A stretch of DNA of 64,000 bases, from assembly GCA_965237415.1 (NCBI GenBank), contig CBDEFM010000002.1, positions 32,001 through 96,000 on the forward strand, written 5' to 3'. Of the stretch, positions 1-64,000 are shown piece after piece. A program made the translations under genes and the position numbers. How positions within the stretch are numbered: position 1 is the stretch's first letter; each line of letters begins with the position of its first letter. A model generated the notes under the pieces. It worked only from the letters and a program-made list of their open reading frames with translations, made no database searches and was not told where the DNA came from. Source of the stretch: Alphaproteobacteria bacterium (lineage in GTDB: Bacteria > Pseudomonadota > Alphaproteobacteria > UBA828).

Positions 1-977
1 GTACTGGTTGCCGCCGTCCAGGTTTGGCGTCACCGCCGCCGCGTGATTGGCCGCCGCCGTCGTGATCCCCGTCTCGTAGAGCCCGTGGATGCAGACATCG
101 ATATCCGCCGCGGCCGCGATGTGCGCCACCTTGCAGAAGCGCAGGAGCCCCCCGGTTTCGTGCAGGCCGACGACGAGCAGGTCGGCGGCGTGCTGGCGGC
201 AGGCGTCCAACGCGTCGGCGGGCGTGAAGACGCTCTGGTCAGCCGCGATCGCGACCGGGCTCGCGGCCCGGACTCGCGCCAGCGCGTCGAGGCTCTCCGC
301 GTGCGTGGGCTGCTCGACCAGCTCGATGTCATACGCTGAGAGCCTGCGGATCATGCGGGCGGCGCGGGCCGGCGACCAGTGCTCGTTGGAGTCGAGCCGC
401 AGGCGCTTGTCCGGCCCGATGGCCGCGCGCACCTGGGCCACCACCTCGGTGTCCAAGCGGTCGCCGCGCCCCACCTTGACGTAGATCACCTCGCAGCCCG
501 AGGCCGCGAGCCGCCCGGCCTCGGCGGCCACGTCCTCCGCGGTTGCGCCCTGGGGGAACCCGAAGTAGCGCACCTCGTCGCGAACCGCACCGCCCAGCAG
601 TTCATGGACGGGGCGCGGCCTGTCGCCTTGCCCATGACGTCCCACAACGCCATCTCGAGCCCGGCCAGCACCTGGCCCGCGAACCTCGGGGCGCTGCAGG
701 TGCCCTGGAGCTCGAAGAGCGCATGGTAGGCCTCGCCCATCAGCCGGGCGTTCTCGAAGGGACTGCGGCCGATGCAGAGATCGGCCGCGCGCGCGAGATA
801 GGCCTGGATGCCTTCGGCCGACGGCATCCCGATTGACTCCCCATAGCCGGTCACGCCCTCGTCGGTGCGGACCTCCACCAGGATCACGCCGGCGCCGTGG
901 ATGACGCCCTGGGCGAAGTGGTAGGGCTGCTTGTAGGGGATCCAGAGCGGCGTGGTAACGATCTCGCTGATCCTCAC
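1..977 (-). CDS. Mandelate racemase/muconate lactonizing (enolase superfamily) enzyme, apparent frameshift near 612, runs off the window
   Basis: GTG start with GGAGGA RBS. N-terminus VRISEIVTTPLWIPYKQPYHFA..GVTGYGES..LEMALWDVMGKATGR continues in another frame as VHELLGGAVRDEVRY..YVKVG..LRLDSNE..EQP. Confidence 0.85.
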
Positions 978-994
978 CGTTCCTCCTCCGACGG

Positions 995-2287
995 TCAGCG
1001 GCCCAGCACCAGATTGGGGAGCCAGAGGGAAACCTCCGGCACGTAGGTCGTGACGATGAGCGTCGGCAGCCACGCGAACACGATCATCAGCGTGGTCGGC
1101 CACAGCATCTTGCTCACCTGCGTGTTGGCCACCCGCGCACCCAGGTAGAGCAGCGGCGCCGTCGGCGGAGTGACGTTCCCCATGCCGAGGTTCACGCCGA
1201 TGATGGCGGCGAAGTGGATCGGGTCCACGCCGAGCTTCATGGCGATGGGCAGCAGCAGCGGAGAGGCCAGCAGGACACCCGAGACGTCGTCCATCAGCAT
1301 GCCGATGATGACGATCACGATGTTGATCATGATGAGGACGACGATGGGGTTGGCAGAGACCGAGAAGATCATCTCCTCGGCGAGGCCGGTGACGTCCTCG
1401 AAGATGAGGAGCCGGCTCACGATCATCACGGTGAAGAACATCACCATGACGACGCCGGTGGTGGTCCCAGACTCGACCAGCGCCTCGACGAAGGTCTTGC
1501 GGTTGAGGCCGCGGTAGATGAACCAGCCCACGGGGATGGCGTAGAGCACCGCGACGCCCGCGGCCTCGGTGGGCGTCATGATGCCGCCGTAGATGCCGCC
1601 CAGGATGACCACCGGCATCATCAGCGCGGGGAAGGCCTTGGTGCCGCGCCTCGCCGCCTCGCAGGAGAAGCTCTCGGGCGCAGGCTCCACCTTGATGTTC
1701 TTCTGCCGCGCCATCAGCACCAGGTTGAGCGCACACAGGAGAAAGATGAGGATCAGGCCCGGAACCACCGTGGCGAGGAAGCACTTCAGCACCGACTGGC
1801 GCGTCACCCAGGCATAGATGATCTGGATCGAGCTCGGCGGGATGAGCAGACCCAGCGGCGCCGCATTGGCGATCAGCGCCGCCGAGAAGCCCTCGGGATA
1901 ATTGGCCGCTCTGAGCCGGGGCAGCAGCACCGAGCCGATGCAGGTGAGCGTCGCCGCCGCGCTGCCGGAGATCGAGCCGAAGATGGCGCTGGCGATGACG
2001 GCGGCGGTCGACATCCCGCCGCGCACGCGGCCGACGAAGAGTTCCGCCAGATACACCATGGGCACGGCGATCCGGCCCTTCTCCATGATGCTGCCGGCCA
2101 TGATGAAGAGCGGGATGGCCAGCAGCACCAGGTTGTTCATGCGCCAGTGACCCGAGGTCATGAAGGTCATCGGGTCCGTGTCGGCGAAGATCGCGAGGTA
2201 GATCATCACCGCGCCGAAGGCGAGGGGCACGGGCAGCCCGACCACCAGCACCACGCAGAGCAGGATCAAGGCGCCGAGCAGCATCAT
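995..2287 (-). CDS. dctM: TRAP transporter large permease
   Basis: Hydrophobic 430 aa; LLAIPLFIMAG, FGSISGSAAA, LIPPS, TPTEA, TPP motifs. Confidence 0.95.
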   Translation of the reverse strand: MMLLGALILLCVVLVVGLPVPLAFGAVMIYLAIFADTDPMTFMTSGHWRMNNLVLLAIPLFIMAGSIMEKGRIAVPMVYLAELFVGRVRGGMSTAAVIASAIFGSISGSAAATLTCIGSVLLPRLRAANYPEGFSAALIANAAPLGLLIPPSSIQIIYAWVTRQSVLKCFLATVVPGLILIFLLCALNLVLMARQKNIKVEPAPESFSCEAARRGTKAFPALMMPVVILGGIYGGIMTPTEAAGVAVLYAIPVGWFIYRGLNRKTFVEALVESGTTTGVVMVMFFTVMIVSRLLIFEDVTGLAEEMIFSVSANPIVVLIMINIVIVIIGMLMDDVSGVLLASPLLLPIAMKLGVDPIHFAAIIGVNLGMGNVTPPTAPLLYLGARVANTQVSKMLWPTTLMIVFAWLPTLIVTTYVPEVSLWLPNLVLGR

Positions 2288-2811
2288 GGCGCGTCTCCCC
2301 GCGCCTCATGGCTCGCAGGCGTGGCGCCCGGCGAGCGGCCTATCAGGCGGATGAAGTGCATCGCCGAGTAGGCCGTCATCAGCACGAAGCCGAGGAGGAT
2401 GACGCCGCGCGGAACGGCCAGCGGGATGCTGTAGACGGGGGTGGCGGGGAGGTCCGGGTAGCGCGACAGATCGTCCGCCACCATCAGGTAGGCCCAGTAG
2501 GAGAGGACCGCGCCGATGGCGACCTCCAGCCCGATGATGACGAAATCCAGCCACCGCTTCGCCGCCTCGGACTTGATCCACTCCTTGAGCAGGTCCGCCT
2601 TGATGTGGGTGTTGTCGTGGCTGCCCTGGGCCGAGCCGATGAAGTAGAGGGTGAAGGCGGCCGCCATCATCCACTCTTCATAGGCGAAGAGGTTCATCTG
2701 GAAGCCGTAGCGCAGCACGACCACGACTCCGAAGGTGGTCGCGATCAGCAGCGAGCAGACGACCAGCAGAACCTTCTGAACGAAGAGGACCGCGCGGATC
2801 AGCCTGGCCAT
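2284..2811 (-). CDS. dctQ: TRAP transporter small permease
   Basis: Four hydrophobic segments, VVLRY..EE..HIKADLL; 4-nt overlap with dctM. Confidence 0.9.
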   Translation of the reverse strand: MARLIRAVLFVQKVLLVVCSLLIATTFGVVVVLRYGFQMNLFAYEEWMMAAAFTLYFIGSAQGSHDNTHIKADLLKEWIKSEAAKRWLDFVIIGLEVAIGAVLSYWAYLMVADDLSRYPDLPATPVYSIPLAVPRGVILLGFVLMTAYSAMHFIRLIGRSPGATPASHEARGDAP

Positions 2812-2931
2812 CGCCAGCCTCCCGCGTGAAGCGCTGCAGGCGCACCCTGCATGGCCCGCTCCTTAGCTACCGCTGCTACTTCCTGGATTAGGACGGAACG
2901 GGCCTGCCACGCAATTCGAAGCGAAAAAAGG

Positions 2932-2980
2932 ACCGCCGCGGCCATCCCGAGGACAGGGACTGGGAGGGGGCCGCGGCGGT
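2932..2980 (-). terminator. GC-rich stem-loop after dctP (terminator or mRNA stabiliser)
   Basis: ACCGCCGCGGCC...GGCCGCGGCGGT inverted repeat, followed on the minus strand by a T-run. Confidence 0.65.
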
Positions 2981-2995
2981 GGCCTCGCCGGGCCT

Positions 2996-3997
2996 TCAGT
3001 TGGAATCGGCCTGCAGCCTCGCCATCAGATCGGCCCCGAACTTCTCCTCGAGAAGCGGCCCGACCTGCGCCAGCACCTCTGCGCCCATCGCGGCACGCTC
3101 CTCATCGGTGATCGGGACCACCGTGACGCCGTGATCCGCCAGCTTCTGCGTGTACTCGACATCGACCATCTCGGTCTGGTCGAAGGACCAGGTGGACGCC
3201 TTCTGGAAGGCCGCCGTCACCGCCTCCCGCTGCGCCGCGTCGAGGCCCTCCCACACGCCCTTGTTCATGTAGTACGCCGTGTTCTCCACGAACGCGTTGT
3301 AGGGGATGAAGTGGGTGATGATGTCGCGGAAGATGGTGTAGTAGGACTCCGCCGTACCGCCGACCACACCGTCGACGGTGCCCTGCTGGATCGCCGCCGG
3401 CACGTCGCCCCAGTTCATGGTCGTGGTGTTGAAGCCCATGGCGGTCACAGAATCATGGGCGACCTCGGCGCTCCAGATGCGGATGTTCACGCCCTTCGGC
3501 CCCGTCGTCGTCGCGTTCTCCGGCGCCTTGGCCGTCGCCACGCCGATGAAGCCCTCGACGAAGATACCGAGCAGCTTCACCCCCTGATTGTCCAGGAGCT
3601 CCTCGAAGGTCGTGTAGAAGGCGGAGCCGGGCGAGAAGGCCGCCCGCATCTGGTCGTAGTTGGAGACCATGAAGGGGAGCCCGTTGATCTCCAGCCTGGG
3701 GTCGTTGTGGCTGTAGATGAAGGTGTGGCCCACGTCGATGGCGCCGGCGGCGACATCGCCGAAGACCTGCTCGCCGTAGCCGAGCTGGCCGGCGGGGAAG
3801 GTCTTGACGTTCAGGCCCACGTCGGCGGCTTCGAGATCCGCCTCGATCTGGTTGAGCGCCTCCGTTCCGAAGTGATCGATCGGGTGCTGACCCGCGATCC
3901 TGAGGCGGACCTCGTCGGCGCCGGCCGACGACGCAACGGCGCCGGCGAAGAGGGCTACCGCCGCCATCAGGGCGGCGATCCGACTGTGCAGCTTCAT
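2996..3997 (-). CDS. dctP: TRAP transporter substrate-binding protein
   Basis: Signal peptide, FPAGQLG, NIRI, WGDVPAAIQQGTVDG; GGAGG RBS. Confidence 0.93.
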   Translation of the reverse strand: MKLHSRIAALMAAVALFAGAVASSAGADEVRLRIAGQHPIDHFGTEALNQIEADLEAADVGLNVKTFPAGQLGYGEQVFGDVAAGAIDVGHTFIYSHNDPRLEINGLPFMVSNYDQMRAAFSPGSAFYTTFEELLDNQGVKLLGIFVEGFIGVATAKAPENATTTGPKGVNIRIWSAEVAHDSVTAMGFNTTTMNWGDVPAAIQQGTVDGVVGGTAESYYTIFRDIITHFIPYNAFVENTAYYMNKGVWEGLDAAQREAVTAAFQKASTWSFDQTEMVDVEYTQKLADHGVTVVPITDEERAAMGAEVLAQVGPLLEEKFGADLMARLQADSN

Positions 3998-4339
3998 GGC
4001 TTCCTCCATTGTTTGAGCCTGCCGTAGCGCGGCATGGGATTTTCATACTCGAAGAAAAGTTGAACGATAGCAAAAAATATGCCCTTCAGCCACACGTCAT
4101 ATGCCAGCCGCTCGCTCGCTCGATCGCTTCTCGAAGCCGCCGGCGCCGTTCCACGCCGTACCGCGCGGTTGGGCGGGTCCGAACCTGCAGTACCCCGGTC
4201 GGATGCCTTCAGGCAGCGATCGCGTGTGCCTTGGTGAGGCCGGAGCTGGGGCAGCAGCAACTGCCGTTCCTGCGTAGAGCGGCGCCGGCCTCATAGGGCG
4301 TCCTTCCACGCACGGAATCTTTATTGGGGGAGCACCGCC

Positions 4340-4645
4340 ATGCGCGTCGCGATGATTGGTGCCGGTTACGTCGGTCTGGTGTCGGCCTCGTGCATTTCGG
4401 AGTTCGGCTTCACCGTGACCTGCGTCGATACCGAGCCGGAGAGGATCGCGGCGCTCCGGGAAGGCCGGGTTCCGATCTACGAGCCGGGCCTGGAGCCGCT
4501 GCTCGCCGCCAATGTTGCCGCCGGGCGCCTTTGCTTCACCGGGGACTTCGCGGACGCCGTTCCTCAGGCCGACGTTGTGATGCTGGCCGTCGGCACACCC
4601 AGCCGGCGGGACGACGGCCATGCCGATCTGTCATTCTTGCACTGA
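4340..4645 (+). pseudogene. ugd: UDP-glucose/GDP-mannose dehydrogenase, N-terminal fragment
   Basis: MRVAMIGAGYVGLV..PIYEPGL..AVGTPSRRDDGHADLS, then a stop at 101 aa. Confidence 0.85.
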
Positions 4646-4845
4646 CCCTGCCGCGCTGCGCCTCCGACCGGGCAAGCCCTGCCCAATACGAGCTCAAGCC
4701 CCCTATCACCGTGCAGCGCTCCACCCATCATCCCCACATATTCGTTTCTGGCCCCACCTTCCGCACCATCGCGCGATAGCTGCCACCGAAGCTCCCGCCC
4801 ATGCCAACGGCAAAGGCAAAGGCCGCAGCTTTCCGGCAGGCGCCG

Positions 4846-5238
4846 GCGCGCCACGGTTCCCCGCCGTCAGTGGCACCATGAAGGCGCTACGACTTCCTGT
4901 TCCGCATGCCCTTCGCCTTATGGTTTCGCCAGCCGGCTCCGCAGGTGCCTGCCTCGTTCGTGTCCGCCCTGAGGCGCTCCCGGCGACTTGCAGGCCGGTC
5001 GCCGGAGCGGGGTATCTGTTGGTCACGCTGGCCGTCCCCCTCCAGTGCTTTTCCTCATGGGCAAGAACAGGACCTCACAGATTCCCTGGCGAACCATCCC
5101 GTGGCTCTGCGCCTTTCCAAGACCCCGGATGACCCGTCGCACCTCGCCTGTTGCGGTGCTTCCGGTATTGCCCCCAAGCCCAACACACTGAAGGCGTCGC
5201 CGCTTTCCGTGATTTCGAGGCTTACCGAGCGGCTTCAC
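4846..5238 (-). mobile_element. Group II intron ribozyme remnant (no RT ORF, no D5/D6)
   Basis: Reverse complement aligns by eye with 17862-18250 (GAGCCGGCTGGCGAAA, GGAAGTCGTAGCGC, GGCGGGGAACCGTGGC). Confidence 0.75.
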
Positions 5239-5658
5239 CGCAAGCGGCAGACGCCCCCTGCTAGTCTGGCTGTTCGTGGGCGTGCGAATCTGACGCTGAT
5301 CTGCATGCTAAGATGTTGACATTATTAGGCTCTGAGGGGTCAACGTATTTCTCCGAACAACGAGTACGGACGCAGCGCCCCTACGAGATTCGACCGCTCA
5401 GACCGTGGATGGGTCGTCGACGGCACGGCGTTAGACGGAACGCTCGCCTTGCCTTGATGCAGACCGGTTGACCGACCCGGCATGCAATAGAAATGCATAT
5501 GACTTCTCCATTATGAAAATACATGTACTAATATGGATAGTTTCTCTAATAGTGCGTCCCGGCGCATTACGGCAGGCTGAACAGTGAAGGAAACCGCGAA
5601 GCTGCATAGCCGGATTGACGCTCTTGCGGCGTCGGCGGCGACATTCGGCGGCGCCCTC

Positions 5659-5970
5659 GGGTCGTGTCCCCGGGAGTGGTGTAAGAGCGTCGGCTTGACG
5701 TCGGTCTTTGCCGGTTGAGGTTTCCGACTTTTCAGGCTGCGATGGTTAGCGGCCCAGGATCAGGGTCGCTGATCTGGGCCAAGGTTTCCAAGGTCATGTA
5801 TCGGCGGCAGACGGCCCATTCGTCGGACTGCTCGGCGAGGATGGCGCCGACGAGGCGGGTGACGGCGGCCTCGTTGGGGAAGATGCCGACGACGTTGGTC
5901 CTGCGCTTGATCTCCTTGTTGACGCGCTCCAGGGGATTGGAGGAGTGGATCTTGGTCCTGTGGTCGCTAG
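5659..5970 (-). mobile_element. IS256-family transposase C-terminal part and right end
   Basis: [43 protein letters not shown]; joins in frame to 7274-7490 across a CTAG. Confidence 0.85.
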
Positions 5971-7144
5971 TGTCCCGATTCCGAAGTTTTAATGATTTTT
6001 CTCTGACGTTCGGCAGTTTCGAGAGTGCGCAGGCAGAAGCGTTTGATGGTGGCGAGGATGTCGTCGGCGGACTTGGTCCAGCGGAAGCGTCGTGGGTCGG
6101 TGTTGACGGTGTCGATGTAGTTACGAATCGCCTGCTCGAGTTCCTGTGTCGAACGATGGATCCCGCGCCGGAGCTGTTTTTCGGTCAGCAGGGCGAAGAA
6201 GCGCTCGACCTGGTTCAGCCAGGAAGCGCCGGTCGGCGTGAAGTGGACATGCCAGCGCGGATGGCCGGCCAGCCAGCGTCGCACCGCCGGCGTCTTGTGG
6301 GTTGCGTAGTTGTCCATGACCAGATGGACGTCGAGGTCGTCGGGGACCTGGGTTTCGAGAGTGCGCCGGAACTTAAGGAACTCGCGGCTGCGGTGACGCG
6401 GAAGGCACTGTCCGATGATCTTGCCGGTGGCGATGTCGAGGGCGGCGAACAGCGTGGTGGTGCCGTGGCGCATGTAGTCATGGGTGCGTCGCTCGACCTG
6501 TCCGGGCCGCATGGGCAGCATCGGCTGGGTGCGGTCGAGCGCCTGGATCTGGCTCTTCTCGTCGACGCAGAGCACGAGCGCGCGCGGGCGGGTCGAGGTA
6601 GAGACCAACGATGTCGCGCACCTTGTCGACAAACAGCGGGTCCGCCGACAGCTTGAACGTCTCTGAGCGATGCGGCTGCAGGCCGAAGGCTTGCCAAATC
6701 CGGTGGATGGTCGAAGGCGCATAGCCTGAGGCGCGGGCCATCGACCGCAGACTCCAATGCGTGCCGTCGGGCGGCGTCTCCTCCAGGGTGCGGCCGATGA
6801 CCTCCGCGATCTGCTCATCGCCGATCTTGCGCGGAGCCCCGGAACGCGGCTCGTCGTAGAGGCCGTCGAGCCGGTGCTCGGCAAAGCGCCGGCGCCACTT
6901 GCCGACCGTATTCGCGTCGGCCCCCACCCGCTCAACAATCGCCTTGTTCTCCAGCCCTTCGGCCGCCGCCAGCACAATCCGTGCCCGCCGCGCCAGCCCC
7001 TGGGCCGTCTTCCGACGGCGGGCCAAGCCTTCCAGCTCACGCCGCTCCGCTTCCGACAACGTGATCGTCACCGCTGCTCTGCTCACCAGTCATCCCTCCA
7101 ACGCAACCGATGAACATACTCTAATAAACTTCTCGATCAGGACA
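5971..7144 (-). mobile_element. IS630-family element, transposase frameshifted near 6585
   Basis: HTH part (6478-7086) and DDE part ([30 protein letters not shown]). TIRs TGTCCCGATTCCGAAGTTT / TGTCCTGATCGAGAAGTTT; CTAG at both flanks (5967, 7145). Confidence 0.92.
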
Positions 7145-7148
7145 CTAG

Positions 7149-7273
7149 TCACCTGAATCTGAAGTTCGCCACATAAAGACAACTATATTGCACGACCACA
7201 TTCTTCGACAATAGAGCGACTTAGTGTGACGACACTGCCAATTGAAAATGATCTCAACTTCAGTGTCAGGTGA
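7149..7273. mobile_element. 125-bp IS630-type MITE
   Basis: TIRs TCACCTGAATCTGAAGTT / TCACCTGACACTGAAGTT, CTAG on both sides, AT-rich non-coding interior. Confidence 0.85.
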
Positions 7274-7490
7274 CTAGGGAAGGTCATGAAGGCGAGCACG
7301 TCGGGCTCGGCCTCGTCCATGAGCCGGGCGAGGGTCTCGAAGCGGGGGCGCAAGGGGTCCGCGACCTGGCGCCACTGTGCCGAGGCGGCTGCATGGTCCT
7401 CCTGGACGAAGGCGGTGCGGATGGCGGCGGCGACCATGTCGCGCTGGCCCTTGGGAACGTGAGCGAGCGCGTTGCGCATGAAGTGGACGC
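7274..7490 (-). mobile_element. IS256-family transposase middle fragment
   Basis: HFMRNALAHVPKGQRDMVAAAIRTAF..RLMDEAEPDVLAFMTFP. Confidence 0.85.
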
Positions 7491-7930
7491 GGGGGTTGTT
7501 GAAGAACCCGATTTTGGGAAGATCGGAATGTGGGTTCATGCAATCACGGCCGCCCGGAGGTCGGTTCGGAGCGCTTGGGCGCCGTGGACACCCAGCGGAC
7601 ATTGCCAAGCACCCCGAGCCGTGCAGACAGCGCAAAGGATCACAAGGAAAGGGGCGGCGAGCCGCTTGAGATTGATCGCAGCGGCCGTCAGGTAGACCTG
7701 GATATTCATGTTGTCGAGGCCACGCCGGACGGCGCGTGCGAGCCCGTGCCACGTCTTGGCCTCTCCGTGGAAGCCTTCCGAACGCCAACGATGACGCTGG
7801 TACAGTCGCTCTTCCCCCTCGGTCCAGTGTGCGCTTCGGCGACGGGCGCGGAGCAACGCCGGATAGTCGTTTCCGATCACCACCGCCTTGGTGACGCGCG
7901 CCTTCGACAGGCAGTCCCCCTTGAGCGGAC
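7491..7930 (-). mobile_element. IS1182-family transposase C-terminal fragment
   Basis: YQRHRWRSEGFHGEAKTWHGLARAVRRGL..AAAINLKRLAA; end TTCTTCAACAACCCC. Confidence 0.8.
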
Positions 7931-7936
7931 AGGGCG

Positions 7937-8314
7937 CTCGCCTACATGGCCTTTCCCAAAGTGCGTCGCACCAAGTTACACTCGACCAGTCCCCTCGAAC
8001 GCCTCAACGGCGAGATCAAGCAACGCACCAACGTCGTCGGCCTTCGGCCGGCGGTCCTTCCACTGGAAGACTCACTCCTTCGCCTCACTCCCCAGCGAGG
8101 ACGCCATCGCCCGACTGGTCGGCGCGATCCTGGTCGACCGGAACGACGAATGGGTAGCCCAGACGGCACGCTACATGACCCTGGAAACCATCGCCACGGT
8201 GAGTGACAATGCGCTCATTGAGTTGCCAGCCGTGGCCGCGTGACTGACCCGGCCCAATCGGCCGGATACCGTGCAGAACTCAACGCTTTTGCACTACGAC
8301 TAGGGATACGATCT
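7937..8314 (+). mobile_element. Second IS256 C-terminal fragment with degenerate right end
   Basis: MAFPK..KLHSTSPLERLNGEIKQRTNVVG..PSEDAIARLVGAIL..RYMTLE. Confidence 0.8.
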
Positions 8315-8315
8315 C

Positions 8316-9245
8316 ATGGCCGCTACGACCGATGAAGAGCTCAGCACTTTTCGGGACTTTGTGGCCCGTACTTTTGCAGGGCGCTACAACCTTTCCATCA
8401 ACAAACGGCGTACGCTAATAAAGAGCCTTGCCCGGACGTGCACGGTTCCTAAAAGCATAGATATATCGGCAGCCGACATTGCTGGCGTTCCAGCTTGGAC
8501 TCTGGCGAGGAGCGCAGGAGACAGCGATCCGGTCTCTAGCTCTCCAATCATCTTGTACCTTCATGGAGGCGCATTTGTTTCGGGCGGGATAGAGTCGCAT
8601 TGCGGACTTGCCGGACGCATTGCCACCACGACCGGCGTGCCTGTCTTGTTCGTGGAGTACGGGCTTTCGCCGGAGAATCCTTTTCCGTCGGCTCTTAACG
8701 ACGTTGCAGCGGTATATAAAGAACTGGTTCGCGCTCATTTGCCGGCCTCGGCGATTGCAATTTGCGGCGACTCGGCAGGGGGGAACCTTGCAATTGCGGC
8801 GCTCCAACTGGCGAAGCACAACGGGCTTCCGATGCCCGCGGCTTGCGCGGCTATCAGCCCTGCTCTCGATCTTACATTGTCCAGCGCAAGCTATCGCAGA
8901 AATGCACAAGCTGATCTGTTTCTTTCACGCGAGGGCTTGGCCAAGGACGTTGCCGTCTACCTTGCCGGTCATGATGCATCTGACCCGCTTGCCTCGCCAC
9001 TCTTTGCAGAGACCGAAGGCCTGTCTCCCTTACTCCTGCAAGTCGGAGGTAATGAAGTCTTAATTGACGAAACGGTCGCATTTGCCCGCAACGCTGCAAT
9101 GGCCGGAAATACGGTGCGACTTGAAATCTACAAGAACATGACCCATGCGTGGCAGTTTTTTCCCGATATGCTCCAGGAAGCTGTCATCTCAACAAAATCG
9201 GTCGCTGATTTTCTGACTGCGTACCTACCAAGAAGTGTGCAGTGA
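8316..9245 (+). CDS. Alpha/beta hydrolase, HSL-family esterase
   Basis: YLHGGAF, GDSAGG, E..L.D and HAW motifs. Confidence 0.92.
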   Translation: MAATTDEELSTFRDFVARTFAGRYNLSINKRRTLIKSLARTCTVPKSIDISAADIAGVPAWTLARSAGDSDPVSSSPIILYLHGGAFVSGGIESHCGLAGRIATTTGVPVLFVEYGLSPENPFPSALNDVAAVYKELVRAHLPASAIAICGDSAGGNLAIAALQLAKHNGLPMPAACAAISPALDLTLSSASYRRNAQADLFLSREGLAKDVAVYLAGHDASDPLASPLFAETEGLSPLLLQVGGNEVLIDETVAFARNAAMAGNTVRLEIYKNMTHAWQFFPDMLQEAVISTKSVADFLTAYLPRSVQ

Positions 9246-9311
9246 ACTGCAACCGGAGTGAACTATATTCACTGCGGGGAAGAAATGCGCGCGCGGAGGT
9301 AGCGTGCGCAC

Positions 9312-9370
9312 ATGCCAACGGCAAAGATCAAGCATTTTGAGATCCCCTATGAGGAGTACGGTAAGGGTTC
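9312..9370 (+). pseudogene. Truncated N-terminus of a probable alpha/beta hydrolase
   Basis: GGAGG RBS then MPTAKIKHFEIPYEEYGKG, cut off near the IS5 fragment. Confidence 0.4.
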
Positions 9371-9394
9371 GCGCGGCCCGTCTGCCGGGAGAGG

Positions 9395-9645
9395 AAGCGC
9401 CGTGTTGCTATCGAGCCGGTGCTCGGCCACGTGAAGGCCGAGCACCGCATGGACCGAAACTGCATCAAGGGCCCGGACGTCGACCGCGCCAACTCCGTCC
9501 TGGCCGCCGCCGGCTACAACTTCCACCTGCTCCTGAGATAGTTCGAGGCCCTGTTGCGCACCCTGATCAGGGCCCTTCTCACCAACCTCGTCGCCCCTCA
9601 AACGCCCCAACAATTGACGGGATCGGAATCTTCACGGACGACTAA
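9395..9645 (+). mobile_element. IS5-family transposase C-terminal remnant
   Basis: AIEPVLGHVKAEHRMDRN..ANSVLAAAGYNF with an internal stop. Confidence 0.8.
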
Positions 9646-10031
9646 GGCGTGGCCGGCGGGCGGGCTTAGGCCGCCTCCGCGTCTCCGCGCAGACCACCGG
9701 CAGACTGGCCTCGGCCAGCCCGTCGTAGAGCCGCTGCGGCAGCGGCCCTGCCTCCAGACCGATGCGGGTCACACCCATCCTGGGGTCGGCGAAGAACGCC
9801 ACCAGAGCATCTGGCTCGCTCAGCACATTCGCCTTTCTCGGCGGGATTCCCCGATCGATCCTGTACGACAGTACGACCCTGCCGCTTGAAAGCGATGCTG
9901 TTAGAGCGGTGCTTTGCCATGGGCGTCGATCCTTCGAATGCTCGATGCACCGGTCAAATCATTTCACACCAACAGTCTGCTCCAAGGGGCCCACTCAAAG
10001 GTCGGGGGTCAGCTTTGGACGCCTGTTGACA
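9646..10031. mobile_element. Mosaic of IS110, IS21 and IS3-type scraps
   Basis: Minus strand RIGLEAGPL (IS110); plus strand FAFLGGIPRSILYD (IstA); minus strand MAKHRSNSIAFKRQ; IS21-like end ...GGACGCCTGTTGACA. Confidence 0.6.
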
Positions 10032-10204
10032 AGAGATGTCACGATGCAATTCAGTGCAGTTGGGCTCACACATCTGAACGCCTCCACAGAATCGTGTCAT
10101 ACAGATTAGCTGAAACAGCGACTAATACATCAGGTGCCACTCTTGCGACGGCTACGCACAGATCATAGACTCTACACTAAGCGGATGCCAAGAAGGAGAG
10201 CAAC

Positions 10205-10933
10205 ATGACCCTGGAACTCTATCATTCTGACAAGTCTACCTGCAGTCAGAAGGTCCGTATTTGTTTGGCAGAAAAGGCGCTGGATTGGATCAACCGGCAT
10301 GTGGATTTGCCCGGTGGCGAGCATGTGTTGCCCGCCTATCTCGCACTCAATCCCAATGGCGTTGTGCCGACGCTTGTCCACGACGGAGCAGCAATCATCG
10401 AATCAACAGTGATCGGCGAGTATCTCGACGAGCTCTCCCCTGGCGAGCCGCGCCTGACGCCGGATGGCATTTTGTCCCGCGCGCGGATGCGGGTCTGGCT
10501 CCGCTATATCGACGAGGTTCCCTCTATGGCAATTCGGGTGCCGACCTTCCAGAAGATCCAGTTGCCGCGCTTTCAGAAAATGACAGAGGATGAGTTCGAC
10601 GACTTCGCCAACCGAAATCCCTTGCGGAAGCCGTTCCTCCGACGCATGGGCCGCAGCGGATTCAGCAAGGAGGACTACGACATGGCCATCGAGCAGTTGG
10701 AACAATCGCTCGGTCGGATGGAGGGCGCCCTTGGTGAGGGATCTTGGCTGGTCGGCGATCACTACTCCATCGCCGACATCTGCATTGCACCCGTGTTGCA
10801 GCGCATGGAGGACCTCGGCATGTCAGACATGTGGACAGCCAAGCGCCCACGAGTGAGAGACTGGTACGACCGGATAAGGGCGCGTTCGGCCTATCAGACA
10901 GCGTTCTATCCGGGATCCCGACTGGTTGTTTGA
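10205..10933 (+). CDS. Glutathione S-transferase family protein
   Basis: STCSQKVR, LNPNGVVPTL, ESTVIGEYLDE, YSIADI. Confidence 0.93.
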   Translation: MTLELYHSDKSTCSQKVRICLAEKALDWINRHVDLPGGEHVLPAYLALNPNGVVPTLVHDGAAIIESTVIGEYLDELSPGEPRLTPDGILSRARMRVWLRYIDEVPSMAIRVPTFQKIQLPRFQKMTEDEFDDFANRNPLRKPFLRRMGRSGFSKEDYDMAIEQLEQSLGRMEGALGEGSWLVGDHYSIADICIAPVLQRMEDLGMSDMWTAKRPRVRDWYDRIRARSAYQTAFYPGSRLVV

Positions 10934-10960
10934 CCGCCGGCTGTCCGGGATTCTCCGGCT

Positions 10961-11983
10961 CTAGGATATGCCGCCGCGGCTTCGGTATCGAGCGCCGATC
11001 GTCGCCAGGATGAGGACGGCGCCAGCAAATAGTTGTTGTGTGAAGGCAGGGGCGCCGAACATCAGAAGGCCGACGGTGCCCGTCTCGATGAGATAGACGC
11101 CGAGAACGGTGCCAAGGATGTGAAAGGTTCGGCGTGTCAGCGTAACCGAGCCGAGGAACGCCGCTGCGAACGCCGGGAGCAAGAACACGACGCCGAACTC
11201 CGGCGTCAGCGACGCTTGGCGCGCCGTATAGATCAAGCCGGCCAGCGCGCTCAGCACGCCCGCCATCACGAACGCCATCACCACTTGGCGCTCGACGCGG
11301 ATTCCGGACATTCGGCTCGCGGCACGATTGCCGCCGGTGGCGTACATGTGTCGGCCCGTCGCGGTATAGCGGAGCAGAATCGCCAGCGCGACCGCGCTTA
11401 CCGCCAAATAGAACACCGGCGCCTGCAGCCCGCCGAGCGACCAGCGGCCGAGGACCAGGAATGCGTCCGAATAGCCGGTGAATATCACGCGATTGTCAGT
11501 GATCCAGAGCGAGAAGCCGATGAGCAGGCTGGACGACCCGATCGTGGCGATCAACGCGGGAATCTGAAACTTGGTGACGAGAATCCCGTTAATCAGGCCG
11601 ATCAGAATGCCGCAGGCGAGCACGACGAGAATTACGAGGCCGAGGTGCCAGTTGGCCTGCGCATCGAGCACGGCGCCGAGCGAGCCGCCGAAGGACGCGG
11701 CGGCGCCGACCGACAGATCGAATTCGCCGACCACGAGGACGACGGTCAAGCCGCAGGTCAGGATCGCGAGGACTGCGCCGTTGTTCAGGATCGCCGTCAA
11801 GTTGTCGGTGGTCGGGAAATAGGTGGGCTCGGCGACGCCGAATCCGACGATCAGAAAGATGAAAAAGATGATCGGCGCGAGCGAGCCCAAGTCATAGCGC
11901 CGCCGCGCCGCGCCCAAGGCGTCCTGCCAGCCGCGCGATTCCGCGTTCTTGGTGTCGCTTTGGCGAACCGGTGGCGAGGTCAT
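10961..11983 (-). CDS. Sugar-type ABC transporter permease (RbsC-like)
   Basis: GEFDLSVG, IPALIATIG, GRHMYATGGN..SGI. Confidence 0.93.
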   Translation of the reverse strand: MTSPPVRQSDTKNAESRGWQDALGAARRRYDLGSLAPIIFFIFLIVGFGVAEPTYFPTTDNLTAILNNGAVLAILTCGLTVVLVVGEFDLSVGAAASFGGSLGAVLDAQANWHLGLVILVVLACGILIGLINGILVTKFQIPALIATIGSSSLLIGFSLWITDNRVIFTGYSDAFLVLGRWSLGGLQAPVFYLAVSAVALAILLRYTATGRHMYATGGNRAASRMSGIRVERQVVMAFVMAGVLSALAGLIYTARQASLTPEFGVVFLLPAFAAAFLGSVTLTRRTFHILGTVLGVYLIETGTVGLLMFGAPAFTQQLFAGAVLILATIGARYRSRGGIS

Positions 11984-13500
11984 TGCATGGCTGCCCCATC
12001 TTGCTCGCCGGTGAGCAGGAAATGAAGGATCGTATCCTTCGAGATGTCCTCTGCCTCGACCTCGCCGATCATTCTACCCTCATGCAACAGAAGCACCCGG
12101 TCGCATAACGCCTCGAATTCCTCGAGCTCCGAGGAGACCATGATGATGGCCACTCCCTCGCTGGCGAGGTTTCGAATGATGTCGTAAATCTGCCCTTTCG
12201 AACGGATGTCCACGCCATGAGTGGGCTCATCGAGCAGCAGGACGCGGATCGGCCCGGTGATCCATCGGGCGAAGATCGCTTTCTGCTGGTTGCCGCCCGA
12301 GAGCTGGGTCATGAGCGCGGTGATCGCTGGCATGCGCACATCGAGGTGTTCGGTCGATTTCTTTGCGGCATTCCGCTCCTCACGCAGGCTCAAGAGGCCC
12401 CGGCGCGTGAAGCGGCGGGCCCAGGGCAGAGTGACGTTCTGCCAAATCTGAAGCGACGCAACGTAGCCGTCCTGCTGGCGGTCCTCGGTGACGAGCGCGA
12501 CACCGGCGGCCAGGGCGTCTGCCGCATCGCGAAAGGTGCGCGGCTTGCCGTCTATCAAGATCTCGCCTTCGCTGAAGGGGCGGACTCCAAACAGGACGTG
12601 CAGCAACCGGCTTCGTCCGGAGCCTCCGAGCCCCGATACACCGAGTATTTCGCCTGCGCTGAGCTCGAAGGAGAGGTCATGCAGCCGTCCATCGCCGAGG
12701 CCCCGCACGATCAGCTTCGGTTCCCTGGCATCGGCCGGTGCCGACCTGCTTTTTCGTTGGAAGAGGTCGTCCATCGCCGTGCCGACGATATGGTGGGCGA
12801 TCTCTTTCTGAGTCAGCCCTTCGACGGGCAGCGTCACGACCCGCTTCCCGTCCCGCAGAACCGTCACGCGGTCGGCGAGCCGGAAGATCTCTTCCAGCCG
12901 ATGGCTGATGTAAATGATCGTGACGCCGCGATCGCGCACGGTGCGAATGACGTCGTGTAGGATACGAACCTCGGGTTCGGACAGGGACGCGGTGACCTCA
13001 TCGAGCACGAGGACACGAAGCCCGCGCTTGAGCGCACGCGCGACCGCGACGAGTTGACGCTCGTGAATGTGCAAGGTTTCGAGGGCGGCGCGGGGGTCAA
13101 CGGAGAGGCCGACTTCCGCTAGGTCCCGGCCCGCCGCGCGATGTTCGGCGCGCCAATCGATCAGCCCGGCGCGTCGTCGCTCGTAGGGAACCCCGAGCAA
13201 GAGATTTTCGGTGACGGTAAGGTTCGGAACAAACATGGGAATCTGATGCACGCAGCCGACGCCGTGCTTGATCGCTTCGCCCGGATGAGTGAACCGCACC
13301 GGATCCCCGTCCAGGACGATCTCGCCCGAATCGGCGATGTGATCACCAGCGAGCACGCGGATCAGGGTCGACTTGCCGGCGCCGTTCTCACCGACGAGGG
13401 CATGAATTTCCCCCGCAACAAAATCGACACTCACGCGGTCGACGGCGACCACGGATCCAAAGCTCTTTGTTACTTCGCGGAACGAGAGGAGCGGCGCCAC
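11980..13500 (-). CDS. Sugar ABC transporter ATP-binding protein (RbsA-like, two domains)
   Basis: GENGAGKST, LDEVT, LSGGNQQK, LDEPTHGVD; start codon uncertain. Confidence 0.93.
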   Translation of the reverse strand: MAPLLSFREVTKSFGSVVAVDRVSVDFVAGEIHALVGENGAGKSTLIRVLAGDHIADSGEIVLDGDPVRFTHPGEAIKHGVGCVHQIPMFVPNLTVTENLLLGVPYERRRAGLIDWRAEHRAAGRDLAEVGLSVDPRAALETLHIHERQLVAVARALKRGLRVLVLDEVTASLSEPEVRILHDVIRTVRDRGVTIIYISHRLEEIFRLADRVTVLRDGKRVVTLPVEGLTQKEIAHHIVGTAMDDLFQRKSRSAPADAREPKLIVRGLGDGRLHDLSFELSAGEILGVSGLGGSGRSRLLHVLFGVRPFSEGEILIDGKPRTFRDAADALAAGVALVTEDRQQDGYVASLQIWQNVTLPWARRFTRRGLLSLREERNAAKKSTEHLDVRMPAITALMTQLSGGNQQKAIFARWITGPIRVLLLDEPTHGVDIRSKGQIYDIIRNLASEGVAIIMVSSELEEFEALCDRVLLLHEGRMIGEVEAEDISKDTILHFLLTGEQDGAAMQ

Positions 13501-13561
13501 GCCGCCCCCATTGACCGCGTTTGACCCTCTAGTGGTAATTTGCTCGCCACCGCCGCCCGGT

Positions 13562-14710
13562 CTACCTCGCGGCGTCCCACATCTCCTTGTAACGCGCCTT
13601 GAAGTCGAAGCCCGGCCAGTACTTCTCACCGACCGGTGGCACGTTCGAGTTGTCGGTCAACTGAATCGGGAAGTCTGTGTTGACCCCGACCGGGGCGCCG
13701 TTCAACGCGCGATTGCACTCATCGATGCCCGCCCAGGAGACCCATTCGAGGCCCCAGCTGATCGTTGCAACCTGCTGCCCGCCGCCGCGTAACGAATCAT
13801 AGGCGACATCCTCACCGTCGAAGCTCACGCCCTTGATCTCGGTGCGCCCGCGCTGCTGTGCGGTTTGCAGAACCGGCCTCAGCACCTCGTCATAGGGGCC
13901 GATCACCCACTGGAAGCTGTCCTTGGGGTAGCGCGTGAGCAGCGCCTGGGTCTTGGTGACCAGGCCTTGCGCGCCCTGTACGAGCGAGAATTCCTCACGA
14001 TGGAGGATCTCGGTCGTCCCCCCACCATGCTTCTCGACATAGTCGATGAAGCCATCGGTCCGGACCGTGAGCTGCGGCAGCTGCGGGGCGTTGAGCACGA
14101 CGACCTTGCCGCCGCCGTTGGCGACCACATAGGCGCCGAGCAGTGCGCCGGCGGCCGCGTAGTCGAGACCGTAGCCAACGTCGCCGCCGAAATCGCGCGG
14201 ATCATCCGAAAAGCCCGTGACGAAGGCCACGCCCCGCTCCTTGCCCCGCGCGATTTGAGCACTGATGTCGCGTGCCGGACTGGCCAGCGTGAGGACGCAT
14301 TTCACGTCTCTGTTGATAGCGACGTCGACCGCTTTCTGTGCGGTCGCTGGGTCCCCCTGGGTGTCGATCGAGAACGCCTCCCAGCCGATCGCCTCTGCCG
14401 CGTCCTTCGCCTTATCGAAGAGATACTTGCACACGACAAAAGCCATCGGGCAGGGCATCACGGCAACGGTCACACCTTCGACCGGCGGGGGGGAGGAATC
14501 GGCGCCGGTCCAGAACACACCGCCCTCCTCCAGGGGGCTGCGCGACATCTTGCTCAGCAGCCCCGCCTCGACAACCTTCTTCGCGTAGGCAACCGCATCC
14601 GCCGCCTCATCGCTTCGCGCATCCGGCGCCAGCGCGAACACGAACGCGCAGACCGTCGCGACCGCTCCCAGCCGGCGAACGATCCTAGTGTGGCTCTTCC
14701 TCAATGACAT
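13562..14710 (-). CDS. Sugar-type ABC substrate-binding protein
   Basis: Signal peptide, periplasmic binding protein type 1 pattern, operon position. Confidence 0.85.
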   Translation of the reverse strand: MSLRKSHTRIVRRLGAVATVCAFVFALAPDARSDEAADAVAYAKKVVEAGLLSKMSRSPLEEGGVFWTGADSSPPPVEGVTVAVMPCPMAFVVCKYLFDKAKDAAEAIGWEAFSIDTQGDPATAQKAVDVAINRDVKCVLTLASPARDISAQIARGKERGVAFVTGFSDDPRDFGGDVGYGLDYAAAGALLGAYVVANGGGKVVVLNAPQLPQLTVRTDGFIDYVEKHGGGTTEILHREEFSLVQGAQGLVTKTQALLTRYPKDSFQWVIGPYDEVLRPVLQTAQQRGRTEIKGVSFDGEDVAYDSLRGGGQQVATISWGLEWVSWAGIDECNRALNGAPVGVNTDFPIQLTDNSNVPPVGEKYWPGFDFKARYKEMWDAAR

Positions 14711-15161
14711 TCTGTGCCTCCTCTGGTGATGCGGCGTGCTTGCCTATTGTTGTGGTATTGGGCGCAGATTGTGGCGTTCGACGCAGAGCCGTCATGTGCG
14801 CCGATTGACTGGAGCGGAGGTCCGTAAGACGGCGGCGGTAGGCGGGCGTCATCTGCTCCCGGTCCCACACATGGGCATAGTCGACGCGGACCTCCACGCT
14901 TCCGACACCGGGCAGCGACGCGAGTTCGCGCTGGGCCGCCTGTTGGAATACCGCACCCATCATGCATCCCGGCTCGGTGATGAAGAGCGTCAGGTCGATG
15001 TGAGCACCCGCCTGCCCCTCTTCGATGATCAGATCGCCGACCAGGCCCATCGAAACCAACCCTGCCGGTGCGCCGGCGGCGGCGCTGCACGGATCGACGA
15101 TCGTCTCGAGGCGAGCCCGGATTGCGCTCCGCAGCGCGGCGATGTCGCTCTCAGTCGGCAT
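14685..15161 (-). CDS. DUF59/MIP18 (SufT/PaaD-like) metal-sulfur cluster assembly protein
   Basis: IVDPC..LVSMGLV..TEPGC..W...M pattern. Confidence 0.8.
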   Translation of the reverse strand: MPTESDIAALRSAIRARLETIVDPCSAAAGAPAGLVSMGLVGDLIIEEGQAGAHIDLTLFITEPGCMMGAVFQQAAQRELASLPGVGSVEVRVDYAHVWDREQMTPAYRRRLTDLRSSQSAHMTALRRTPQSAPNTTTIGKHAASPEEAQNVIEEEPH

Positions 15162-16221
15162 GCATCCTCAACCCCGACCACGGCTCGACGAGTGCGCGTG
15201 GCTTGCCGCAGCCATCGCCGGCGGTCTCGCCGCCGAACGCGTCGACGTCGATGCCCAGCAGCCTCGCTGCGTTCAGGCCGAGGATGCCGCGCTTGACCTC
15301 TTCGGTGAGTGGTGGGAAGCCGTAGCCTTCCATCAAGTCCTCTGGCATCTCCAAATTCCAGAAGGCCTCCTCGTACCAGCGGGAATGCACGACCGCGCCG
15401 CCAATCGCCCACAAGATCCGATCGGCGGCGCCGGCAGACATCAGGTTGCCGATGATCTCGAGAAACTTGCGCGGCGCCTTGGCGAGTAGCGCTGTGGTGC
15501 CCTCGGTACTCACGGTGATGTTGGGATGCCACATGAGGAGCGCCATCGTCTCCTCCATGAAGGCGAAGCCGCCGTGGACGATCTCGAAGGTCAGGTCCGG
15601 GAAGGCCTTGGCGGCCGTGCCCACCTCGAACGGCCTGTAAGGCTCGATCGGAACCGGCCCCATGACGATCGCCTTGTGCAGGGCGACGGTGCGTATCCCG
15701 TGCCTTTGAACGCGTTCAAAGATAGGGAACAGGAGCTTCTCGTCGTCGATCCTGATGCTGCGAAGCTCGCCCGCTACGACATCATGAGGATACAACTTGA
15801 TGCCCGAGACCTCGTGCTCCTCGACCAACTGGTCGACGCGCTCCAGCGCACCCGGTTGGTGCGGCGAGATTCCGCCATAGAGGAAGACGCGGCCGGGCCA
15901 ACGCCGCCGCATCTCCGCGCCGACCGAAAGCGGCGAGCCTCCGTCTTTGAAATAGCCGTAGAGTGGCAGCTCGTGATAGATCGTGGCGTCGGTGTGGCTC
16001 TCAGCGAAGAGCACTTGGCCGGTTAACCCCGCGTTGCAGATTCGAGTGTTGAATGTCTCCTCGTCAAGGATCAGGTCATCGCGCCCTTTCGGCGCGAAGT
16101 GGCGGTGGAACTGATAAACGCCCGTCGAGATGCCGTCCGCGTAGGGCTGTCCGATGCGATTCTCCGGGTCGAAGCTGTAGGCATGGCAAATAGCGTCGAG
16201 CACGAAAACGTCGTCGAGCAT
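15151..16221 (-). CDS. Amidohydrolase_2 family metallohydrolase
   Basis: DAICH, GIKLYP, VALHK, FEIVHGG, DRILW, ILGLNAARL. Confidence 0.9.
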   Translation of the reverse strand: MLDDVFVLDAICHAYSFDPENRIGQPYADGISTGVYQFHRHFAPKGRDDLILDEETFNTRICNAGLTGQVLFAESHTDATIYHELPLYGYFKDGGSPLSVGAEMRRRWPGRVFLYGGISPHQPGALERVDQLVEEHEVSGIKLYPHDVVAGELRSIRIDDEKLLFPIFERVQRHGIRTVALHKAIVMGPVPIEPYRPFEVGTAAKAFPDLTFEIVHGGFAFMEETMALLMWHPNITVSTEGTTALLAKAPRKFLEIIGNLMSAGAADRILWAIGGAVVHSRWYEEAFWNLEMPEDLMEGYGFPPLTEEVKRGILGLNAARLLGIDVDAFGGETAGDGCGKPRALVEPWSGLRMHAD

Positions 16222-16506
16222 CTAGCGCTTCCTTTCGAAAAGGAGGTTGGTCCGCATCGACCCTTCAGGGCTGGTGGCGACCGCGAACCCAGCCGTGGAT
16301 TGGACGGCTAGGCGCTGCAACCCGCTCCGATGGACAGCGCGACGTCTCCCATGCGCTGCGTGGACACGATGGACACGCAGCGCCACTGTGCACGAGGCGG
16401 CGATTCGCCAACGGTCCGGATCCATCGCCCGTCTCCAGCCGCAGCCAGCCGCAGTCACCTTCTCCGAAGGTAAGTCTAGGCGGCCAGCACAGCGTTGTCC
16501 ATCATA

Positions 16507-16855
16507 TGTCCTCGTTCAGGACCTATGAGACGGCTGGGTCTCTTGGGCTGTGTGTTGGGCAAGGTATTCGGCCGAGGTTTGTCCGCCGGGGGCCTGGCGG
16601 GGCCTGAATATGTTGAACTCGTCGGCGAAGGCGCCGATCCATCGGTTGATGCCCTCGAAGTTGTCGATGGGAAGCTCCCATGTGGCGTAGAACTCGTAGC
16701 GCCAGGCGCCGTTGTTGCGCTCGACGTGGCCGTTGAACTGGAGAGATCGGGGCGGCAGTTCGAAGAGCTCGATGCCGCGCCTTGCGCATTCGGCCTCGAA
16801 GTCGGCCTTGAACTCCGATCCGCCATCGACCTGGATGACCCTGATGGGGAACCAA
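16507..16855 (-). mobile_element. IS481-type integrase-core transposase C-terminal fragment
   Basis: IQVDGGSEFK..PPRS..NGHVER..N..RP; TGT terminus at 16507. Confidence 0.75.
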
Positions 16856-17308
16856 TCCCGGACGTGCTCGACGGCGATGGCGTCCACGGTCATGCTCCCG
16901 AAGGCGGGCAGGATGTACCTAATACACCATGTAGGTGTTGGTCTCCAGGGTCCGGGGCTTCCAGTGCCGGGCCTGGCGTTCGAGGAACTCGGCGGCGAAG
17001 GCGTGCATCGGCCGCCCCGGCGTCCTCGGGCCGCCGTCCTTTTTCGCCGTGTCGAGAAAGGCAGCGATCAGCTTGCGGGCCTCGCGCCGCGCCTCGGGAA
17101 CGGCGAGGGTGTCGGCGCTGCCGATTGTGGCGTAGCGCCTGCGCCCGCGCGTCATGCGGTCGAGGGCGAAGCTGCGCGCTCCGCTCGGGAAGACGCGCAG
17201 GAACAGGCCCGGGACTACGTCGTCCCGGATGCCGTAACGCCTCGCGCGAGGCTTGGCGGCGCGGACGCACCGGGCGAAGGTGGATTTTCGATTGTCGGTC
17301 ATGGGCAA
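16850..17308 (-). pseudogene. Tyrosine integrase N-terminal (arm-binding) fragment
   Basis: AKPRARRYGIRDDVVPGLFLRVFPSGARSF..ATIG..EARREARK; frameshifted and truncated. Confidence 0.8.
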
Positions 17309-17566
17309 CGGCTCCTGTCTCGGGCCGCGCGACCGGGCGGTAGTACAGGAAGCGGCCGCGGCGGCGTTTCGTCGAGGAAGCCGAGCGGCGGGGCGGGGCG
17401 GGGCGAGCCGTAAGACTCTGTAGCTACGGGGTTTTCCGTCCGTTTAGGCGATGGCGGACACTGACCGGAAGTGCATCAACGATGCGTGGGTTGCGATACC
17501 AATCGCCTGGCGTGATCCTCGCCGCCTTCAGCCGATCGCCCAACGAAGCCCGACCACTGTTCCATC

Positions 17567-18855
17567 GTATCCGTTCCGTCAGGCCGTGGAACGGTGGGTG
17601 GACAGGAGTGGTAGGCGTCCGCTGAGGAAGGTGATTGGCTCGCTGTGCACGCTGGCTCCATTGGGCGGGCGGAGGATTCCACGGCGTGGCCGAACGGTTA
17701 TCGCGCCAGGCGAAGCCCTGGAGAGGAGGATGACATGAGCTGAAACCTCTCGTAGCGATCCAGCGGGTACGACTCCCGCCCGGCAAAGGCGCAGCCCGCC
17801 AGCCGGAAGCGAGTCTTGCATGGCGTGCGGCAACGCCCGTCGTGAAGCGTAGACAGCAGGTGATGAAGCGCCGCGGTAAGCCTCGAAATCGTAAATGATG
17901 ACGCCTTCATTGTTAATCGTGTGTGGGCAGCACCGGAAGCGCCGCTAATGGCGAGGCGCAACGGGACGTCCGGGGTCGTGGACCGGCGCAAAGTCACGGG
18001 ATGGACCGCCAGGGAACCTGGGAGATCCTGCTCTTGCCCGTGGGCAAGATCGCTGGAAAGGGGACGGCCAGTGTGAACAATCCAGACCCCGGCCCGTCGT
18101 CAGGTCTGCATGGCGGCGGGAGCGCCTTGGCGAACACGAACCCCGGCAGACGCCTGCGGAGCCGGCTGGCGAAATCAATAAGCCGAAGGACATGCAGGAG
18201 CAGGAAGTCGTAGCGCTCTGATAGTACCGCTGAAGGCGGGGAACCGTGGCCATCGGGACCCGCTCGAGGGAAGCGGAGCGTCATCTGCACAGACCCACTG
18301 ATGGGAAACGCTGGAGGAAACGCTGAGTTCCACCAACACGTACACGAAACAGCAGTGGATAGCCGAACAGGCGAGGGAGCATCCGGACCGGGTGTTCACG
18401 TCACTGCACCACCTGATCGACATCGATTGGGTGTCGGAGGCGTACCGACGGACGCGCAAGGATGGCGCGACGGGCATCGACGGCGTGACGGCTGCCGACT
18501 ACGCAAAGGACCTTGAGGCCAATCTCGAAAGCCTCCTGAGCCGGATCAAGTCGGGCAGCTATCGCGCGCCACCGGTGCGCCGCCACTACATCCCGAAGGC
18601 GGACGGCACGAAACGCCTCCTCGGCATCCCGACGTTTGAAGACAAGGTGGCGCAGCGGGCGATCCTGATGCTGCTGGAGCCGATTTACGAGACGGACTTT
18701 CTGCCGTGCTCGTACGGCTTCCGGCGCGGACGGTCAAGCCCACGATGCCCTCAGCGCATTGCGCACGGGCATCATCGAGCAGCGCCAGCGGTGGGTGATC
18801 GATGCCGATATCTCGAAGTACTTCGACTCGATCACACACTCCCACCTCCGGTCAT
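17567..18855 (+). mobile_element. ltrA: Truncated group II intron (class E-like RT), 5' ribozyme plus partial RT; 5' boundary approximate
   Basis: [51 protein letters not shown]. Frameshift near 18738; ends before YADD. Confidence 0.85.
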
Positions 18856-19352
18856 CCCGGTGATGACGCTGCGCCGCTGGCGGCAGTGGTGGCAAGAGAC
18901 ATTACCGGCGACGCCGGCATGGCGCTGGAAGCGGGGCGAGTTGGCAACGCCGCCCGATGAGGCGCCGCTGGTCTATCTGCTGCGTTCCATCCGGGGCCGG
19001 ACCCTGCGCTCGCGGCTGCTGCGGAGCCTGATCTGGCTTCTTCCGTGGACTGGTTTTTGCGCGCTCGGCGATGGCCGGGCGCGGCCCGCAGAAAGCGTTT
19101 CTGTCACGATCGCGTAGGGCGTTCTACACCGCGTCTTCCCGGACACCGGCCAGGGAGAGACGCGGTCATGGGCAGTGACAACGGCAAGGGCGACCGCGAC
19201 GGGTGGGCGCGTCTGCGCTTCGCGGTCGTCGGGCCGCTTCTGGCCTCGCCGCCGCCCAAGGGGCGGTTGCGGGCGGAGCTAGAGCGGCTGGCGCAGCAGA
19301 GCTGGGAACATCCCACCAGCGGCGGGCAGGTGCGCTTCTCGGCCTCGACGAT
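18856..19352 (+). mobile_element. Fragment of a DDE/Mu-like transposase element (accessory ORF end plus transposase start)
   Basis: TLRRWRQWW.. then MGSD..WARLRFAVVGPLLASPP..WEHP..VRFSASTI, abruptly joined to IstA. Confidence 0.55.
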
Positions 19353-20327
19353 CATGTGCATGCCTTCGCCTTCTTCGGCGGGGTTCCGCAATCGGTTCTC
19401 TACGACAACGACCGCTGCCTGGTGTCGCGCATTCTGGCGGACGGGACGCGCAGGCGGGCGCGGCTCTTCGGCGGGTTCCTGTCGCATTACCTCGTGCGCG
19501 ATCGTTACGGGCGCCCGGGCAAGGGGAACGACAAGGGCGCGGTGGAGGGTCTGGTGGGCTTTGCCCGGCGCAACTTCATGGTGCCGCTTCCGCGCTTTGC
19601 CGGCTGGGAAGCGTTCAATCTGCGGCTCGAGGAGCAGTGCCGCCGCCGCCAGGGCGATATCCTGCGCGGGCACCGAGAGACCATCGGGGAGCGCCTGGTG
19701 CGGGATCTGGAGGCCATGTCCGCGCCGCCGGCGGCGCCCTTCGAGGCCTGCGCCCAGGCTCCCGGACAGGTCAGCTCGCAGTCTCTGGTCCGTTACGAGA
19801 CCAACGATTACTCGGTGCCGGTGGCCTATGGCCATCGCGACGTCTGGGTGCGCGGTTACGTCGACCGGGTGGTGATCGGCTGCGGCGGAGAGGTCATCGC
19901 CCGCCATCCCCGGTCCTATGAGCGTGAGGACACGATCTTCGAGCCGATCCACTATCTGCCCCTGATCGAGCAGAAGATCGGCGCGCTGGATCAGGCGGCG
20001 CCTCTCGCCGGATGGGACCTGCCGCCCGCGTTCCAGACCCTGCGCCGCCTGATGGAGGCGCGCTCGGGCCGGGCGGGGCGGCGGGAGTATGTGCAGGTCC
20101 TGCGGCTGCTGGAGAGCTTCGGGCTGGAGGATCTCGATGGCGCCGTGAAGGACGCCCTGCGCCTGGGCGCCATCGGCTTCGACGCGGTCAAGCATCTGGT
20201 GCTGTGCCGGGTCGAGAAGCGCCCGCCGAAGCTCGACCTCGACGTCTACCCGTATCTGCCGAAAGCCACTGTCGGCAGGACCTCGGCCGCCAGCTACATG
20301 TGCCTGCTGTCGGAGGACGCGGCATGA
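19353..20327 (+). pseudogene. istA: IS21 transposase, 5'-truncated
   Basis: HAFAFFGGVPQSVLYDN..GNDKGAVEGLVGFARRNF..YSVP. Confidence 0.9.
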
Positions 20328-21088
20328 CGGACAGACCCCAAATCCTGCTGGCACACCACCTCAAGACCCTGAAGCTGCCGACCTTCCTGCGGGAATACGA
20401 GAAAGTGGCGCGCCAGTGCGCGGCCGAGGCCCTGGATCATGTTCAGTTCCTGGCCCGGCTGGTGGAGCTGGAACTGATCGATCGCGAACGGCGCATGGTC
20501 GAGCGGCGCATCAAGGCAGCGAAGTTCCCGGTCGCCAAGAGCCTCGACAGCTTCGACTTCAAGGCCATCCCCGCGCTGAACAAGGCGCAGGTGCTGGAGT
20601 TGGCGCGCTGCGAGTGGATCGAGCGGCGCGAGAACGTCATCGCCCTGGGCCCGAGCGGCACGGGCAAGACCCATGTCGCCCTGGGGCTCGGGCTGGCCGC
20701 CTGCCAGAGGGGCCTCTCTACCGGCTTCACCTCGGCCGCCGCGCTCGTGCACGAGTTGATGGAAGCCCGCGACGAGCGCCGCCTCCTGCGGCTCCAGAAG
20801 CAGATGGTCGCCTGCACGCTGCTAATCATCGACGAGTTGGGCTTCGTGCCGCTGAGCAAGACCGGCGCCGAGCTTCTGTTCGAGCTGATCTCGCAGCGCT
20901 ACGAGCGGGGCGCCACGCTCATCACCTCCAACCTCCCCTTCGACGAATGGACCGGGACCTTCGGCTCCGAGCGCCTGACCGGGGCGCTGCTCGACCGTCT
21001 CACCCATCACGTCAACATCCTCGAGATGAACGGCGACAGCTACCGCCTCAGCCAGAGCCGCGCCCGCAGAAACAGCGCCGATAGCTGA
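20324..21088 (+). CDS. istB: IS21 helper ATPase
   Basis: GPSGTGKTH, LLIIDELG, TSNL, LLDRLTHH; right end ...GGCGTTGACA at 21356. Confidence 0.95.
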   Translation: MTDRPQILLAHHLKTLKLPTFLREYEKVARQCAAEALDHVQFLARLVELELIDRERRMVERRIKAAKFPVAKSLDSFDFKAIPALNKAQVLELARCEWIERRENVIALGPSGTGKTHVALGLGLAACQRGLSTGFTSAAALVHELMEARDERRLLRLQKQMVACTLLIIDELGFVPLSKTGAELLFELISQRYERGATLITSNLPFDEWTGTFGSERLTGALLDRLTHHVNILEMNGDSYRLSQSRARRNSADS

Positions 21089-21503
21089 ACTCCGGCGCGC
21101 CACCGATCGGCCCCGGCCGGCAACGCGCCTCTAAGGCCCGGGTGGCGAGACTGACCCCAACCCGACAAACCATGCCGCCCTGCGGGCGGGCGGCGGGCGC
21201 GGACCGCTTGAGCTCTGCATGGCTCCGCTGCCCGCTCCCGCCGAAAAACCCTCGCAACGCGTCTCCGAATCCCAGTCTCACGCCAAGCTCAGCCCACCAG
21301 CCCAGGTGGCAGTCTTTTGCGCCGCCCTCTGGCCGAATCTTCAACCGGCGTTGACAACAGCCACACCACGATGAACAGCCTACACTGAGCCTTACTTCAG
21401 TGCCAGATGACTAGTCCCACGCCGTCGTGGGCGGCATAGTCCGTGAGCTTCATCGCCATATCTCCCGATCGCGGCTCCGTTCAGACGCGCGTGCGCGGCT
21501 GCC

Positions 21504-23096
21504 CTATTCTTCGTCGAGCCAGAGGATAGAGAAGTCGTACCAGTTCTCCGGCGGGTTCACGAAGCCCTTCACGCTGGGGTGGAGCACCAGCGGGTTGTAA
21601 TAGACGAACTTCGGCGCATAGGCGAAGTCCTGGCCCATGATGATCTCGTTCGCCTGCCGATAGAGCGTCGCCGCCTTGGCCTCGTCCTTCTCGGCCAGCG
21701 CCTGGTTGAAGAGCGCATCGACCTCCGGGTTGCAGTACCAGCCGACATTGAAGCCGTTGGGCGGCTGCGAATCACAGCGCGACATGACCTGGGTCCAGTA
21801 CGGGACCGACCAGCCCCAGCCGACCTCGTTCATGTGCAGGCCTTCCGGCATCCCCTGGACCCACTTGCCGAGGTAGGTGATCCACTCGATCTTGTTGAGC
21901 TTGACGTCGATCCCGACCTTCTTGAGATCGCGCTGGATCCACTTCTCCCAGACCTCGTTGTAGCCGTACTCGTAGATGTCGAACTCGATGGCGAGCCCGT
22001 CACCGTGGCCGGCCTCGGCGAGCAGCGCTTTCGCGCCTTCGGGGTCGTAGGGTGCGGAGACGTAGCCGGGCTGGTAGGCGAAGGTGCCCGGCGAGAGCAT
22101 GCCGTATTCCGCCCGTCCGGTGTCCTTCAGAATCTCGCTGGCGATCCCCTCCCGGTCGATCGCCATGTTGATCGCCTTGCGGACCCGGACGTCCGACATG
22201 ATCGGGTCCTTGTGGTTGAAGAAGAGCAGCCAGATCGAGGGGATGTTCTCGTTGGTCGAGATCACGAAGCCCTCTTCCTCAAGTCCTTCGAGCTCGTCCC
22301 ACGGCGCCTCGTTGATCATGTGCACTTCGCCGGCGCGCATGGCGGAAAGCCGCGACGCCTGATCCGAGAGCGGGCGGAAGATCAGCGTGTCGATATTGGC
22401 CTTCTTGCCCCAGTAGTCGTCGAAGCGCTCCAGCACCACCTTGATGTTCTGCTCGCGCTCGACGAACTTGAACGCCCCGGTGCCGACCGGCGCGAGGGGG
22501 AAGCCGTCATTGCCCACCTTCTCGATCTGGGTGGGGCTGATGATCATCGGCATCCCGCAGGCCTGTACGCCGAACTGCAGCCATTCGTAGTTGGGCTGGG
22601 TCAGCGTGATGGTGACCTCCATGGGGCCGGTCACCTCGACCGATTTGATCCAGCGGGTGTAGTAGCCCATGAAGGCCGCGGCGGTGGCGTAGAACTGCGG
22701 CGCCTCCTTGTCGAAGAAGCGGTCGTAGTTCCATTTGACGACCTCGGCGTCCACGCCGGTGCCGTCGTGGAACCTCACGTTCTCCCTGATCTTGAAGGTG
22801 TAGACCGTGCCGTCCTCGGAGCGCACCCACGATTCCGCGACCGCGGGCTTGAGCTTCGCGCTCTTCGCCTCCGGGTCGGCCAGGTCGAGCATGACCAGCC
22901 CTTCGAACATGTTGTGAATGGCGTTCGTGGTGTACCAGCTGCAGGTGGCATGCGGGTCCAGGATGTTCATCTCGCTGGACATGCCCCACACGAAGGTACC
23001 GCCCTGGCGGGGCTCCTCGGCGCCTGCGGTGCCGGCGCCGGCGAGACTGCCGGCGATGATGGCCGCTCCCAGAAAACGAGCCAGTCTGTTGCTCAT
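21504..23096 (-). CDS. Peptide/nickel ABC substrate-binding protein (family 5)
   Basis: PAVAESW..YTFKIR..FHDG, PVGTGAFKF, VRKAINMAIDRE. Confidence 0.95.
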   Translation of the reverse strand: MSNRLARFLGAAIIAGSLAGAGTAGAEEPRQGGTFVWGMSSEMNILDPHATCSWYTTNAIHNMFEGLVMLDLADPEAKSAKLKPAVAESWVRSEDGTVYTFKIRENVRFHDGTGVDAEVVKWNYDRFFDKEAPQFYATAAAFMGYYTRWIKSVEVTGPMEVTITLTQPNYEWLQFGVQACGMPMIISPTQIEKVGNDGFPLAPVGTGAFKFVEREQNIKVVLERFDDYWGKKANIDTLIFRPLSDQASRLSAMRAGEVHMINEAPWDELEGLEEEGFVISTNENIPSIWLLFFNHKDPIMSDVRVRKAINMAIDREGIASEILKDTGRAEYGMLSPGTFAYQPGYVSAPYDPEGAKALLAEAGHGDGLAIEFDIYEYGYNEVWEKWIQRDLKKVGIDVKLNKIEWITYLGKWVQGMPEGLHMNEVGWGWSVPYWTQVMSRCDSQPPNGFNVGWYCNPEVDALFNQALAEKDEAKAATLYRQANEIIMGQDFAYAPKFVYYNPLVLHPSVKGFVNPPENWYDFSILWLDEE

Positions 23097-23247
23097 GAAT
23101 CGTTCCTCCCTGCGCTCGCCTGGTGGCTGCGATATCGGCAGCTTCTCGGCGCTCTTGTGGTTTGGGACGCGGGCGAGCACGGCATCCCGGCCTCTTCCGG
23201 AACGGTAGCGCCGAATCGGCGGGCCGGCAACCGGCGAGGCCAGGGCG

Positions 23248-24656
23248 TGTCGCTAGCACATGATGTGTCCGGTTTAGGTAGCACACGAGTTGTCCGGTTT
23301 GGTGTCTCCGTGGGGAGGGACCGCGATGAGCCGGACGACGTTGCTACAGGAACGCAGGATGCAGACGTTTCAGAATGTGCTGGGGCACTGGCAGGCACGA
23401 CGCCTGTCTGCGCTGGAGGCGGCGGAGATGCTGGGGATGAGCGAGCGGAGCTTCCGCCGCTACCGGCGCCGCTACGAGGACGATGGCCTCGACGGATTGT
23501 TCGACCGAAGGCTCGACAAGGCGTCCGCGCGCCGCGTGCCGGCCGACCGGATCGAATGGGTGCTCGAGCAGTACCGAACCCGCCATACGGGCTGGACGGT
23601 CAAGCACTTCCACGACCATCTCTGCGCCCACCATGGCTTCGCCTGGAGCTACACCTGGACCAAGACCACCTTGCAGCGCGCAGGCCTGGTGTCCAAGGCA
23701 CCCAGGCGCGGCGCCCACCGTCGCCGGCGCCCGCGCAAGCCCTGCGTCGGCATGATGCTCCATCAGGACGGCTCACGCCATGAGTGGCTGGCCGGCCAGG
23801 CGGCGTGCGACCTGATCGTCACCATGGACGACGCCACCTCAGAGATCTATTCGGCCTTCCTGGTCGAGGAGGAAGGCACCGCGTCCACCTTCCGGGCGCT
23901 GAAGCAGGTGTTCACCGACAAGGGGATGCCCAGCAGCCTCTACACCGACCGTGGCAGCCACTACTTCCACACCCCCGAAGCAGGCGGCAAGGTCGCCAAG
24001 GATCAACACACCCAGGTCGGCCGCGCCCTCCATCAGCTCGGCATCGAGCACATCGCTGCCTATTCGCCCGAGGCCCGCGGCCGCTCCGAGCGCGCCTTCG
24101 GCACCCTCCAGGACCGCCTCGTCAAGGAACTGGCGTTGGCGGGGATCGCGACGGTCGAAGCCGCCGACCGCTTCATCGCAGACACCTACCTGCCCGACCA
24201 CAATCGCCGCTTCGCCACCCCGCCCGAGCTCGACGACAGCGCCTTCGTGCCCCTCGTCCGCCCCGACCAGGTCGACGACATCCTCTGTCGCCGCACAGAG
24301 CGCACAGTCGCCCGCGACAACACCGTGCGCTACGAAAGGCGCGTCCTCCAGATCCCCGCCACCCCGGCCCGGCCCCACTACGTCAAGGCCACGGTCCGGG
24401 TGCACGAGTATCCGGACGGAACCCTCGCCCTCTTCCACGGGCCCCGATGCCTCGCCCGCTACAACGCCAACGGCGAGCCCGTCGAAACCCCAAACCCGGC
24501 AGGCCGCGTGAGACGCTTCGACGCGACCGGCCGGCGCCCTGTGGACAAGTGGACAGCCGCTCCGCGCCTGACCACTTGTCCACAGGGCAAACCGCAACAA
24601 CAGAAGCGGACATATGATGTGCTACGAAAACCGGACAAATACACTTGCTAGCGACA
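23248..24656 (+). mobile_element. Complete IS1202-family (formerly ISNCY) element, transposase 23326-24651
   Basis: TIR TGTCGCTAGCA / TGCTAGCGACA; 17-bp direct repeat CCGGCGAGGCCAGGGCG at 23231 and 24657. HQDGS, MDDAT, YTDRGS, GRSERAFGTLQDRL. Confidence 0.92.
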
Positions 24657-24661
24657 CCGGC

Positions 24662-24704
24662 GAGGCCAGGGCGTTTCCGTTCCACACGGAAACGCCCTGG
24701 CCTC
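24662..24704. terminator. Perfect stem-loop between pcp and the SBP gene
   Basis: GAGGCCAGGGCGTTTCCGT-TCCAC-ACGGAAACGCCCTGGCCTC. Confidence 0.7.
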
Positions 24705-24832
24705 ATTGTCGCTCACGGCGACCGGCCTCCGGCCGGCGCCTCTTCGTCGCGCGTTCGCGCGCGCGATGGGCGCCGCAGGAGCGGCGGGCCGCTCTCGCGG
24801 CCTGTCGCGGGTCCGACAAAATCGGACTCGGG

Positions 24833-25495
24833 CTAGTAGCCCTTGGGCGGGGCCTCGATGTCGGTGTCCTGCCCCGCTGCGGTGACGATGGCGGCGTCCA
24901 CCGCGTCGGCCATCAGGTCGAGGCTCATCGACGGGTATTCGTGCTCGGGATAGGAGGCCTGGGCGACATAGCCGGGGCTGCAGGGCACATGGATGAAGCC
25001 CGTGCGCGTCGGCAGCGCCTTCTCGTGCACGAGGTGGAGCGCCGTGTACATGATCTGGTTGCAGAGGTAGGTGGAGGCCGTGTTCGAGACCTTCGCCGGA
25101 ACCCCGCGCTCGTTCATCGCCGCGACGATGGCCTTGACCGGCAGCGTCGCGCGGTAGGCGAAGGGGCCGTCCTGGAACACCGGCTCGTCCACCGGCTGGG
25201 CGTCCACGTTGTCCGGCACCGGAAAGTCCTTGACGTTGGCGGCCGTCCGCTCGACCGCGACGACCGTGCTGCCCGGAAAGAGCCCGAGGCTGATCCAGAT
25301 GTCCGGCCGGTGCGTGTCGAGAGCTTCGTCCACCAATGACGCAATGCGCGTGCTGTCCACCGGCACGCGGAGCGTGATCAGCTCGATATCGGCAAAATTC
25401 TGCTCCCGCGCGCGGTCGAGCAGGTCGAGGGTCGGGTTCTCGCTTGCGTGCGACCAAGGCTCGTAGCCGGTCAACACCACACGTTTCGCCGTCAT
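24833..25495 (-). CDS. pcp: Pyroglutamyl-peptidase I (C15)
   Basis: VVLTGYEPW..ENP, VERTAAN (Glu), ASTYLCN (Cys), GFIHVP (His). Confidence 0.93.
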   Translation of the reverse strand: MTAKRVVLTGYEPWSHASENPTLDLLDRAREQNFADIELITLRVPVDSTRIASLVDEALDTHRPDIWISLGLFPGSTVVAVERTAANVKDFPVPDNVDAQPVDEPVFQDGPFAYRATLPVKAIVAAMNERGVPAKVSNTASTYLCNQIMYTALHLVHEKALPTRTGFIHVPCSPGYVAQASYPEHEYPSMSLDLMADAVDAAIVTAAGQDTDIEAPPKGY

Positions 25496-25661
25496 GGAAC
25501 AGTCTCCCCGGAGCTGAGATCGCCGCAGGCTCGCCCGGATCGGCCTTCGGCGCAACCGCACCACGATGCGGGTGCGCCGGCCGAGAAATTGGTCTTAGCT
25601 GGGGCGCCCTTGCAGATATGCTCGGCCGCACGAGCCGGACAGTCGACAACGGGAGGAGACG

Positions 25662-27098
25662 ATGGCATCCGATGATCTCTGCTACCTGACCGCAACCGAG
25701 GCGATCGAGGGCTTTCGCGCGCAAACGCTCTCGCCGGTGGAACTCATGTCGGCGGTCATCGCCCGCTCCGAGGCGGTGAACCCCAAGGTCAACGCCTACA
25801 CCTACACCTTCTACGAGCGTGCGCTGGAGCAGGCGCGGGCGGCGGAGCGGATTTACGCATCGGGCGGCGAGACGCGCCCCCTGGAAGGCGTGCCGGTCGT
25901 CATCAAGGACTTCCACGCCGTCAAGGGCGAGATCACCACCTTCGGCTCACGGGTCTTCGCCGACCATGTGCCGGAGTTCTCGGCGCCGACGGTGGAGCGC
26001 CTGCTCGACGCAGGCGCGATCATGCACGCGCGGACCACCTCGCCGGAGATGGCCCATGCGCCGCATTCCACCAGCTTGCTGTGGGGAGCGACGCGCAATC
26101 CGTGGAACCTGGACTACGGCCCTGGCGGCTCGTCGGGCGGCGCGGGTGCCGCGATCGCGTCCGGCATGACCACGCTGGCCGACGGCACCGACGGCGGCGG
26201 CTCGATCCGCATCCCGGCGGGCTCGTGCGGAATCTTCGGCTACAAGGCGCCCTTCGGCCGCAACCCGACGGATCGCGACCATCCGCGCGAATCCCTCTTG
26301 CACTACGGTCCCATGACTCGCAGCGTCGCCGACGCCGCGCTGATGCAGAACGTGATGGCGGGTCCCCACCCCGACGATATGTGCTCGCTCCGGCCGAAAC
26401 TCGAGATTCCGGAGACGCTGGAGCCGATCAAGGGGTGGAAGGTCGCGTTCTCGATGGATCTCGGCTACTTCGAGGTGGACGAGGAGGTGCAGAAGAACAC
26501 GCGCGACGCGATCCAGACCTTCCGGGACCTCGGCTGCACGGTCGAAGAGGTGGATGTCGGCTGGAGCACGGAGGTGCTCGACGCCTGGACCGTGATCTGG
26601 GAAGGGCTGTTCTGGGCCACGGTGGGCCCCGACTATCCGCGCTGGAAGTACAAGCTCGAGGGCTTCGTGCGCGGCATCCTGGAACGCGGCGCCCAGCACA
26701 GCCTTTCGCGCTTCTACCGGACCAACGCCGTGCGCGGCGAGATGTACCGCACCCTTGCCCCCATCCTGGAGGCGCACGACATCCTCGTCTGCCCCACCAA
26801 CGGCCTGCCGGCACTGCCGATCGACCACGATCTGAGCGACACCAGCTTCCGCATCAACGGCAAGACGCTCACGACCTCAAACCACCCCGGCGACATCTAC
26901 GTGCAGTGGCAGCTCAACTATCCCTTCAACCTGGTGCCCGAATGCCCGGTGGCCAGCATCCCGAGCGGCTTCGCGTCCAACGGCGTGCCCACCGGGATTC
27001 AGATCGTCGGCCGCACCTATGACGACGTCTCGGTGTTCCGCGCCGCCGCCGACTACGAGCGCGCCCGGCCATGGGCCCACCACAGGCCGCCGGTGTGA
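25662..27098 (+). CDS. Amidase-signature family amidase
   Basis: PLEGVPVVIKD, PGGSSGG, DGGGSIRIPA. Confidence 0.95.
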   Translation: MASDDLCYLTATEAIEGFRAQTLSPVELMSAVIARSEAVNPKVNAYTYTFYERALEQARAAERIYASGGETRPLEGVPVVIKDFHAVKGEITTFGSRVFADHVPEFSAPTVERLLDAGAIMHARTTSPEMAHAPHSTSLLWGATRNPWNLDYGPGGSSGGAGAAIASGMTTLADGTDGGGSIRIPAGSCGIFGYKAPFGRNPTDRDHPRESLLHYGPMTRSVADAALMQNVMAGPHPDDMCSLRPKLEIPETLEPIKGWKVAFSMDLGYFEVDEEVQKNTRDAIQTFRDLGCTVEEVDVGWSTEVLDAWTVIWEGLFWATVGPDYPRWKYKLEGFVRGILERGAQHSLSRFYRTNAVRGEMYRTLAPILEAHDILVCPTNGLPALPIDHDLSDTSFRINGKTLTTSNHPGDIYVQWQLNYPFNLVPECPVASIPSGFASNGVPTGIQIVGRTYDDVSVFRAAADYERARPWAHHRPPV

Positions 27099-27243
27099 GC
27101 GAGACGGGCCGGCAGGCGGAGGCGGGACGGAAATCGCCATTTGGCCAGCGTGTCCCAAGGTTGTACGCTGCGGACCCAGGCGCGGGCGGAGGCGGCCAGC
27201 GAGGCGGTTTGGCGCGCGCGCAAGCGAGTGAGGGAGAACGCAC

Positions 27244-28842
27244 ATGCTTCGATCGTTGCGAACGGTGGCCATGGCAGGCGCCGTCACCGTGGCCGGCGCC
27301 GCTTTGGCGTTGGGCGCATTCGACACGAAATCCGCCAAGGCCGAGGGCGGCACGCTGGTCTGGTCGATCCCGGCGGCGATGAGCCTCTTCGATCCGCCGC
27401 AGTCCTGCGGCTGGCTCACAAAGAACGCCACCCACATGATCTTCGACGGCCTGGTCGAGCTGGAGCTCGGCAAGCCGGAGGAGGGATGGTCGACGCTCAG
27501 GCCGGCGCTCGCCGAGTCCTGGACCGTCTCCGACGACGGCATGACCTATACCTTCAACCTGCGCAAGGGCGTCAAGTTCCACGACGGCTCGCCCTTCAAC
27601 GCCGAGGTGGCGAAGTGGAACTACGACCGCTTCGCCGATCCGGACGCGCCGCAGTACAGCAAGGTCGGCGCCGCCTTTCTGAGCTTCTACGCCCGCTGGA
27701 TCGAGTCCACCCGCGTGGTCGACGAGAATACCTTCGAGGTGGTCCTCACCCAGCCGCACTATGAGTGGCTGCAGATCGGCCAGTCCTCCTGCGGGCAGCC
27801 GGAGATGATCAGCCCGGTCGCCTGGGAAAAGTACGGCGACCAGGACATCGCGCTCAATCCGGTGGGCACCGGGCCCTTCAAGTTCGTCGAGCGCGAGATC
27901 GACGTGATGGTCGTGCTCGAGCGCAACGACGACTATTACGGCGAGCCGGCGAAGCTCGACCGCATGATCTACCGGCAGATCACCGATCCCGCGACGCGCA
28001 TCGCGGCGCTCAGGGCCGGTGAGATCAACATGGTCACGGAGCCGACCTGGGACGAGATCGAGAACCTGGTGGACGAGGGCTTCCAGCTCCTGCTGCAGCC
28101 CAACGTGCCCTCGGTCTGGTACGCCGCGTTCAACATGAAGCACGAGGCGCTTCAGGATGTCCGCGTGCGCCGGGCGATCAACATGGCGGTCGACCGGGAA
28201 GGCGTTGCGCGCGAGGTGTTGAGGGGCACCGGCAAGGCCGAGCACGGCATGCTCTCCGCCGGCACTTTCGCCTACGATCCCAACTACGCGCCCTATCCCT
28301 TCGACCCCGAGGGCGCGAAGGCGCTGCTCGCCGAGGCCGGCTACGGGGACGGCTTGGAGCTCACCTTCGAGATCTTCGACTACGGCTGGAACGAGGCCTG
28401 GGAGAAGTGGCTCCAGCGCGACCTCAAGAAGGTTGGCATCGACCTCAAGCTGGAAAAGCTGGAGTGGATGACCTACCTCGGCAAGTGGCTCCAGGGCATG
28501 CCCGAGGGCGTGGCGATGAACAGCATGGGCTGGGGCTGGTCGGTTCCCTACTGGACCGCCCATGCCACGCGCTGCGACCATCACCCGCCGAACGGCATCA
28601 ACGGCGGCTGGTACTGCAACGAGAAGGTCGATGCGCTCTATCAGCAGGCGATCCAGACCGAGGATCAGGCTGAGGCCACGAGGCTCTATCGCGAGGCCAA
28701 CCGCATCATCATGGAGGAAGACGTGGCCTTCCTGCCGGTGTTCAGCTACCACAATCCGATCCTGCTGGCGCCCGACGTGAAGGGCTTCGTCAACGGTCAG
28801 GAGAACTGGTACGACTTCACCCTGCCCTATATCGAGGAGTAG
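27244..28842 (+). CDS. Peptide/nickel ABC substrate-binding protein, paralog of 21504-23096
   Basis: PALAESW..FHDG, PVGTGPFKF; long shared stretches with the first SBP. Confidence 0.95.
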   Translation: MLRSLRTVAMAGAVTVAGAALALGAFDTKSAKAEGGTLVWSIPAAMSLFDPPQSCGWLTKNATHMIFDGLVELELGKPEEGWSTLRPALAESWTVSDDGMTYTFNLRKGVKFHDGSPFNAEVAKWNYDRFADPDAPQYSKVGAAFLSFYARWIESTRVVDENTFEVVLTQPHYEWLQIGQSSCGQPEMISPVAWEKYGDQDIALNPVGTGPFKFVEREIDVMVVLERNDDYYGEPAKLDRMIYRQITDPATRIAALRAGEINMVTEPTWDEIENLVDEGFQLLLQPNVPSVWYAAFNMKHEALQDVRVRRAINMAVDREGVAREVLRGTGKAEHGMLSAGTFAYDPNYAPYPFDPEGAKALLAEAGYGDGLELTFEIFDYGWNEAWEKWLQRDLKKVGIDLKLEKLEWMTYLGKWLQGMPEGVAMNSMGWGWSVPYWTAHATRCDHHPPNGINGGWYCNEKVDALYQQAIQTEDQAEATRLYREANRIIMEEDVAFLPVFSYHNPILLAPDVKGFVNGQENWYDFTLPYIEE

Positions 28843-28979
28843 GGAGTACCGGACTCAGCTGGTGAGGCCGCCGGGCAGGGCGCCCGGCGGCCGGCCGCAT
28901 AGGGCATGGGGATGGGCCGCGATGCGCGCGAGCCCGTCCCCGTGACCGTTCCCACGCTACCTGAGGCTGCCACCGACCC

Positions 28980-29948
28980 ATGACGCGATTCATCGTCATG
29001 CGCCTCCTGACGATCATCCCGATCATGTTCGGGGTGTCGTTCTTCGTCTTCATTCTCGCCCATCTCGCGCCCGGCGACGTCACCACGACCCTCACGGGCC
29101 CCTACGCAACCGAGGAGGTGCGCGAGCAGCTCCGCGAATCCCTCGGGCTGAACGAGCCGCTGCCGATCCAGTACGGCAAGTGGCTCAGCCACATTCTCCA
29201 GGGCGACTTCGGCAAGTCGATCGCCAACCGGCGCATGGTCGCCGAGCTGATCTTCCCGAAGTTCGCCAACTCCGCGATTCTGGCGTTGACCAGCGCGGCG
29301 CTCGCCTACGTCATCGGGCTCTTCGCCGGTATCTTCGCGGCCTCCAGGCCCTACGGCCTCTTCGACCGATTTACGATCGCCGGAACACTGATGTTCGGCA
29401 GCATCCCGCCCTACTGGTTCGGGCTGCTTCTCGTTCTGCTCTTCTCGTTGACCTGGCGCTGGCTGCCGGCAACGGGCATGACCAAGATCATCGGCGGCGG
29501 CGGGCCGATCGACGTGATTCTCCATCTGATTCTGCCGACAATCGCCGCGGGCGCGGCGCCGGCGGCAATCATCGCCCGCACCGTGCGCGCGACCATGCTC
29601 GAGATCCTGAGTCAGAACTACATCAAGGTCGCCCGTGCCAAGGGCATCCGGCGCAGCGTGATCCTGCGTAAGCATGCGCTGCGCAACGCGCTGCCTCCCA
29701 TTGCGACGATCTGCGGCCTGCAGCTCGGCTATCTGCTGGGCGGCGTGCTCTTCGTCGAGGTGATCTTCGCCTGGCCCGGCATCGGCTATCAGCTCTGGCA
29801 GGCAATCCAGGCGCGCGACATCCCGACCATCCAGGGCGCCTCGCTGATCGTCGGCGTCACTTTCGTCCTGGTGAACCTCGCGGTCGACGTGTTCAACGCC
29901 TACACCGACCCCAAGATCCGCATTTCCGAGGGAGTGCGCGCGCGATGA
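28980..29948 (+). CDS. Peptide ABC permease (DppB-like)
   Basis: GDFGKS, YIKVARAKG, HALRNAL, FAWPGIG. Confidence 0.95.
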   Translation: MTRFIVMRLLTIIPIMFGVSFFVFILAHLAPGDVTTTLTGPYATEEVREQLRESLGLNEPLPIQYGKWLSHILQGDFGKSIANRRMVAELIFPKFANSAILALTSAALAYVIGLFAGIFAASRPYGLFDRFTIAGTLMFGSIPPYWFGLLLVLLFSLTWRWLPATGMTKIIGGGGPIDVILHLILPTIAAGAAPAAIIARTVRATMLEILSQNYIKVARAKGIRRSVILRKHALRNALPPIATICGLQLGYLLGGVLFVEVIFAWPGIGYQLWQAIQARDIPTIQGASLIVGVTFVLVNLAVDVFNAYTDPKIRISEGVRAR

Positions 29949-30871
29949 CCGACGCGCCGGGTCTTCACAGCGAATCGATGCGCCGGCGCTCCGCGGCCGA
30001 GCTGCGGCGCGAGAACCTCCACATCATGGTCCGCACCCTCACGCTCGCCTGGCATGCCTATGCCAAGGACAAGGCGGCGGTTGGGGCGCTGATCTTCATG
30101 GTGATCGTGGTTCTGCTCTCCATCCTCGCGCCCTGGATCAGCCCCTACGACCCCACCGACGCGGTCGGCACCCGCGGCGGCCTGCCCGGGACCGACGGCC
30201 TCATCCTCGGCGGCGACATGGACGGCCGCGACATGCTCTCACGCCTCCTCTGGGGCGGCCGGGTGGCGCTGCTCATCGGCGTGGTGCCGACCGTCGCCGC
30301 CACCTTCGTGGCCGTGGTGCTGGGCCTGCTCGCGGGCTACATCGGCGGCTGGCTGGACCAGGTGGTGATGCGCGTCCTCGATGTCTTCTTCGCCTTTCCG
30401 CTGGTTCTGCTCGCCATCGTCATCGCCGGCATTCTCGACCCCGGCGTCGGCACGCTGATCCTCTCCATCGCCGTGGCGCTGGTGCCCTACATCGCGAGGC
30501 TGGTGCGAACGACCACGGTCTCGGTCAAGCAGGAGCCCTATATTGAGGCCGCGCGCGCCGGCGGCGCCACGACTCCGGCCATCCTCGCCCGCTACGTCCT
30601 GCCCAACATGCTGGCACCGGTCATCGTCTATTCGACGACGCTGATCGGCCTGATGATGGTGGTGGGCTCCGGCCTCTCCTTCCTCGGCCTCGGCATCCAG
30701 CCGCCGGACGCCGACTGGGGCACGATGGTCTCCGACGGCCGCGCGGTGCTGAAGAAGGCGCCGCATGCGACTGCCTTCCCCGGCTTCATCATCGTCATCG
30801 TCTCACTCGCTTTCTCCTTCATCGGCGACGGCCTGCGCGATGCGCTCGACCCGCGCGCCAGGGTGCGTTGA
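29945..30871 (+). CDS. Peptide ABC permease (DppC-like)
   Basis: DGRDMLSRLLWG, YIEAARA, LSFLGLG, GDGLRDALDP. Confidence 0.95.
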   Translation: MTDAPGLHSESMRRRSAAELRRENLHIMVRTLTLAWHAYAKDKAAVGALIFMVIVVLLSILAPWISPYDPTDAVGTRGGLPGTDGLILGGDMDGRDMLSRLLWGGRVALLIGVVPTVAATFVAVVLGLLAGYIGGWLDQVVMRVLDVFFAFPLVLLAIVIAGILDPGVGTLILSIAVALVPYIARLVRTTTVSVKQEPYIEAARAGGATTPAILARYVLPNMLAPVIVYSTTLIGLMMVVGSGLSFLGLGIQPPDADWGTMVSDGRAVLKKAPHATAFPGFIIVIVSLAFSFIGDGLRDALDPRARVR

Positions 30872-30881
30872 GGAGGGTGTC

Positions 30882-31885
<1,004 letters not shown>

Positions 31886-31889
<4 letters not shown>

Positions 31890-32869
31890 GCAGTGTCACG
31901 AAGGGCCCGCTGCTCTCCGTCGAGGGTCTGGTCAAGTACTTCAAGCTCGACCCCAAGGGCCTCTTCGAGGCGCCGCCGATCCTGCGCGCGGTCGACGGCG
32001 TCGATTTCGACGTGAAGCGGGGGGAAACCCTCGGGCTGGTGGGCGAATCGGGCTGCGGCAAGTCGACGACGGCGCGGCTGGTCCTGCGGCTGATCGAGCC
32101 GACCGCAGGCTCGGTCACCCTCGACGGCGTTGACGTGCTGGCGTGCACCAAGAAGGAGCTGCTCGCGCTCAGGCGCGAGATGCAGATCGTCTTTCAGGAT
32201 CCGCTCAGCTCGCTCAACCCGCGCATGTCGGTCGGCAACCAGATCGCCGAGCCGCTGCGCTTCCACGGCATCGGCGACAAGGTGGACCGCTTCGACCGGG
32301 CGCGGGAGTTCCTCGAGGTCGTGGGCCTCAGCACCGATTATTACGACCGGCTGCCCCACGAGTTCTCCGGCGGGCAGAACCAGCGCGTCGCCATCGCCCG
32401 CGCCCTGATCCTGCAGCCCAAGCTGCTCATCCTCGACGAGCCGGTCTCGGCCCTCGATGTCTCGATCCGCGCCCAGATCCTCAGGCTCCTGATCGACCTG
32501 CAGGGACGCTTCGAGCTCACCTACGTCTTCATCTCCCACGACCTCTCGGTGGTGAAGCGCTTCTGCAACCGCACCGCCGTGCTCTATCTCGGCCGCATCG
32601 TGGAGATCGCGGAGAGCGAGAGCCTCTACCACGAGCCGCTCCACCCCTATTCCCAGGCGCTCATCAGCGCCATCCCCGAGGCCAATCCCGACGGGCCCAG
32701 GGCCGAGTCTCTCGGCGGGCTGGAAGGCGATGTGCCGAGCCCGATCAGCCCGCCCTCGGGCTGTGCCTTCCACACGCGCTGCCCCCATCGGATGCCCGTC
32801 TGCTCGGAGCAGAAGCCCGAGCTCAAGGAGGTGCGCGACGGCCACAAGGTCGCCTGCTTCCTCCACTAG
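31886..32869 (+). CDS. Peptide ABC ATP-binding protein (DppF-like)
   Basis: GESGCGKST, FSGGQNQR, PPSGCAFHTRCP. Confidence 0.95.
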
Positions 32870-33154
32870 AGCGCGCGTCCACCTTCCCTGTCCCTCTCCC
32901 CACTTATTTGTATCCCTCAGGCGTGGCATAGCCAGTCATGCCAGCCTGATGTGACCCCATAACCTACTGTAAGAACGATAACATTTCACTCTCGATGCAG
33001 CGTGGCGCGAGAGTGTCTTCGTAGCGCCCGTAAGCATATCGCTAGCGGATTCATTATAACTGCTGCGTATCAAACCGCGCAGGTGTCATATGATTGCGAC
33101 ACCACCGCGCGAGAGGCGCCCCCGTCCAAGCTGCGCTGGAAGCTGGAAGCGGTG

Positions 33155-33275
33155 GCGCATTGAGCGCCTACGCTGGAACGATGCGGCAACCGGCATCATG
33201 CGCCATGCCGATACAGCCTACGAGGACGCAGTCGATTGTGCCCCGTGGAACGGCCTTCGGCCACCAGCAACCCTC
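33155..33275 (+). pseudogene. hutU: Degenerate urocanate hydratase C-terminal fragment
   Basis: [29 protein letters not shown] resembles the HutU C-terminal motif WNDPATGVMRHADAGY. Confidence 0.7.
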
Positions 33276-33329
33276 GACACCAGAAATCCTGGCTGCACTG
33301 GCGTATCCGGTTGAGTCGATGCACCGGGC

Positions 33330-33612
33330 GCGGGTAGAGCTCATGACCGCCTTCAACCAGCTACACAGGCAGCGTTAGAGAAGAAGATCGACGAGATCGT
33401 TACAGCTATCCATGAGACCGGCTTCAGCCGCGCTCTTACGGACCGGCTGCACAAGTTCGAGGCCGGCACTAAGAACTGCAACAACGTCTTGCAGCCGTTC
33501 CCCCCAAGATCTCAGACATCCATCCGAATATCGCCGGCATTTACGCCCGGAAGGTCGCATGCCTCGCGGAAGCGTTTGAAAAGCCCGATGAACGGGACGC
33601 GGCTGCGTCAGC
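33330..33612 (+). pseudogene. Serine recombinase-like C-terminal remnant
   Basis: SDIHPNIAGIYARKVACLAEAFEKPDERDAAA. Confidence 0.5.
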
Positions 33613-35513
33613 CAACTACCGCCACGTCATCCATTCCTTGAAGAGGAAGCCGATGGCGCTGCTGAACCTGGTCTACCGCGACGCCCTGTTCCCCCGCGAC
33701 GCTTATCGGCGCTGCTTCGAGGCGGCCCTGGAGCGGTTCACCGAGCGCGAGGCCTGCCGGCTCACGGTGACCCTCCTGGCGCTTGCCCATGAGGAGAACT
33801 GCGAGGCCGAGCTGGCGGCGGCGATCGACGGCATCCTGGACGAGGGGCGGCTACCCGCCCCCAACGACCTCAAGGCGCGCTTCGCGCCGGACCCGGGCAA
33901 GATGCCCAGGATCGACGTCACCAGGACGCATCTGGCCGGCTACGGGTCTCTGCTGAGCGCAGGAAGTGCGTCATGACCGGCAGCGACGACCTCACGGCAA
34001 CCGACCCCAACAAGGTCGATGCCATCAAGCTCTCCCTGATGCTCGCCACCAGCAGCCGATCGAAGCCCGGCCGCGACGTTCCGCCTCCAGAGCGGCCGAG
34101 ATCCTCGTCGATAATCACGGGCTCGTCCCAGCCCAGACCGCGAGCCCGATCCGCAAGGCCGTACTGACGACGGCGGCTCTCGTGGTTGTGCCGCAGCTGG
34201 TCCGGCGTCGACTGCCGAATGTAGACGACCGCCTCGCGTGCCAGATGATCAGGCGCGATCTTGTTCATCGCCCGCCTCCTTCTCCGTGGCCGTCCCGTCC
34301 GCCATGTCCTCCGTCGGGTTCGCTGCCGCTTCGAGCAGCAGCGCCGCCAGTATCGGGATTACCGCCCCTCGCATCGCCGGCGTGAGTGCCGGACCCGGCT
34401 CCAGTAGTTCCAACAGCTCTCCCTGTCTTCCCATGTCGCCCTCCCAAATCCATGCGGGAGGGCGATGGTAGAACAGCGTCGATGTCCGAACGGAGGTCGC
34501 GCAGGGCGTCCACCGTAGCGCGATCCGCGGCTGATCCGTCACCGTCATCGCCGCCGCGTCTGGAAAGCACATCCAGGTCGGTATCTGCGCCAGCGTGCCA
34601 TCCGGCTGGCGGACGACGTAGATCATGGTCCCCTTGAAGCGGTGGCGCCGAACCACTTCCACGCGCTGGCCCGTGCGGGGGTGGAAGGGGTAGTGGATCT
34701 TCGTCGGACCGCCCTGGTATCGGGCAGTGTGTGGCTGTTCCGCCCGGCGCCGGCAAAAGCCATCTTGCCTCTGCCATCGGCCTCGCCCTGGTCGAGAACG
34801 GCTATCGCGTACTCTTCACCCGCACCACCGATCTGGTGCAGCGCCTGCAGGTGGCAAGGCGTGAGCTCGCCCTGGAAAGCCAGCTCGCAAGGCTCGACCG
34901 CTACCATCTTCTGATCCTCGACGACCTCGCCTACGTGCAAAAGGATCAGGCCGAGACCAGCGTCCTCTTCGAGCTCATCTCGGCGCGCTACGAAAGGCGC
35001 TCTCTTCTAATAACCGCGAACCAGCCCTTCGGAGAATGGAACAAGGTGTTCCCGGACGAGACCACTGCGGTGGCCGCCGTCGATCGCCTCGTCCACCACG
35101 CCACAATCCTCGAGATGAACGTCGAGAGCTATCGCCGCCGCGCCGCGCTCGACAGACGAAAAAGGGGACCGGGGCGGCCCGCCAAGATCGCCACCGAGAA
35201 AAACACCACCGAGGACTGAGCCACGCACGGGTGCCGCCCCGGCGGCGCTCACGCTCGCTCCCTGCGGCCCGTCGGCATCTCAGTCGGCGGGCCGCACTTT
35301 ACTCCACGCATCCCGGCCGCAATCCCCCACAGCGATATCGCACCGATCGATCATGCGGACGCTCCGCGACAATCTGTGTGTGTCGCGCCGCGACAATCAA
35401 CGAGACGAAGGCCCTTGCAATGCCCGACGCTGCCCGCAATCATGCGCCCGCCGCTGGCGCCGGGAATCTCACCCTGATTGACGCGCGGCTCTCATCCAGA
35501 TCGTCGCGCTATA
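33613..35513 (+). mobile_element. Disrupted IS21 element: istA 3' part (to 33976), split istB (33973-34043 and 34734-35219), right end
   Basis: YRHVIHSLKRKPMALLNLVYRDALFP; PGAGKSHLASAIG..LILDDL..AVDRLVHH; CGCGACAATC repeats near the end. Confidence 0.85.
34044..34733 (-). mobile_element. Truncated large serine recombinase (34044-34268) with upstream accessory ORF, inside istB
   Basis: MNKIAPDHLAREAVVYIRQST..IDEDLGRSG..RPGFDRLL; upstream KIHYPFHP..QPDGTLAQIPTWM. Confidence 0.8.
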
Positions 35514-36115
35514 AGTGGGCTCGGGTGGGGTGAAGAGGCCGTTCGCGCACTGGCGTGCTGTAGCGGCACCCGATGCTAAGCCTGGTCCGAACCATTTTGT
35601 CGCCTCGGTCACTGATGGCGCGGGTTTCCCGCGACCTCGTTGTGTGCCCAGCATGCTCGGTAGCTGGGAAGTGAAAGTCTTCTATCCAACCTGATGGAGG
35701 TGAAGGATTAGCAAAGCGCAAGGGCATCCCCGCGAGGTGGTGTCTGAAGGAAGCGTGGAGCAAAACCGCGACCTGACGAACAGAAACCGGATATGAGGCA
35801 GGCTTGGTCGGACGAGCGGGCAACGGATCGCGAAGTCCATATCCATCAAGGCCAAGTTTGTAGATCCGGCAGGTGTGCGGGGAAGGCGACCGAGCTTACC
35901 TGGGGAGGCCTGTGCCGTGTTCCAAGTCTGGAACTGAGGGAACTGCAAGGGGACCTGATCGCGGCGCAGGAGTCAGCAGACGGCATAGTAGGTCAGGCAG
36001 TCGGCAAAGCTATTTAGGCACTCCAAGGCCGAGAGGTGGAGCAACAGATAAGCCGAGCCGGTAACGATGGCCGAAGGCCTGAACGATTGGAAGCGGCAAG
36101 TAGGACGGACAACTC

Positions 36116-36923
36116 ATGCGTGGAAAGCGGCAGAACATCCAGTACTCACTGGCCTTGGAACTATCTGAGCGGGGTGAAACCCTGGTCGGCGGCTACCAAG
36201 GGACCGAACCACCTGTGGCGAAGCCCGACCCCGAAAGCCCGGCCTTGGCGGAACAGCTAATGGAGGAGATGTGCGGGCGGGAAAATTGCGAAACTGCGTG
36301 GAAGCACGTTCGAAAGAACAAGGGCGGTCCCGGCGTCGATGGGATGACCATCGACGAGGCCGCGGACTACCTGCGTGAGCACTGGCCAAGCATTCGGTCT
36401 CAACTGCTCGACGGAACCCACCAGCCCCAGCCGGTCAAGAGGGTCGAGATACCCAAGCCGGACGGCGGGGTCAGGAAACTCGGCGTCCCCTGTGTCGTCG
36501 ACAGACTGGTCCAGCAAGCCGTGTTGCAGGTTCTTCAGGCGCAATGGGACCCGACGTTTTCCGAACACAGCTACGGGTTCCGCCCGGGGCGCTCGGCCCA
36601 TCAGGCGGTGGCTCAGGCACAAGCGTATATTGCTGAGGGCTACGGTATCGTGGTTGACATCGACCTCGAAAAATTCTTCGACCGTGTCAACCAGGACCGA
36701 CTGATGGCTCGCGTTGCCGAACGGGTCTCCGACAAACGGGTACTCAAGCTGATCCGCGCCTTTCTCAAGGCCGGAGTGATGGAAGACGGGCTGGTTTATC
36801 CGGTTGACGAGGGGACCCCGCAAGGCGGTCCGCTTTCGCCTCTCCTGAGCAATCTCGTGCTCGATGAACTCGACAGGGAACTGACACGACGCGGCCACCG
36901 GTTCTGCCGGTACGCGGATGACT
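36116..36923 (+). CDS. ltrA: Class C intron RT/maturase, exon 1 (to YADD)
   Basis: GVDG, PVKRVEIPKPDGG.RKLGVP, HSYGFRPGRS, GTPQGGPLSPLLSN, RYADD. Confidence 0.93.
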
Positions 36924-37276
36924 GTGTGCCACGAAGGCACGAGGAGGCTGAGATGATTTAGCCACCGAAGGGCCGTGCTGCACGAGAGATGGGGGTCGGC
37001 CCCCCGGAGCCGCCGTGCAGGCGGAGGCTTCAAACCACCCACTGCTGCTGTGTTCAAGAGACATGGTAGTGAGCGAGTGGGAAAAGGCAGGGCAATACCC
37101 TGTCAGGTAGGGATCGCGGAGTCGAACGCAAGTGAACCACTGTCAACGTGTCGAAAGCGTGTGGACGACGTCAAAACCGAGGGGTAGTCGTTACCTCGGG
37201 ATGAGTTCGGAAGGAACCTGCTTACTGACCGAATGGCGTCCGGCACAAAGGTGGCGAGACCGCGATCCAGGCTCTT

Positions 37277-38871
37277 CGGAACCTGTCAACGACTTTGAGA
37301 CAGTGACGATTGCGATTTACTGAGCAGTTTCTCCTGTTGTGGGTGTCACAGGTAGGTTGATCCAGACGGCTTGGGGAAGGGGATCCGGTTGTGGGATCCC
37401 TCGAACGAAGCGTTCGGGATGACGGGTCCAGGCGGCTTGAAGGGTCCGCCCGCGCTGCTCCAGCACGCTCTGGGTTCGATTGTGATGCACGTCGTCCGGG
37501 GTGAGCATCGCGATCCCGCCATGGCGATGTTCGGTGTTGTACCAAGGGAAGAACGTTCGGCAGAAGGCGATCGCGGCGGTGATGTCGTGGAAGCGGCCAG
37601 GGAAGCCGGGGTGGTACTTCAGGGTCTTGAACTGCGCCTCGGAGAAGGGGTTGTCGTCGGACACCTGAGGGCGGCTCAGTGAACGGGTCACGCCGAGGTC
37701 GGCGAGCAGTTGTGCGGTGCACTTGCTCGTCATCGGCGCGCCGCGGTCGGAGTGCAGGGTGAGCACCTGGGGCTGGACGCCCTGTTTGTGGCAGGTCTCT
37801 TCGATGAGACGACCGGCCAGCGCCGAGTTCTCCCGGTCTGCGACCATCCAGCCGACCGCGTAGCGGCTGAAGATGTCGAGCACGACGTAGAGGTAGAAGT
37901 ACGTCCACTTGGTCGGCCCCAACAGCTTGGTGATGTCCCAGGACCAGGTCTGGTTCGGCGCCGTGGCCACCAGCTCGGGCTTGATGTACTGGGGATGCTC
38001 GCGCTGATTGCGCCGCTCTCGGACCGGCTGATCGGCGGCCAGGATCCGATACATCGTCCGCTCCGAGCACAGGTAATGGCCTTCGTCGAGCAGCGTCGCC
38101 ACGACCTCCGCCGGCGCACGGTCGACGAAGCGCGGGCCGGCGAGCACATCGAGGATCTGCTCGCGCTCGGCTTCACACAGCGCCCGGGCGGGCGTTGGAC
38201 GGGGCTGCCGGTGCCCGGGAGTTGACCTCTGACGACGGTAGAAGGTCGCCCGTGACACGCCCAGTGCTTGGCAGGCCGGCGCCACGCCGACCTGCGCCGC
38301 AAGCGGTTGGACCGCGATCAAGAGCGCGTTCCGTGTTCGAGGTTCAATCCCAGCAGCCCGGCAACTTTTCCCTGCACGTCCAGGATCGTGTGCGCGGTGT
38401 GCAACTCGTGCTCCAGGCGAGCCACTTGCGCCTCGAGCGCGCGCACCTTCGCATCCAGCGGGTTGCGTTCGGCCGGTTTCGCGCCGCGCTTCTTCGCGGC
38501 CAACTCCCGCAGCGAGCCCTTGCGCCGCGCCTTGCGCCAAGCCGTCAGATGCGAGCTGTACAACCCCTCGCGGCGAAGCAGGCGGCCCACCTCGCCGGGC
38601 TGTGTGCAGCGATCCGCCTCCTCCAGAATCCGCAGCCGATACTCTGCGGTGAACTGGCGCCGCTTCGGCTTGGCCACAACCTCCGGGTCCGGGGTCGGTC
38701 TGGCGCGGCCGGCCCTGGGGGCCTCGTCGCTACGCTCCTCGACCCCCAGGGCCGGAACGGAAACCTCATTCAATGTCATCGAGTCTCTCTCTGCGGTCAT
38801 CGGTTTTCACCTCCGCCGCCCTACAGAAATTCCAAAGGTTGCTGGTGTCTCAGTGATGTTGGCAGAGAGGG
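37277..38871 (-). mobile_element. IS3-like element (orfA 38318-38800, orfB 37317-ca.38320) inside the inner intron ribozyme
   Basis: KRRQFTAEYRLRIL; WSWDIT, LHSDRG, DNPFSEAQFKTLK; subterminal inverted repeats; CTT duplicated at 37274 and 38872. Confidence 0.9.
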
Positions 38872-39072
38872 CTTGTGCGGAACGTGGGAACCTGTCGCTT
38901 CGATGCCAAGGAAGAACCGCAAGTGGAGGCCCCACGAGCGGGAGAGTACCGATGCGGAGCACAGGGGCGGAGCGACCCGTAGTAGCGATGAAAGTTCTGT
39001 AATGGGGCTGGAGCGAAGGGGTTGCCCTATGCGGTTCGGGAAGTCGGGGCAACCGGCGACGGGAGGACCTTG

Positions 39073-40317
39073 ATGGACCGGACGAAGCCGTTTCCCATCA
39101 GCAAACGTCAGGTCTGGGAAGCCTGGAAGAAGGTGAAAGCCAATCAGGGTGGGGCGGGGATTGACGGCCAGGCAATAGAAGCGTTCGAGGCCAAGGTTGG
39201 AGACAACCTGTACATGCTTTGGAACCGCATGGCGTCGGGCAGTTATCATCCGTCTCCGGTTCGACGAGTTGAGATTCCCAAGGCGGACGGCGGCGTTCGT
39301 CCGCTGGGGATACCAACGGTGGAGGATCGGGTAGCCCAAACGGTGGTGAAAGAGGTACTGGAGCCGGAACTGGAAAAACACTTTCATTCGGACTCCTACG
39401 GCTATCGGCCGGGGAAATCGGCTCACCAGGCACTGGGGCAGGCGCGAGAGCGCTGCTGGCGAAGTGACTGGGTGCTGGATCTCGATATCAGGTCGTTTTT
39501 CGACACGTTGGATCACGACCTGCTGCTTCGCGCAGTGCGCCGCCACACCGACGAGAACTGGGTGGTGCTGTATATCGAGAGGTGGCTGAAGGCCCCGGTA
39601 ATGCTGCCGAGCGGGGAGGTAGAAGAGCGGGATCGAGGCACGCCCCAAGGGGGTGTCGCAAGTCCGTTGCTTGCCAACCTGTTCCTGCATTATGTGTTCG
39701 ATTTGTGGATGGAGAGGCACTACCCGGCCATCCCGTTCGAGCGTTATGCCGACGATATCGTCTGCCATTGTCGCAGTGAGCGGCAGGCACACCATCTGAA
39801 GGGCGCACTGACACGTCGCTTTGAAGCCTGCGGGCTCGCGCTGCACCGGGAGAAGACGAAGATTGTCTACTGCCAGGACAGCGATCGACGAGGGAAGCAC
39901 CCCGTAACATCCTTTGACTTCCTGGGCTACACGTTTCGGCCCCGGCGGTCGAAGAACAAGTGGGGCGGGTTTTTCGTCAGTTTTAGTCCGGCGATCAGCA
40001 ACAAGGCGGCGAGAGCGATTCGGCGGGAAATCAGGAGTTGGAATCTGCATCGACGCAGTGACAAGAGCCTTGACGACCTTGCCCGAATGTTCAACGCAAC
40101 CATCAGGGGGTGGATCAACTATTACGGGGCCTTTTACAAGTCGACCCTCTTTGCCCCCTTGCGGATGATCGACAGGAGGCTCGCGCTTTGGGCCACGCGC
40201 AAGATGAAGCGTTTTCGGGCGCATCGGAGACGCGCTGCGCAATGGGTTGCCGACTGTGTTCGCCGGGACCCTAACCTGTTCGCACATTGGCGCGTTATTT
40301 ATCGTACGGCTGCATAG
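39073..40317 (+). CDS. ltrA: Group II intron RT/maturase (RmInt1-like, no endonuclease domain), intact
   Basis: KPFPISKRQVWEAWKKVKAN, RPLGIPTVEDR, GTPQGGVASPLLANLFLH, ERYADD, FDFLG, GWINYY. Confidence 0.95.
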   Translation: MDRTKPFPISKRQVWEAWKKVKANQGGAGIDGQAIEAFEAKVGDNLYMLWNRMASGSYHPSPVRRVEIPKADGGVRPLGIPTVEDRVAQTVVKEVLEPELEKHFHSDSYGYRPGKSAHQALGQARERCWRSDWVLDLDIRSFFDTLDHDLLLRAVRRHTDENWVVLYIERWLKAPVMLPSGEVEERDRGTPQGGVASPLLANLFLHYVFDLWMERHYPAIPFERYADDIVCHCRSERQAHHLKGALTRRFEACGLALHREKTKIVYCQDSDRRGKHPVTSFDFLGYTFRPRRSKNKWGGFFVSFSPAISNKAARAIRREIRSWNLHRRSDKSLDDLARMFNATIRGWINYYGAFYKSTLFAPLRMIDRRLALWATRKMKRFRAHRRRAAQWVADCVRRDPNLFAHWRVIYRTAA

Positions 40318-40394
40318 GAGGAGCCGTGTGAGCCGAGAGGTTCAAGCACGGTTCTGTGAGCGCCTCGGGGTGAGATTCCCCGGGGCGACTCGAC

Positions 40395-40969
40395 GTAACA
40401 TCTACGTCCGCAGCCAGCGCGCCGGCGAACGTGTCATGGCCTCCGTGGCCAGGTTCCTGACCACGACGCTACGGCTCAAGGTCAACGAGTCAAAGAGCGC
40501 GGTCGCGCGACCGGAGGAGCGCAAGTTCCTGGGGTTCAGCATCGCGAATGATGGGAGCGAACGGCGCATCGCGCCGCAAGCTCTCGCGAAGTTCAAGGCG
40601 CGAATTCGGGACCTCACAAGCCGGACGCGGGGAATAAGTCTGCACCGGATGATCGAAACGCTAAAGCCATACCTGATGGGCTGGCGCGGCTACTTCGGTT
40701 TCTGCCAGACCCCGCGCGTGCTCACGAACCTGGAAGCGTGGATACGCCGAAGACTGCGTGCGTATCTGTGGCGACAGTGGAACAACGGTCACAAACGCTT
40801 CAAGGAGCTCCGCCGCCGGGGACTCTCAAAGGACCAAGCCGCCATCGCCGCTGGCTCGCCGACGGCGTACTGGCGCATGGCCGGACATGTGGTGGTCCAG
40901 CAGGCCCTACGCAACCACCATTTCGACTCGCTCGGCCTCCCCAGACTCTACACCCCTGCTGCGGCCTAA
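40395..40969 (+). CDS. ltrA: Class C intron RT/maturase, exon 2
   Basis: NIYVRSQRAGERVM..LKVNESKS..KFLGF..GWRGYF..WIRRRLR; 808+575 nt = 461 codons in frame with exon 1. Confidence 0.92.
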
Positions 40970-41120
40970 TTCGGTCGAACCGCCGTGGTACGGACCCGTA
41001 TGCCCGGTGGTGTGGGAGGGGCGGCATCGTGAGATGCCCCCCTATCCCGATCAAGAGAATGGGACTTCGAACATGGTTCCTCCCCGCTCGCGACGGAGAT
41101 GAAACCTGGGAGGATGTTCC

Positions 41121-42539
41121 ATGGCGCGCAAGTCTCGAAGAACCCAGCGCCTCAGGGTGGTGAACCCGGACTGCGCAGGGATCGACATCGGCAAGGACCG
41201 GCATTTCGTGGCGGTCGACCCGGAACGCACCGAGGAGCCGGTGCGTTCGTTCGGCGCCTTTACCCGCGATCTGGAGGAGATGGCGGCGTGGCTAGCGTCG
41301 TGTGGGGTGACCAAGGTGGCGATGGAATCGACCTCGGTCTACTGGATAGCGGTCTACGAGACGCTGGAGCGCGCGGGCTTCGAGGTGATGCTGGTGCCGC
41401 CGCGCATGACGAAGCAGATCGGCGGGCGCAAGAGCGACGTGTTGGACTGCCAGTGGATCTGGCAGCTGATGTCCTACGGCCTGCTGCGGGGAGCGTTCCG
41501 TCCGGGCGACGAGGTTTGCCCGCTGCGCTCCTACGCACGCCAGATGAGGCGGCTGACCGGGGACCGCTCCCGCTGCGTCCTGCACATGCAGAAGGCGCTG
41601 ACCGAGATGAACGTCAAGCTCGACTCGGTGATCGCCAACATCGTGGGACTGACCGGCCAGCGCATCCTGCGCGCGATCATCGACGGCGAGCGTGACCCAG
41701 AGCGCCTGGCGACGCTCCGCCACCGGGGCATCAAGGCCGACGCCGATACGATCGCCGCGAGCCTTCAGGGGACGTGGCGTGAGGAGCATCTGTTCGCCCT
41801 CGAACAGGCCATGCAGCGCTACGACTTCCTGACCCAGCAGATCGACGACTGCGAGGCCCGGGTGATGGCCGAGATCGAGCGCCTGACACCGCCGGACGAT
41901 CTCCCGGACGGCGGCGCACCGGACCATGCCCCCGGCACGACCTCCGAAACCGCGTCGAGCCGCTCTGCGAACGCCGCAAGCAACTACACCGGCAAGGAGG
42001 GCATCCAGGCCCTGGCGTTGCGCGGAATGATGGGCGTCGACCTCACCGCGATCCCCACCATCGGTCCCGGTACCGCACTGGTGATCGCCTCGGAGATCGG
42101 CCCGGACTTCTCCGCCTTCCCCTCCGCCCAGCACTTCTGCTCCTGGCTTGCGCTCGCGCCGGGAACCAGGATCAGCGGCGGCAAGAACCTCCCCGGCAAG
42201 TCCCCGAAGGCGGTCAACCCCGTCGGGCAGGCCCTGCGCATGGCGGCCATGGCCGCGCGCCGCAGCGAGACCTTCATCGGCGCCAAGCACCGCGCAAGGC
42301 TCGCCCGAATGGACACCCCCGTTGCGATCAAGGCGACCGCCCGCGAACTCGCCTGCCTGATCTACCTCATGGTGACCGAAGGCCAGAAATACGTCGAGCA
42401 GGGCATCGACGCCTACGAGAAGCGGCGCCTCAACAGAAAGTTCGCTCATCTCGACCGCCAAGCCCGAAAACTCGGGCTCCAACTCGTCCCGGCACCGCAA
42501 AACGACGAAACGCAAAACTCAATGCCGTCAACTGCTTAG
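41121..42539 (+). CDS. IS110-family DEDD recombinase/transposase, intact
   Basis: CAGIDIGK, MESTSVYW, KSDVLD, IPTIG..IASEIG, SWLALAP..ISGGK; GGAGG RBS. Confidence 0.95.
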   Translation: MARKSRRTQRLRVVNPDCAGIDIGKDRHFVAVDPERTEEPVRSFGAFTRDLEEMAAWLASCGVTKVAMESTSVYWIAVYETLERAGFEVMLVPPRMTKQIGGRKSDVLDCQWIWQLMSYGLLRGAFRPGDEVCPLRSYARQMRRLTGDRSRCVLHMQKALTEMNVKLDSVIANIVGLTGQRILRAIIDGERDPERLATLRHRGIKADADTIAASLQGTWREEHLFALEQAMQRYDFLTQQIDDCEARVMAEIERLTPPDDLPDGGAPDHAPGTTSETASSRSANAASNYTGKEGIQALALRGMMGVDLTAIPTIGPGTALVIASEIGPDFSAFPSAQHFCSWLALAPGTRISGGKNLPGKSPKAVNPVGQALRMAAMAARRSETFIGAKHRARLARMDTPVAIKATARELACLIYLMVTEGQKYVEQGIDAYEKRRLNRKFAHLDRQARKLGLQLVPAPQNDETQNSMPSTA

Positions 42540-43462
42540 GCAACTGTTACTCAAGAGCGCGCTTTGTTGACCCCCCGCAATCCAGCCAGATCATTGGGTT
42601 ACCGCGCCGATCGGCACCGAACCCGTGCGCCGATCAACAGTCGATCCCTCGCCGGAGACCGTCGAACACTATCGCGTCCAGGTTCGAACCTATCTCGACA
42701 TGACCGGCGCCGACCGGGGCTTGATCGTCATGATGACCGGCGGGAGGGTCGTCGAAATCCGTGGCCAGGGATGACGGATATAAGGCGGTGGGAGCGTGAC
42801 AGCTTCCGGGGGCGGAGATCGCTCTCGCGAGGCCCGGCGAGCGGAGAACGGATGAAGCGGCGGTGATCGTGGCAAGCCAGGTGAGAGCCAGCTAAATTGG
42901 TTTCCACACCAGAGACGGGCGACGGAAGAATGGCCGAGTCTGGATTTCCGACGTTTTGCTCTGCCGACTTGCGCTTTATCGGCGACATGTTCTCCGACCC
43001 GCTGACCAGGGCCATCCGAAACGACATACTCTCGTTTCGCGCACCAGTCTGGTCCGAGGATGCACGCCGCGTCCTGACCGTACTTGGCGACGGGCGGTTT
43101 GATGCCGTGGCCGTTGCGATCCGGAGAGGCGCTCTGCGTTTCGCCGTGACGCCGGACTGGTCCTCGGGGATTCAGGCGATCGAGAGCGTTTTCGCGCTGA
43201 AGCGCCGGGCGCATCTGTTCCGGGCCGCGCCTTCGGTAACCTGGTTGTTAGCGACGGCTTAGGAATGCGCGTATTTGCTGCATTTCTGGAGTTGGACGTG
43301 GTCGGCGGTTGATGCTGACGATCAATCCGAGGTGCCTCCAGGGTGCGTCATCGACATCGGGGTCGCGGCGGTAGCCGAGGGATCGCGCGACGCCTTCGAG
43401 GGGATAGGCTCTCAGGGTCTCGGCCTGCACCCGCCCGTACCATGGCGAGAGACGATCTATGA

Positions 43463-44329
43463 CTACGCCGCCGACGGCGGCTCGCGGTCCAGGGCGTCGG
43501 CCTTTCCGGCTCGCCGACGGCCTGCTGCGCCCCGGCGGCGGCGGCGCTCTGCGCTGCGCTTCTTCTGGCGTTCCTCGGCCTCCTTTCGGCGATAGGAATC
43601 GCCGTCGATGGCGATGATCTCGGCGTTGTGGATGAGGCGGTCGACGAGGGCGACGACGCAGGCGGCGTTGGGGAAGGCTTCGCTCCACTCGGCGAAGGGC
43701 CGGTTTGTGGTGATTATGGTGGAGCGCTGCTGGCTGCGGCTGGAGACGATATTGAACAGCAGATCGGCATGGCGATTGCTATAGGAGAGGTAGCCGACCT
43801 CGTCGATCACCAGCAGCTGTTGGCGGGCGTAGAATCGGAGCTTGCGCTGGAGCAGGCTGTCGCTATCGAGGGCGGCGAGCTCACCGAGCATGTTTCCTGC
43901 AGTTGTGAAGCGCACGGTGTGCCCCTCGATGATGGCGCGGTGGGCGAGGTTGGCGGCGATGGTGGACTTGCCCACCCCGTTTGGGCCGACGAGGACGACG
44001 TTGGCGGCCTCGCGCAGGAACTCGAGGCTCATGAGGTCCTCGATGACCATTGGGTCGCAGCGGCGGGGCCAGTCCCAATCGAAGTCGACGAGGGGCTTGA
44101 AGTGTCCAATGCGGGCCTCGCTGAGGCGCCGCTTGAGGCTGCGGCTTCGCCGTTCTTCCTCTTCCCAGGCGATGAGGGTGGGCAGCCAGCTGCACTCGCC
44201 GATGTCGTCCCAGTGGGCGATGAGGCCGTACAGGCGCAGCGCGCGGGCACGGTCCTTGAGGGTATCGTAGGCGGTCCTGCGCGGCCGCAGCGCCTTGACG
44301 CGGGCGTCGGTCAGGATGACCTTGGGCAT
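43463..44329 (-). CDS. istB: IstB-like ATPase fused in frame to a 22-aa integrase N-terminal stub
   Basis: MPKVILTDARVKALRPRRTAYD followed by LKDRARALRL..GPNGVGKS..LVIDEVG..LVDRLIH. Confidence 0.8.
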   Translation of the reverse strand: MPKVILTDARVKALRPRRTAYDTLKDRARALRLYGLIAHWDDIGECSWLPTLIAWEEEERRSRSLKRRLSEARIGHFKPLVDFDWDWPRRCDPMVIEDLMSLEFLREAANVVLVGPNGVGKSTIAANLAHRAIIEGHTVRFTTAGNMLGELAALDSDSLLQRKLRFYARQQLLVIDEVGYLSYSNRHADLLFNIVSSRSQQRSTIITTNRPFAEWSEAFPNAACVVALVDRLIHNAEIIAIDGDSYRRKEAEERQKKRSAERRRRRGAAGRRRAGKADALDREPPSAA

Positions 44330-44705
44330 GAACCTTCTCCCGATTGCGGTTGCAGCCGGGGAAGCGTGAGTTACGCAATCCGTTCCGCTGCAACGATTGT
44401 CAGGAGAAAAAACAACCCTTTATCAAATAGTTAGAACCGAAGGTGCGTGTTAAGGTGTATTCCACCGTCTGACGGAGGAATGCAGATGAGCAGCAAGCGA
44501 CGCAGGTTGTCGGGGGAGCGACTGTTCGGGTTCTCAGGAACAGCGGACGGGGAGCCACGCTCACCCGCGGTCTTCGACACCAAAGGTGGATCGGTCTCCC
44601 GCCCGCTTCCACCGCCGTCAGAATAACAACGACGGCGATCAGACAAGATACAAGGTGGAGGCGCGTGTGCCTGTCGAGTGCTGCGACCTTCGCGCGAGCT
44701 GCGGG

Positions 44706-46799
44706 TCAGCGGCGGCGGCTCGTATCGAGGACGATGCAGCCGGCGTCGTTGAGGGTTGCATGCACGCCGGGCGGTACGACGCAGGTCGCGTCGTACTCCT
44801 CGACGATCACAGGGCCTTCCCGCGCCTCTGCAAGGTCGGCGCGGGCGATCACGTCGGCCTCGCACCAGCCGTCGTCCGGGCCGAAATAGGCGCGCCGGGT
44901 CGCGGGCCCGGACGCTGGCCCGGCGGCGTGGTCGATGCGGGGCGGCGGGGCGGCGGGGCGGCGGCCGCGGCCCAGCACGCGGAGCGTGACCAGCTCGACC
45001 GGCTCCTCTGGCCCGGCACGGTGGCCGTAGGTGCGCTCATGCTCCGCGCCGAAGGCCTCTTCGAGCGCAGCCAGCGCGTCATCGTCGAGCGGGCCGTCCG
45101 GCAGGGCGACGGTGAGCTCGTAGGTCTGGCCCTGATAGTGGAGGCTTGCGTGGCGCTCGATCGTGGCGGCGGGCCCGCCGTAGCCGTCGGCGGCGAGCCG
45201 GCGGAGCGCCTCCTCGGCCAGCGCGACCCACGCAGCGTTGAGCGCGGACTTGTCGAGGTCCCGCAGCAGCGCGCGAAAGGTGCGCGAGAGGTGGTGCTCG
45301 ACGTCCGCCGTGAGCAGGCCGAAGGAGGAGAAGAGGCCGGGGGCAGGGGGTACGACCACGCGCCGGATCGCGATGGCCTGGGCCATCGCGGCGCCGAACA
45401 CAGGCCCGTTGCCGCCGAAGGCGACGAGCGTATAGCCGCGCGGGTCGCGGCCACGCTCGGTCGAGACCGCGCGGATCGCCCGGATCATGTTGGAGGCCAC
45501 GATCCGGTGCGCGCCGTAGGCCGCCTCTTCGACCGAAACGCCGAGTGGCTCCGCGATCTGTTGCCGCATCGCGTCGATCGCCTTGGCGGAATCGATGGGC
45601 AGCGCGCCGCCCACGAGGTAGTCCGGATTGAGGTAGCCGAGAGCCACGTTGGCGTCGGTGATGGTGGGCGCGCTCCCGCCCTGGTCGTAGCAGACGGGGC
45701 CGGGCTCGGCGCCCGCGCTCTCAGGCCCGACCTGCATGGAACCGCCGGCGTCGATGGCGATGAGCGAGCCGCCGCCTGCACCCACCTCGGCGAGATCGAT
45801 GGCCGGCATCCGCACAAGATAGCCGGCGCCGGTCATCAGGCGGGAGCCGGTGAGGATGCCGCCCCCCACCTGGAACTCGCTGGAGCGGCTGATGACGCCG
45901 CCTTCGATCAGCGCCGCCTTCGCCGTGGTGCCCCCCATGTCGAAGGTGACGAGATCGTCCTGGCCGATATCGCCGGCCATGGCGAGTGCGCCGACCACGC
46001 CGCCGGCCGGTCCCGATTCGACGATGTTGACCGGGCGGTGCGACGCCTCCTCCGCCGAGGTCAGCCCGCCGTTCGACTGCATGATGAGCAGGTGCGCGTT
46101 CGGGCAGCGCTCCGTGATCGCCTGCCCCAAGCGCTCCAGATACGTGCGCACGATGGGGCTGATGTAGGTGTTGATGACCGTGGTCGACGTGCGCTCGTAC
46201 TCCTTGATCTCGGGCAGGACGTCGTAGCTGATGCTGACGGCGCAGCCCGGCGCGCGCTCCTTGACGATCGCCTCCACCGCCCGCTCGTGGACCGGATTGG
46301 CAAAGGCGTTGATGAGGCAGATGGCGATGGCGTCCACGCCTTCGGCGAGCAGCCGATCCACCGCAGCGCGTGCGTCCTCGGCATCGAGGGCCGTCTGCAC
46401 ATTGCCCGCCGTGTCGATCCGCTCGTCCACCACGGCGCGCAGGTAGCGCTCCACGAGCGGCGGCGGCTTCTCCCACGCGAGGTCGTAGAGCCGGGGCATC
46501 CTGAGGTTGCGGATCTCCAGCACGTCGCGGAAGCCGCGCGTGCCGATCAGCCCGGTGCGGGCGCCCTTGCGCTCCAGTAGCGCGTTGCTGGCGACGGTGG
46601 TTCCGTGCACCACCTCGGCGATGTCGGCGCCGTCGATCGCGTGCTCGGCGACGAGGGAGGCGACGCCTTCCATGATGGCGCGGGCGTAGTCGTCGACGCT
46701 GGAGGAGACTTTTCGCGTCGCGACCGTGCCATCCTCGGCCAGGAGAACGATATCGGTGAAGGTGCCGCCGATATCGACGCCGATGCGGTATGCGCTCAC
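44706..46799 (-). CDS. hyuA: Hydantoinase A / 5-oxoprolinase ATP-binding subunit
   Basis: IGVDIGGTFTD, HGTTVASN, EYERTST, SGPAGG, DMGGTT, GAGGGS. Confidence 0.93.
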   Translation of the reverse strand: MSAYRIGVDIGGTFTDIVLLAEDGTVATRKVSSSVDDYARAIMEGVASLVAEHAIDGADIAEVVHGTTVASNALLERKGARTGLIGTRGFRDVLEIRNLRMPRLYDLAWEKPPPLVERYLRAVVDERIDTAGNVQTALDAEDARAAVDRLLAEGVDAIAICLINAFANPVHERAVEAIVKERAPGCAVSISYDVLPEIKEYERTSTTVINTYISPIVRTYLERLGQAITERCPNAHLLIMQSNGGLTSAEEASHRPVNIVESGPAGGVVGALAMAGDIGQDDLVTFDMGGTTAKAALIEGGVISRSSEFQVGGGILTGSRLMTGAGYLVRMPAIDLAEVGAGGGSLIAIDAGGSMQVGPESAGAEPGPVCYDQGGSAPTITDANVALGYLNPDYLVGGALPIDSAKAIDAMRQQIAEPLGVSVEEAAYGAHRIVASNMIRAIRAVSTERGRDPRGYTLVAFGGNGPVFGAAMAQAIAIRRVVVPPAPGLFSSFGLLTADVEHHLSRTFRALLRDLDKSALNAAWVALAEEALRRLAADGYGGPAATIERHASLHYQGQTYELTVALPDGPLDDDALAALEEAFGAEHERTYGHRAGPEEPVELVTLRVLGRGRRPAAPPPRIDHAAGPASGPATRRAYFGPDDGWCEADVIARADLAEAREGPVIVEEYDATCVVPPGVHATLNDAGCIVLDTSRRR

Positions 46800-48661
46800 G
46801 CCCTGCTCTCGGGCGCGGTGTCTACAGGCGGCATCTCGCCGCGCGAGACTGCCGGCGGCGCGGACCACCCTCGTGCGGCCCGCAATACCGCCCGGCGCGC
46901 CTCGGTTGCGGCATGATCCACCCGCCAAGAGGTGCGATCGACGATCACGCCGTAGTCGTCGCGCGCGGTGTCCTCACCGATCATCTCGTTGCGCAGGTCG
47001 CGCAGCACGGCTTGCGGATCGCGCTCCAGCGGATCGCCCCAGCCGCCGGCGCCGGCGAGCTCGTGGCGGAAGACATCGCCATGCTGGATCGTCTCGGTAA
47101 GCTTGCTCGGCAGCGGGCGTTCGTCCGGCCCCGGATTCATCGCGTTGCGCGAGGGCTGGCCGGGGCTCCCGCCATAGAGCCCGTAGGGGCGGAAGGTGTG
47201 GCGGTCGGAGCGCACCTGGAGCAGCCCTTCGGCCTCCAGAAAGCGATAGTCGCGGCGGAACGGCGTGCCGCCCCGGTAGCGGCCGGCGCCTGCGCGGTCG
47301 GGCACGAACTCGTAGGAGAGGATCTGCAGCGGATACTCGGCCTCGGTCACCTCCACCGACTGGGAGGCCATGTTGGCGAAGATGTTGGAGTTGCCGTCGA
47401 GGCCGTCGGCCCAGGGCCGGGCACCCCAGGTGCCGCAGGTGAAATCGACATAGATGAAGGGCTTCCGCTGATCGTCGTAGCCGCCGATGGTGATGCCGGT
47501 GTTGCCGCCGTCCGAAGCCGCAAACACTTTTTCGGGCAGCATCATGGCGAGCGCCCCGAAGGCGCAATCCACCATGCGGAACCCGGTGAGCCCGCGCGCG
47601 GCGCAGGCCGCCGGCAGCACGGCGTTGGTGATGGTGCCGGAGGGCGCTGAGACGGTGATGGCGCGGAACACGCCCTCGTTGTTGGGGATACCCGCTGGCA
47701 AGACCGAGCGGATCGCCGTGTAGGTGGCGGCCTTGGTCCAGGACAGCGTGCTGTTGATCGCGCCCTTCACTTGCGGCGATGAGCCCGCCCAGTCGGCATG
47801 GAGGCTGCCGCCCTCCTTGCGGAGCGTGACGAACAGCCTGATCGGCTTGCCGCGATCGACGCCGTCGTCGTCGATCCAGTCCTCGAAGCTGGTCTCGCCG
47901 TCGGGCAGGTCGCGGAGCGCGGCGCGGGTGAGGCGCTCGGCATAGTCGATGATCTCGCGCAGATAGAAGCGCGTGGCCTGGGCGCCGTGCTGGCGGACCA
48001 GTTCGATGAACTGGCGCTCCGCGATGTGGCAGGCCGCGAGCTGGGCGCGCAGGTCGCCGAAGAGCTTGACCGGCAGGCGCACGTTCTTCTCCAGGATCGC
48101 GAAGAGGGTCTCGTTGCGCGCGCCCTTATCGTAGAGGCGGAGCGGCGGGATGCGCACCCCTTCCTGGTAGATCTCGGTGGAATCGGAGGCGTTGGAGCCT
48201 GCCACACGGCCGCCGACATCGGCGTGGTGGCAGACCGTGGCTGCGAAGGCCAGACGCTCGCCCCCGTCGAAGACCGGCTTGAAGATGAAGATGTCCGGCA
48301 GGTGCATGCCGCCGTCGAACGGGTCGTTCATCACGAACACGTCGTCGGGATGGATGTCGTCGCCATAGTGGCGCAACACCGATTCGATGGCGGTCGGCAC
48401 TGAGCCGAGATGGCCAGGCAGGGTGAGACCCTGCGCGATGAGGCGCCCGTCACCGTCGGTGAGCGCCGTGGAGAAATCCATGTTGTCGCGGAGCACGCCC
48501 GAATAGGTGGTGCGGCAGACGGTGAGCGCCATCTCGTCCGCGATGGCGAAGATGGCGTTCCTGAAGAGCTCGAAGCCGAAGGGATCGGCCCCGCCCGCGC
48601 CCTGCGCCTCGGCCGCGCCCGCCGCTCCTGCGCTCTCACCGCGCTCTACGATTGCTTCCAT
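46796..48661 (-). CDS. hyuB: Hydantoinase B / 5-oxoprolinase subunit
   Basis: NDPFDGGMHLPD, HHADVGG, EIYQEG, GGWGDPLERD. Confidence 0.93.
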   Translation of the reverse strand: MEAIVERGESAGAAGAAEAQGAGGADPFGFELFRNAIFAIADEMALTVCRTTYSGVLRDNMDFSTALTDGDGRLIAQGLTLPGHLGSVPTAIESVLRHYGDDIHPDDVFVMNDPFDGGMHLPDIFIFKPVFDGGERLAFAATVCHHADVGGRVAGSNASDSTEIYQEGVRIPPLRLYDKGARNETLFAILEKNVRLPVKLFGDLRAQLAACHIAERQFIELVRQHGAQATRFYLREIIDYAERLTRAALRDLPDGETSFEDWIDDDGVDRGKPIRLFVTLRKEGGSLHADWAGSSPQVKGAINSTLSWTKAATYTAIRSVLPAGIPNNEGVFRAITVSAPSGTITNAVLPAACAARGLTGFRMVDCAFGALAMMLPEKVFAASDGGNTGITIGGYDDQRKPFIYVDFTCGTWGARPWADGLDGNSNIFANMASQSVEVTEAEYPLQILSYEFVPDRAGAGRYRGGTPFRRDYRFLEAEGLLQVRSDRHTFRPYGLYGGSPGQPSRNAMNPGPDERPLPSKLTETIQHGDVFRHELAGAGGWGDPLERDPQAVLRDLRNEMIGEDTARDDYGVIVDRTSWRVDHAATEARRAVLRAARGWSAPPAVSRGEMPPVDTAPESRA

Positions 48662-48912
48662 GCGTCCCTCCCCCCGTTCAGCCTCGATGATAGCGAGGGG
48701 GGCGAGCGCGAGTCGACTCTGGCTGCAGACTGGACTGTCGCGGTGGCGGGGTAACGCCCTGGATTTGCCATCCGCTCGATTTCTGGTCTTGATGCCACTC
48801 CCGCCCTGCTCAGGCTGCGTAACTTCGACGTAAGGCTGTTGTGGCTACCCCATATGGCGTTCGTTGAACCTCACGAGGAATTAGAGGGTTCCATGACTGA
48901 TGCAGATTTGAG

Positions 48913-50667
48913 CTAGCGAATTCCGCCAAAGCCCGCAAGGAGTTCGACTCCCTGAGTTTGGTCATTGAGGATGCCCGCCATTTCCTCGTGAGCAGGGCCG
49001 AAGAAGGAGCCTGCAAGATGGCCATCGGCATCAGAAAACGCGTTTCCGGAGACCTCGATGTCGTACATGAGATCAGAAGATCGGAAGCCAACCGCTTCGC
49101 CATCGGTATGAACAGTGAGATTTTCAAACTGTGCAGTACCGTCAAGGGTCGACAAGTCAACGGCAAGCTCGGCGTCGCCGAATACAGGCGGCAAGTGTGC
49201 GCTGCCAAGATCGACACCGATGAGCGATCCTGTCCATGTAGCGCTGCCTAAAGATCCTGATGTGTGCAGCTCGGCAAGTGTCATGCTCGGGGAAACACCA
49301 AACGCATCGGCACCGGCGCGCAACTGGTCCTGGGCAAAGACTTCCGATCCATCATCTTCGTACTCAAGCATACGCTCCACGCCCGCCCCCCAGGCGCTGT
49401 ACTGGCCCCAAGCGCCGTAACCGTACAGTTCCGGCTCCGATGCGGTGTCTGCATCAAGAATCTCGTACCCAATGTCATCAAGGTACGCAAAGTCAATCTC
49501 GGAGGGTTCGTACACCTCTCTCGGTTCATTGCAGTACGCCATGAGAGACGAGCAGACGCCCAAATGACCGTAATCCACCGTCGCACCAGGCGTGAAAGGA
49601 GGCACTTCTTGCCTGCCATCAAGCCACTGGAACGGAACGGGGTTGCCGCCATTGGCCCGTTGCGATTCCGGACCTTCGAAGGTAGCGTCTTGATAGTTCA
49701 TATAGCGCTCAATGCTCGGAACATTCCATCCGCCTTGATGATTCGTTACGCCGACAATGTGCCCTATTTCATGCCCCAGCACGTGTACAAACCACCAATT
49801 TCCAACCGATCGTCGCTCATCGATATTTGCTTTGGACAGGACCATCTTTCCATGCCAAGGTTCGTAGTCGTTTTGGGTGATGTCAGCGTTGTGTGGTCCA
49901 CCTGAAGATAATGGGTCCGTCGTAGCATGAGTGACGGTGATCAAAACGCCGTCCGTTTCGACATCTTCTGTATATGTCACCATGGTCTGTACTGCGCCTG
50001 CATGTGACCCCCTGGCAGTAACTGTCGTGCCTGCCGTTACCGAATGTGTGCCGAAATCGTCGAGGAGTCGATGCGACCAGAGCTTCCCCGCCCTTTCCGC
50101 CTGCGCGCGTGTTTTGGAATCAATATTGGGTGCGAACTGCCAGTCGAACTCTATGTTGAGCGTTCCGGCAGGACCGCCTTTCCAGTGCCCATACGTGATC
50201 CCGTCGCGCTCTCCGATTATTTGGATTTCGTCAGGTTGAATATTGCGGAGGACAGTTCCGGAAGTTATGGGGTCGGCCTCGGTCGCATCAATCAAATTCT
50301 TTATCAACGTTCTCCGGCTCTCAATATCTCCCTGGCTGACTGGAAACAAGGAAAATAAGTTCCTCAAAGCCTCCGGATCATTCCAGTGGTCGAGCAGGTC
50401 TTCGGCGGTAGAGTTGCTGCGCCACTCGGTCACAACCGATTGGATTATATCGCCGTCGCCGTCACCAGACATCATGCCGTCGCCATCGCCGTCGTCCGGC
50501 ATCATGCCGTCGCCATCGCCGTCGCCGGGCATCATGCCGTCGCCATCGCCAGGCGGCATACCTCCTGTCTCTGGGCCGTCTCCCCCTCCGCCTCCACAAG
50601 CGGACAAGGCCAGTAACGCGACCATTGAAAGGGCGGTCGAGCTCTTCAGAAGTGTGGCGATTTTCAT
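48913..50667 (-). CDS. Lipoprotein with HEXXH zinc-metallopeptidase domain and C-terminal TbpB-like barrel
   Basis: Lipobox LSAC-GGGGG, Gly/Asp/Met linker, VLGHEIGHIVG, C-terminal GSFFGPAHEEMAG..AGFGG. Confidence 0.78.
   Translation of the reverse strand: MKIATLLKSSTALSMVALLALSACGGGGGDGPETGGMPPGDGDGMMPGDGDGDGMMPDDGDGDGMMSGDGDGDIIQSVVTEWRSNSTAEDLLDHWNDPEALRNLFSLFPVSQGDIESRRTLIKNLIDATEADPITSGTVLRNIQPDEIQIIGERDGITYGHWKGGPAGTLNIEFDWQFAPNIDSKTRAQAERAGKLWSHRLLDDFGTHSVTAGTTVTARGSHAGAVQTMVTYTEDVETDGVLITVTHATTDPLSSGGPHNADITQNDYEPWHGKMVLSKANIDERRSVGNWWFVHVLGHEIGHIVGVTNHQGGWNVPSIERYMNYQDATFEGPESQRANGGNPVPFQWLDGRQEVPPFTPGATVDYGHLGVCSSLMAYCNEPREVYEPSEIDFAYLDDIGYEILDADTASEPELYGYGAWGQYSAWGAGVERMLEYEDDGSEVFAQDQLRAGADAFGVSPSMTLAELHTSGSLGSATWTGSLIGVDLGSAHLPPVFGDAELAVDLSTLDGTAQFENLTVHTDGEAVGFRSSDLMYDIEVSGNAFSDADGHLAGSFFGPAHEEMAGILNDQTQGVELLAGFGGIR
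50451..50559 (-). repeat. Coding tandem repeat, 30-bp unit (PGDGDGDGMM)
   Basis: CATCATGCCGTCGCCATCGCC recurs at 50470, 50500 and 50530. Confidence 0.9.
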
Positions 50668-51038
50668 GGTGTCCTCCCTCAAATTTAGCTTATGTGCCTT
50701 TGCTGAGGCTCCCTCGCCGGCGCCCGTTTATACGAACCGCGCTTCAGGGCGGACGCAGGGCCTCGCACATCCATATGCATGGCTGCTCCCGCCCCCTGCC
50801 TTCCCTCACGTCAAGAACGGTGCAGAGTGCGGCCGCGTGCCAGTGACGCGATGACATTTAAGGTATGCCGATGTTCTCTAGGCTATTTACTAAAGTCAAT
50901 CCGATTATCGCTATATTCGATTTTAGCTGGGGCAAGAGACCTTGATGTGCGAAGCCGCGCAGGGAGGCTGGCCGCCTCCGTGGCCGCTCCCTAGAATGAG
51001 TGCCCGGATTTTCGGCTCGGATGCGGCCAGGCTGCCAG

Positions 51039-52088
51039 ATGTCTTCACAACCGCCGACCACGCCCGTGCGCGCGGCGCACCGCATCGATCAGGCGGCGCT
51101 GGAGCGTTATCTCGCCAAGCATGTGCCCGAGGCGGCGCCGATCCGCGGCGTCAGCCAGTTCGCAGCGGGGCAGTCGAACCCGACCTATCTGATTGAGGGG
51201 CCTGAGAAACGCTTCGTGCTGCGCAAGAAGCCGCCGGGCACGCTGCTGCCGTCTGCCCACCTGGTCGAGCGGGAATACCGCATCCTCGCGGCGCTGGCCG
51301 AGACCGACGTGCCCGTGCCGCGCGTCCATCACCTCTGCGAGGACACCGACATCGTCGGCACGGCCTTCTACGTGATGGACTATGTGGAGGGATCGGTCGA
51401 TCAGGACCCGGCCTGGCCCGCGTTTGCGGCGGATCGCCGCAGCGCGCTCTACGACTCGATGGCCGATGTGCTGGCGCGGCTGCACCGGGTCGACTGGCGC
51501 GCGCTCGGCCTCGCCGACTTCGGGCGGGAGGGCAACTATATCGCCCGCCAGATCCGCCGCTGGAGCGGCCAGTACGAGGCGTCGCGCACCGACGAGATAC
51601 CCGAAATGGACCGCCTGCTCGCGTGGCTGCCCGACCACATCCCCGACGATGACGAGACCGCCATCGTCCACGGCGACTACCGGCCGGGCAATCTGATCGT
51701 GCACGTGCACGAGCCGCGCGTCGCCGCGGTGCTCGACTGGGAGCTCAGCACCCTGGGCCACCCGCTGAGCGACCTCGCCCACAACTGCCTCGCCTTCTCG
51801 ATCCCCCGCGGCACGTCGGCGCTGCCGGGGCTCGGCGGCGCCGACTTCGAGGCGCTGGGGCTGCCGGGGGAAGAGGCGCACCGGGACGCCTACTGCGAAC
51901 GCGCGGGCCGCGGCGAGATCGCCGACTGGCGCTTCTACATGGCCTTCGCCTTCTTCCGCATGGCGGCGATCTGCCAGGGAGTCTACGCGCGCGGCCTCAA
52001 GGGCAATGCGAGCGCGCCCAATGCGCACGAGTACGGAGACCGCGCCCGTGCCCTCGCCGAGCTGGGATGGGAGAAGGCCGCGGGTTAG
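51039..52088 (+). CDS. APH-like phosphotransferase (ACAD10/11 N-terminal-like)
   Basis: GQSNPTY, LRKKPPG, AHLVERE, IVHGDYRPGN, LDWELSTLG. Confidence 0.92.
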   Translation: MSSQPPTTPVRAAHRIDQAALERYLAKHVPEAAPIRGVSQFAAGQSNPTYLIEGPEKRFVLRKKPPGTLLPSAHLVEREYRILAALAETDVPVPRVHHLCEDTDIVGTAFYVMDYVEGSVDQDPAWPAFAADRRSALYDSMADVLARLHRVDWRALGLADFGREGNYIARQIRRWSGQYEASRTDEIPEMDRLLAWLPDHIPDDDETAIVHGDYRPGNLIVHVHEPRVAAVLDWELSTLGHPLSDLAHNCLAFSIPRGTSALPGLGGADFEALGLPGEEAHRDAYCERAGRGEIADWRFYMAFAFFRMAAICQGVYARGLKGNASAPNAHEYGDRARALAELGWEKAAG

Positions 52089-52152
52089 CCTTTTTCGCTC
52101 ACGGCAGCCGGCCACTCTCCGATTCCGCGCGCCTCCGGCGCGACGGCCGCGG

Positions 52153-53133
52153 TCAGACGCCGTAGTGGTCGCGGTACCAGGCGACGAAGCGCGGGATTCC
52201 CTCGGCAATGGCGGTCTTCGGCTCGAAGCCGTGATCGCGTTGCAGCGCCGAGATGTCGGCCCAGGTCTCCGCCACGTCGCCGGGCTGCATCGGCGCGTGC
52301 TCGATCACCGCCTTGCGACCGATCGCCCGCTCGAGCGTGGCGACATAGTCGATCAGGGCCTCGGGCCGGTTGTTGCCGACGTTGTAGATGCGGTGGGGAA
52401 CGGCGCCGTCGCCCGCCGGCGGCGCGTCGAGGACGCTGAGAACCGCTGGCACCACGTCGTCGATGTAGGTGAAGTCGCGCTTCATGCGGCCGTGGTTGAA
52501 GAGCGCGATCGGCCGGCCCTCCAGGATCGCCCGGGTGAAGAGGAAGGCGGCCATGTCGGGGCGCCCCCAGGGGCCATAAACGGTGAAGAAGCGGAGCCCG
52601 GTCGCAGGCACCGCGAAGAGGTGTCCGTAAACGTGGCCGATGAGCTCGCCCGCCTTCTTGGTCGCCGCATACAGGGAAATCGGGGTGTCGACCCGTGCAT
52701 CGACGGCGAACGGCGCCTCGGCAAGGCCGCCATAGACCGAGCTGGAGCTGGCGTAGACGATGTGCTCAAGCTGGGGCAGCGAGCGGCAGAGCTCCAGGAT
52801 CACGACCTGGCCCATCACATTGGCCTGCACATAGGCGTAGGGGTCGACCAGCGAATGGCGGACCCCGGCCTGGGCGGCGAGATGGACGATCCGGGCGATC
52901 GATTCGCGTTCCGGCTCGATCGCCGCAGCCGTGGCCTCGCAATCGGAAATGTCGGCGCGGGCGAAAGCGAAGGACTCGTGCGCCTGCAGCAGGGCGAGCC
53001 GCGCCTCCTTGAGGCGGGCGTCGTAGTAGTGGTTCAGATTGTCGATGCCGAGAACGCGTTCGCCGCGCGCCAGCAGCGCCTTGCAGACGTGGAACCCGAT
53101 GAAGCCGGCGGCCCCGGTCACGAGGATCGTCAT
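52153..53133 (-). CDS. NAD-dependent epimerase (UDP-glucuronate 4-epimerase-like)
   Basis: TGAAGFIG, HLAAQAGVR, YAATK, RFFTVYGPWGRPDMA. Confidence 0.93.
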   Translation of the reverse strand: MTILVTGAAGFIGFHVCKALLARGERVLGIDNLNHYYDARLKEARLALLQAHESFAFARADISDCEATAAAIEPERESIARIVHLAAQAGVRHSLVDPYAYVQANVMGQVVILELCRSLPQLEHIVYASSSSVYGGLAEAPFAVDARVDTPISLYAATKKAGELIGHVYGHLFAVPATGLRFFTVYGPWGRPDMAAFLFTRAILEGRPIALFNHGRMKRDFTYIDDVVPAVLSVLDAPPAGDGAVPHRIYNVGNNRPEALIDYVATLERAIGRKAVIEHAPMQPGDVAETWADISALQRDHGFEPKTAIAEGIPRFVAWYRDHYGV

Positions 53134-53303
53134 CCGCTCGGCAACTCCCGATCGTTGCGCACTGGGCGCGGGGATATCGTTTGACACGGCGCCGGTTGCG
53201 CGCGCATAGCGCTCTCGGCGATCCCGCTTGCGCGCCCATTGTCGGCGGATCGGCGGCGCGGGCAAGCGCGGGTGCCCCTCGCTCACCGTTCGGACACCAC
53301 CCC

Positions 53304-53466
53304 ATGCGCGTTGCGGTCATCGGTCTCGGTTACGTCGGCCTGCCCCTCGCCGCCGCGCTCGGCGACCTTCGCATCCCTGCTGACGCCGGGAGGCCTCGTC
53401 GCCGACATCAAGAACATGTGGCGGGACGTCGAATTGCCCGGCGGGCTCAGGCTTTGGACGCTGTGA
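53304..53466 (+). pseudogene. Internally deleted nucleotide-sugar dehydrogenase (WbpO/TviB-like)
   Basis: MRVAVIGLGYVGLPLAAAL joined out of frame to C-terminal LLTPGGLVADIKNMWR..LWTL. Confidence 0.8.
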
Positions 53467-53488
53467 GCGGCCGTCGCGGCGACCCTCG

Positions 53489-54646
53489 ATGATCGAATCG
53501 GAAAACGCTCGCGCCGGTGAAGGGCGGCCGAAATTGCTTTTCGTCGCGGGCGACGACGGCTTCTTCGTCTCCCACCGGATGCCGATCGCGCGGGCGGCGC
53601 GGGACGCCGGCTTCGCCGTCGCCGTTGCCTGCCCGGTTGCGACCCACGGCGATGCGATCCGCGCCGAAGGAATGCGGGTGCTGCCCATCCCCATGAAGCG
53701 GGGACGAATCTCGCCGCTGGCGGACCTGCGCACGCTTGCCGCGCTCGTGTGCATCCATCGGGCCGAGCGGCCGGACATCGTCCATGCGGTCGCGATGAAG
53801 CCGGTGCTCTACGGCGGCGCTGCGGCGCGGCTCGCCGGCGTTCCGGCGGTCGTCGGCGCGTTGACTGGGTTGGGTTACGTGTTCTCGTCCGGCGATTTGC
53901 GGGCGCGGTTGCTGCGCCCGCTCGTGCGCATCGCGCTTCGCTGGGCGCTGAACGGCCGGCGCACCACCTGCCTGACCCAGAACCCGGACGACGCGGCGTT
54001 CGTTGCAGGGCTGGGCATCGACCGGCACCGCATCGCGGTGATTCCGGGCTCCGGCGTCGACACGGCCCGCTTCGCTCCGTCGCCGGAGCCGGACGGGCCT
54101 CTCCGCGCGACCATGGTCTCGCGGCTGTTGTGGGACAAAGGGGTCGGCGAGTTCGTCGAGGCGGCGAGAGTTGCGCGGGCGCGACGCCCCGACCTCCGCT
54201 TCACCCTGATCGGCGCGCCGGACGAGGGCAACCCGGCGGCGGTCCCCCTGGCGCAACTTGAAGAGTGGCGGGACGAAGGCGTCGTCGAGTGGCAGGGCCG
54301 CCGCGACGATATTCCGGCGGTGTGGAAGGAGTCGCACATCGCGGTCCTGCCCTCCTACTACGCGGAGGGTCTTCCCAAGGCGCTGCTCGAAGCCGCGTCG
54401 TGCGGACGGCCGATCGTTGCGGCGGACGTGCCGGGCAGCCGCGAAATTGCGCGCGACGGTGAGAGCGGGCTTCTGGTCCCACCCCGCGATCCAACCGCGC
54501 TGGCAGCGGCGATCCTGCGCCTCGCCGACGATCCCGCTCTGCGCGCCCGCCTCGGTGCAGGCGGGCGTCGCCTCGTCGAGCGCGAATTCTCCGAGGATCG
54601 TATCGCGGACGCGACACTGGAGCTCTGGCGTCGGCTGCTGGATTAG
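53489..54646 (+). CDS. GT4 glycosyltransferase
   Basis: SHRMP, KPVLYG, IPGSGVD, SRLLWDKG, EGLPKALLEA. Confidence 0.93.
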   Translation: MIESENARAGEGRPKLLFVAGDDGFFVSHRMPIARAARDAGFAVAVACPVATHGDAIRAEGMRVLPIPMKRGRISPLADLRTLAALVCIHRAERPDIVHAVAMKPVLYGGAAARLAGVPAVVGALTGLGYVFSSGDLRARLLRPLVRIALRWALNGRRTTCLTQNPDDAAFVAGLGIDRHRIAVIPGSGVDTARFAPSPEPDGPLRATMVSRLLWDKGVGEFVEAARVARARRPDLRFTLIGAPDEGNPAAVPLAQLEEWRDEGVVEWQGRRDDIPAVWKESHIAVLPSYYAEGLPKALLEAASCGRPIVAADVPGSREIARDGESGLLVPPRDPTALAAAILRLADDPALRARLGAGGRRLVEREFSEDRIADATLELWRRLLD

Positions 54647-54652
54647 CCCGGG

Positions 54653-55333
54653 CTAGGCCTGGAAGAGACGCTCGATCGACGCCGGCAACTGGGCGAAATC
54701 GTCGATCACCGCGTCGGCGCCCAAGGCATGCGGGGAGATCGGGCTGTACCCATAAGCCGTCACGATCACGGCAACGCCGGCACTCTGCGCGGATTCAACA
54801 TCGGCGGCGCTGTCGCCGACCATGACCGCACGTCCCGGCTCGGCGCCGAGGGCGGCCAGCGCCTCGCGAATATGGCCGGGATGGGGCTTCATCTTGTCGA
54901 CGGTGTCGCCCGCGAGCACCGCCTCGATGTGATGGTCGATATCGAAGTGGGCGAGCAGGCGGCGCGTCGAGCGATCCCCCCTGTTGGTGCAGACGGCGAG
55001 CGAGACACCGGCGTCGCGCAGGCGCTCGATCGTGGCGACGACCGCCGGGAAAGGCTGGATCTGCTCGGTCTCGATTTCGAAGTAGTAGGCGATGAGCCGC
55101 TCGATCAGGGGCCGAAGGGCCGCGTCGTCGGGCCGCTCCGCCCCCTGCGCGTCGAGCGCCGCGAGAAGCAGGCGCTTGGCGCCCTCGCCGGCACGCTGGC
55201 GGAACGCCTCGAACGCGACCGGCGCGTGGCCCATCTCCGTCAATAGCCGGTTGAGCGCCGCGATGAGATCGGGCGCGGTATCGAAGAGGGTCCCGTCGAA
55301 GTCGACGAGCACCGCGTCCACATGCTCACGCAT
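54653..55333 (-). CDS. gph: Phosphoglycolate phosphatase (HAD)
   Basis: DFDGTLFDT, VCTN, KPHP, MVGDSAAD; divergent from glmU. Confidence 0.85.
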   Translation of the reverse strand: MREHVDAVLVDFDGTLFDTAPDLIAALNRLLTEMGHAPVAFEAFRQRAGEGAKRLLLAALDAQGAERPDDAALRPLIERLIAYYFEIETEQIQPFPAVVATIERLRDAGVSLAVCTNRGDRSTRRLLAHFDIDHHIEAVLAGDTVDKMKPHPGHIREALAALGAEPGRAVMVGDSAADVESAQSAGVAVIVTAYGYSPISPHALGADAVIDDFAQLPASIERLFQA

Positions 55334-55584
55334 CGCGCCGATGGTGCGGGAAGGGGCCAATGTTGACAAGGCGTCGCAGCGCGTGGGGCCGCAACGAGGG
55401 CGGACATGCTATGATGGCATTTCGCGCGGTACCCCATCCATCCGGCGTCGGATATCCCTGAGCGAATGAGTATTTCGGGCGTGAGCCAAGCGGTCTCCCA
55501 TCGCACTCGTCGCCACCGAGCGCACGCACGCGAAGCCGAGAGCGGCGCCCTGCACCCAGTCTGTCACCCACCGCGGAGGCGCGG

Positions 55585-56940
55585 GTGAGCGGGCTCGCCT
55601 GTGTCGTGCTCGCGGCGGGCAAGGGGACGCGCATGCGCTCAGGCCTGCCGAAAGTCCTGCACCCGCTCGCCGGGCGGCCGATGGTGGAGCACGTGCTGGC
55701 CAGTGCCCGCGCGCTTGCGCCCGTGCGCACGGTCATGTTGATCGGGCCGGAGATGGAAACCGCGGCCCGCGGTCTGGAAGGAGCCGGCGAGGCGTTCGCC
55801 TGCGTGGTGCAGGACAAGCCCCTGGGCACCGCCCACGCGGTGGCGGCCGCGCGGCCATTGCTGGAGGATTTCGACGGCGATGTCCTCGTGCTCTATGCGG
55901 ACACGCCGCTGGTCCGAGCCGAAACCTTGGAACGGCTCATCCAGGCGCGGCGCGAGGGCGCCGGAGCGGCCGCCGCGGTCCTGGGTTTTCGACCGGAGGA
56001 TCCGGCGGAGTACGGCCGGCTCATCCTGGCGCCGGACGGGACGCTCGCACGCATCGTCGAGTACGCCGAGGCCAGCGAAGAGGAGCGCGCCGTCACGCTC
56101 TGCAACGCCGGCATGATGGCGATCGACGGGCGCCGGCTCTTCTCTCTGCTGGATGCGATCGGCAACGACAACGAGGGCGGCGAGTACTACCTGACCGACC
56201 TCCCGGCCGTCGTCGGGACGCAAGGCGGCGTCTGTGCCGTTGCCGAAGCGCCGGCGGAAGAGGTCATGGGCATCAACGACCGCGTCCAGCTCGCCGCCGC
56301 CGAACGCGTTATCCAGGACCGGCTGCGCCGGGCCGCTATGGAGGGAGGGGCGACGCTTCTCGATCCCGCCACCGTCTGGCTCAGCCTCGACACGCGCTTG
56401 GGCTCCGACGTGACCATCGGGCCCAACGTGGTAATCGGCCCCGGCGTCACCCTCGAGGACGGCGCCGAGATCCGGCCATTCAGCCATCTGGAAGGAGTCC
56501 GTGTGGGAAGAGGGGCGCTGATCGGCCCGTTCGCGCGGCTCCGGCCGGGCAGCGATATCGGCGAAGAGGCCCGGGTCGGCAACTTCGTCGAGGTGAAGAA
56601 CAGCACGGTCGAGCGGGGCGCCAAGATCAACCACCTGAGCTATGTCGGCGACGCCGGCGTTGGCGCGGGCGCCAACATCGGCGCCGGCACCATCACCTGC
56701 AATTACGACGGCTACGAAAAATCCCGCACCGAGATCGGCGAGGGCGCCTTCATCGGCTCCAACACGGCGCTGGTGGCGCCGGTTACCGTCGGCCCCGGCG
56801 CGGTCGTGGGCGCCGGCAGCGTGATTACCGAGGACGTGGAGGCGGACGCCATCGCGGTCGCCAGAGGCGAGCAGCGCCAGCGCGAAGGCGCCGCGGCGCG
56901 CAGGCGCGCCCGGCGCCGGCCCGGCCCGGCCGAAGACTAG
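55585..56940 (+). CDS. glmU: Bifunctional GlmU
   Basis: LAAGKGTRMRS..PKVLH, EYYLTD, GNFVEVK, HLSYVGD, TCNYDG. Confidence 0.97.
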   Translation: MSGLACVVLAAGKGTRMRSGLPKVLHPLAGRPMVEHVLASARALAPVRTVMLIGPEMETAARGLEGAGEAFACVVQDKPLGTAHAVAAARPLLEDFDGDVLVLYADTPLVRAETLERLIQARREGAGAAAAVLGFRPEDPAEYGRLILAPDGTLARIVEYAEASEEERAVTLCNAGMMAIDGRRLFSLLDAIGNDNEGGEYYLTDLPAVVGTQGGVCAVAEAPAEEVMGINDRVQLAAAERVIQDRLRRAAMEGGATLLDPATVWLSLDTRLGSDVTIGPNVVIGPGVTLEDGAEIRPFSHLEGVRVGRGALIGPFARLRPGSDIGEEARVGNFVEVKNSTVERGAKINHLSYVGDAGVGAGANIGAGTITCNYDGYEKSRTEIGEGAFIGSNTALVAPVTVGPGAVVGAGSVITEDVEADAIAVARGEQRQREGAAARRRARRRPGPAED

Positions 56941-56969
56941 GCGGCGCGCAAGAGGGGAGTGCCGGCAGC

Positions 56970-58793
56970 GTGTGCGGAATCATCGGTGTCACGGGCCCGG
57001 ATCAGGCGGCGCCGCACATCCTCGACGGGCTGCGGCGCCTCGAATACCGCGGCTACGATTCGGCAGGTCTCGCGACGCTCGCCAACGGCCTGATCGAGCT
57101 TCGCCGCGCCGAGGGCAAGCTCATCGAGCTCGAACGCCTGGTCGCCCGGAGCCCCGTCAGCGGCACCACGGGCATCGGGCACACCCGCTGGGCCACGCAT
57201 GGCGAGCCCAGCGAGACCAACGCCCACCCCCATGCCGCCGGCCGGGTGGCGGTGGTCCACAACGGCATTATCGAGAACTACCGCGAGCTCAGGGCCAGGC
57301 TGGAGGCGGAGGGGCGCGAGCTCGTCTCCGACACCGATACCGAGGTGGTCCCCCACCTGATCGATTCCCACATGGAGCGCGGCCTCGACCCGGAACAGGC
57401 CACGGCCGCGACGCTCGCGCAGCTCGATGGCGCGTTCGCGCTGGCGATCATCTTCGCCGGCCACGCGGGCCTCCTGATCGGCGCCCGGCGCGGCTCCCCG
57501 CTCGCCATCGGCCACGGCGAGGACGCCACCTATCTCGCCTCGGACGCGCTGGCGCTCAGCACCTTCGCCCGCCGGATCAGCTATCTCGACGAGGGCGACT
57601 GGGCGGTGCTGAGCGCCGGCGAGGTCGCCATACGCGATTCAAGCGGGCGGCCTGTTGAGCGTCCGCAGAGCGTTACCGCCCACGATGGCGCCATGATCGG
57701 CAAGGGCAATTTCCGCCACTACATGCTGAAGGAGATCCACGAGCAGCCGAGCGCAGTCGGCGACACCCTCGGCGCCTACTACAATCCGGGGGCCGAGACG
57801 GTCGCGCTCCCGGCGCTCCCCTTCGCGCTGGCGAGGGTGGAGAGGGTGACGATCGTCGCCTGCGGCACCTCCTACTACGCCGGCCTCGCCGCGCGCTATT
57901 GGATCGAGCAGACCGCGCGGGTCCCGGTCGAGATCGACATCGCGTCCGAGTTCCGCTACCGCGCGCCGCCGCTCGCGGAGGGCGGCGTGACGCTCTTCAT
58001 CTCGCAGTCGGGCGAGACCGCGGACACGCTGGCGGCGCTGCGCTTCGCCAAGCAGGCGGGCACGCCGACCGCGGCGGTGGTGAACGTGCGCGAGAGCACC
58101 ATGGCGCGGGAGGCGGACGCGCTGCTCCCCACCTATGCCGGGGTCGAGATCGGGGTGGCATCGACCAAGGCCTTCACCGCCCAGCTCGTCACCCTCGCCT
58201 GCTTCGCGATCGCGCTCGCCCGTGCGCGGGGCGCCATCGATAAGGCGGAGGAAGCCCGCCTCGCCGCGGCGCTGGCCCACGTCCCGGCCCACATGGCGCA
58301 CGTGCTGGGCCACGACGAGCGCATCCTGGACCTCGCCGAGACCCTGCGCCAGGCCCAGACCGTGCTCTACATCGGGCGCGGCACCGGCTATCCCATCGCC
58401 ATGGAGGGGGCGCTCAAGCTCAAGGAGCTCTCCTACATCCATGCCGAGGGCTTCGCCGCCGGCGAGCTCAAGCACGGCCCCATCGCCCTCATCGACCGGG
58501 GCGTGCCGGTGATCGTCGTGGCGCCGCCCGGCCCGCTCTTCGACAAGACGGCGTCGAACCTGCGGGAGGCCGCGGCCCGCGGCGCCCACATCGTCGTCAT
58601 CAGCGACGCCACGGGCTGCGAAGCGATGGCGCCGCTGGCCGCAGACGCCATCGCGCTCCCCTCGCTCGACCCCTTCGTCGCCCCCATCCTCTACGCGATC
58701 CCGGTCCAGCTCATCGCCTACCATGTGGCGGTGCTCAAGGGGACCGACGTGGACCAGCCCCGCAACCTCGCGAAATCGGTCACCGTGGAATGA
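56970..58793 (+). CDS. glmS: Glutamine-fructose-6-phosphate transaminase
   Basis: CGII, LEYRGYDS, GHTRWATHG, SQSGETAD, PRNLAKSVTVE. Confidence 0.98.
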   Translation: MCGIIGVTGPDQAAPHILDGLRRLEYRGYDSAGLATLANGLIELRRAEGKLIELERLVARSPVSGTTGIGHTRWATHGEPSETNAHPHAAGRVAVVHNGIIENYRELRARLEAEGRELVSDTDTEVVPHLIDSHMERGLDPEQATAATLAQLDGAFALAIIFAGHAGLLIGARRGSPLAIGHGEDATYLASDALALSTFARRISYLDEGDWAVLSAGEVAIRDSSGRPVERPQSVTAHDGAMIGKGNFRHYMLKEIHEQPSAVGDTLGAYYNPGAETVALPALPFALARVERVTIVACGTSYYAGLAARYWIEQTARVPVEIDIASEFRYRAPPLAEGGVTLFISQSGETADTLAALRFAKQAGTPTAAVVNVRESTMAREADALLPTYAGVEIGVASTKAFTAQLVTLACFAIALARARGAIDKAEEARLAAALAHVPAHMAHVLGHDERILDLAETLRQAQTVLYIGRGTGYPIAMEGALKLKELSYIHAEGFAAGELKHGPIALIDRGVPVIVVAPPGPLFDKTASNLREAAARGAHIVVISDATGCEAMAPLAADAIALPSLDPFVAPILYAIPVQLIAYHVAVLKGTDVDQPRNLAKSVTVE

Positions 58794-59971
58794 GCGAACG
58801 TCCGGCCCTCATCGACCTCGACGACGACCACCGCGAGCTGCGCGAGCCGGTCCGGTCGCTCTGCGCGCGCTATCCCGGCGAGTACTGGCGGGAGAAAGAC
58901 CGGGCGCGCACCTACCCGGAGGAGTTCGTGCAGGCGCTCACCGATGCGGGCTTCCTCGCCGCGCTGATCCCCGAGCGCTACGGCGGCAGCGGGCTCGGCA
59001 TCGGCGCGGCTGCGGCGATCCTCGAGGAAATCCACGCGTCGGGCTGCAACGGCGGCGCCTGCCACGCCCAGATGTACACCATGGGGACGGTGCTGCGGCA
59101 CGGCTCGGACGCACAGAAGGAGGCCTACCTGCCCGAGATCGCGAGCGGTGCCCGGCGGCTCCAGGCGTTCGGCGTCACCGAGCCCACCGCGGGCTCGGAC
59201 ACGACCCAGCTCCGCACCACCGCCGAGCGCCGCGCGGACGGCGATTACACGGTGAACGGTCAGAAGGTCTGGATCTCGCGGGCCGAGCACTCGGACCTGC
59301 TGCTCCTCCTCGCCCGCACCACGCCGAAGGAAGAGTGCGCCAAGCGCACGGACGGGCTCTCGGTCTTCCTCATCGAGCTGGAGCACGCGATCGGCAACGG
59401 CCTCGAAATCAGGCCGATCCGCACCATGATCAACCACGCGACCACCGAGCTCTTCTTCGACGACCTCGTGATCCCGGGCGCGAGCCTGATCGGCGAGGAG
59501 GGCAGGGGCTTTCGCTACATCCTGGACGGCATGAATGCCGAGCGAATCCTGATCGCAGCCGAGTGCATCGGCGATAGCCGCTGGTTCATCGAGAAGGCCA
59601 GTGCGTATGCCACCGAGCGCCAGGTTTTTGGGCGACCCATCGGCGCCAACCAAGGCGTGCAGTTCCCCATCGCCGAGGCGTACGCGCAGATGGAGGCGGC
59701 GGGGCTGATGGTGAGTAAGGCCGCCGCGCTCTTCGACGCAGGCCGCGCCTGCGGGCCCGAGGCCAACATGGCCAAGCTGCTCGCGTCGGAAGCCTCGTGG
59801 AAGGCCGGCGATACCTGCCTGCAGACCCACGGCGGCTTCGGCTTCGCCGAGGAATACGACGTGGAGCGCAAGTTCCGCGAGACCCGGCTCTACCGCGTGG
59901 CCCCGATCTCGACCAATCTCATCCTCGCCTATCTCGGCCAGCATGTGCTCGGCATGCCGCGCTCCTACTAG
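58790..59971 (+). CDS. Acyl-CoA dehydrogenase
   Basis: FGVTEPTAGSD, NGQKVWIS, RQVFGRPIG, QTHGGFG. Confidence 0.95.
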   Translation: MSERPALIDLDDDHRELREPVRSLCARYPGEYWREKDRARTYPEEFVQALTDAGFLAALIPERYGGSGLGIGAAAAILEEIHASGCNGGACHAQMYTMGTVLRHGSDAQKEAYLPEIASGARRLQAFGVTEPTAGSDTTQLRTTAERRADGDYTVNGQKVWISRAEHSDLLLLLARTTPKEECAKRTDGLSVFLIELEHAIGNGLEIRPIRTMINHATTELFFDDLVIPGASLIGEEGRGFRYILDGMNAERILIAAECIGDSRWFIEKASAYATERQVFGRPIGANQGVQFPIAEAYAQMEAAGLMVSKAAALFDAGRACGPEANMAKLLASEASWKAGDTCLQTHGGFGFAEEYDVERKFRETRLYRVAPISTNLILAYLGQHVLGMPRSY

Positions 59972-60017
59972 GGGCGCGACAGAGACCTTCGCATGCCTTC
60001 GCACGGTGTCCCCATCA

Positions 60018-60130
60018 CGTCATGGCCGGGCTTGTCCCGGCCATCCATGCGGCCGCCCATCCGCGGACACACCTGGGCGAGATGGATACCCGGATACCCG
60101 GAACAAGTCCGGGCAGGTCCGGGCATGACG
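60018..60130. repeat. Palindromic REP/RPE-like element, copy 1
   Basis: CGTCATGGCCGGGCTTGTCCCGGCCATC...CCGGGCATGACG. Confidence 0.85.
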
Positions 60131-60151
60131 GTGTAGAGACGTGAGCGGGTC

Positions 60152-61324
60152 GTGAGCGAGGGAGCCGAAGGGCCGCTCGCAGGCCTCCTGGTGGTCTCGG
60201 TCGAACAGGCCGTCGCCGCGCCCTTCGCCACCAGCCGGCTCGCCGACGCGGGCGCGCGCGTCATCAAGGTCGAGCGGGCGGAGGGCGACTTCGCCCGCTT
60301 CTACGACCATGTGGTGGGCGGCGAGTGCGCGTGGTTCGTCTGGCTCAACCGCGGCAAGGAATCCGTCGTCCTCGACATCAAGAACACAGACGACAACGCC
60401 CTGCTGCACCGCATTATAGAGCGCGCCGATATCTTCGTGCAGAACCTGGCGCCGGGCGCAGCGGCACGGGCGGGCTTCGACTCAAGCGCGCTCCGAGAGC
60501 GCCATTCCCGCCTCATCACCTGCGACATCAGCGGCTATGGCGAGAGCGGCCCTTATGCCGCGATGAAGGCCTACGACTTCCTCATCCAGTGCGAATCGGG
60601 CATCGCGTCCGTGACCGGCACGCCCGAATCGGCGAGCCGCGTCGGGGTCTCGGTCTGCGATATCGGCGCCGGCCTCAACGCCTACGGCGCGATCCTGGAG
60701 GCCCTGCACGCACGCCACCGCAGCGGCCGGGGCAGCGGCATCGGGGTCTCGCTCTTCGACGGCATGGCGGACTGGATGACCGTGCCGCTCCTGCACCTGG
60801 AGCACGGCGGCAAGGCGCCCGCGCGCACGGGCCTCAGCCACGCCATGATCGCGCCCTACGGCGCCTATCCGGTAGGCGACGGCGGCCAGATGGTGATCGC
60901 CATCCAGAACGAGCGCGAGTGGGCCCGCTTCTGCGAGGGAATCCTGGGCGACGCTGCCCTCACGACGGACCCACGCTTCGCCGGTCACCCGGCCCGCCTC
61001 GCGAACCGCCCGGCGATGGACGCGCTGATCGTCGCGGCCTTCAACAAGCACGACATGGAGTCGCTCGCGGCAGCCCTACGCGACGCGGGAATCGCCTTCG
61101 GCCGCCTCAACGAGGTCTCGGGACTCTCGGCACACCCGCAGCTCCGCCGCACAGCCGTGGCGACCCCTGCGGGCACGGTCGAGATCGTCGCACCCCCCGC
61201 CCGCCACGCCGACGACCGCCCCCTCCGCCCCGTCCCGGCGCTGGGGGCGCACAGCGAGGCGATACGGGCGGAGTTTGGTGGCAACGACGAAATTAAGTCG
61301 CCAGATGGTGCGTCTCGAAATTGA
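60152..61324 (+). CDS. CaiB/BaiF family III CoA-transferase
   Basis: AAPFAT..LADAGARVIKVE, LNRGKES, KAYD, PYG. Confidence 0.93.
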   Translation: MSEGAEGPLAGLLVVSVEQAVAAPFATSRLADAGARVIKVERAEGDFARFYDHVVGGECAWFVWLNRGKESVVLDIKNTDDNALLHRIIERADIFVQNLAPGAAARAGFDSSALRERHSRLITCDISGYGESGPYAAMKAYDFLIQCESGIASVTGTPESASRVGVSVCDIGAGLNAYGAILEALHARHRSGRGSGIGVSLFDGMADWMTVPLLHLEHGGKAPARTGLSHAMIAPYGAYPVGDGGQMVIAIQNEREWARFCEGILGDAALTTDPRFAGHPARLANRPAMDALIVAAFNKHDMESLAAALRDAGIAFGRLNEVSGLSAHPQLRRTAVATPAGTVEIVAPPARHADDRPLRPVPALGAHSEAIRAEFGGNDEIKSPDGASRN

Positions 61325-61339
61325 CGGAGGATCACGAAG

Positions 61340-62284
61340 TTGCCCATTTCTAATTTGTACTCGTATCGGAAACGCGTCGCTAAGGGAGAGACGCCGGATG
61401 TGTTCATTTATGACCAACTCCCCCAAGAACTTAGGGTCCAAATGGTTCATATTTGGAGAGATGCTATTGGACCGTACTATGTGTACGGTCAATTCGAGGA
61501 TAGGAACGCAAGGGAGAACAATGAAGCTTGGGAGCTTATTCACAAGACCGTCGCACGGGAGCATGGCGTATTCTCTTTGGGTGATGAACGTCGCATTGAC
61601 GAACGCTGCGAGCGCTATTTCTTGGATGTCTCTCCTGTGGATGCTGCCCTCGACGTCATCGAGGTGGCTTTCCTATACCTTGATCGGTTTGCGCGGGACT
61701 TCGGCCCCGCTGCCCGCCAGAACAGAGGAATAGAGCAATCAGCTGAGAGTGCTATCGAAGAACTCAATGCGCGATTTCGGCGAGCCGGCGTGGGGTATCA
61801 GTTTGAAGAAGGACGAATCTTCCGTGTCGACTCAGAGTTGATTCATTCCGAAGTTGTGCGCCAGGCGCTTCGGTTTCTCAACGAGCCGGGCTTCGAGGGA
61901 CCACGTGACGAATTCCTACGAGCGCATGGCCATTACCGATCTGGCGAGATTGAAGGCGCCGTCACTGATGCCAACAATGCGTTCGAGAGCACGCTGAAAG
62001 TAGTTTGCGAGCAAAGAGGGTGGCCGTATCCACCTGGTGCGCGAGCGTCAGACCTTCTCAAGATTGTCCGTAATAAGGGTTTGCTGCCGGATTATTTGGA
62101 CAATTCATTCGATCAGCTAGTGGCAACGCTTAAGTCAGGACTTCCGAAAGTGCGCGGCGAGAAAGGCGCACACGGCCAAGGCGCAAAGCCGCAAAGAGCG
62201 CCCGATTATGTGGGCGCCTATGCGCTCCACCTGGCGGCTGCTAACATCTTGTTTATCGTCGAGGCGCACAAAGCGCTAGATTAA
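61340..62284 (+). CDS. Abortive-infection-like protein (STM4504/CBY_0614-like, Abi_C C-terminus)
   Basis: LYSYRK..PDVFIYDQLP..LRVQ, ELNARF..GYQF, AFESTLK, R...GAHGQG HEPN-like motif; lower GC than flanks. Confidence 0.72.
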   Translation: MPISNLYSYRKRVAKGETPDVFIYDQLPQELRVQMVHIWRDAIGPYYVYGQFEDRNARENNEAWELIHKTVAREHGVFSLGDERRIDERCERYFLDVSPVDAALDVIEVAFLYLDRFARDFGPAARQNRGIEQSAESAIEELNARFRRAGVGYQFEEGRIFRVDSELIHSEVVRQALRFLNEPGFEGPRDEFLRAHGHYRSGEIEGAVTDANNAFESTLKVVCEQRGWPYPPGARASDLLKIVRNKGLLPDYLDNSFDQLVATLKSGLPKVRGEKGAHGQGAKPQRAPDYVGAYALHLAAANILFIVEAHKALD

Positions 62285-62355
62285 TATCATGTTTCCAGAG
62301 TTCGCATGATGGTGGATCGGTGCGTATTTTCTCCGATCCGGTCACGCCCTCACAT

Positions 62356-62450
62356 CGTCATGCCCGGACTTGTTCCGGGCATCTCCCTCGGCCAAGTCCG
62401 TCAGAGGGTGGGCGGCCGCGTGGATGGCCGGGACAAGCCCGGCCATGACG
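62356..62450. repeat. Palindromic REP/RPE-like element, copy 2 (inverted relative to copy 1)
   Basis: CGTCATGCCCGGACTTGTTCCGGGCATC...GATGGCCGGGACAAGCCCGGCCATGACG. Confidence 0.85.
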
Positions 62451-62490
62451 AGGAGGGAGACCGCTCTCCCCGAGCGTGACCCCATTTTGT

Positions 62491-62547
62491 CGCGCGCGGG
62501 ACCCGGATTTACCGCGCGCGGGACCCGGAGTTACCGCGCGCGAGACC
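62491..62547. repeat. 22-bp direct repeat, about 2.6 copies
   Basis: CGCGCGCGGGACCCGGA(T/G)TTAC at 62491 and 62513, partial at 62535. Confidence 0.85.
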
Positions 62548-62596
62548 TTTCAGGCTCGCCCGAGTCAGGCCCGCGTGACACCCGGAACATCGTGCG

Positions 62597-63340
62597 GTGC
62601 ACGGAGCGCGCCGCGCGCACCAGGATCGCGGCATGCAGCAGGGCGAGGGCGAGCGGAGCACGGCAAGTGAAATGGGCGGGCGCGCGTCGGCCGAGCCGGC
62701 GCCGGCCGCAATCCAGGACGCCCTTGCCGCAGCGATCGAGGACGGCGCCACCACGGACGAGATCGTGGCACGCGTCCGCGCGCGCGGCGGCGGCGGCGAC
62801 TGTCCGCATTCCGCCAAGGGCAGCTGGGCCGAGCGCATGGACGGCCTGATCTGCCTGCAGCGCGAGACCGTTCGCTTTGCCGAGGAATGGGAGCGCACGC
62901 GCGACCCCCGCGCCGAGGGGCTTAGCGCCCTCATCGCGATCGAGACCCTGCGAACGCTGGCGCTCCGCACGATGGCCGAGCTCAGCGCGCGCGAGGAGCC
63001 GGTGGTGACCGAGGACCTCGGCCGCCTCGCCCTCGCGCTCCACCGCATCGAAAGCGCCGACAGGCTCCGCATCGAGCGCGAGCAGGCGGCAGCCGATGCC
63101 GCCGCCCCGCACGCCGGGCTGGCCGCGCGCGCGGCCAGTATGACGCATGCCGAACGGGTCGAAACCGTCCGCCGGGCTCTCGAGGGGCACGTCTTCCCTG
63201 GGCGCACAGAGCCGCCACCGCCGGCATCCGGGTGGGCCGCCGCCTCTGCCGAGGACTCTCCCGTCACCCCGCGCCGAAGTCGGCGCCCGATCCGCCTACC
63301 GCCGACGGGGCGCCCGTCGCGCCTCCACGCGCGCAAGTAG
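62597..63340 (+). CDS. Hypothetical protein resembling phage Mu gp27/DUF3486
   Basis: AAIEDGATTDEIVARVR..S..GSWAERM..FAEEW..LIAIETLRTLA..DLGRLALAL helical pattern; recognised by eye only. Confidence 0.5.
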   Translation: MHGARRAHQDRGMQQGEGERSTASEMGGRASAEPAPAAIQDALAAAIEDGATTDEIVARVRARGGGGDCPHSAKGSWAERMDGLICLQRETVRFAEEWERTRDPRAEGLSALIAIETLRTLALRTMAELSAREEPVVTEDLGRLALALHRIESADRLRIEREQAAADAAAPHAGLAARAASMTHAERVETVRRALEGHVFPGRTEPPPPASGWAAASAEDSPVTPRRSRRPIRLPPTGRPSRLHARK

Positions 63341-63348
63341 ACGATGAC

Positions 63349-63456
63349 GATGCGCAGGACGCCGGCGGGACGCCGGATGCATGGGACGCGCGCAGAGCGC
63401 CGGATGTATGTGACGCGCGCGGGGGGCGCGATACATGGGACGCGCACAGGGCGCGG
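63349..63456 (+). repeat. Degenerate 27-bp tandem repeat, 4 copies
   Basis: GAT(G/A)(C/T)..GGACGC.. units encoding DAQDAGGTP/DAWDARRAP/DVCDARGGR/DTWDAHRAR. Confidence 0.75.
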
Positions 63457-63737
63457 GATGCCGAGCTGAGGCGGCGGGAGGCGGAAGGCCGACTCTGGCC
63501 GACCGACCCTCCCTTCTGCCCCGCGGCATGGAGCGGGCCAGGGTGAGGCGGGGGATTCCGCCTCCGCCGCAGCCGGACACGCGCTCGACTCTTGATTCCG
63601 CGCCCGCGACCTTTCAGGCGCGGGCGACAGGCGCCAGTTTCGCGTCATGCAGTGCGCGATCGAGCGGTCCGATGCGGGCGCGATCGTCCGCAACTCTCAC
63701 TGGGTCGCGCCTCGCGACTGGGCCGCGCGCCCCAGGG

Positions 63738-63786
63738 AATCCCACTTATCCCACTTAATCCCACTTAATCCCGGCAAATCCCGGCT
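63738..63786. repeat. Five ATCCC-core repeats at 9-10 bp spacing
   Basis: AATCCCACTT ATCCCACTT AATCCCACTT AATCCCGGCA AATCCCGGCT. Confidence 0.85.
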
Positions 63787-64000
63787 CAGAAAAAAGAGTC
63801 CGATCCCGTGGGCCGGGCAGATCGGGCGAGAGGCGGAAGACGGAGGGGGGACGCAGGCGGCGATGACGGCGGGTTCTCCCTCTCCTCCCTCGGGCGGAGA
63901 GGGCCGGGAAGCGTAGCGGGGACTACGGTTGAGACCCGCGACACGTGATCGGGCGTGCCGCGAACCGCGACCGCCTCCTGGGGGTTAGCACCAACCGACC

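Follow-up and report, generated by a model that had tools for sequence, protein, structure and literature searches.

Four mobile elements nested one inside another, with an IS110-family element outermost: a probable stack of successive insertions, with a class C intron in the predicted bridge-RNA gene

Introduction

How did four mobile elements come to lie one inside another within some 7 kb of an alphaproteobacterial genome, and does the nest that they form still work? The window analyzed here, a 64,000-nt stretch of contig CBDEFM010000002.1 (assembly GCA_965237415.1) whose positions serve as coordinates throughout, holds an IS110-family element that contains a class C group II intron, which contains a class D-like group II intron, which in turn contains an IS3-family element. 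Twintrons in bacteria and mobile elements stacked in one another have been described before, so that four levels of nesting amount to a curiosity and not to a discovery. Of wider interest are a self-splicing intron inside a predicted bridge-RNA gene, at the edge of the donor guide, in three diverged variants of IS110, and an inner intron whose group recurs at YADD in the RT genes of other introns.

Results

All four layers lie where an initial annotation of this DNA had placed them, and the existence of the nest and the exactness of every junction are confirmed, both by profile matches and by uninterrupted relatives. The outer intron is bounded by CTCGTT/GTGTGCC and CCCGAT/CAAGAG (slashes mark joints), and IS110 copies without it read CTCGTT/CAAGAG. 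The inner intron is bounded by GATGACT/GTGTGCC and CTCGAC/GTAACATC, and its site in uninterrupted relatives reads GACGACTGCAACATC, corresponding to YADDCNIY. The IS3 joints are CTT/.../CTT, and relatives without the IS read GGCTCTTGTGCGGAAC. The two introns, one within the other and each with definable boundaries, constitute a twintron. In addition, the search for emptier alleles that the annotation had suggested was successful at every level: less-filled versions of each layer were found in related genomes and in contigs of four public runs. Joints that skip exactly 5410, 3471 (at the inner intron, with GT..AC ends) and 1598 nt (at IS3) were present in all four of the runs compared, the best coverage of the nest in any public run being at most 0.70 of sampled words.

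The IS110-family element extends over 35514-42555 on the + strand and is truncated at its left. Its left end now consists of two parts. The first (35514..35641, +), the 5′ portion of the predicted bridge-RNA gene, shares 92-97% identity with the left ends of the intact elements, 1707 bp in length, of genomes G004, G005 and G013; the second (41052..41120, +) begins CAAGAG. All intron-less copies join 35641 to 41052, which upholds the earlier assignment of 35514-35641 to IS110. An open frame of 472 aa (41121..42539, +) encodes the RNA-guided transposase, with DEDD_Tnp_IS110 and Transposase_20 domains (PF01548 and PF02371) and a match to NF033542 of 264 bits (cut-off 140); it aligns with zero indels to the multicopy elements of G004, and weakly, at 29 bits, to IS621. 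The stretch 42540..42557 (+) comprises the right end (...GTTACTCAAG), whose last base is 42555, followed by the AG core at 42556-42557; the right end recurs in copies from G004, G005, G011, G008 and G013. This IS110 usually targets a genomic repeat of 84 nt, which here occupies 42556..42639 (+) and has four other genomic copies without IS110. Several copies in G004 and G013 are located at the same point of this repeat, and one empty repeat in the genome reads TGCTA/AG, a perfect match to the guide of the window element.

Position 35514 is a truncation point and not a natural left end. The first ~74-78 nt of an intact IS110, including the left terminus, were found neither in the window nor in the whole genome, and the element consequently retains one of its two termini; nor was a second IS110 copy found in the genome. 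The window copy is presumably immobile, having lost one recombination end. In place of the missing left end, and directly adjoining IS110, is an IS21-family remnant (33606..35513, +; right end ...GTCGCGCTATA) with the C-terminal part of IstB_IS21 at 34731-35219. Two other genomic copies of this remnant end at the same base, next to unrelated neighbors.

The left end of IS110 is a predicted bridge-RNA gene whose guide covaries with the flanking DNA. At 35574..35580 (+) lies the segment TGCTA, which would guide to the left target half, together with the AG core; it was recognized by its match to the element's own left flank. Counted by hand over the 33 usable sequences among 36 aligned left ends, which carry 11 different pentamers, the guide matched its own left flank at five of five positions at 24 loci and at four of five at the other 9 (33/33). 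A conserved hairpin at 35617..35636 (+), assigned to the second (donor) loop, is almost invariant in an alignment of 7 left ends, where two of its pairs switch between G-C and G-U, and the helix around this loop shows covariation at three of seven pairs and zero non-pairs (7 sequences). The CAAGAG at 41052 matches the right terminus of IS110 plus the core; among 10 loci, the donor segment CRAGAG and the right end are the same at 9, and at 3 the A/G position covaries. Loop segments that match target and donor are, then, present as the left-target guide and the donor segment. Guides for the right halves were sought in the left ends and not found, so that the two-loop model is verified in part only.

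The element resembles IS110/IS621 in its DEDD and Tnp domains, its long non-coding left end with two loops, one loop segment that covaries with the target flank and another that matches the donor end, its two-base core, and its genomic-repeat target. It differs from the published loop layout in that the guides identified here occupy the 3′ side of their loops in our fold. Targeting of REP sequences by IS110 elements is described in one study (PMC1525189).

The outer intron (35642..41051, +) measures 5410 nt as found and 1939 nt without its insert, and would split the bridge-RNA gene of the window by 5.4 kb. It matches RF02001 at 35726-35895 with 140 bits (Rfam), and its domains V and VI (40978..41051, +) match RF00029 at 30.5 bits, under the 40-bit cut-off; the homologous stretch in a relative from G010 reaches 44.1 bits. 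The RT gene is in two parts, the first (36116..36923, +) comprising 269 codons plus 1 nt, ending ...RYADD and a T, with RVT_1 and TIGR04416 positions 2-215, and the second (40395..40969, +) comprising the GT that completes the Cys codon and a further 190 codons up to the stop, with GIIM and TIGR04416 positions 218-353. The total of 460 codons is similar to that of a Mesorhizobium relative, whose uninterrupted RT is collinear with it, the break falling at locus positions 2789/2790. RVT_1 and GIIM are its sole domains, an endonuclease domain being absent, and the RT groups with those of IIC introns: its best solved relative is the GsI-IIC RT (316 bits), followed by other IIC RTs (222-226 bits), as against 120 bits for LtrA and 88 bits for a cyanobacterial IIB RT.

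The insertion site points the same way. The intron is located 5 nt past the conserved bridge-RNA hairpin (hairpin plus TCGTT), the G010 relative directly after a terminator hairpin plus TTTTTT, and in the Mesorhizobium relative a hairpin plus TTAGTT precedes the intron, so that all three occupy the hairpin-plus-short-tail site of class C; together, site and RT bear out the class proposed in the annotation. Class C (IIC) introns insert either behind an intrinsic terminator or at the attC site of an integron (PMC4424553). The outer intron is IIC-like in its RT type, its lack of an endonuclease domain, its position a few bases after a DNA hairpin, and its relative behind a true terminator, but the hairpin in the window is neither a terminator nor an attC site: it is the predicted bridge-RNA stem of an IS110. 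No intron inside a bridge RNA is described in those parts of the literature on IS110 bridge RNAs and group II introns that were accessible.

Mesorhizobium plasmids carry uninterrupted introns of 1.95 kb that share 83% identity with the outer intron, and an uninterrupted copy in G041 is 99.8-100% identical to it. Indeed, near-identical introns occupy the same bridge-RNA site in three diverged IS110 variants, with the junction shared by G013 and G041. Between the window and G041, the intron is identical at 1279/1282 and 657/657 positions, the transposase gene at 1366/1419 and the left end at 121/125. Because the intron copies are nearly identical while their hosts have diverged, the introns appear to be younger than the IS110 elements that carry them. 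The same contrast in identity could also come from recombination between IS110 copies, instead of from independent homing.

The inner intron (36924..40394, +) measures 3471 nt as found and 1873 nt once the IS and one CTT are taken out. It matches RF01999 at 36991-37108 with 122 bits, and its domains V/VI match at 40319-40394 with 55.8 bits (Rfam); relatives without the IS are L017, L018, L021 and L026. Its EBS1 loop, AGTCGT (37186..37191, +), pairs with the last six bases of the 5′ exon, ATGACT, with one G-U. The G004 copy has the loop TGTCGT and the exon end ACGACA, a compensatory change with respect to the window, and a Sinorhizobium meliloti copy has AGTCGT and ACGACT. An open frame of 414 aa with YADD present (39073..40317, +) encodes the RT/maturase, which matches TIGR04416 at 447 bits over positions 2-352 of 353 and consists, as do class D RTs, of RVT_1 and GIIM alone with no endonuclease domain. 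It is 66% identical to intron RTs on plasmids of S. meliloti, B. elkanii and Shigella, 53-54% identical to those of multicopy S. meliloti introns that are located in a gene of the IS630 family or next to IS66 elements, and 42% identical to the RT of the outer, class C intron. Since the outer RT gene is interrupted by this intron, the outer maturase should be obtainable solely if the inner intron splices.

The class D-like label given in the annotation is sustained by the resemblance to RmInt1 and RmInt2 (class D / IIB3) of S. meliloti, which comprises the missing endonuclease domain, the 53-54% identity of the RTs, and the shared RF01999. The latter also matches presumptive RmInt1-/RmInt2-type copies, at 118 and 114 bits; these (L071 and L072) were so called from copy number, a 419-aa ORF and the neighboring IS families and not from a named reference sequence, and their identity as RmInt introns is presumed. 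RmInt1 and RmInt2 target ISRm2011-2 and ISRm17 (PMC5894124), and a class D signature is known in the C-terminal extension of the maturase (PMC3552965). Some relatives of the inner intron are placed, as read by eye, in putative transposase genes, much as RmInt1 and RmInt2 home into IS elements. Its closer relatives (64-66%), in contrast, form a group of their own, and in 4 of the 8 relatives examined the insertion follows YADD at an identical codon position, within the RT gene of another intron.

The IS3-family element (37277..38871, -) is 1595 bp long and flanked by CTT duplications at 37274-37276 and 38872-38874. Its two frames, orfA (38318-38800, -) and orfB (37317-38540, -), overlap at 38318-38540 in the arrangement of DDE elements with two overlapping frames. 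The orfB frame matches NF033516 at 184 bits (cut-off 160), orfA covers profile positions 2-76, and the domains are rve and HTH_Tnp_1. A copy in G004 is 99.3% identical, and the ends and the 3-bp duplication agree in all three copies compared (CTT, CTT and GAT). The inverted repeat accompanying the duplication is imperfect (20 nt, 75%). IS3-family ends are usually TG...CA, and those of this element are not. The insertion lies within a hairpin of the inner intron that is kept in 8/8 related introns, and splits it. Judged from this conservation, the inner ribozyme has probably been crippled by IS3.

Discussion

The nest looks like a decaying insertion stack and not like a working cascade. In our judgment it is probably a fossil stack, formed by four successive insertions that each followed the invader's own targeting rule, and later cut at the left. 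First, an IS110 of 1707 bp would have been placed at ...TGYTA/AG/CGCGC... of the 84-nt repeat, directed by the guide of the bridge RNA encoded in its own left end. Next, the class C intron (1939 nt) may have retrohomed into the bridge-RNA gene, 5 nt after the hairpin and directly before CAAGAG; class C introns pick hairpin-plus-short-tail sites, and the bridge-RNA hairpin may mimic a terminator. The class D-like intron (1873 nt) would then have retrohomed into the outer RT gene, one base past YADD, by EBS1-IBS1 pairing, and IS3 (1595 bp, CTT duplication) would have inserted antisense in the conserved hairpin of the inner intron. Finally, an IS21-family element and a deletion may have removed 74-78 nt from the start of IS110, its left terminus among them.

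Nests of comparable kind in bacteria and archaea include the TeI3/TeI4 twintrons and TeI4g::ISEL2f of Thermosynechococcus elongatus and nests up to five deep in Methanosarcina acetivorans. There too, the conserved site that one mobile intron uses for homing belongs to another intron, in or near the RT gene, an IS can insert in an intron, and the nests lie outside housekeeping genes (PMC2882425, PMC4424553). The present nest differs from these twintrons in that its introns belong to different classes, C outside and D-like inside, that the homing site is the YADD codons and not the start of the ORF, that the outermost host is an RNA-guided IS110, and that a fourth layer, IS3, lies within. Members of the inner intron's group recur at YADD in RT genes that belong to other introns, on rhizobial and Shigella plasmids as well as in the window. 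The most conserved motif of one retroelement thus serves as the homing site of another, with the host RT silenced until the invader is spliced out.

It is tempting to speculate that a class C lineage homes to the IS110 bridge-RNA hairpin and that, in a complete composite such as the sole IS110 copy of G041, the guide RNA would direct recombination only after splicing, an idea that we regard as possible though doubtful. If true, the bridge-RNA hairpin would have been adopted by a IIC lineage in the same way as the IIC-attC lineage adopted integron attC, and IS110 mobility would be gated by intron splicing, with two nested splicing steps in the window. Should the complete composite be active, it would represent a natural guide RNA that requires splicing, with a bearing on both the regulation and the engineering of bridge recombinases.

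Alternatively, IS110 and the class C intron might transpose as one unit with the intron as cargo, which would explain the same junction at different sites in three genomes. In G041 the composite is complete, its two IS110 ends being present at TTGATA/AG, and it is the sole IS110 copy of that genome; the site in G013 is a different one (TGTTA/AG). If the G041 composite arrived by transposition, either its own interrupted bridge-RNA gene worked or the donor genome had helper copies. However, the introns are 99.8-100% identical while the IS110 hosts differ by 3-4%, and in G013 the left end is 94% and the intron part 98.8% identical, a contrast that favors separate homing into diverged IS110 copies. 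Furthermore, the intron is present in 0/29 metagenome left ends and absent from the many IS110 copies seen in G004, G005, G011 and G008. We therefore consider joint travel of the two rather unlikely.

The initial annotation had gone further and read the nest as an ordered chain in which loss or tolerance of the IS allows inner splicing, inner splicing yields the outer maturase, and outer splicing restores the IS110 leader RNA, the whole 7 kb being mobile as cargo. As a description of what would be required, this is logically correct, but we think it very improbable that the chain runs. In its favor, the frames it named are open (IS110 transposase, inner RT and IS3, together with the two outer-RT parts that flank the inner intron), every layer is exactly removable and each emptier form exists in nature, and RNA-library contigs cover most of the region, so that transcription of the nest is possible. 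Several points weigh against it. Precise excision of IS3 is rare, and tolerance of it is hard to reconcile with the splitting of a hairpin conserved in 8/8 relatives. An intact leader RNA would not result from splicing, as the left end is without its first 74-78 nt and its terminus. Because that end is cut, the window IS110 is unable to move the 7 kb, and the genome has no other IS110 copy to supply an end or to act as a helper in trans. The splice junctions that the annotation had hoped to see in RNA do appear as joints in four public runs, but all three also occur in a DNA run (X1), and we therefore regard them as DNA alleles of related strains; RNA evidence for splicing was not obtained from these runs.

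That the nest is a repeat-induced artefact of assembly, a concern raised by the many repeated mobile elements of the region and by the fact that no single read or contig of the public runs spans the whole, is scarcely credible, because IS110, the outer intron and the inner intron each occur once in the genome and so could not mislead an assembler, the nearest genomic copy of IS3 is just 83-84% identical, the junctions are biologically defined ends (intron GTGTG...AY, a 3-bp duplication, a restored reading frame), and the IS110/intron junction is seen again in two other assemblies.

As to the age of the fossil stack that we favor, all four protein frames are open, which speaks against a long-dead stack and for recency alone; their openness is presumably a sign of recency and not of function.

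Architecture of the nest

The four layers of the nest are an IS110-family element (35514-42555), an outer group II intron (35642-41051), an inner group II intron (36924-40394) and an IS3-family element (37277-38871). The plus strand encodes the IS110-family RNA-guided transposase at 41121-42539 (NF033542, 264 bits; Pfam/NCBIfam). The outer intron carries a domain I-IV motif (RF02001, 35726-35895, plus strand, 140 bits; Rfam), a split reverse transcriptase (RT) gene (36116-36922 and 40397-40966, plus strand; covering 2-215 and 218-353 of the profile), and a domain V/VI match that is weaker and falls under the 40-bit Rfam cut-off (40978-41051, plus strand, 30.5 bits). The inner intron has its own domain I-IV motif (RF01999, 36991-37108, plus strand, 122 bits; Rfam), a complete RT/maturase (39073-40317, plus strand, TIGR04416, 447 bits), and domain V/VI (40319-40394, plus strand, 55.8 bits; Rfam). 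The IS3-family transposase lies on the minus strand (NF033516, 184 bits; cut-off 160), with a small orfA upstream.

A search of the 7.5-kb nest stretch against 41 related genomes gave some match in 24, and this comparison bore out the claim of the initial annotation that every junction is clean, as the joints are exact and an emptier form exists for every level. Intron-less, intact IS110 copies are numerous in the related genome G004 and occur also in G005, G013, G011, G008 and G014; at the intron site they read ...CGCGACCTCGTT|CAAGAGAATGGG, precisely what the window gives once 35642-41051 is taken out. At the inner-intron site the window reads GATGACT|intron|GTAACATC, and outer-intron relatives (in the genome G010 and on Mesorhizobium plasmids, 83% identical) are uninterrupted there, reading ...TATGCCGACGACTGCAACATCTAC, or RYADDCNIYV. 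Inner-intron relatives that lack the IS, namely those in G027 and S. meliloti and a 91-94% identical fragment in G004, have GGCTCTTGTGCGGAAC across the IS3 site. Comparison with two further copies, one in G004 with 99.3% identity and one in the window's own genome with 84%, fixed the ends of the IS3 element, and all three copies have target duplications (CTT, CTT and GAT).

Bacterial twintrons, an IS within an intron, and Methanosarcina nests up to five deep are already described in the accessible portions of two earlier papers (PMC2882425, PMC4424553), and the nest in itself adds one more case to a known type. The order of insertion was most likely IS110, then the class C intron, then the class D-like intron, then IS3, with each step explicable by the invader's own targeting rule; the left truncation of IS110 could fall at more than one place in this order. 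The open frames point to a recent origin of the stack.

A bridge RNA gene as host of the outer intron

To characterize the IS110 left end, 36 left ends were aligned, 28 from metagenome contigs and 8 from genomes; a 29th metagenome left end (L059) was omitted because its upstream sequence was too short, and three of the 36 were set aside because their 5' part could not be aligned. In all 33 usable left ends, the pentamer before a conserved AG (TGCTA, 35574-35578 in the window) matches the five bases flanking the same element on the left, at five of five positions in 24 loci and at four of five in nine (hand count). Eleven different pentamers occur among these 33, and such agreement between pentamer and flank is how a programmable guide behaves. 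One empty target repeat in the window's genome has TGCTA|AG, which agrees at every position with the guide of the window copy.

The consensus fold of the left end has two loops. The helix closing the second loop, GAACCAU/AUGGUUC, covaries at three of its seven pairs, with no non-pairs in seven sequences, and within this loop lies a near-invariant hairpin (35617-35636). The outer intron is inserted 5 nt after the hairpin, directly before CAAGAG, which corresponds to the last bases of the IS110 right end plus the core; the motif, as CRAGAG, agrees with the IS110 right end in nine of ten loci, and its A/G difference covaries in three. Judged on these alignments, the left end encodes a bridge RNA, a model that is only half decoded, and the class C intron sits inside its gene.

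Guides for the right halves of target and donor were not found: when several candidate segments were compared by eye with the right flanks of four lineages, none agreed consistently. One candidate, GCGTGCT, matches the right flank in G004 and was rejected, as it shows no covariation in G008, G011 or G014. An Rfam search of the intact left end for a bridge RNA family gave no match of note, the best being an unrelated lncRNA (E = 0.53), and a consensus scan for promoters and terminators found no promoter in the intact copy and none in the window copy and is uninformative. Our literature search turned up no description of a bridge RNA gene that holds a group II intron, the one paper covering both topics treating them separately in the portions available, and a search combining IS110, group II introns and terminators surfaced only a paper on REP targets.

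Position 35576, within the guide, is C in the window and T in contigs from all four public runs used for contig cover (three RNA libraries and one DNA run). The T changes the pentamer to TGTTA, the form seen in G004, G013 and G041, so that the window copy carries a variant guide, and its own genome has a target-repeat variant with the matching sequence.

Likely homing of the outer intron

The outer RT is closest to solved IIC RTs (GsI-IIC at 316 bits and two others at 222-226, against 120 bits for LtrA and 88 for a cyanobacterial IIB RT), which places the outer intron in class C. Introns of this class insert after terminators or at attC (PMC4424553). The relative in G010 follows a textbook terminator and TTTTTT, that of Mesorhizobium follows a hairpin and TTAGTT, and that of the window a hairpin and TCGTT. 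It looks as though the hairpin of the bridge RNA gene serves as a homing site for this intron.

A pattern scan with one genome per species found the window's junction between left end and intron in two further records. In G013, a full IS110 left end is followed by an intron cut after 410 nt, with 94% identity to the window in the left end and 98.8% in the intron part. In G041, both the IS110 and the outer intron inside it are complete, and nothing interrupts the intron; this IS110 occupies a different genomic site and is the sole one of that genome. Between the window and G041, the introns agree at 1279/1282 and 657/657 positions, and the hosts at 1366/1419 in the transposase gene and 121/125 in the left end. 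Transposition of a ready-made composite would also place host and intron together at a second site, and recombination is another possible route; repeated homing into the hairpin fits better than composite transposition, because the introns are younger than the diverged IS110 hosts that carry them.

Intron occupancy of IS110 left ends is low: a metagenome scan for the junction gave no match, a control scan recovered 29 IS110 left ends, all 29 uninterrupted, and no intron was present in the IS110 copies inspected in G004, G005, G011 and G008.

The G041 record (L035) is labeled a Dehalococcoidia MAG. Its contig C11 carries the IS110 and intron at 97-100% identity, together with 99%-identical IS3 pieces and a copy of an 84-nt repeat, all otherwise found in the window's alphaproteobacterial genus; the contig reflects either a binning error or recent transfer.

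The inner intron and its YADD target

The inner intron lacks an endonuclease domain, and its RNA matches RF01999. The same model recognizes multicopy introns of S. meliloti pSymA, which are located inside a transposase gene of the IS630 family or next to IS66 elements and encode 419-aa RTs that share 53-54% identity with the inner RT. The class D introns RmInt1 and RmInt2 target ISRm2011-2 and ISRm17 (PMC5894124). We infer that the pSymA multicopy introns are RmInt1 and RmInt2, and with these inferred copies as reference the inner intron is class D-like. In a PDB search the inner RT, too, matches IIC RTs best, though with 176 bits, which does not decide the class.

Insertion sites of eight closer relatives (RTs 64-66% identical) suggest that this group of introns lands on YADD codons. 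An S. meliloti pSymA relative (L021, with two such copies in the record) lies one base after YADD in the RT gene of another intron, as does one on a Bradyrhizobium elkanii plasmid (L030), a class D-in-class D twintron; a relative in Rhizobium sp. T1470 has a 5' exon reading RYADD, no 3' side being found, and one on a Shigella sonnei plasmid (L022) retains just the 3' exon, FVVH.... The remaining four are inserted at other sites: two in a gene that by eye reads WHLDE, one in a gene whose end likewise reads ...KSADD, and one at a site left unassigned. The EBS1 loop AGTCGT (37186-37191) pairs with the exon end ATGACT, and in the G004 copy the loop TGTCGT pairs with the exon ACGACA, a compensatory change relative to the window. 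The host introns of the YADD twintrons differ in Rfam type: the B. elkanii host matches RF01999 and the S. meliloti host RF02005.

A literature search for intron-in-intron insertion at YADD sites returned only the T. elongatus paper, and tables of intron surveys may already list such twintrons. In T. elongatus, as far as the available text goes, the twintron insertion site is at the ORF start, in contrast to the YADD codons used by the inner intron of the window (PMC2882425).

IS3 insertion and splicing

The IS3 element lies antisense between ...CAGGCTCTT and GTGCGGAACGTGGGAACCTG. In a consensus fold the two halves around it form a small hairpin, whose sequence is kept in all eight relatives compared, with RTs down to 53% identical. 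IS3 probably cripples the inner ribozyme, if conservation of the hairpin reflects a need for it in splicing.

Contigs of all four public runs contain joints skipping exactly 5410, 3471 and 1598 nt; as the RNA runs share these joints with the DNA run, they represent emptier DNA alleles of related strains and give no evidence for splicing. Contigs over 35641|35642 and 36923|36924, with shorter sides of 30 and 28 letters, fell below the 31-letter rule of the contig search and were not counted as bridging, no read spanning the nest was found, and a gap in contig cover at 39316-40319 in three runs is without evidential weight. The dependency chain that had been proposed, in which IS loss or tolerance allows inner splicing, which yields the outer maturase and then outer splicing, holds as an account of the required steps. 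Its two ends are nevertheless broken, by the position of IS3 in a conserved hairpin and by the missing left terminus of IS110, and RNA support is absent.

Truncation and immobility of the IS110 element

Intact IS110 is 1707 bp long. Alignment of the left sides of twelve copies places its start, ...TGTTGTTA|AGCCTCCACC..., some 78 nt beyond the left edge of the window element, whose homology begins at 35514-35518. Homology to intact left ends thus confirms that the segment 35514-35641 is part of IS110. Positions 1-78 of the intact element have no match anywhere in the window's genome. Directly before the window IS110 stands ...GTCGCGCTATA, the end of a repeat with two more genomic copies in unrelated neighborhoods; the repeat includes the C-terminal portion of an IstB of the IS21 family. 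With its left terminus lost and a second IS110 copy absent from the genome, the window element cannot move, and the suggestion that the whole 7 kb might travel as IS110 cargo has to be abandoned.

Head-to-tail tandem arrays of IS110 occur at L013 (G004:C1:4336500-4345500) and at L020 (in G005), where the right end of one element abuts the next left end (...CTCAAG|AGCCTCC...), the junction expected of a circular form. Left of the nest, the IS21-family remnant (33606-35513) is itself split by a 778-bp repeat (34043-34820) with five other genomic copies at 88-97% identity, and the copy of this remnant on contig C1 has a 2.4-kb insert with a group II RT.

Other accumulations of mobile elements

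The region 17770-21088 holds another group II intron (RF02005 at 17770-17985, 122 bits), whose RT is reduced to its N-terminal part (ORF 18392-19117, with RT similarity up to about 18740). After it come genes of the IS21 family, one with a Mu-transposase C-terminal domain (19203-20327) and the other IstB (20012-21088); here, too, an IS seems to have cut an intron. To the right of the nest lies a 1022-bp repeat (43246-44267), present twice more in the genome at 99.9% identity, which overlaps an IstB gene of the IS21 family (43463-44329, minus strand). Outside the window, a further pile of mobile elements in the same genome (C2:2312000-2325300) contains an IS3-like copy, 82-84% identical to the IS3 of the nest. 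About 2.9 kb interrupts this copy, and two group II intron RT genes, duplicated in inverted orientation, flank it.

Follow-up and report, generated by a model that had tools for sequence, protein, structure and literature searches.

Bridge RNAs act as guides for programmable recombinases of a new class, and interference with them by other mobile elements in nature is, to our knowledge, little understood. In the closest described system, the IS621/IS110 bridge RNA, the excerpted account of Durrant et al. (2024, PMC11208160) describes the RNA as encoded by non-coding left-end sequence that precedes the gene of a DEDD/Tnp recombinase; the RNA is structured, and its two guides, ~70 nt apart, correspond to the top-strand left target and left donor, each with the core dinucleotide, such that a guide pairing to the bottom strand reads like the top strand, core included. 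Group IIC introns of the B.h.I1 type, which insert after terminators, are small, encode a reverse transcriptase/maturase without an endonuclease domain, lie a few nucleotides downstream of a GC stem-loop, and have a short IBS1-EBS1 pairing and a shortened domain 5 (excerpts of Toor et al. 2006, PMC1702495). The IIC-attC introns, found in integron attC sites, are a IIC lineage that targets the folded hairpin of a mobile-element recombination site (PMC7923331, in excerpt). RmInt1 of Sinorhizobium meliloti, in ISRm2011-2, is a group II intron naturally housed in an insertion sequence, and its splicing efficiency has been proposed to limit the spread of the host element (PMC4238363, in excerpt). 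Among the titles and abstracts searched, none reported an intron within a bridge RNA, and a preprint on expanded IS110 loci contains no occurrence of the word "intron"; supplementary tables may list cases.

Features of all four systems recur in a 64,000-nt stretch of alphaproteobacterial DNA (the window; contig CBDEFM010000002.1, positions 32,001 to 96,000; features below are on its plus strand unless noted). In our reading, to which we assign a probability of about 0.85, a group IIC intron has been homing recurrently into the bridge-RNA gene of an IS110 element, and the copy in the window is a fossil. The IS110-family recombinase gene (41121-42539) is intact at 472 codons, and its product carries a DEDD (RuvC-like) domain at its N terminus and a Tnp domain at its C terminus, both scoring above the Pfam cut-offs (DEDD_Tnp_IS110, PF01548, 78.3 bits, 7e-22; Transposase_20, PF02371, 48.7 bits, 1e-12); 26 loci of another genome encode recombinase proteins 96-98% identical to it. 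Relatives fetched by their transposase numbered 522 among 576 stretches, from which 79 distinct loci were kept. Intact copies have a non-coding left end of ~270 nt and a right end of 18 nt, with the core AG visible at the end of both the left flank (..AAG) and the right end (..GAG). The window's right end (42540-42557, ending ..GTTACTCAAGAG, core AG at 42556-42557) is the left donor sequence; it is the same in many copies and is then followed by differing flanks. Directly past it begins similarity to a repeat family of the genome itself: the right part of the target (42558-42650) belongs to a repeat of ~95 nt, four further copies of which in this genome are empty sites, and the same family flanks IS110 copies in another genome. 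The target reads TGTTGTYAAG followed, across the insertion point, by CRCGC, and an empty target site from the same genome as the window (L005) carries TTGCTAAG. A first-pass annotation of the window, made from its letters alone, had set the left end at 35516 and the leader at ~197 nt. Both values fell short, as intact copies have a further 77 nt beginning CCTCCACC and a full leader of ~270 nt, while position 35513 is the end of an IS21 element; the true donor junction is therefore CTCAAGAG followed directly by CCTCCACC.

To characterize the interrupted region, we used an alignment of left ends from 22 lineages. The remnant at 35514-35641 is the 5' part of the bridge-RNA core, severed from its 3' part by the intron; it is 96.8% identical to positions 2807-2931 of intact copies, which there run straight into the equivalent of 41052. 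The consensus structure comprises 36 pairs, with 97.4% of cells paired compared with 37-50% when the partners are slid, a figure somewhat favoured by the derivation of the structure from the same alignment that scores it. Nine pairs show compensatory changes, and none of 500 shuffles reaches the covariation score. Two long-range helices span the insertion: closing helix 1 (5' strand 35524-35530, partner 41082-41088; columns 107-113/263-269), with compensatory changes at two pairs (9 and 5 sequences), and helix 4 (5' strand 35589-35595, partner 41073-41079; columns 174-180/254-260), with compensatory changes at four of seven pairs and 99.3% of cells paired. Helix 6, the conserved hairpin CGCGGG-TTT-CCCGCG at 35619-35633 (columns 206-211/218-223), is paired in 100% of cells and has compensatory changes at two pairs.

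Two 7-nt stretches of this RNA follow the DNA ends. The left target guide, TGCTAAG at 35574-35580 (columns 159-165), ends in the core AG and agrees with the final seven nucleotides of the left flank in 20, 21, 22, 21, 21, 22 and 22 of 22 lineages, position by position; its mutual information is 1.36-1.81 bits, and the best unrelated column reaches 0.91. The left donor guide (columns 231-237) begins with T35641 and agrees with the final seven nucleotides of the right end in 22, 22, 21, 22, 22, 22 and 22 of 22 lineages; it takes five different 7-mers, and the sole mismatch falls in a frameshifted copy (L056). Both guides have the same sense as the DNA they follow, include the core and are separated by ~70 nt, in agreement with the geometry published for IS621. 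Its remaining bases, CAAGAG (41052-41057), open the 3' part of the left end (41052-41120), which also holds the 3' strands of helices 4 and 1 and the ribosome-binding site. Mapping the guides relative to the intron thus succeeded for the left-hand pair, with the donor guide split at T35641, and failed for the right target and right donor guides, for which no column rose above background in a scan of the 22 lineages with one flank each; right flanks are highly variable even inside one lineage. A candidate, GCGTGCT, lies upstream of the target guide and, read as its reverse complement, equals some of the right flanks in one lineage; it was rejected because it sits in a helix conserved over lineages with differing flanks. 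The intact left end has no family in Rfam (best matches, to unrelated families, at E 0.48 or worse; no bridge-RNA family), and scans of the left end and of the tandem right-end/left-end junction for sigma-70 promoters and terminators returned no site. Judged by the covarying structure and the two guides across 22 lineages, the interrupted left end is a bridge-RNA gene, in agreement with the first-pass assignment of the region. These data provide, as a by-product, a well-supported bridge-RNA model, with target guide, donor guide and AG core, for the long 472-aa IS110 recombinases.

The proposal that joining 35641 to 41052 restores a natural sequence is borne out by uninterrupted copies. Of 110 matches to 35518-35641 that reach the junction, 58 (38 loci) have their match to 41052-41200 at the next base and one (L039) resumes 1939 nt later; the remaining 51 come from more diverged lineages, for which BLAST trimmed the second match and the 22-lineage alignment shows 35518-35641 continuous with 41052 onward. 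Contigs of four public runs also join 35640/41051 directly. The intron has a GTGTG start (35642) and a ..GAT end (41051), which agree with the GUGYG and AY termini of group II ribozymes. The insertion lies directly after T35641, 8 nt downstream of the conserved GC hairpin, and separates the two strands of both long-range helices. The 8-nt spacer ACCTCGTT (35634-35641) is near-invariant in the 22 lineages and has no T-run, as had been noticed for the lack of a terminator U-tract after the stem; its last four bases, CGTT at 35638-35641, are IBS1. The first-pass annotation had also remarked that the restored junction resembles the predicted donor junction. The resemblance of TTCAAGAG to the right end CTCAAGAG (42550-42557) is real and stems from the position of the intron within the left donor guide; the "TGGG" part of the comparison is a coincidence, the left end lying elsewhere.

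The inserted 5410 nt (35642-41051), previously taken as one intron, are in fact a nest of three elements: a IIC intron of 1939 nt, in it another group II intron, and in that one an IS3-family element. The 5' part of the outer intron (35642-36923) contains domains 1-4 (Rfam RF02001, 140 bits, at 35726-35895) and the N-terminal 269 codons of a reverse transcriptase (ORF from 36116; Pfam RVT_1), and is 99.8% identical to the intact 1939-nt intron of L039. The 3' part (40395-41051), 100% identical to L039 over 657 nt, contains the maturase domain (Pfam GIIM; stop at 40969) and domains 5-6 (40978-41051). Its RF00029 match of 30.5 bits (E 1.4e-4 in a 191-nt search) is under the gathering score of 40 and ends exactly at 41051; domain 5 is four bases shorter than the model. 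Against the IIC references GsI-IIC and E.r. IIC (PDB 6AR1 and 7UIM), the outer protein matches over its full length at 488 bits (GsI-IIC RT) and 333 bits (E.r. IIC maturase), compared with 132 bits for a IIB and 130 bits for a IIA protein, and its Pfam domains are RVT_1 and GIIM only, without an endonuclease domain. EBS1 (AACG, 35822-35825) is complementary to IBS1 CGTT; in four of six introns compared, the EBS1 loop exactly complements the last four exon nucleotides, and the other two need a G-U pair or a one-base shift. Seven of seven relatives in other genomes have a GC hairpin 6-10 nt upstream; some of these hairpins are terminators, and T-runs follow three of them. Based on the protein match scores, the Rfam domains and the position of relatives after hairpins, the outer intron is assigned to class C, as the first-pass annotation had proposed.

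The inner group II intron interrupts the YADD codons of the outer reverse transcriptase. Its 5' part (36924-37273) matches RF01999 (122 bits, at 36991-37108), and its 3' part (38872-40394) carries a 431-codon reverse transcriptase/maturase ORF (39022-40317; RVT_1 and GIIM) and domains 5-6 (40319-40394; RF00029, 55.8 bits, ending at 40394); the protein scores 176 bits to IIC reverse transcriptases and 122 bits to a IIB protein. Between these parts lies the IS3-family insertion sequence (37274-38871, minus strand; orfA 38318-38800, orfB 37317-38540; Pfam HTH_Tnp_1, rve and rve_3). The span 36924-40394 is absent from L039, and both the joint 36923 to 40395 and the joint 37273 to 38872 (which skips 1598 nt, with 3 nt fitting either side) are present in four of four runs. 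The three independent empty-site joints fit the nest exactly; since these are metagenome-assembled genomes, a residual possibility of misassembled nested repeats may persist despite this fit. On the left, the right part and right end of an IS21-family element (34740-35513; truncated istB ORF 34731-35219, Pfam IstB_IS21) abut the IS110 remnant and replace its first 77 nt. Bases 35230-35513 are 100% identical to two other copies in the genome, identity stops at 35513, the three IS21 copies have three different downstream flanks, and run X18 has loose ends at 35513. The missing 77 nt are absent from the window and from the whole assembled genome (completeness 96%). The IS110 copy in the window is dead, since loss of these bases to the IS21 element leaves it no left terminus, and the assembly is a decayed fossil, with its left end truncated, its outer intron broken by the inner intron and that in turn by the IS3 element.

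Near-identical copies of the outer intron occupy exactly the same position in three IS110 variants that differ by ~3-4%: those of the window and of two further genomes (L039 and G435). We propose that the IS110-family element encodes its bridge RNA in the ~270-nt left end and that the mobile IIC intron would have entered the DNA of this gene in the sense orientation, using the conserved GC hairpin as a stand-in for a terminator stem-loop together with the 4-nt IBS1 CGTT 8 nt downstream; the feature recognized is probably the hairpin in single-stranded DNA. The bridge RNA and the recombinase mRNA leader would then be made whole by splicing alone, because the insertion lies within the donor guide and between the strands of two long-range helices. 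Restoration of a working bridge RNA by splicing is possible but doubtful in intact composites of the L039 type. A larger scheme for such composites, in which splicing would be required for the bridge RNA, the retroelement would act as a switch for the recombinase, the hairpin would be a dedicated homing site and the two elements would travel and be regulated jointly, we consider unlikely. In the window itself, gating by splicing does not apply, given the truncated left end and the disruption of the reverse-transcriptase gene by the inner intron, itself split by the IS3 element. The joined 35640/41051 form occurs in three RNA-library runs, which might be read as spliced product; the same form also occurs in one DNA run and carries the variant base of an intron-less lineage (35576 C>T). 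These RNA-library contigs therefore reflect intron-less DNA copies and are no sign of splicing, and we set them aside.

The outcome opposite to gating is that the intron simply knocks out its IS110 host, with splicing too poor to matter and the carriers heading for decay, and we give this close to even chances. Each of the three intron-bearing copies is single in its genome and two are already degraded, the window copy as described and the G435 intron cut after 410 nt. Of 107 left ends that a motif picked out among the fetched loci, only one bears the intron, and intron-less lineages reach dozens of copies per genome (26 loci plus tandem copies in OZ253557.1). Furthermore, IIC introns self-splice in vitro mainly by hydrolysis, with side products (excerpts of PMC1702495). 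On the other hand, the L039 composite is fully intact, with nothing missing from its left end and with ORFs of 460 codons (intron) and 472 codons (recombinase); the intron lies in the sense orientation with the 5' exon hairpin and IBS1 that IIC splicing requires; and RmInt1 in ISRm2011-2 sets a precedent for an intron that still splices within an insertion sequence (excerpts of PMC4238363).

Whether splicing succeeds or fails, recurrence of the insertion has to be weighed against a single ancestral event, in which one composite spread by IS110 transposition or horizontal transfer and the site is not a preferred target. The identical insertion point in the three cases, the near-identity of the intron copies and the origin of two carriers from one genus would all fit such an event. 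However, IS110 divergence is at least 20-fold that of the intron: between the window and L039, the intron differs at 3 of 1939 positions and IS110 at 58 of 1631 (Fisher p 1e-16), and between G435 and L039 the intron differs at 0 of 410 and the left end at 8 of 201 (p 1e-4). The three left ends are distinct variants, and the window, L039 and the intron-less L016 are mutually ~97% identical, as expected if a young intron entered older, diverged IS110 copies. Recombination between copies could blur this contrast, and we still judge a single insertion improbable. Near-identical introns in diverged hosts thus argue for repeated homing, and the bridge-RNA hairpin together with the IBS1 CGTT is an intron site used repeatedly, as the first-pass annotation had suggested in calling bridge-RNA hairpins an intron target. 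The intron was sought elsewhere in the genomes of the window and of L039 and found only in the IS110 copy of each, and exact-pattern scans (specific and degenerate) of a metagenome contig collection gave no match to the left-end/intron junction. It is very improbable that the leader is no more than a structured 5' untranslated region or a subterminal repeat bound by protein: Rfam has no matching model, the right-hand guides escaped the 22-lineage scan and the helix 1 3' strand (CCUCCCC) could instead pair with the ribosome-binding site, but two 7-nt stretches, set among constant columns, vary in step with the left flank and the right end over many sequences, which is the defining behaviour of bridge-RNA guides and unexpected for a plain leader.

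The locus differs from each described system. Relative to IS621, as far as the excerpted account goes, the recombinase (472 aa) and the left end (~270 nt) are longer, the core is AG, the target guide follows a hairpin in the predicted fold instead of occupying the 5' side of a simple internal loop, only the left-hand guides are identified, and the RNA gene is interrupted by an intron. The IIC intron is a self-splicing retroelement that, in nature, has repeatedly taken a conserved hairpin of the bridge RNA as its target, halving the donor guide. If splicing restores the RNA, it would be a natural guide RNA gated by an intron, and a possible blueprint for conditional bridge recombinases; if splicing fails to do so, IIC introns would be natural inactivators of IS110 elements. 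In contrast to the IIC introns that follow terminators, the stem-loop used here has no T-run and is a conserved guide-RNA helix inside another mobile element, so that the insertion lands inside a functional RNA and not after a gene. RmInt1 is not known as a class C intron. It interrupts, according to the excerpted PMC4238363, the transposase coding sequence of an unrelated IS family, whereas here the guide RNA and leader are interrupted. The attC site of the IIC-attC introns is a DNA recombination site and not an RNA gene, and no splicing-dependent product is known to be involved. The locus also broadens the range of sites known for IIC introns: besides terminators and attC sites, it now takes in a structured RNA gene.

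Based on the ORF list together with Pfam and Rfam, mobile elements are heaped at 34.7-42.6 kb of the window. The pile comprises an IS21-family istB remnant (34731-35219), group II intron ribozyme domains (RF02001 at 35726-35895, RF01999 at 36991-37108, RF00029 at 40319-40394), a reverse-transcriptase gene split in two (36116-36961 and 40247-40969), a second, complete reverse transcriptase/maturase ORF (39022-40317), IS3-type orfA and orfB on the minus strand (37317-38800), and an intact IS110-family recombinase gene of 472 codons (41121-42539; DEDD_Tnp_IS110 and Transposase_20). The first-pass annotation had read this as a class C intron inserted in the bridge-RNA region of the IS110 element. 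That observation is real and its interpretation is right in its core, the class C intron in a bridge-RNA gene at a hairpin; the left end that it assigned to the element and the unity of the intron do not stand.

To characterize the left end, we aligned it across 22 lineages (alignment A2) whose recombinases are 59-98% identical to that of the window. RNAalifold yields a closing helix (columns 107-113/263-269), a second long-range helix (174-180/254-260) and four local helices. On this consensus structure 97.4% of cells are paired, vs 37-50% with partners slid by 1-3 columns, a comparison that is slightly flattering because the structure was derived from the same alignment; compensatory changes occur in nine pairs, the covariation score is reached by 0 of 500 shuffles, and the single-sequence fold has a z-score of -2.5. 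Each alignment column was also compared, by coordinates, with the flanks and ends of the elements. Five consecutive columns (159-163) have the same letters as the left target flank (mutual information, 1.36-1.81 bits; next best column, 0.91). Extended by the conserved AG to a 7-mer (159-165), they match the final 7 nt of that flank in 20-22 of the 22 lineages at each position; this is the left target guide. The left donor guide is the 7-mer at 231-237, which is identical to the final 7 nt of the right end in 21-22 of the 22 lineages per position and occurs in five versions (TCAAGAG, TCGAGAG, TCGGGAG, TTGAGAG, and ATGAAAG), its sole mismatch belonging to a frameshifted copy. The column scan of the 22 lineages found neither a right target guide nor a right donor guide, Rfam holds no bridge-RNA family, and a promoter scan saw none of the sigma-70 type. 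As read from the alignment, the IS110 left end holds the gene for a bridge RNA. The recombinase's ribosome-binding site, GGGAGG, is complementary to CCUCCCC, the 3' strand of helix 1 (window 41080-41115; A2 columns 261-296), and an alternative pairing of the two could couple bridge-RNA folding to translation.

Comparison of many copies sets the IS110 element at 1707 bp, starting CCTCCACC.. and ending ..GTTACTCAAGAG, with flanks TGTTGTTAAG on the left and CRCG.. on the right and an AG core dinucleotide at both junctions. Its target is the start of a ~95-nt repeat, which the genome of the window also contains as four empty sites; the repeat (GTGTTGTYAAGCRCGCTTTGTTGACCCCCCGC...; window 42556-42650 and loci L002-L005) is present in five copies in this genome and also in another genome. 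Right junctions in several lineages (L075, L079, L082, L059) have the AG core expanded to (AG)n, up to ~12 units, directly after ..CTCAAGAG. Head-to-tail tandem arrays with a 1707-bp period also occur (L023, L028, L033 and others, OZ253557.1), in which a right end abuts the next left end and so preserves the donor junction in the chromosome. Some copies have landed inside another copy, at its left target guide (..CCCGATGTTAAG|CCTCCACC..; L019, L022, L026, L014; e.g. L022 ~2667-2733): since this guide has the sequence of a target, the gene for the bridge RNA mimics a target itself, giving nested IS-in-IS arrangements.

The first 77 nt of this left end are absent from the window copy. Up to 35513, where an IS21-family element stops, that element shares 100% identity with two further copies, and beyond this base each of the three has a different flank; the missing 77-nt piece was not found in the assembled genome (completeness 96%). 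The earlier proposal that the IS110 element starts at 35516, and with it the donor junction drawn from that position, is wrong, since 35513 is the end of the IS21-family element and 77 nt are gone. Having no left terminus, the window IS110 copy cannot act as a donor. The IS21-family copy itself (33606-35513) is rearranged relative to its sister L007, with two matching blocks separated by unrelated sequence at 34048-34739.

The excision of the intron could be examined in relatives of the recombinase. Of 576 candidate stretches, 522 proved to be such relatives, and the set retained comprises 79 distinct loci; 26 of these come from one other genome, with proteins 96-98% identical to the window recombinase. 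In intron-less copies the match to 35518-35641 runs directly into the match to 41052 onward. Among 110 matches reaching the junction, 58 (38 loci) continue at the next base and one (L039, an intact 3.6-kb composite of IS110 and intron) continues after 1939 nt; the other 51 are more diverged lineages in which BLAST trimmed the second match, their continuity being visible in A2. Contigs of four public runs join 35640/41051 directly. The joining made in the first-pass annotation is thus exact. The resemblance that it saw between TTCAAGAG and CTCAAGAG is explained by the insertion splitting the left donor guide, a copy of the right end: the insertion lies between columns 231 and 232, past the guide's first base (T35641 / CAAGAG 41052-41057). 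An 8-nt spacer, ACCTCGTT, separates it from the upstream conserved hairpin at 35619-35633, which is helix 6 (100% paired, two compensatory pairs), and the insertion falls between both strands of helix 1 and likewise of helix 4. An unspliced transcript would therefore be without a complete donor guide, and neither long-range helix would be possible. Two insertions other than introns occur in the same left end (L015, 272-2956; L069, upstream of 2930): one interrupts the 3' strand of helix 1, the other the loop of the hairpin that the intron targets. Other mobile elements thus appear to land often in this left end.

The insert of L039 has the same position as in the window and is 99.8-100% identical to 35642-36923 plus 40395-41051. 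In the window, an extra 3471 nt (36924-40394) interrupt the outer reverse-transcriptase gene at its YADD codons. This stretch is a second group II intron, which starts with GTGTG, ends with the RF00029 match and has an IS3-family element (37274-38871) nested within it. The empty-site joints 35640->41051, 36923->40395 and 37273->38872 are all present as contigs in 4/4 public runs. These joints and the comparison with L039 replace the single intron first drawn at 35642-41051 with three nested elements. The inner intron (RF01999) has its own 431-codon reverse transcriptase/maturase and forms a twintron with its IIC host; its protein scores 176 bits to IIC reverse transcriptases vs 122 to a IIB protein. 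A further group II intron signature lies at window 17770-17985 (RF02005, group-II-D1D4-6, 122.5 bits).

The class of the outer intron is clear from its 460-aa protein, intact in L039, which aligns end to end with the GsI-IIC reverse transcriptase at 488 bits and scores 333 bits to the E.r. IIC maturase, vs 132 for IIB and 130 for IIA proteins. Domain 5 is shortened, and domains 5-6 terminate exactly at 41051. Matches were found in 15 of 401 genomes sampled from the class; related introns, 78-90% identical in their first 160 nt, are present at seven loci of six genomes. In 7/7 of these loci the intron starts 6-10 nt past a GC-rich hairpin (-17 to -29 kcal/mol, last 45 nt), a result that holds without L099, the one of the seven whose genome is flagged as unpublished; a terminator-like T-run follows the hairpin in 3/7. 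In the window the loop AACG (35822-35825) is perfectly complementary to CGTT, the four bases with which the exon ends, and the same holds for this loop in 4 of 6 alignable introns, the other two needing a G-U pair or a one-base shift.

The window and L039 differ at 3 of 1939 intron positions vs 58 of 1631 in the surrounding IS110 (Fisher p 1e-16), and these two copies and intron-less L016 are mutually ~97% identical. A pattern search of 49 genomes of the window's order gave a third case, G435, of the same genus, with a complete left end of another variant (8/201 differences from L039) and then 410 nt from the start of the intron, with no difference from L039, before an unrelated insertion; intron-less IS110 copies are present there too (L040). 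A young intron at one exact position in older, diverged hosts is best explained, from these comparisons, by repeated retrohoming. The site is rarely occupied: each carrier genome has a single intron copy, only 1 of 107 motif-recognised left ends in the fetched loci holds the intron, and two pattern scans of a metagenome contig collection gave no match to the left-end/intron junction.

These results show anatomy; splicing might restore a working bridge RNA, though this is less likely than not. In its favour, the intron is in sense orientation, the composite in L039 is intact, and the 5' exon hairpin and IBS1 used by IIC splicing are present; on the other hand, intron-bearing copies have not expanded, and two of the three are already decayed. 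RNA libraries do contain the joined form, but this does not speak for splicing: a DNA run has it as well, and it carries the base of an intron-less lineage (35576 C>T). In the window such gating of the guide RNA is moot, since the left terminus is gone and the intron protein gene is doubly broken.

We found no account of an intron within a bridge RNA in the titles and abstracts of the literature, and the word 'intron' is absent from the passages searched of a preprint on expanded IS110 loci. The guide geometry is that described for IS621, whose left target and left donor guides include the core and, because they pair with the bottom strand, have the top-strand sequence (PMC11208160). The hairpin and short IBS1 of the outer intron fit published IIC introns, whose 5' exon is defined by a stem-loop plus a short IBS1 (PMC1702495). 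Splicing within a host IS, as posited here, has a precedent in RmInt1 in ISRm2011-2, where splicing is proposed to limit the spread of the host IS (PMC4238363).

Follow-up and report, generated by a model that had tools for sequence, protein, structure and literature searches.

Three nested elements at the locus

The window, the whole 64,000-nucleotide stretch that we analyzed, comes from a sponge-associated bacterium and carries three mobile elements, one inside the other. The outermost is a IIC-like group II intron on the plus strand (35642..41051, including all nested elements). It starts with GUGUG at 35642 and matches RF02001 (group-II-D1D4-3) at 35726-35895 with 140 bits (Rfam, gathering threshold). 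Its domains V and VI lie at 40978..41051 (plus strand), where RF00029 scored 30.5 bits (E 2e-4), below gathering, and contig joints in public data (see below) complete the evidence for its extent. The domain V triad position reads CGC (ACCGCCG aligned against the consensus GAGCCG); CGC replacing AGC at the catalytic triad is a criterion for IIC, or class C, introns. Assigning the outer RT to class C, which we tested only lightly, agrees with these features. Introns of class C typically lie directly 3′ of a terminator-like hairpin; here a hairpin with a 6-bp stem (CGCGGG-TTT-CCCGCG) stops 8 nt short of the intron, and a terminator scan found no terminator there.

The RT gene of the outer intron is split. 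Its 5′ part (36116..36923, plus strand) translates into an ORF ending in RYADD plus one base of the following codon; it matches TIGR04416 at 311.6 bits (cut-off 300 bits), and its RVT_1 domain is broken off at position 155 of the 205 in the Pfam profile. The 3′ part (40395..40969, plus strand, with the stop at 40967-40969) begins with CNIYV and carries the maturase domain (GIIM, 74.7 bits). Between the two sits a second group II intron (36924..40394, plus strand; 3471 nt), with the 5′ junction CGG TAC GCG GAT GAC T|GTGTGCC and the 3′ junction GACTCGAC|GT AAC ATC TAC GTC. Despite a 2-nt GT ambiguity, its start is 36924 because GUGYG fixes it. When 36924-40394 was sliced out, a single open frame of 460 aa ran from the ATG at 36116 to the stop at 40967-40969, and the restored product read FCRYADDCNIYV (RYADD-CNIYV).

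This inner element is a bacterial RT-encoding group II intron by its ends, its domain I, and its ORF. RF01999 (group-II-D1D4-2) matches at 36991-37108 over the full model (1-118; 122 bits, Rfam gathering), and domains V and VI, with an AGC triad, occupy 40319..40394 (plus strand; RF00029, 55.8 bits, gathering threshold). The 3′ end, CGAC, is of the AY type. The intact RT/maturase ORF (39073..40317, plus strand, 414 aa) matches RVT_1 (1.2e-40), GIIM (1.2e-16), and TIGR04416 (447 bits); Pfam returned RVT_1 and GIIM alone in it, with no endonuclease domain. The inner and outer RTs are 42% identical across 213 aa. Slicing, the Rfam matches, and a public contig joint thus confirmed the initial annotation in its claim that precise removal restores YADD-CNIYV and a 460-aa RT, and ORF restoration together with the group II domains of both introns bore out its description of the locus as a twintron.

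The innermost element, overlooked in that annotation, is an IS3-family insertion sequence that splits domain I of the inner intron and makes up 1595 of its 3471 nt (37277..38871, minus strand). We drew its boundaries from the closest uninterrupted relative of the inner intron. It has the hallmarks of the IS3 family: overlapping minus-strand ORFs, orfA (38800-38318, with an HTH; HTH_Tnp_1) and orfB (38540-37317, with a DDE integrase domain; rve, rve_3), a 3-bp CTT target duplication (37274-37276 and 38872-38874), and further copies in the genome at about 83% identity. Lying in a basal domain I helix, it very probably leaves the inner intron unable to splice.

Target recognition and its breadth across the lineage

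The target of the inner intron (36910..36923, plus strand) consists of IBS2 (GTACGC, 36910-36915), a single linker base (G, 36916), and IBS1 (GATGACT, 36917-36923). All seven positions of EBS1 (AGUCGUU, 37186..37192, plus strand) pair with GAUGACU, two of them as wobbles, and EBS2 (GCGUGU, 37157..37162, plus strand) pairs with GUACGC at all six, again with two wobbles, leaving the linker base unpaired. The usual EBS2 among relatives is GCGUAG. In an alignment of relatives, EBS1 lies in the terminal loop of a covarying hairpin (146/156 stem cells canonical), and EBS2 lies in a domain I internal loop between two covarying helices (226-230/318-322 and 244-249/312-317; 286/286 cells canonical, with compensatory changes). 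Placing EBS2 in the terminal loop of a local hairpin was ruled out, with 181/208 canonical cells against 286/286 for the long-range helices. A putative EBS3 (A, 37248..37248, plus strand) was the best-scoring column and is complementary to the first 3′-exon base in 21 of 30 relatives; in the window, IBS3 (G, 40395) is unpaired with it. In the IIB layout, an internal loop of subdomain Id holds EBS2 and a terminal loop holds EBS1, with EBS3 apart from EBS1. By the positions of EBS1 and EBS2, the inner intron is of the IIB structural type, with EBS3 suggested.

The EBS1 assignment is further supported by retargeted relatives, in which loop and exon have changed in step. In two relatives inserted at the HADE codons of IS66 transposases (L028 and L030), EBS1 is UUUCGUU and the exon GAUGAGA or GACGAAA; in L029, EBS1 CACCACC faces GGUGGUG; and in L055, at CWDN codons of an IS3 transposase, CGUUGUU faces GACAAUG. 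The two loops that the initial annotation had proposed as EBS1 and EBS2 therefore hold canonical IIB positions, and EBS1 covaries with the exon. In addition, G residues in both loops stand opposite the third bases of the Tyr and Asp codons, while the third base of the Ala codon serves as the unpaired linker. Because of these G residues, C or U would be accepted at the codon third positions.

We then tallied the insertion sites of the lineage. A strict motif, T[AT]Y-GCN-GAY-GAY-N|, stood at 38 of 53 readable 5′ junctions, the window’s own included, in 36 distinct host contexts (clusters of upstream sequence less than 80% alike) from many phyla. Genome contigs contributed 24 of 34 readable junctions, a sample blind to flanks because these relatives were found through the RT protein, and fetched plasmid elements contributed 4 of 5. 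Metagenome and viral contigs were searched with an intron-internal 15-mer, GTGYGCCACGAAGGC, which gave 237 matches; 14 were true domain I homologues (one from viral contigs), 9 of them at the strict motif, and the remaining 223 were chance matches or other sequence. Most of the 15 junctions outside the strict motif were near-cognate or retargeted. Across the 38 sites, position −2 was C in 27 and T in 11, position −5 T in 26 and C in 12, and position −11 T in 25 and C in 13, with all four bases at −8; the tolerance of TAY and GAY codons that had been predicted from the EBS G residues is thus seen at lineage sites. As a control, a sister clade of 28 RTs (support 95/90) showed no xADD junction among its readable ones.

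The hosts are mostly group II RT genes: GIIM was found in 25 of 35 downstream exon ORFs and RVT_1 in 19 of 28 upstream ones, and TIGR04416 was the best NCBIfam match for all eight host pieces checked. No retron, DRT, or CRISPR-type RT host occurred in the lineage sample. PADLOC was of no use for sorting the host RT halves, as all of its RT models matched and retron or DRT could not be told from group II. The proposal that this intron specializes in the YADD motif of RTs is thus supported for the lineage as a whole, whose members occupy Y/FADD codons in a wide range of RT genes.

This breadth makes a one-off ectopic insertion of an ordinary intron, with the YADD position a coincidence, extremely improbable. 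The inner intron is single-copy in its genome, and the 77 T[AT]YGCNGAYGAY sites there lie mostly outside RT genes, as such an accident would have it, but the same codons are hit at 38 of 53 junctions in 36 contexts and many phyla, the conserved EBS loops are complements of the motif, and the behavior is already described in PMC2504315. Very improbable, too, is one old insertion that, instead of homing repeatedly, was inherited or traveled as part of a composite twintron together with the intron that hosts it. Composite twintron mobility is discussed for Thermosynechococcus elongatus (PMC2882425), and some hosts recur, such as the CNI[YF]V-type RTs of L007, L013, L016, L021, L039, L043, and L047. 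Host RTs are nevertheless very diverse after YADD (CNIYV, IITG, VVCFQ, VVGFQH, VVLVSG, VCHCRS, and others), their upstream contexts fall into the 36 dissimilar clusters, two host genes encode HNH domains, and sponge runs hold the same outer intron both with and without the inner one.

We are confident instead that the inner intron is a mobile, endonuclease-less IIB-type intron of an RYADD-homing lineage, that it inserted into the RT gene carried by a IIC-like intron, and that the insertion sequence later split it. Its RNA would recognize target DNA through base pairing, EBS2 reading (C/G)-TAC-GC, skipping the third position of the Ala codon, and EBS1 AGUCGUU reading GAY-GAY-T, with reverse splicing one base into the codon next to YADD on its 3′ side. 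Since C or U is accepted opposite EBS G, one RNA could enter many RT genes. Retrohoming would probably work as in endonuclease-less introns of the RmInt1 type, which reverse-splice at replication forks. Entry into the RT gene of the IIC-like intron would have created the twintron, and the IS3-family element would then have hit a basal helix of the inner domain I to give the three-level nest; in this assembly the very probable outcome is a splicing-defective inner intron and a dead outer RT gene.

Polymorphism, mobility, and proposed self-avoidance

All three layers are polymorphic in public sponge-metagenome data, where contigs without the outer intron, without the inner intron, and without the insertion sequence all exist. 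The exact joint 36923->40395 was present in contigs from two RNA runs, from two studies, and from one run listed as “DNA?” (X2); the RNA contigs are no proof of splicing, because the joint also occurs in X2. The joint 35640->41051 (with a 1-nt ambiguity) and the insertion-free joint 37273->38872 were each found in 4 of 4 runs. Within its own genome, six other RT genes offer sites with predicted pairing of 7/7 plus 6/6 and T at +1, and all six are empty, which implies that the inner intron is not, or is no longer, spreading there.

These observations bear on a further suggestion, that the host RT depends on splicing of the inner intron. The dependence follows logically from the insertion, but in the window the inner intron is broken by the insertion sequence, and the six perfect predicted targets in the genome are empty. 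As an addition to the main explanation, the lineage might brake or switch other retroelements through this dependence, to the benefit of the cell or of the inner intron. A like argument has been made for RmInt1, whose poor splicing is argued to block the insertion sequences that it targets (PMC5894124), and word depth in X2 was 76-97 for contigs of the uninvaded outer RT against 6-9 for inner intron contigs, values that are not copy numbers. With the inner intron itself broken here and no retron, DRT, or CRISPR-type RT among the sampled hosts, we regard such a role as unlikely.

The initial annotation had also proposed that the intron avoids its own YADD copy, a proposal with weak support. Its own site (CGT TAT GCC GAC GAT A|TC) still scores 6/7 plus 5/6, related RT genes are invaded by lineage members (L004, L017, L334), and L031, L035, and L036 sit at sites with A at −1, the mismatch of this copy, with an EBS1 that also begins with A. 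What is left is a trend in the family: the codon after YADD starts with T in 0 of 31 lineage RT genes, being mostly an Ala or Gly codon, and the first 3′-exon base is T in 7 of 31 against 20 of 28 in the sister clade, which does not target YADD. It is conceivable, though doubtful, that the lineage has evolved codon-level self-immunity, losing the −1 and +1/EBS3 pairings while keeping the catalytic motif, so that a wobble-tuned RNA reads the motif across synonymous codons and spares itself. The same tentative reading would make the lineage a currently active hyperparasite of IIC introns in sponge symbionts, because all three nesting layers are polymorphic.

Relation to published introns

Homing into the RT catalytic motif was already published in 2003-2008. 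The article of Tourasse and Kolsto 2008 (PMC2504315) places B.th.I3, M.a.I5, UA.I3, and P.l.I2 in RYADD codons and refers to Dai and Zimmerly 2003 and Rest and Mindell 2003. Beyond this article, a literature search of main article texts found no statement of RYADD targeting. The novelty of RT-motif targeting implied by the initial annotation thus falls to this earlier publication.

A close parallel is B.th.I3 of B. thuringiensis israelensis, inserted after AGGTATGCTGATGACT (RYADD plus T) in the register and with the IBS1/IBS2 layout that the inner intron has at CGGTACGCGGATGACT; its RT likewise has no endonuclease. An element of B. thuringiensis HD1002 at AGGTATGCTGATGACT| matches the domain I profile of our lineage from end to end (positions 1-355, 224.7 bits); its serovar and its target string, the one given for B.th.I3 in PMC2504315, lead us to infer that it is B.th.I3. 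Unlike the inner intron, B.th.I3 is not split by an insertion sequence, and PMC2504315 reports its host RT as retron-like, whereas the RT invaded in the window is of the group II kind and has a maturase domain. M.a.I5, UA.I3, and P.l.I2, likened here by their published description, also make twintrons by entering the catalytic motif in the RT of a second intron; the window differs from this set in its sponge-associated host. A relative from Photorhabdus (L016, its RT 67% identical) occupies CGCTACGCGGACGACT| within an RT of the CNIYV type, to which the window’s outer RT also belongs.

The Sinorhizobium introns RmInt1, RmInt2, and Sr.md.I1 (class D, IS-homing IIB introns) share with the inner intron an endonuclease-less RT of about 415 aa. 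RmInt1 also recognizes its target through EBS1 and EBS2 with a one-base linker (PMC4615759), a shared feature that gives no more than a hint that the inner intron is of class D and not E. The inner RT is 53% identical to ltrA copies on an S. meliloti plasmid that are flanked by IS6 and IS66 genes. Introns of the RmInt1 type and the window’s lineage both target other mobile elements, and Sr.md.I1 lies in IS66 transposase genes, as do the retargeted L028 and L030, but RmInt1-type targets are one IS, whereas this lineage targets a protein-coding motif of a whole enzyme superfamily. The T. elongatus twintrons (Mohr et al. 2010, PMC2882425) differ again: their inner introns lack an ORF and interrupt the host ORF between its first and second ATG, whereas here the inner intron encodes its own RT and lies in the catalytic YADD.

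The window is, then, an added example of the published RYADD-homing lineage and not a new principle. What it adds is a clean, well-bounded case of three mobile elements nested in one another, from a bacterium that lives with sponges, each of the three being polymorphic in public data; a tally broader than in the literature found (38 of 53 junctions, 36 contexts, many phyla); and cases of retargeting in which EBS1 has changed to match motifs of IS66 and IS3 transposases. The finding may help with the annotation of split RT genes, which can easily be mistaken for two ORFs. For the family, EBS G residues opposite third codon positions, together with the skipped third position of the Ala codon, explain how a single intron RNA can get into RT genes of many classes.

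Three nested mobile elements

On the plus strand, the window carries a nest of three mobile elements: a group II intron (the outer) that contains a second one (the inner), in which an IS3-family element lies. The outer intron (35642-41051) starts with GUGUG and matches Rfam RF02001 at 35726-35895 (140 bits). Its domains V and VI (40978-41051) match RF00029 at 30.5 bits (E 2e-4), under the gathering score. We describe this intron as IIC-like, a lightly tested assignment based on a small hairpin upstream, an RT lacking an endonuclease, and a CGC triad, a mark of that class. The outer RT gene, with its start at 36116, is split at 36923, one base past its RYADD codons; one half matches RVT_1, truncated at position 155 of the 205-position profile, and the other matches GIIM. 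The inner intron (36924-40394), also on the plus strand and also starting with GUGUG, has Rfam matches to RF01999 (122 bits, 36991-37108) and to RF00029 (55.8 bits, 40319-40394). Its own RT/maturase gene (39073-40317, plus strand) is intact and encodes 414 aa with no endonuclease domain; the product shares 42% identity with the outer RT across 213 aa. In silico removal of the inner intron gave a 460-aa ORF reading ...FCRYADDCNIYV... The initial annotation had proposed both these inner boundaries and the restored ORF, and both were borne out; it had missed the IS3-family element that interrupts the intron.

That insertion sequence (37277-38871, minus strand) contains orfA with HTH_Tnp_1 and orfB with rve, and is flanked on both sides by a 3-bp duplication, CTT, when its boundaries are set against the closest uninterrupted relative. 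Further copies in the same genome are about 83% identical. When 26 lineage members were folded to a consensus, the insertion point fell in the 3′ strand of a basal domain I helix, and the window copy has therefore probably lost splicing.

We compared these boundaries with contigs from four public sponge-associated runs (three RNA libraries and X2, a run listed as "DNA?") aligned to 35500-41200. Joints lacking the outer intron (35640 to 41051) and the insertion sequence (37273 to 38872) were each found in all four runs, and the joint lacking the inner intron (36923 to 40395) was found in two RNA runs and X2. Apart from repeat ambiguities, every joint falls on the predicted base, and each layer is thus present or absent in natural populations. 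Since joined forms also occur in X2, the joined RNA contigs are not evidence of splicing. The stretch is contained in sponge metagenomes and metatranscriptomes from about ten studies (runs X1-X20); the host is, therefore, a widespread sponge-associated bacterium.

Other mobile elements lie in the window. An IS110-family transposase gene (41121-42539) begins 70 nt past the outer intron end, and an IS21 IstB gene (43463-44329, minus strand) lies slightly beyond it; the pile-up adjoins an oligopeptide ABC transporter operon (27244-32869). Traces of a third group II intron were found: an RF02005 match (D1D4-6, 122.5 bits) at 17770-17985 and, after it at about 18431-18832, a short piece of RT with 42% identity to inner RT residues 14-138 (tblastn).

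Target sites and guide loops of the lineage

Relatives of the inner intron were gathered by three routes blind to their flanks: RT protein (one genome per species, 80 loci), an intron-internal 15-mer, and plasmid records. In the GUGYGCCAYGAA clade from the RT-protein route, 24 of 34 readable 5′ junctions directly follow T[AT]Y GCN GAY GAY N. The 15-mer gave 237 matches in metagenome and viral contigs, only 14 of them true domain I homologues; nine of these occupy strict YADD/FADD sites, and the rest lie at WADD, YCDD, truncated ATGCTGATGATT, CWDN, and TDD. Among the five fetched plasmid elements whose 5′ end could be read, YADD is the site of four, from S. meliloti, B. thuringiensis, Shigella sonnei, and Bradyrhizobium elkanii; the 5′ end of a Salmonella plasmid element differs, and its site is not YADD. 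With the window included, strict sites make up 38 of 53 junctions, and their upstream 27 nt form 36 clusters at 80% identity.

By far most hosts are group II RT genes: GIIM occurs in 25 of 35 downstream exon ORFs (two with HNH as well), RVT_1 occurs in 19 of 28 upstream exon ORFs, and TIGR04416 was the best match for all eight further host pieces tested. Host sequences past YADD are varied (CNIYV, IITG, VVCFQ, VVGFQH, VVLVSG, VCHCRS, and others). The flank tabulation thus supports the proposal that the lineage specializes in YADD codons of RT genes. A 70-row RT tree took in only single, full-length, stop-free matches, and several loci were therefore left out, including L004, L005, L007, L017, L019, L025, and L043. 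In this tree, a sister clade (28 rows, support 95/90) had no xADD junction among the readable ones.

The loops originally read as EBS1 and EBS2, both on the plus strand, proved correct, and the interpretation of targeting built on them was largely right. A hairpin with a covarying stem (146/156 cells canonical) presents EBS1 (AGUCGUU, 37186-37192) as its terminal loop. EBS2 (37157-37162) lies in an internal loop between two helices with compensatory changes and 286/286 canonical cells; placing it in a local hairpin gave 181/208, and we rejected that fold. For the predicted pairings, the decisive evidence is exon covariation at retargeted sites. EBS1 is UUUCGUU in L028 and L030, pairing with GAUGAGA/GACGAAA in the HADE codons of IS66 transposase genes; CGUUGUU in L055, pairing with GACAAUG in CWDN of an IS3 transposase; and CACCACC in L029, pairing with GGUGGUG. 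As the initial annotation held, the G residues of both loops stand opposite third codon positions, those of the Tyr codon and the two Asp codons, where C and T both occur (−2, C27/T11; −5, T26/C12; −11, T25/C13). All four bases occur at −8, the third position of the Ala codon, which is an unpaired linker. In 21 of 30 relatives, the first 3′-exon base is complementary to a candidate EBS3 (window 37248, intron position 325); the window itself has a mismatch there (A against G).

The L029 member (position 127) lies directly after CATGCCGGGTGGTG, in what is apparently the domain V of a different group II intron. At L015 (3455), a member sits in a GH94 glycosyl hydrolase gene after CGT TAT GGC GAT GAT T (YGDD), an off-target event at a motif look-alike in a non-RT gene. 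The S. meliloti plasmid CP140952.1 (L321) carries two identical lineage copies head to tail, the first (1963) after YADD codons and the second (3824) directly 3′ of the first copy's end, with another split RT ∼5 kb downstream.

Own and empty sites

The initial annotation also proposed that the inner intron avoids its own YADD. Its own site does mismatch its EBS sequences, pairing at 6/7 and 5/6 positions, but the avoidance is weak: occupied sites at L031, L035, and L036 share the −1 mismatch, and at L004, L017, and L334 related RT genes carry insertions of lineage members. Immunity is thus not absolute, and it is not shown for the window copy. The invading copy at L004 has U rather than A as its first EBS1 base, opposite G at −1. 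This locus is a three-level nest built from one lineage (2212-5959, second copy 3449-5322), in which a degenerate host carries the window's closest relative at its YAGD codons, and the YADD of that relative is in turn invaded by a sister copy. Of 31 RT genes of the lineage itself, none has T right after GAY-GAY and 7 have T one base further on; at the latter position the sister clade has T in 20 of 28. These sequences hint at a family-level trend toward self-avoidance, which is a lead only because the rows are related to one another.

The outer and inner introns are each single-copy in the genome. Six other RT genes (RYADDFV; C1:673271, C1:17532, C2:2312896, C2:2319428, C2:2258724, and C2:2948066) have predicted pairing of 7/7 with EBS1 and 6/6 with EBS2 and T at +1, and all are empty. 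A single copy beside empty perfect sites fits either recent arrival or inactivity of the inner intron.

Relation to described introns

A passage in Tourasse and Kolsto (2008; PMC2504315) places B.th.I3 in AGGTATGCTGATGACT (RYADD), the type of site occupied by the window's inner intron. A B. thuringiensis HD1002 plasmid element at the exact B.th.I3 target matches the lineage profile over its whole length, and the inner intron is, therefore, a newly found member of an already described lineage. Some sublineages (L028 at 3461, L030 at 1608, L055 at 3462, and L085) are retargeted to transposase motifs (IS66 LHADE and IS3 GNCWDN), with EBS1 changed to match. Homing to codons in the conserved catalytic regions of other mobile elements seems to be a recurring habit.
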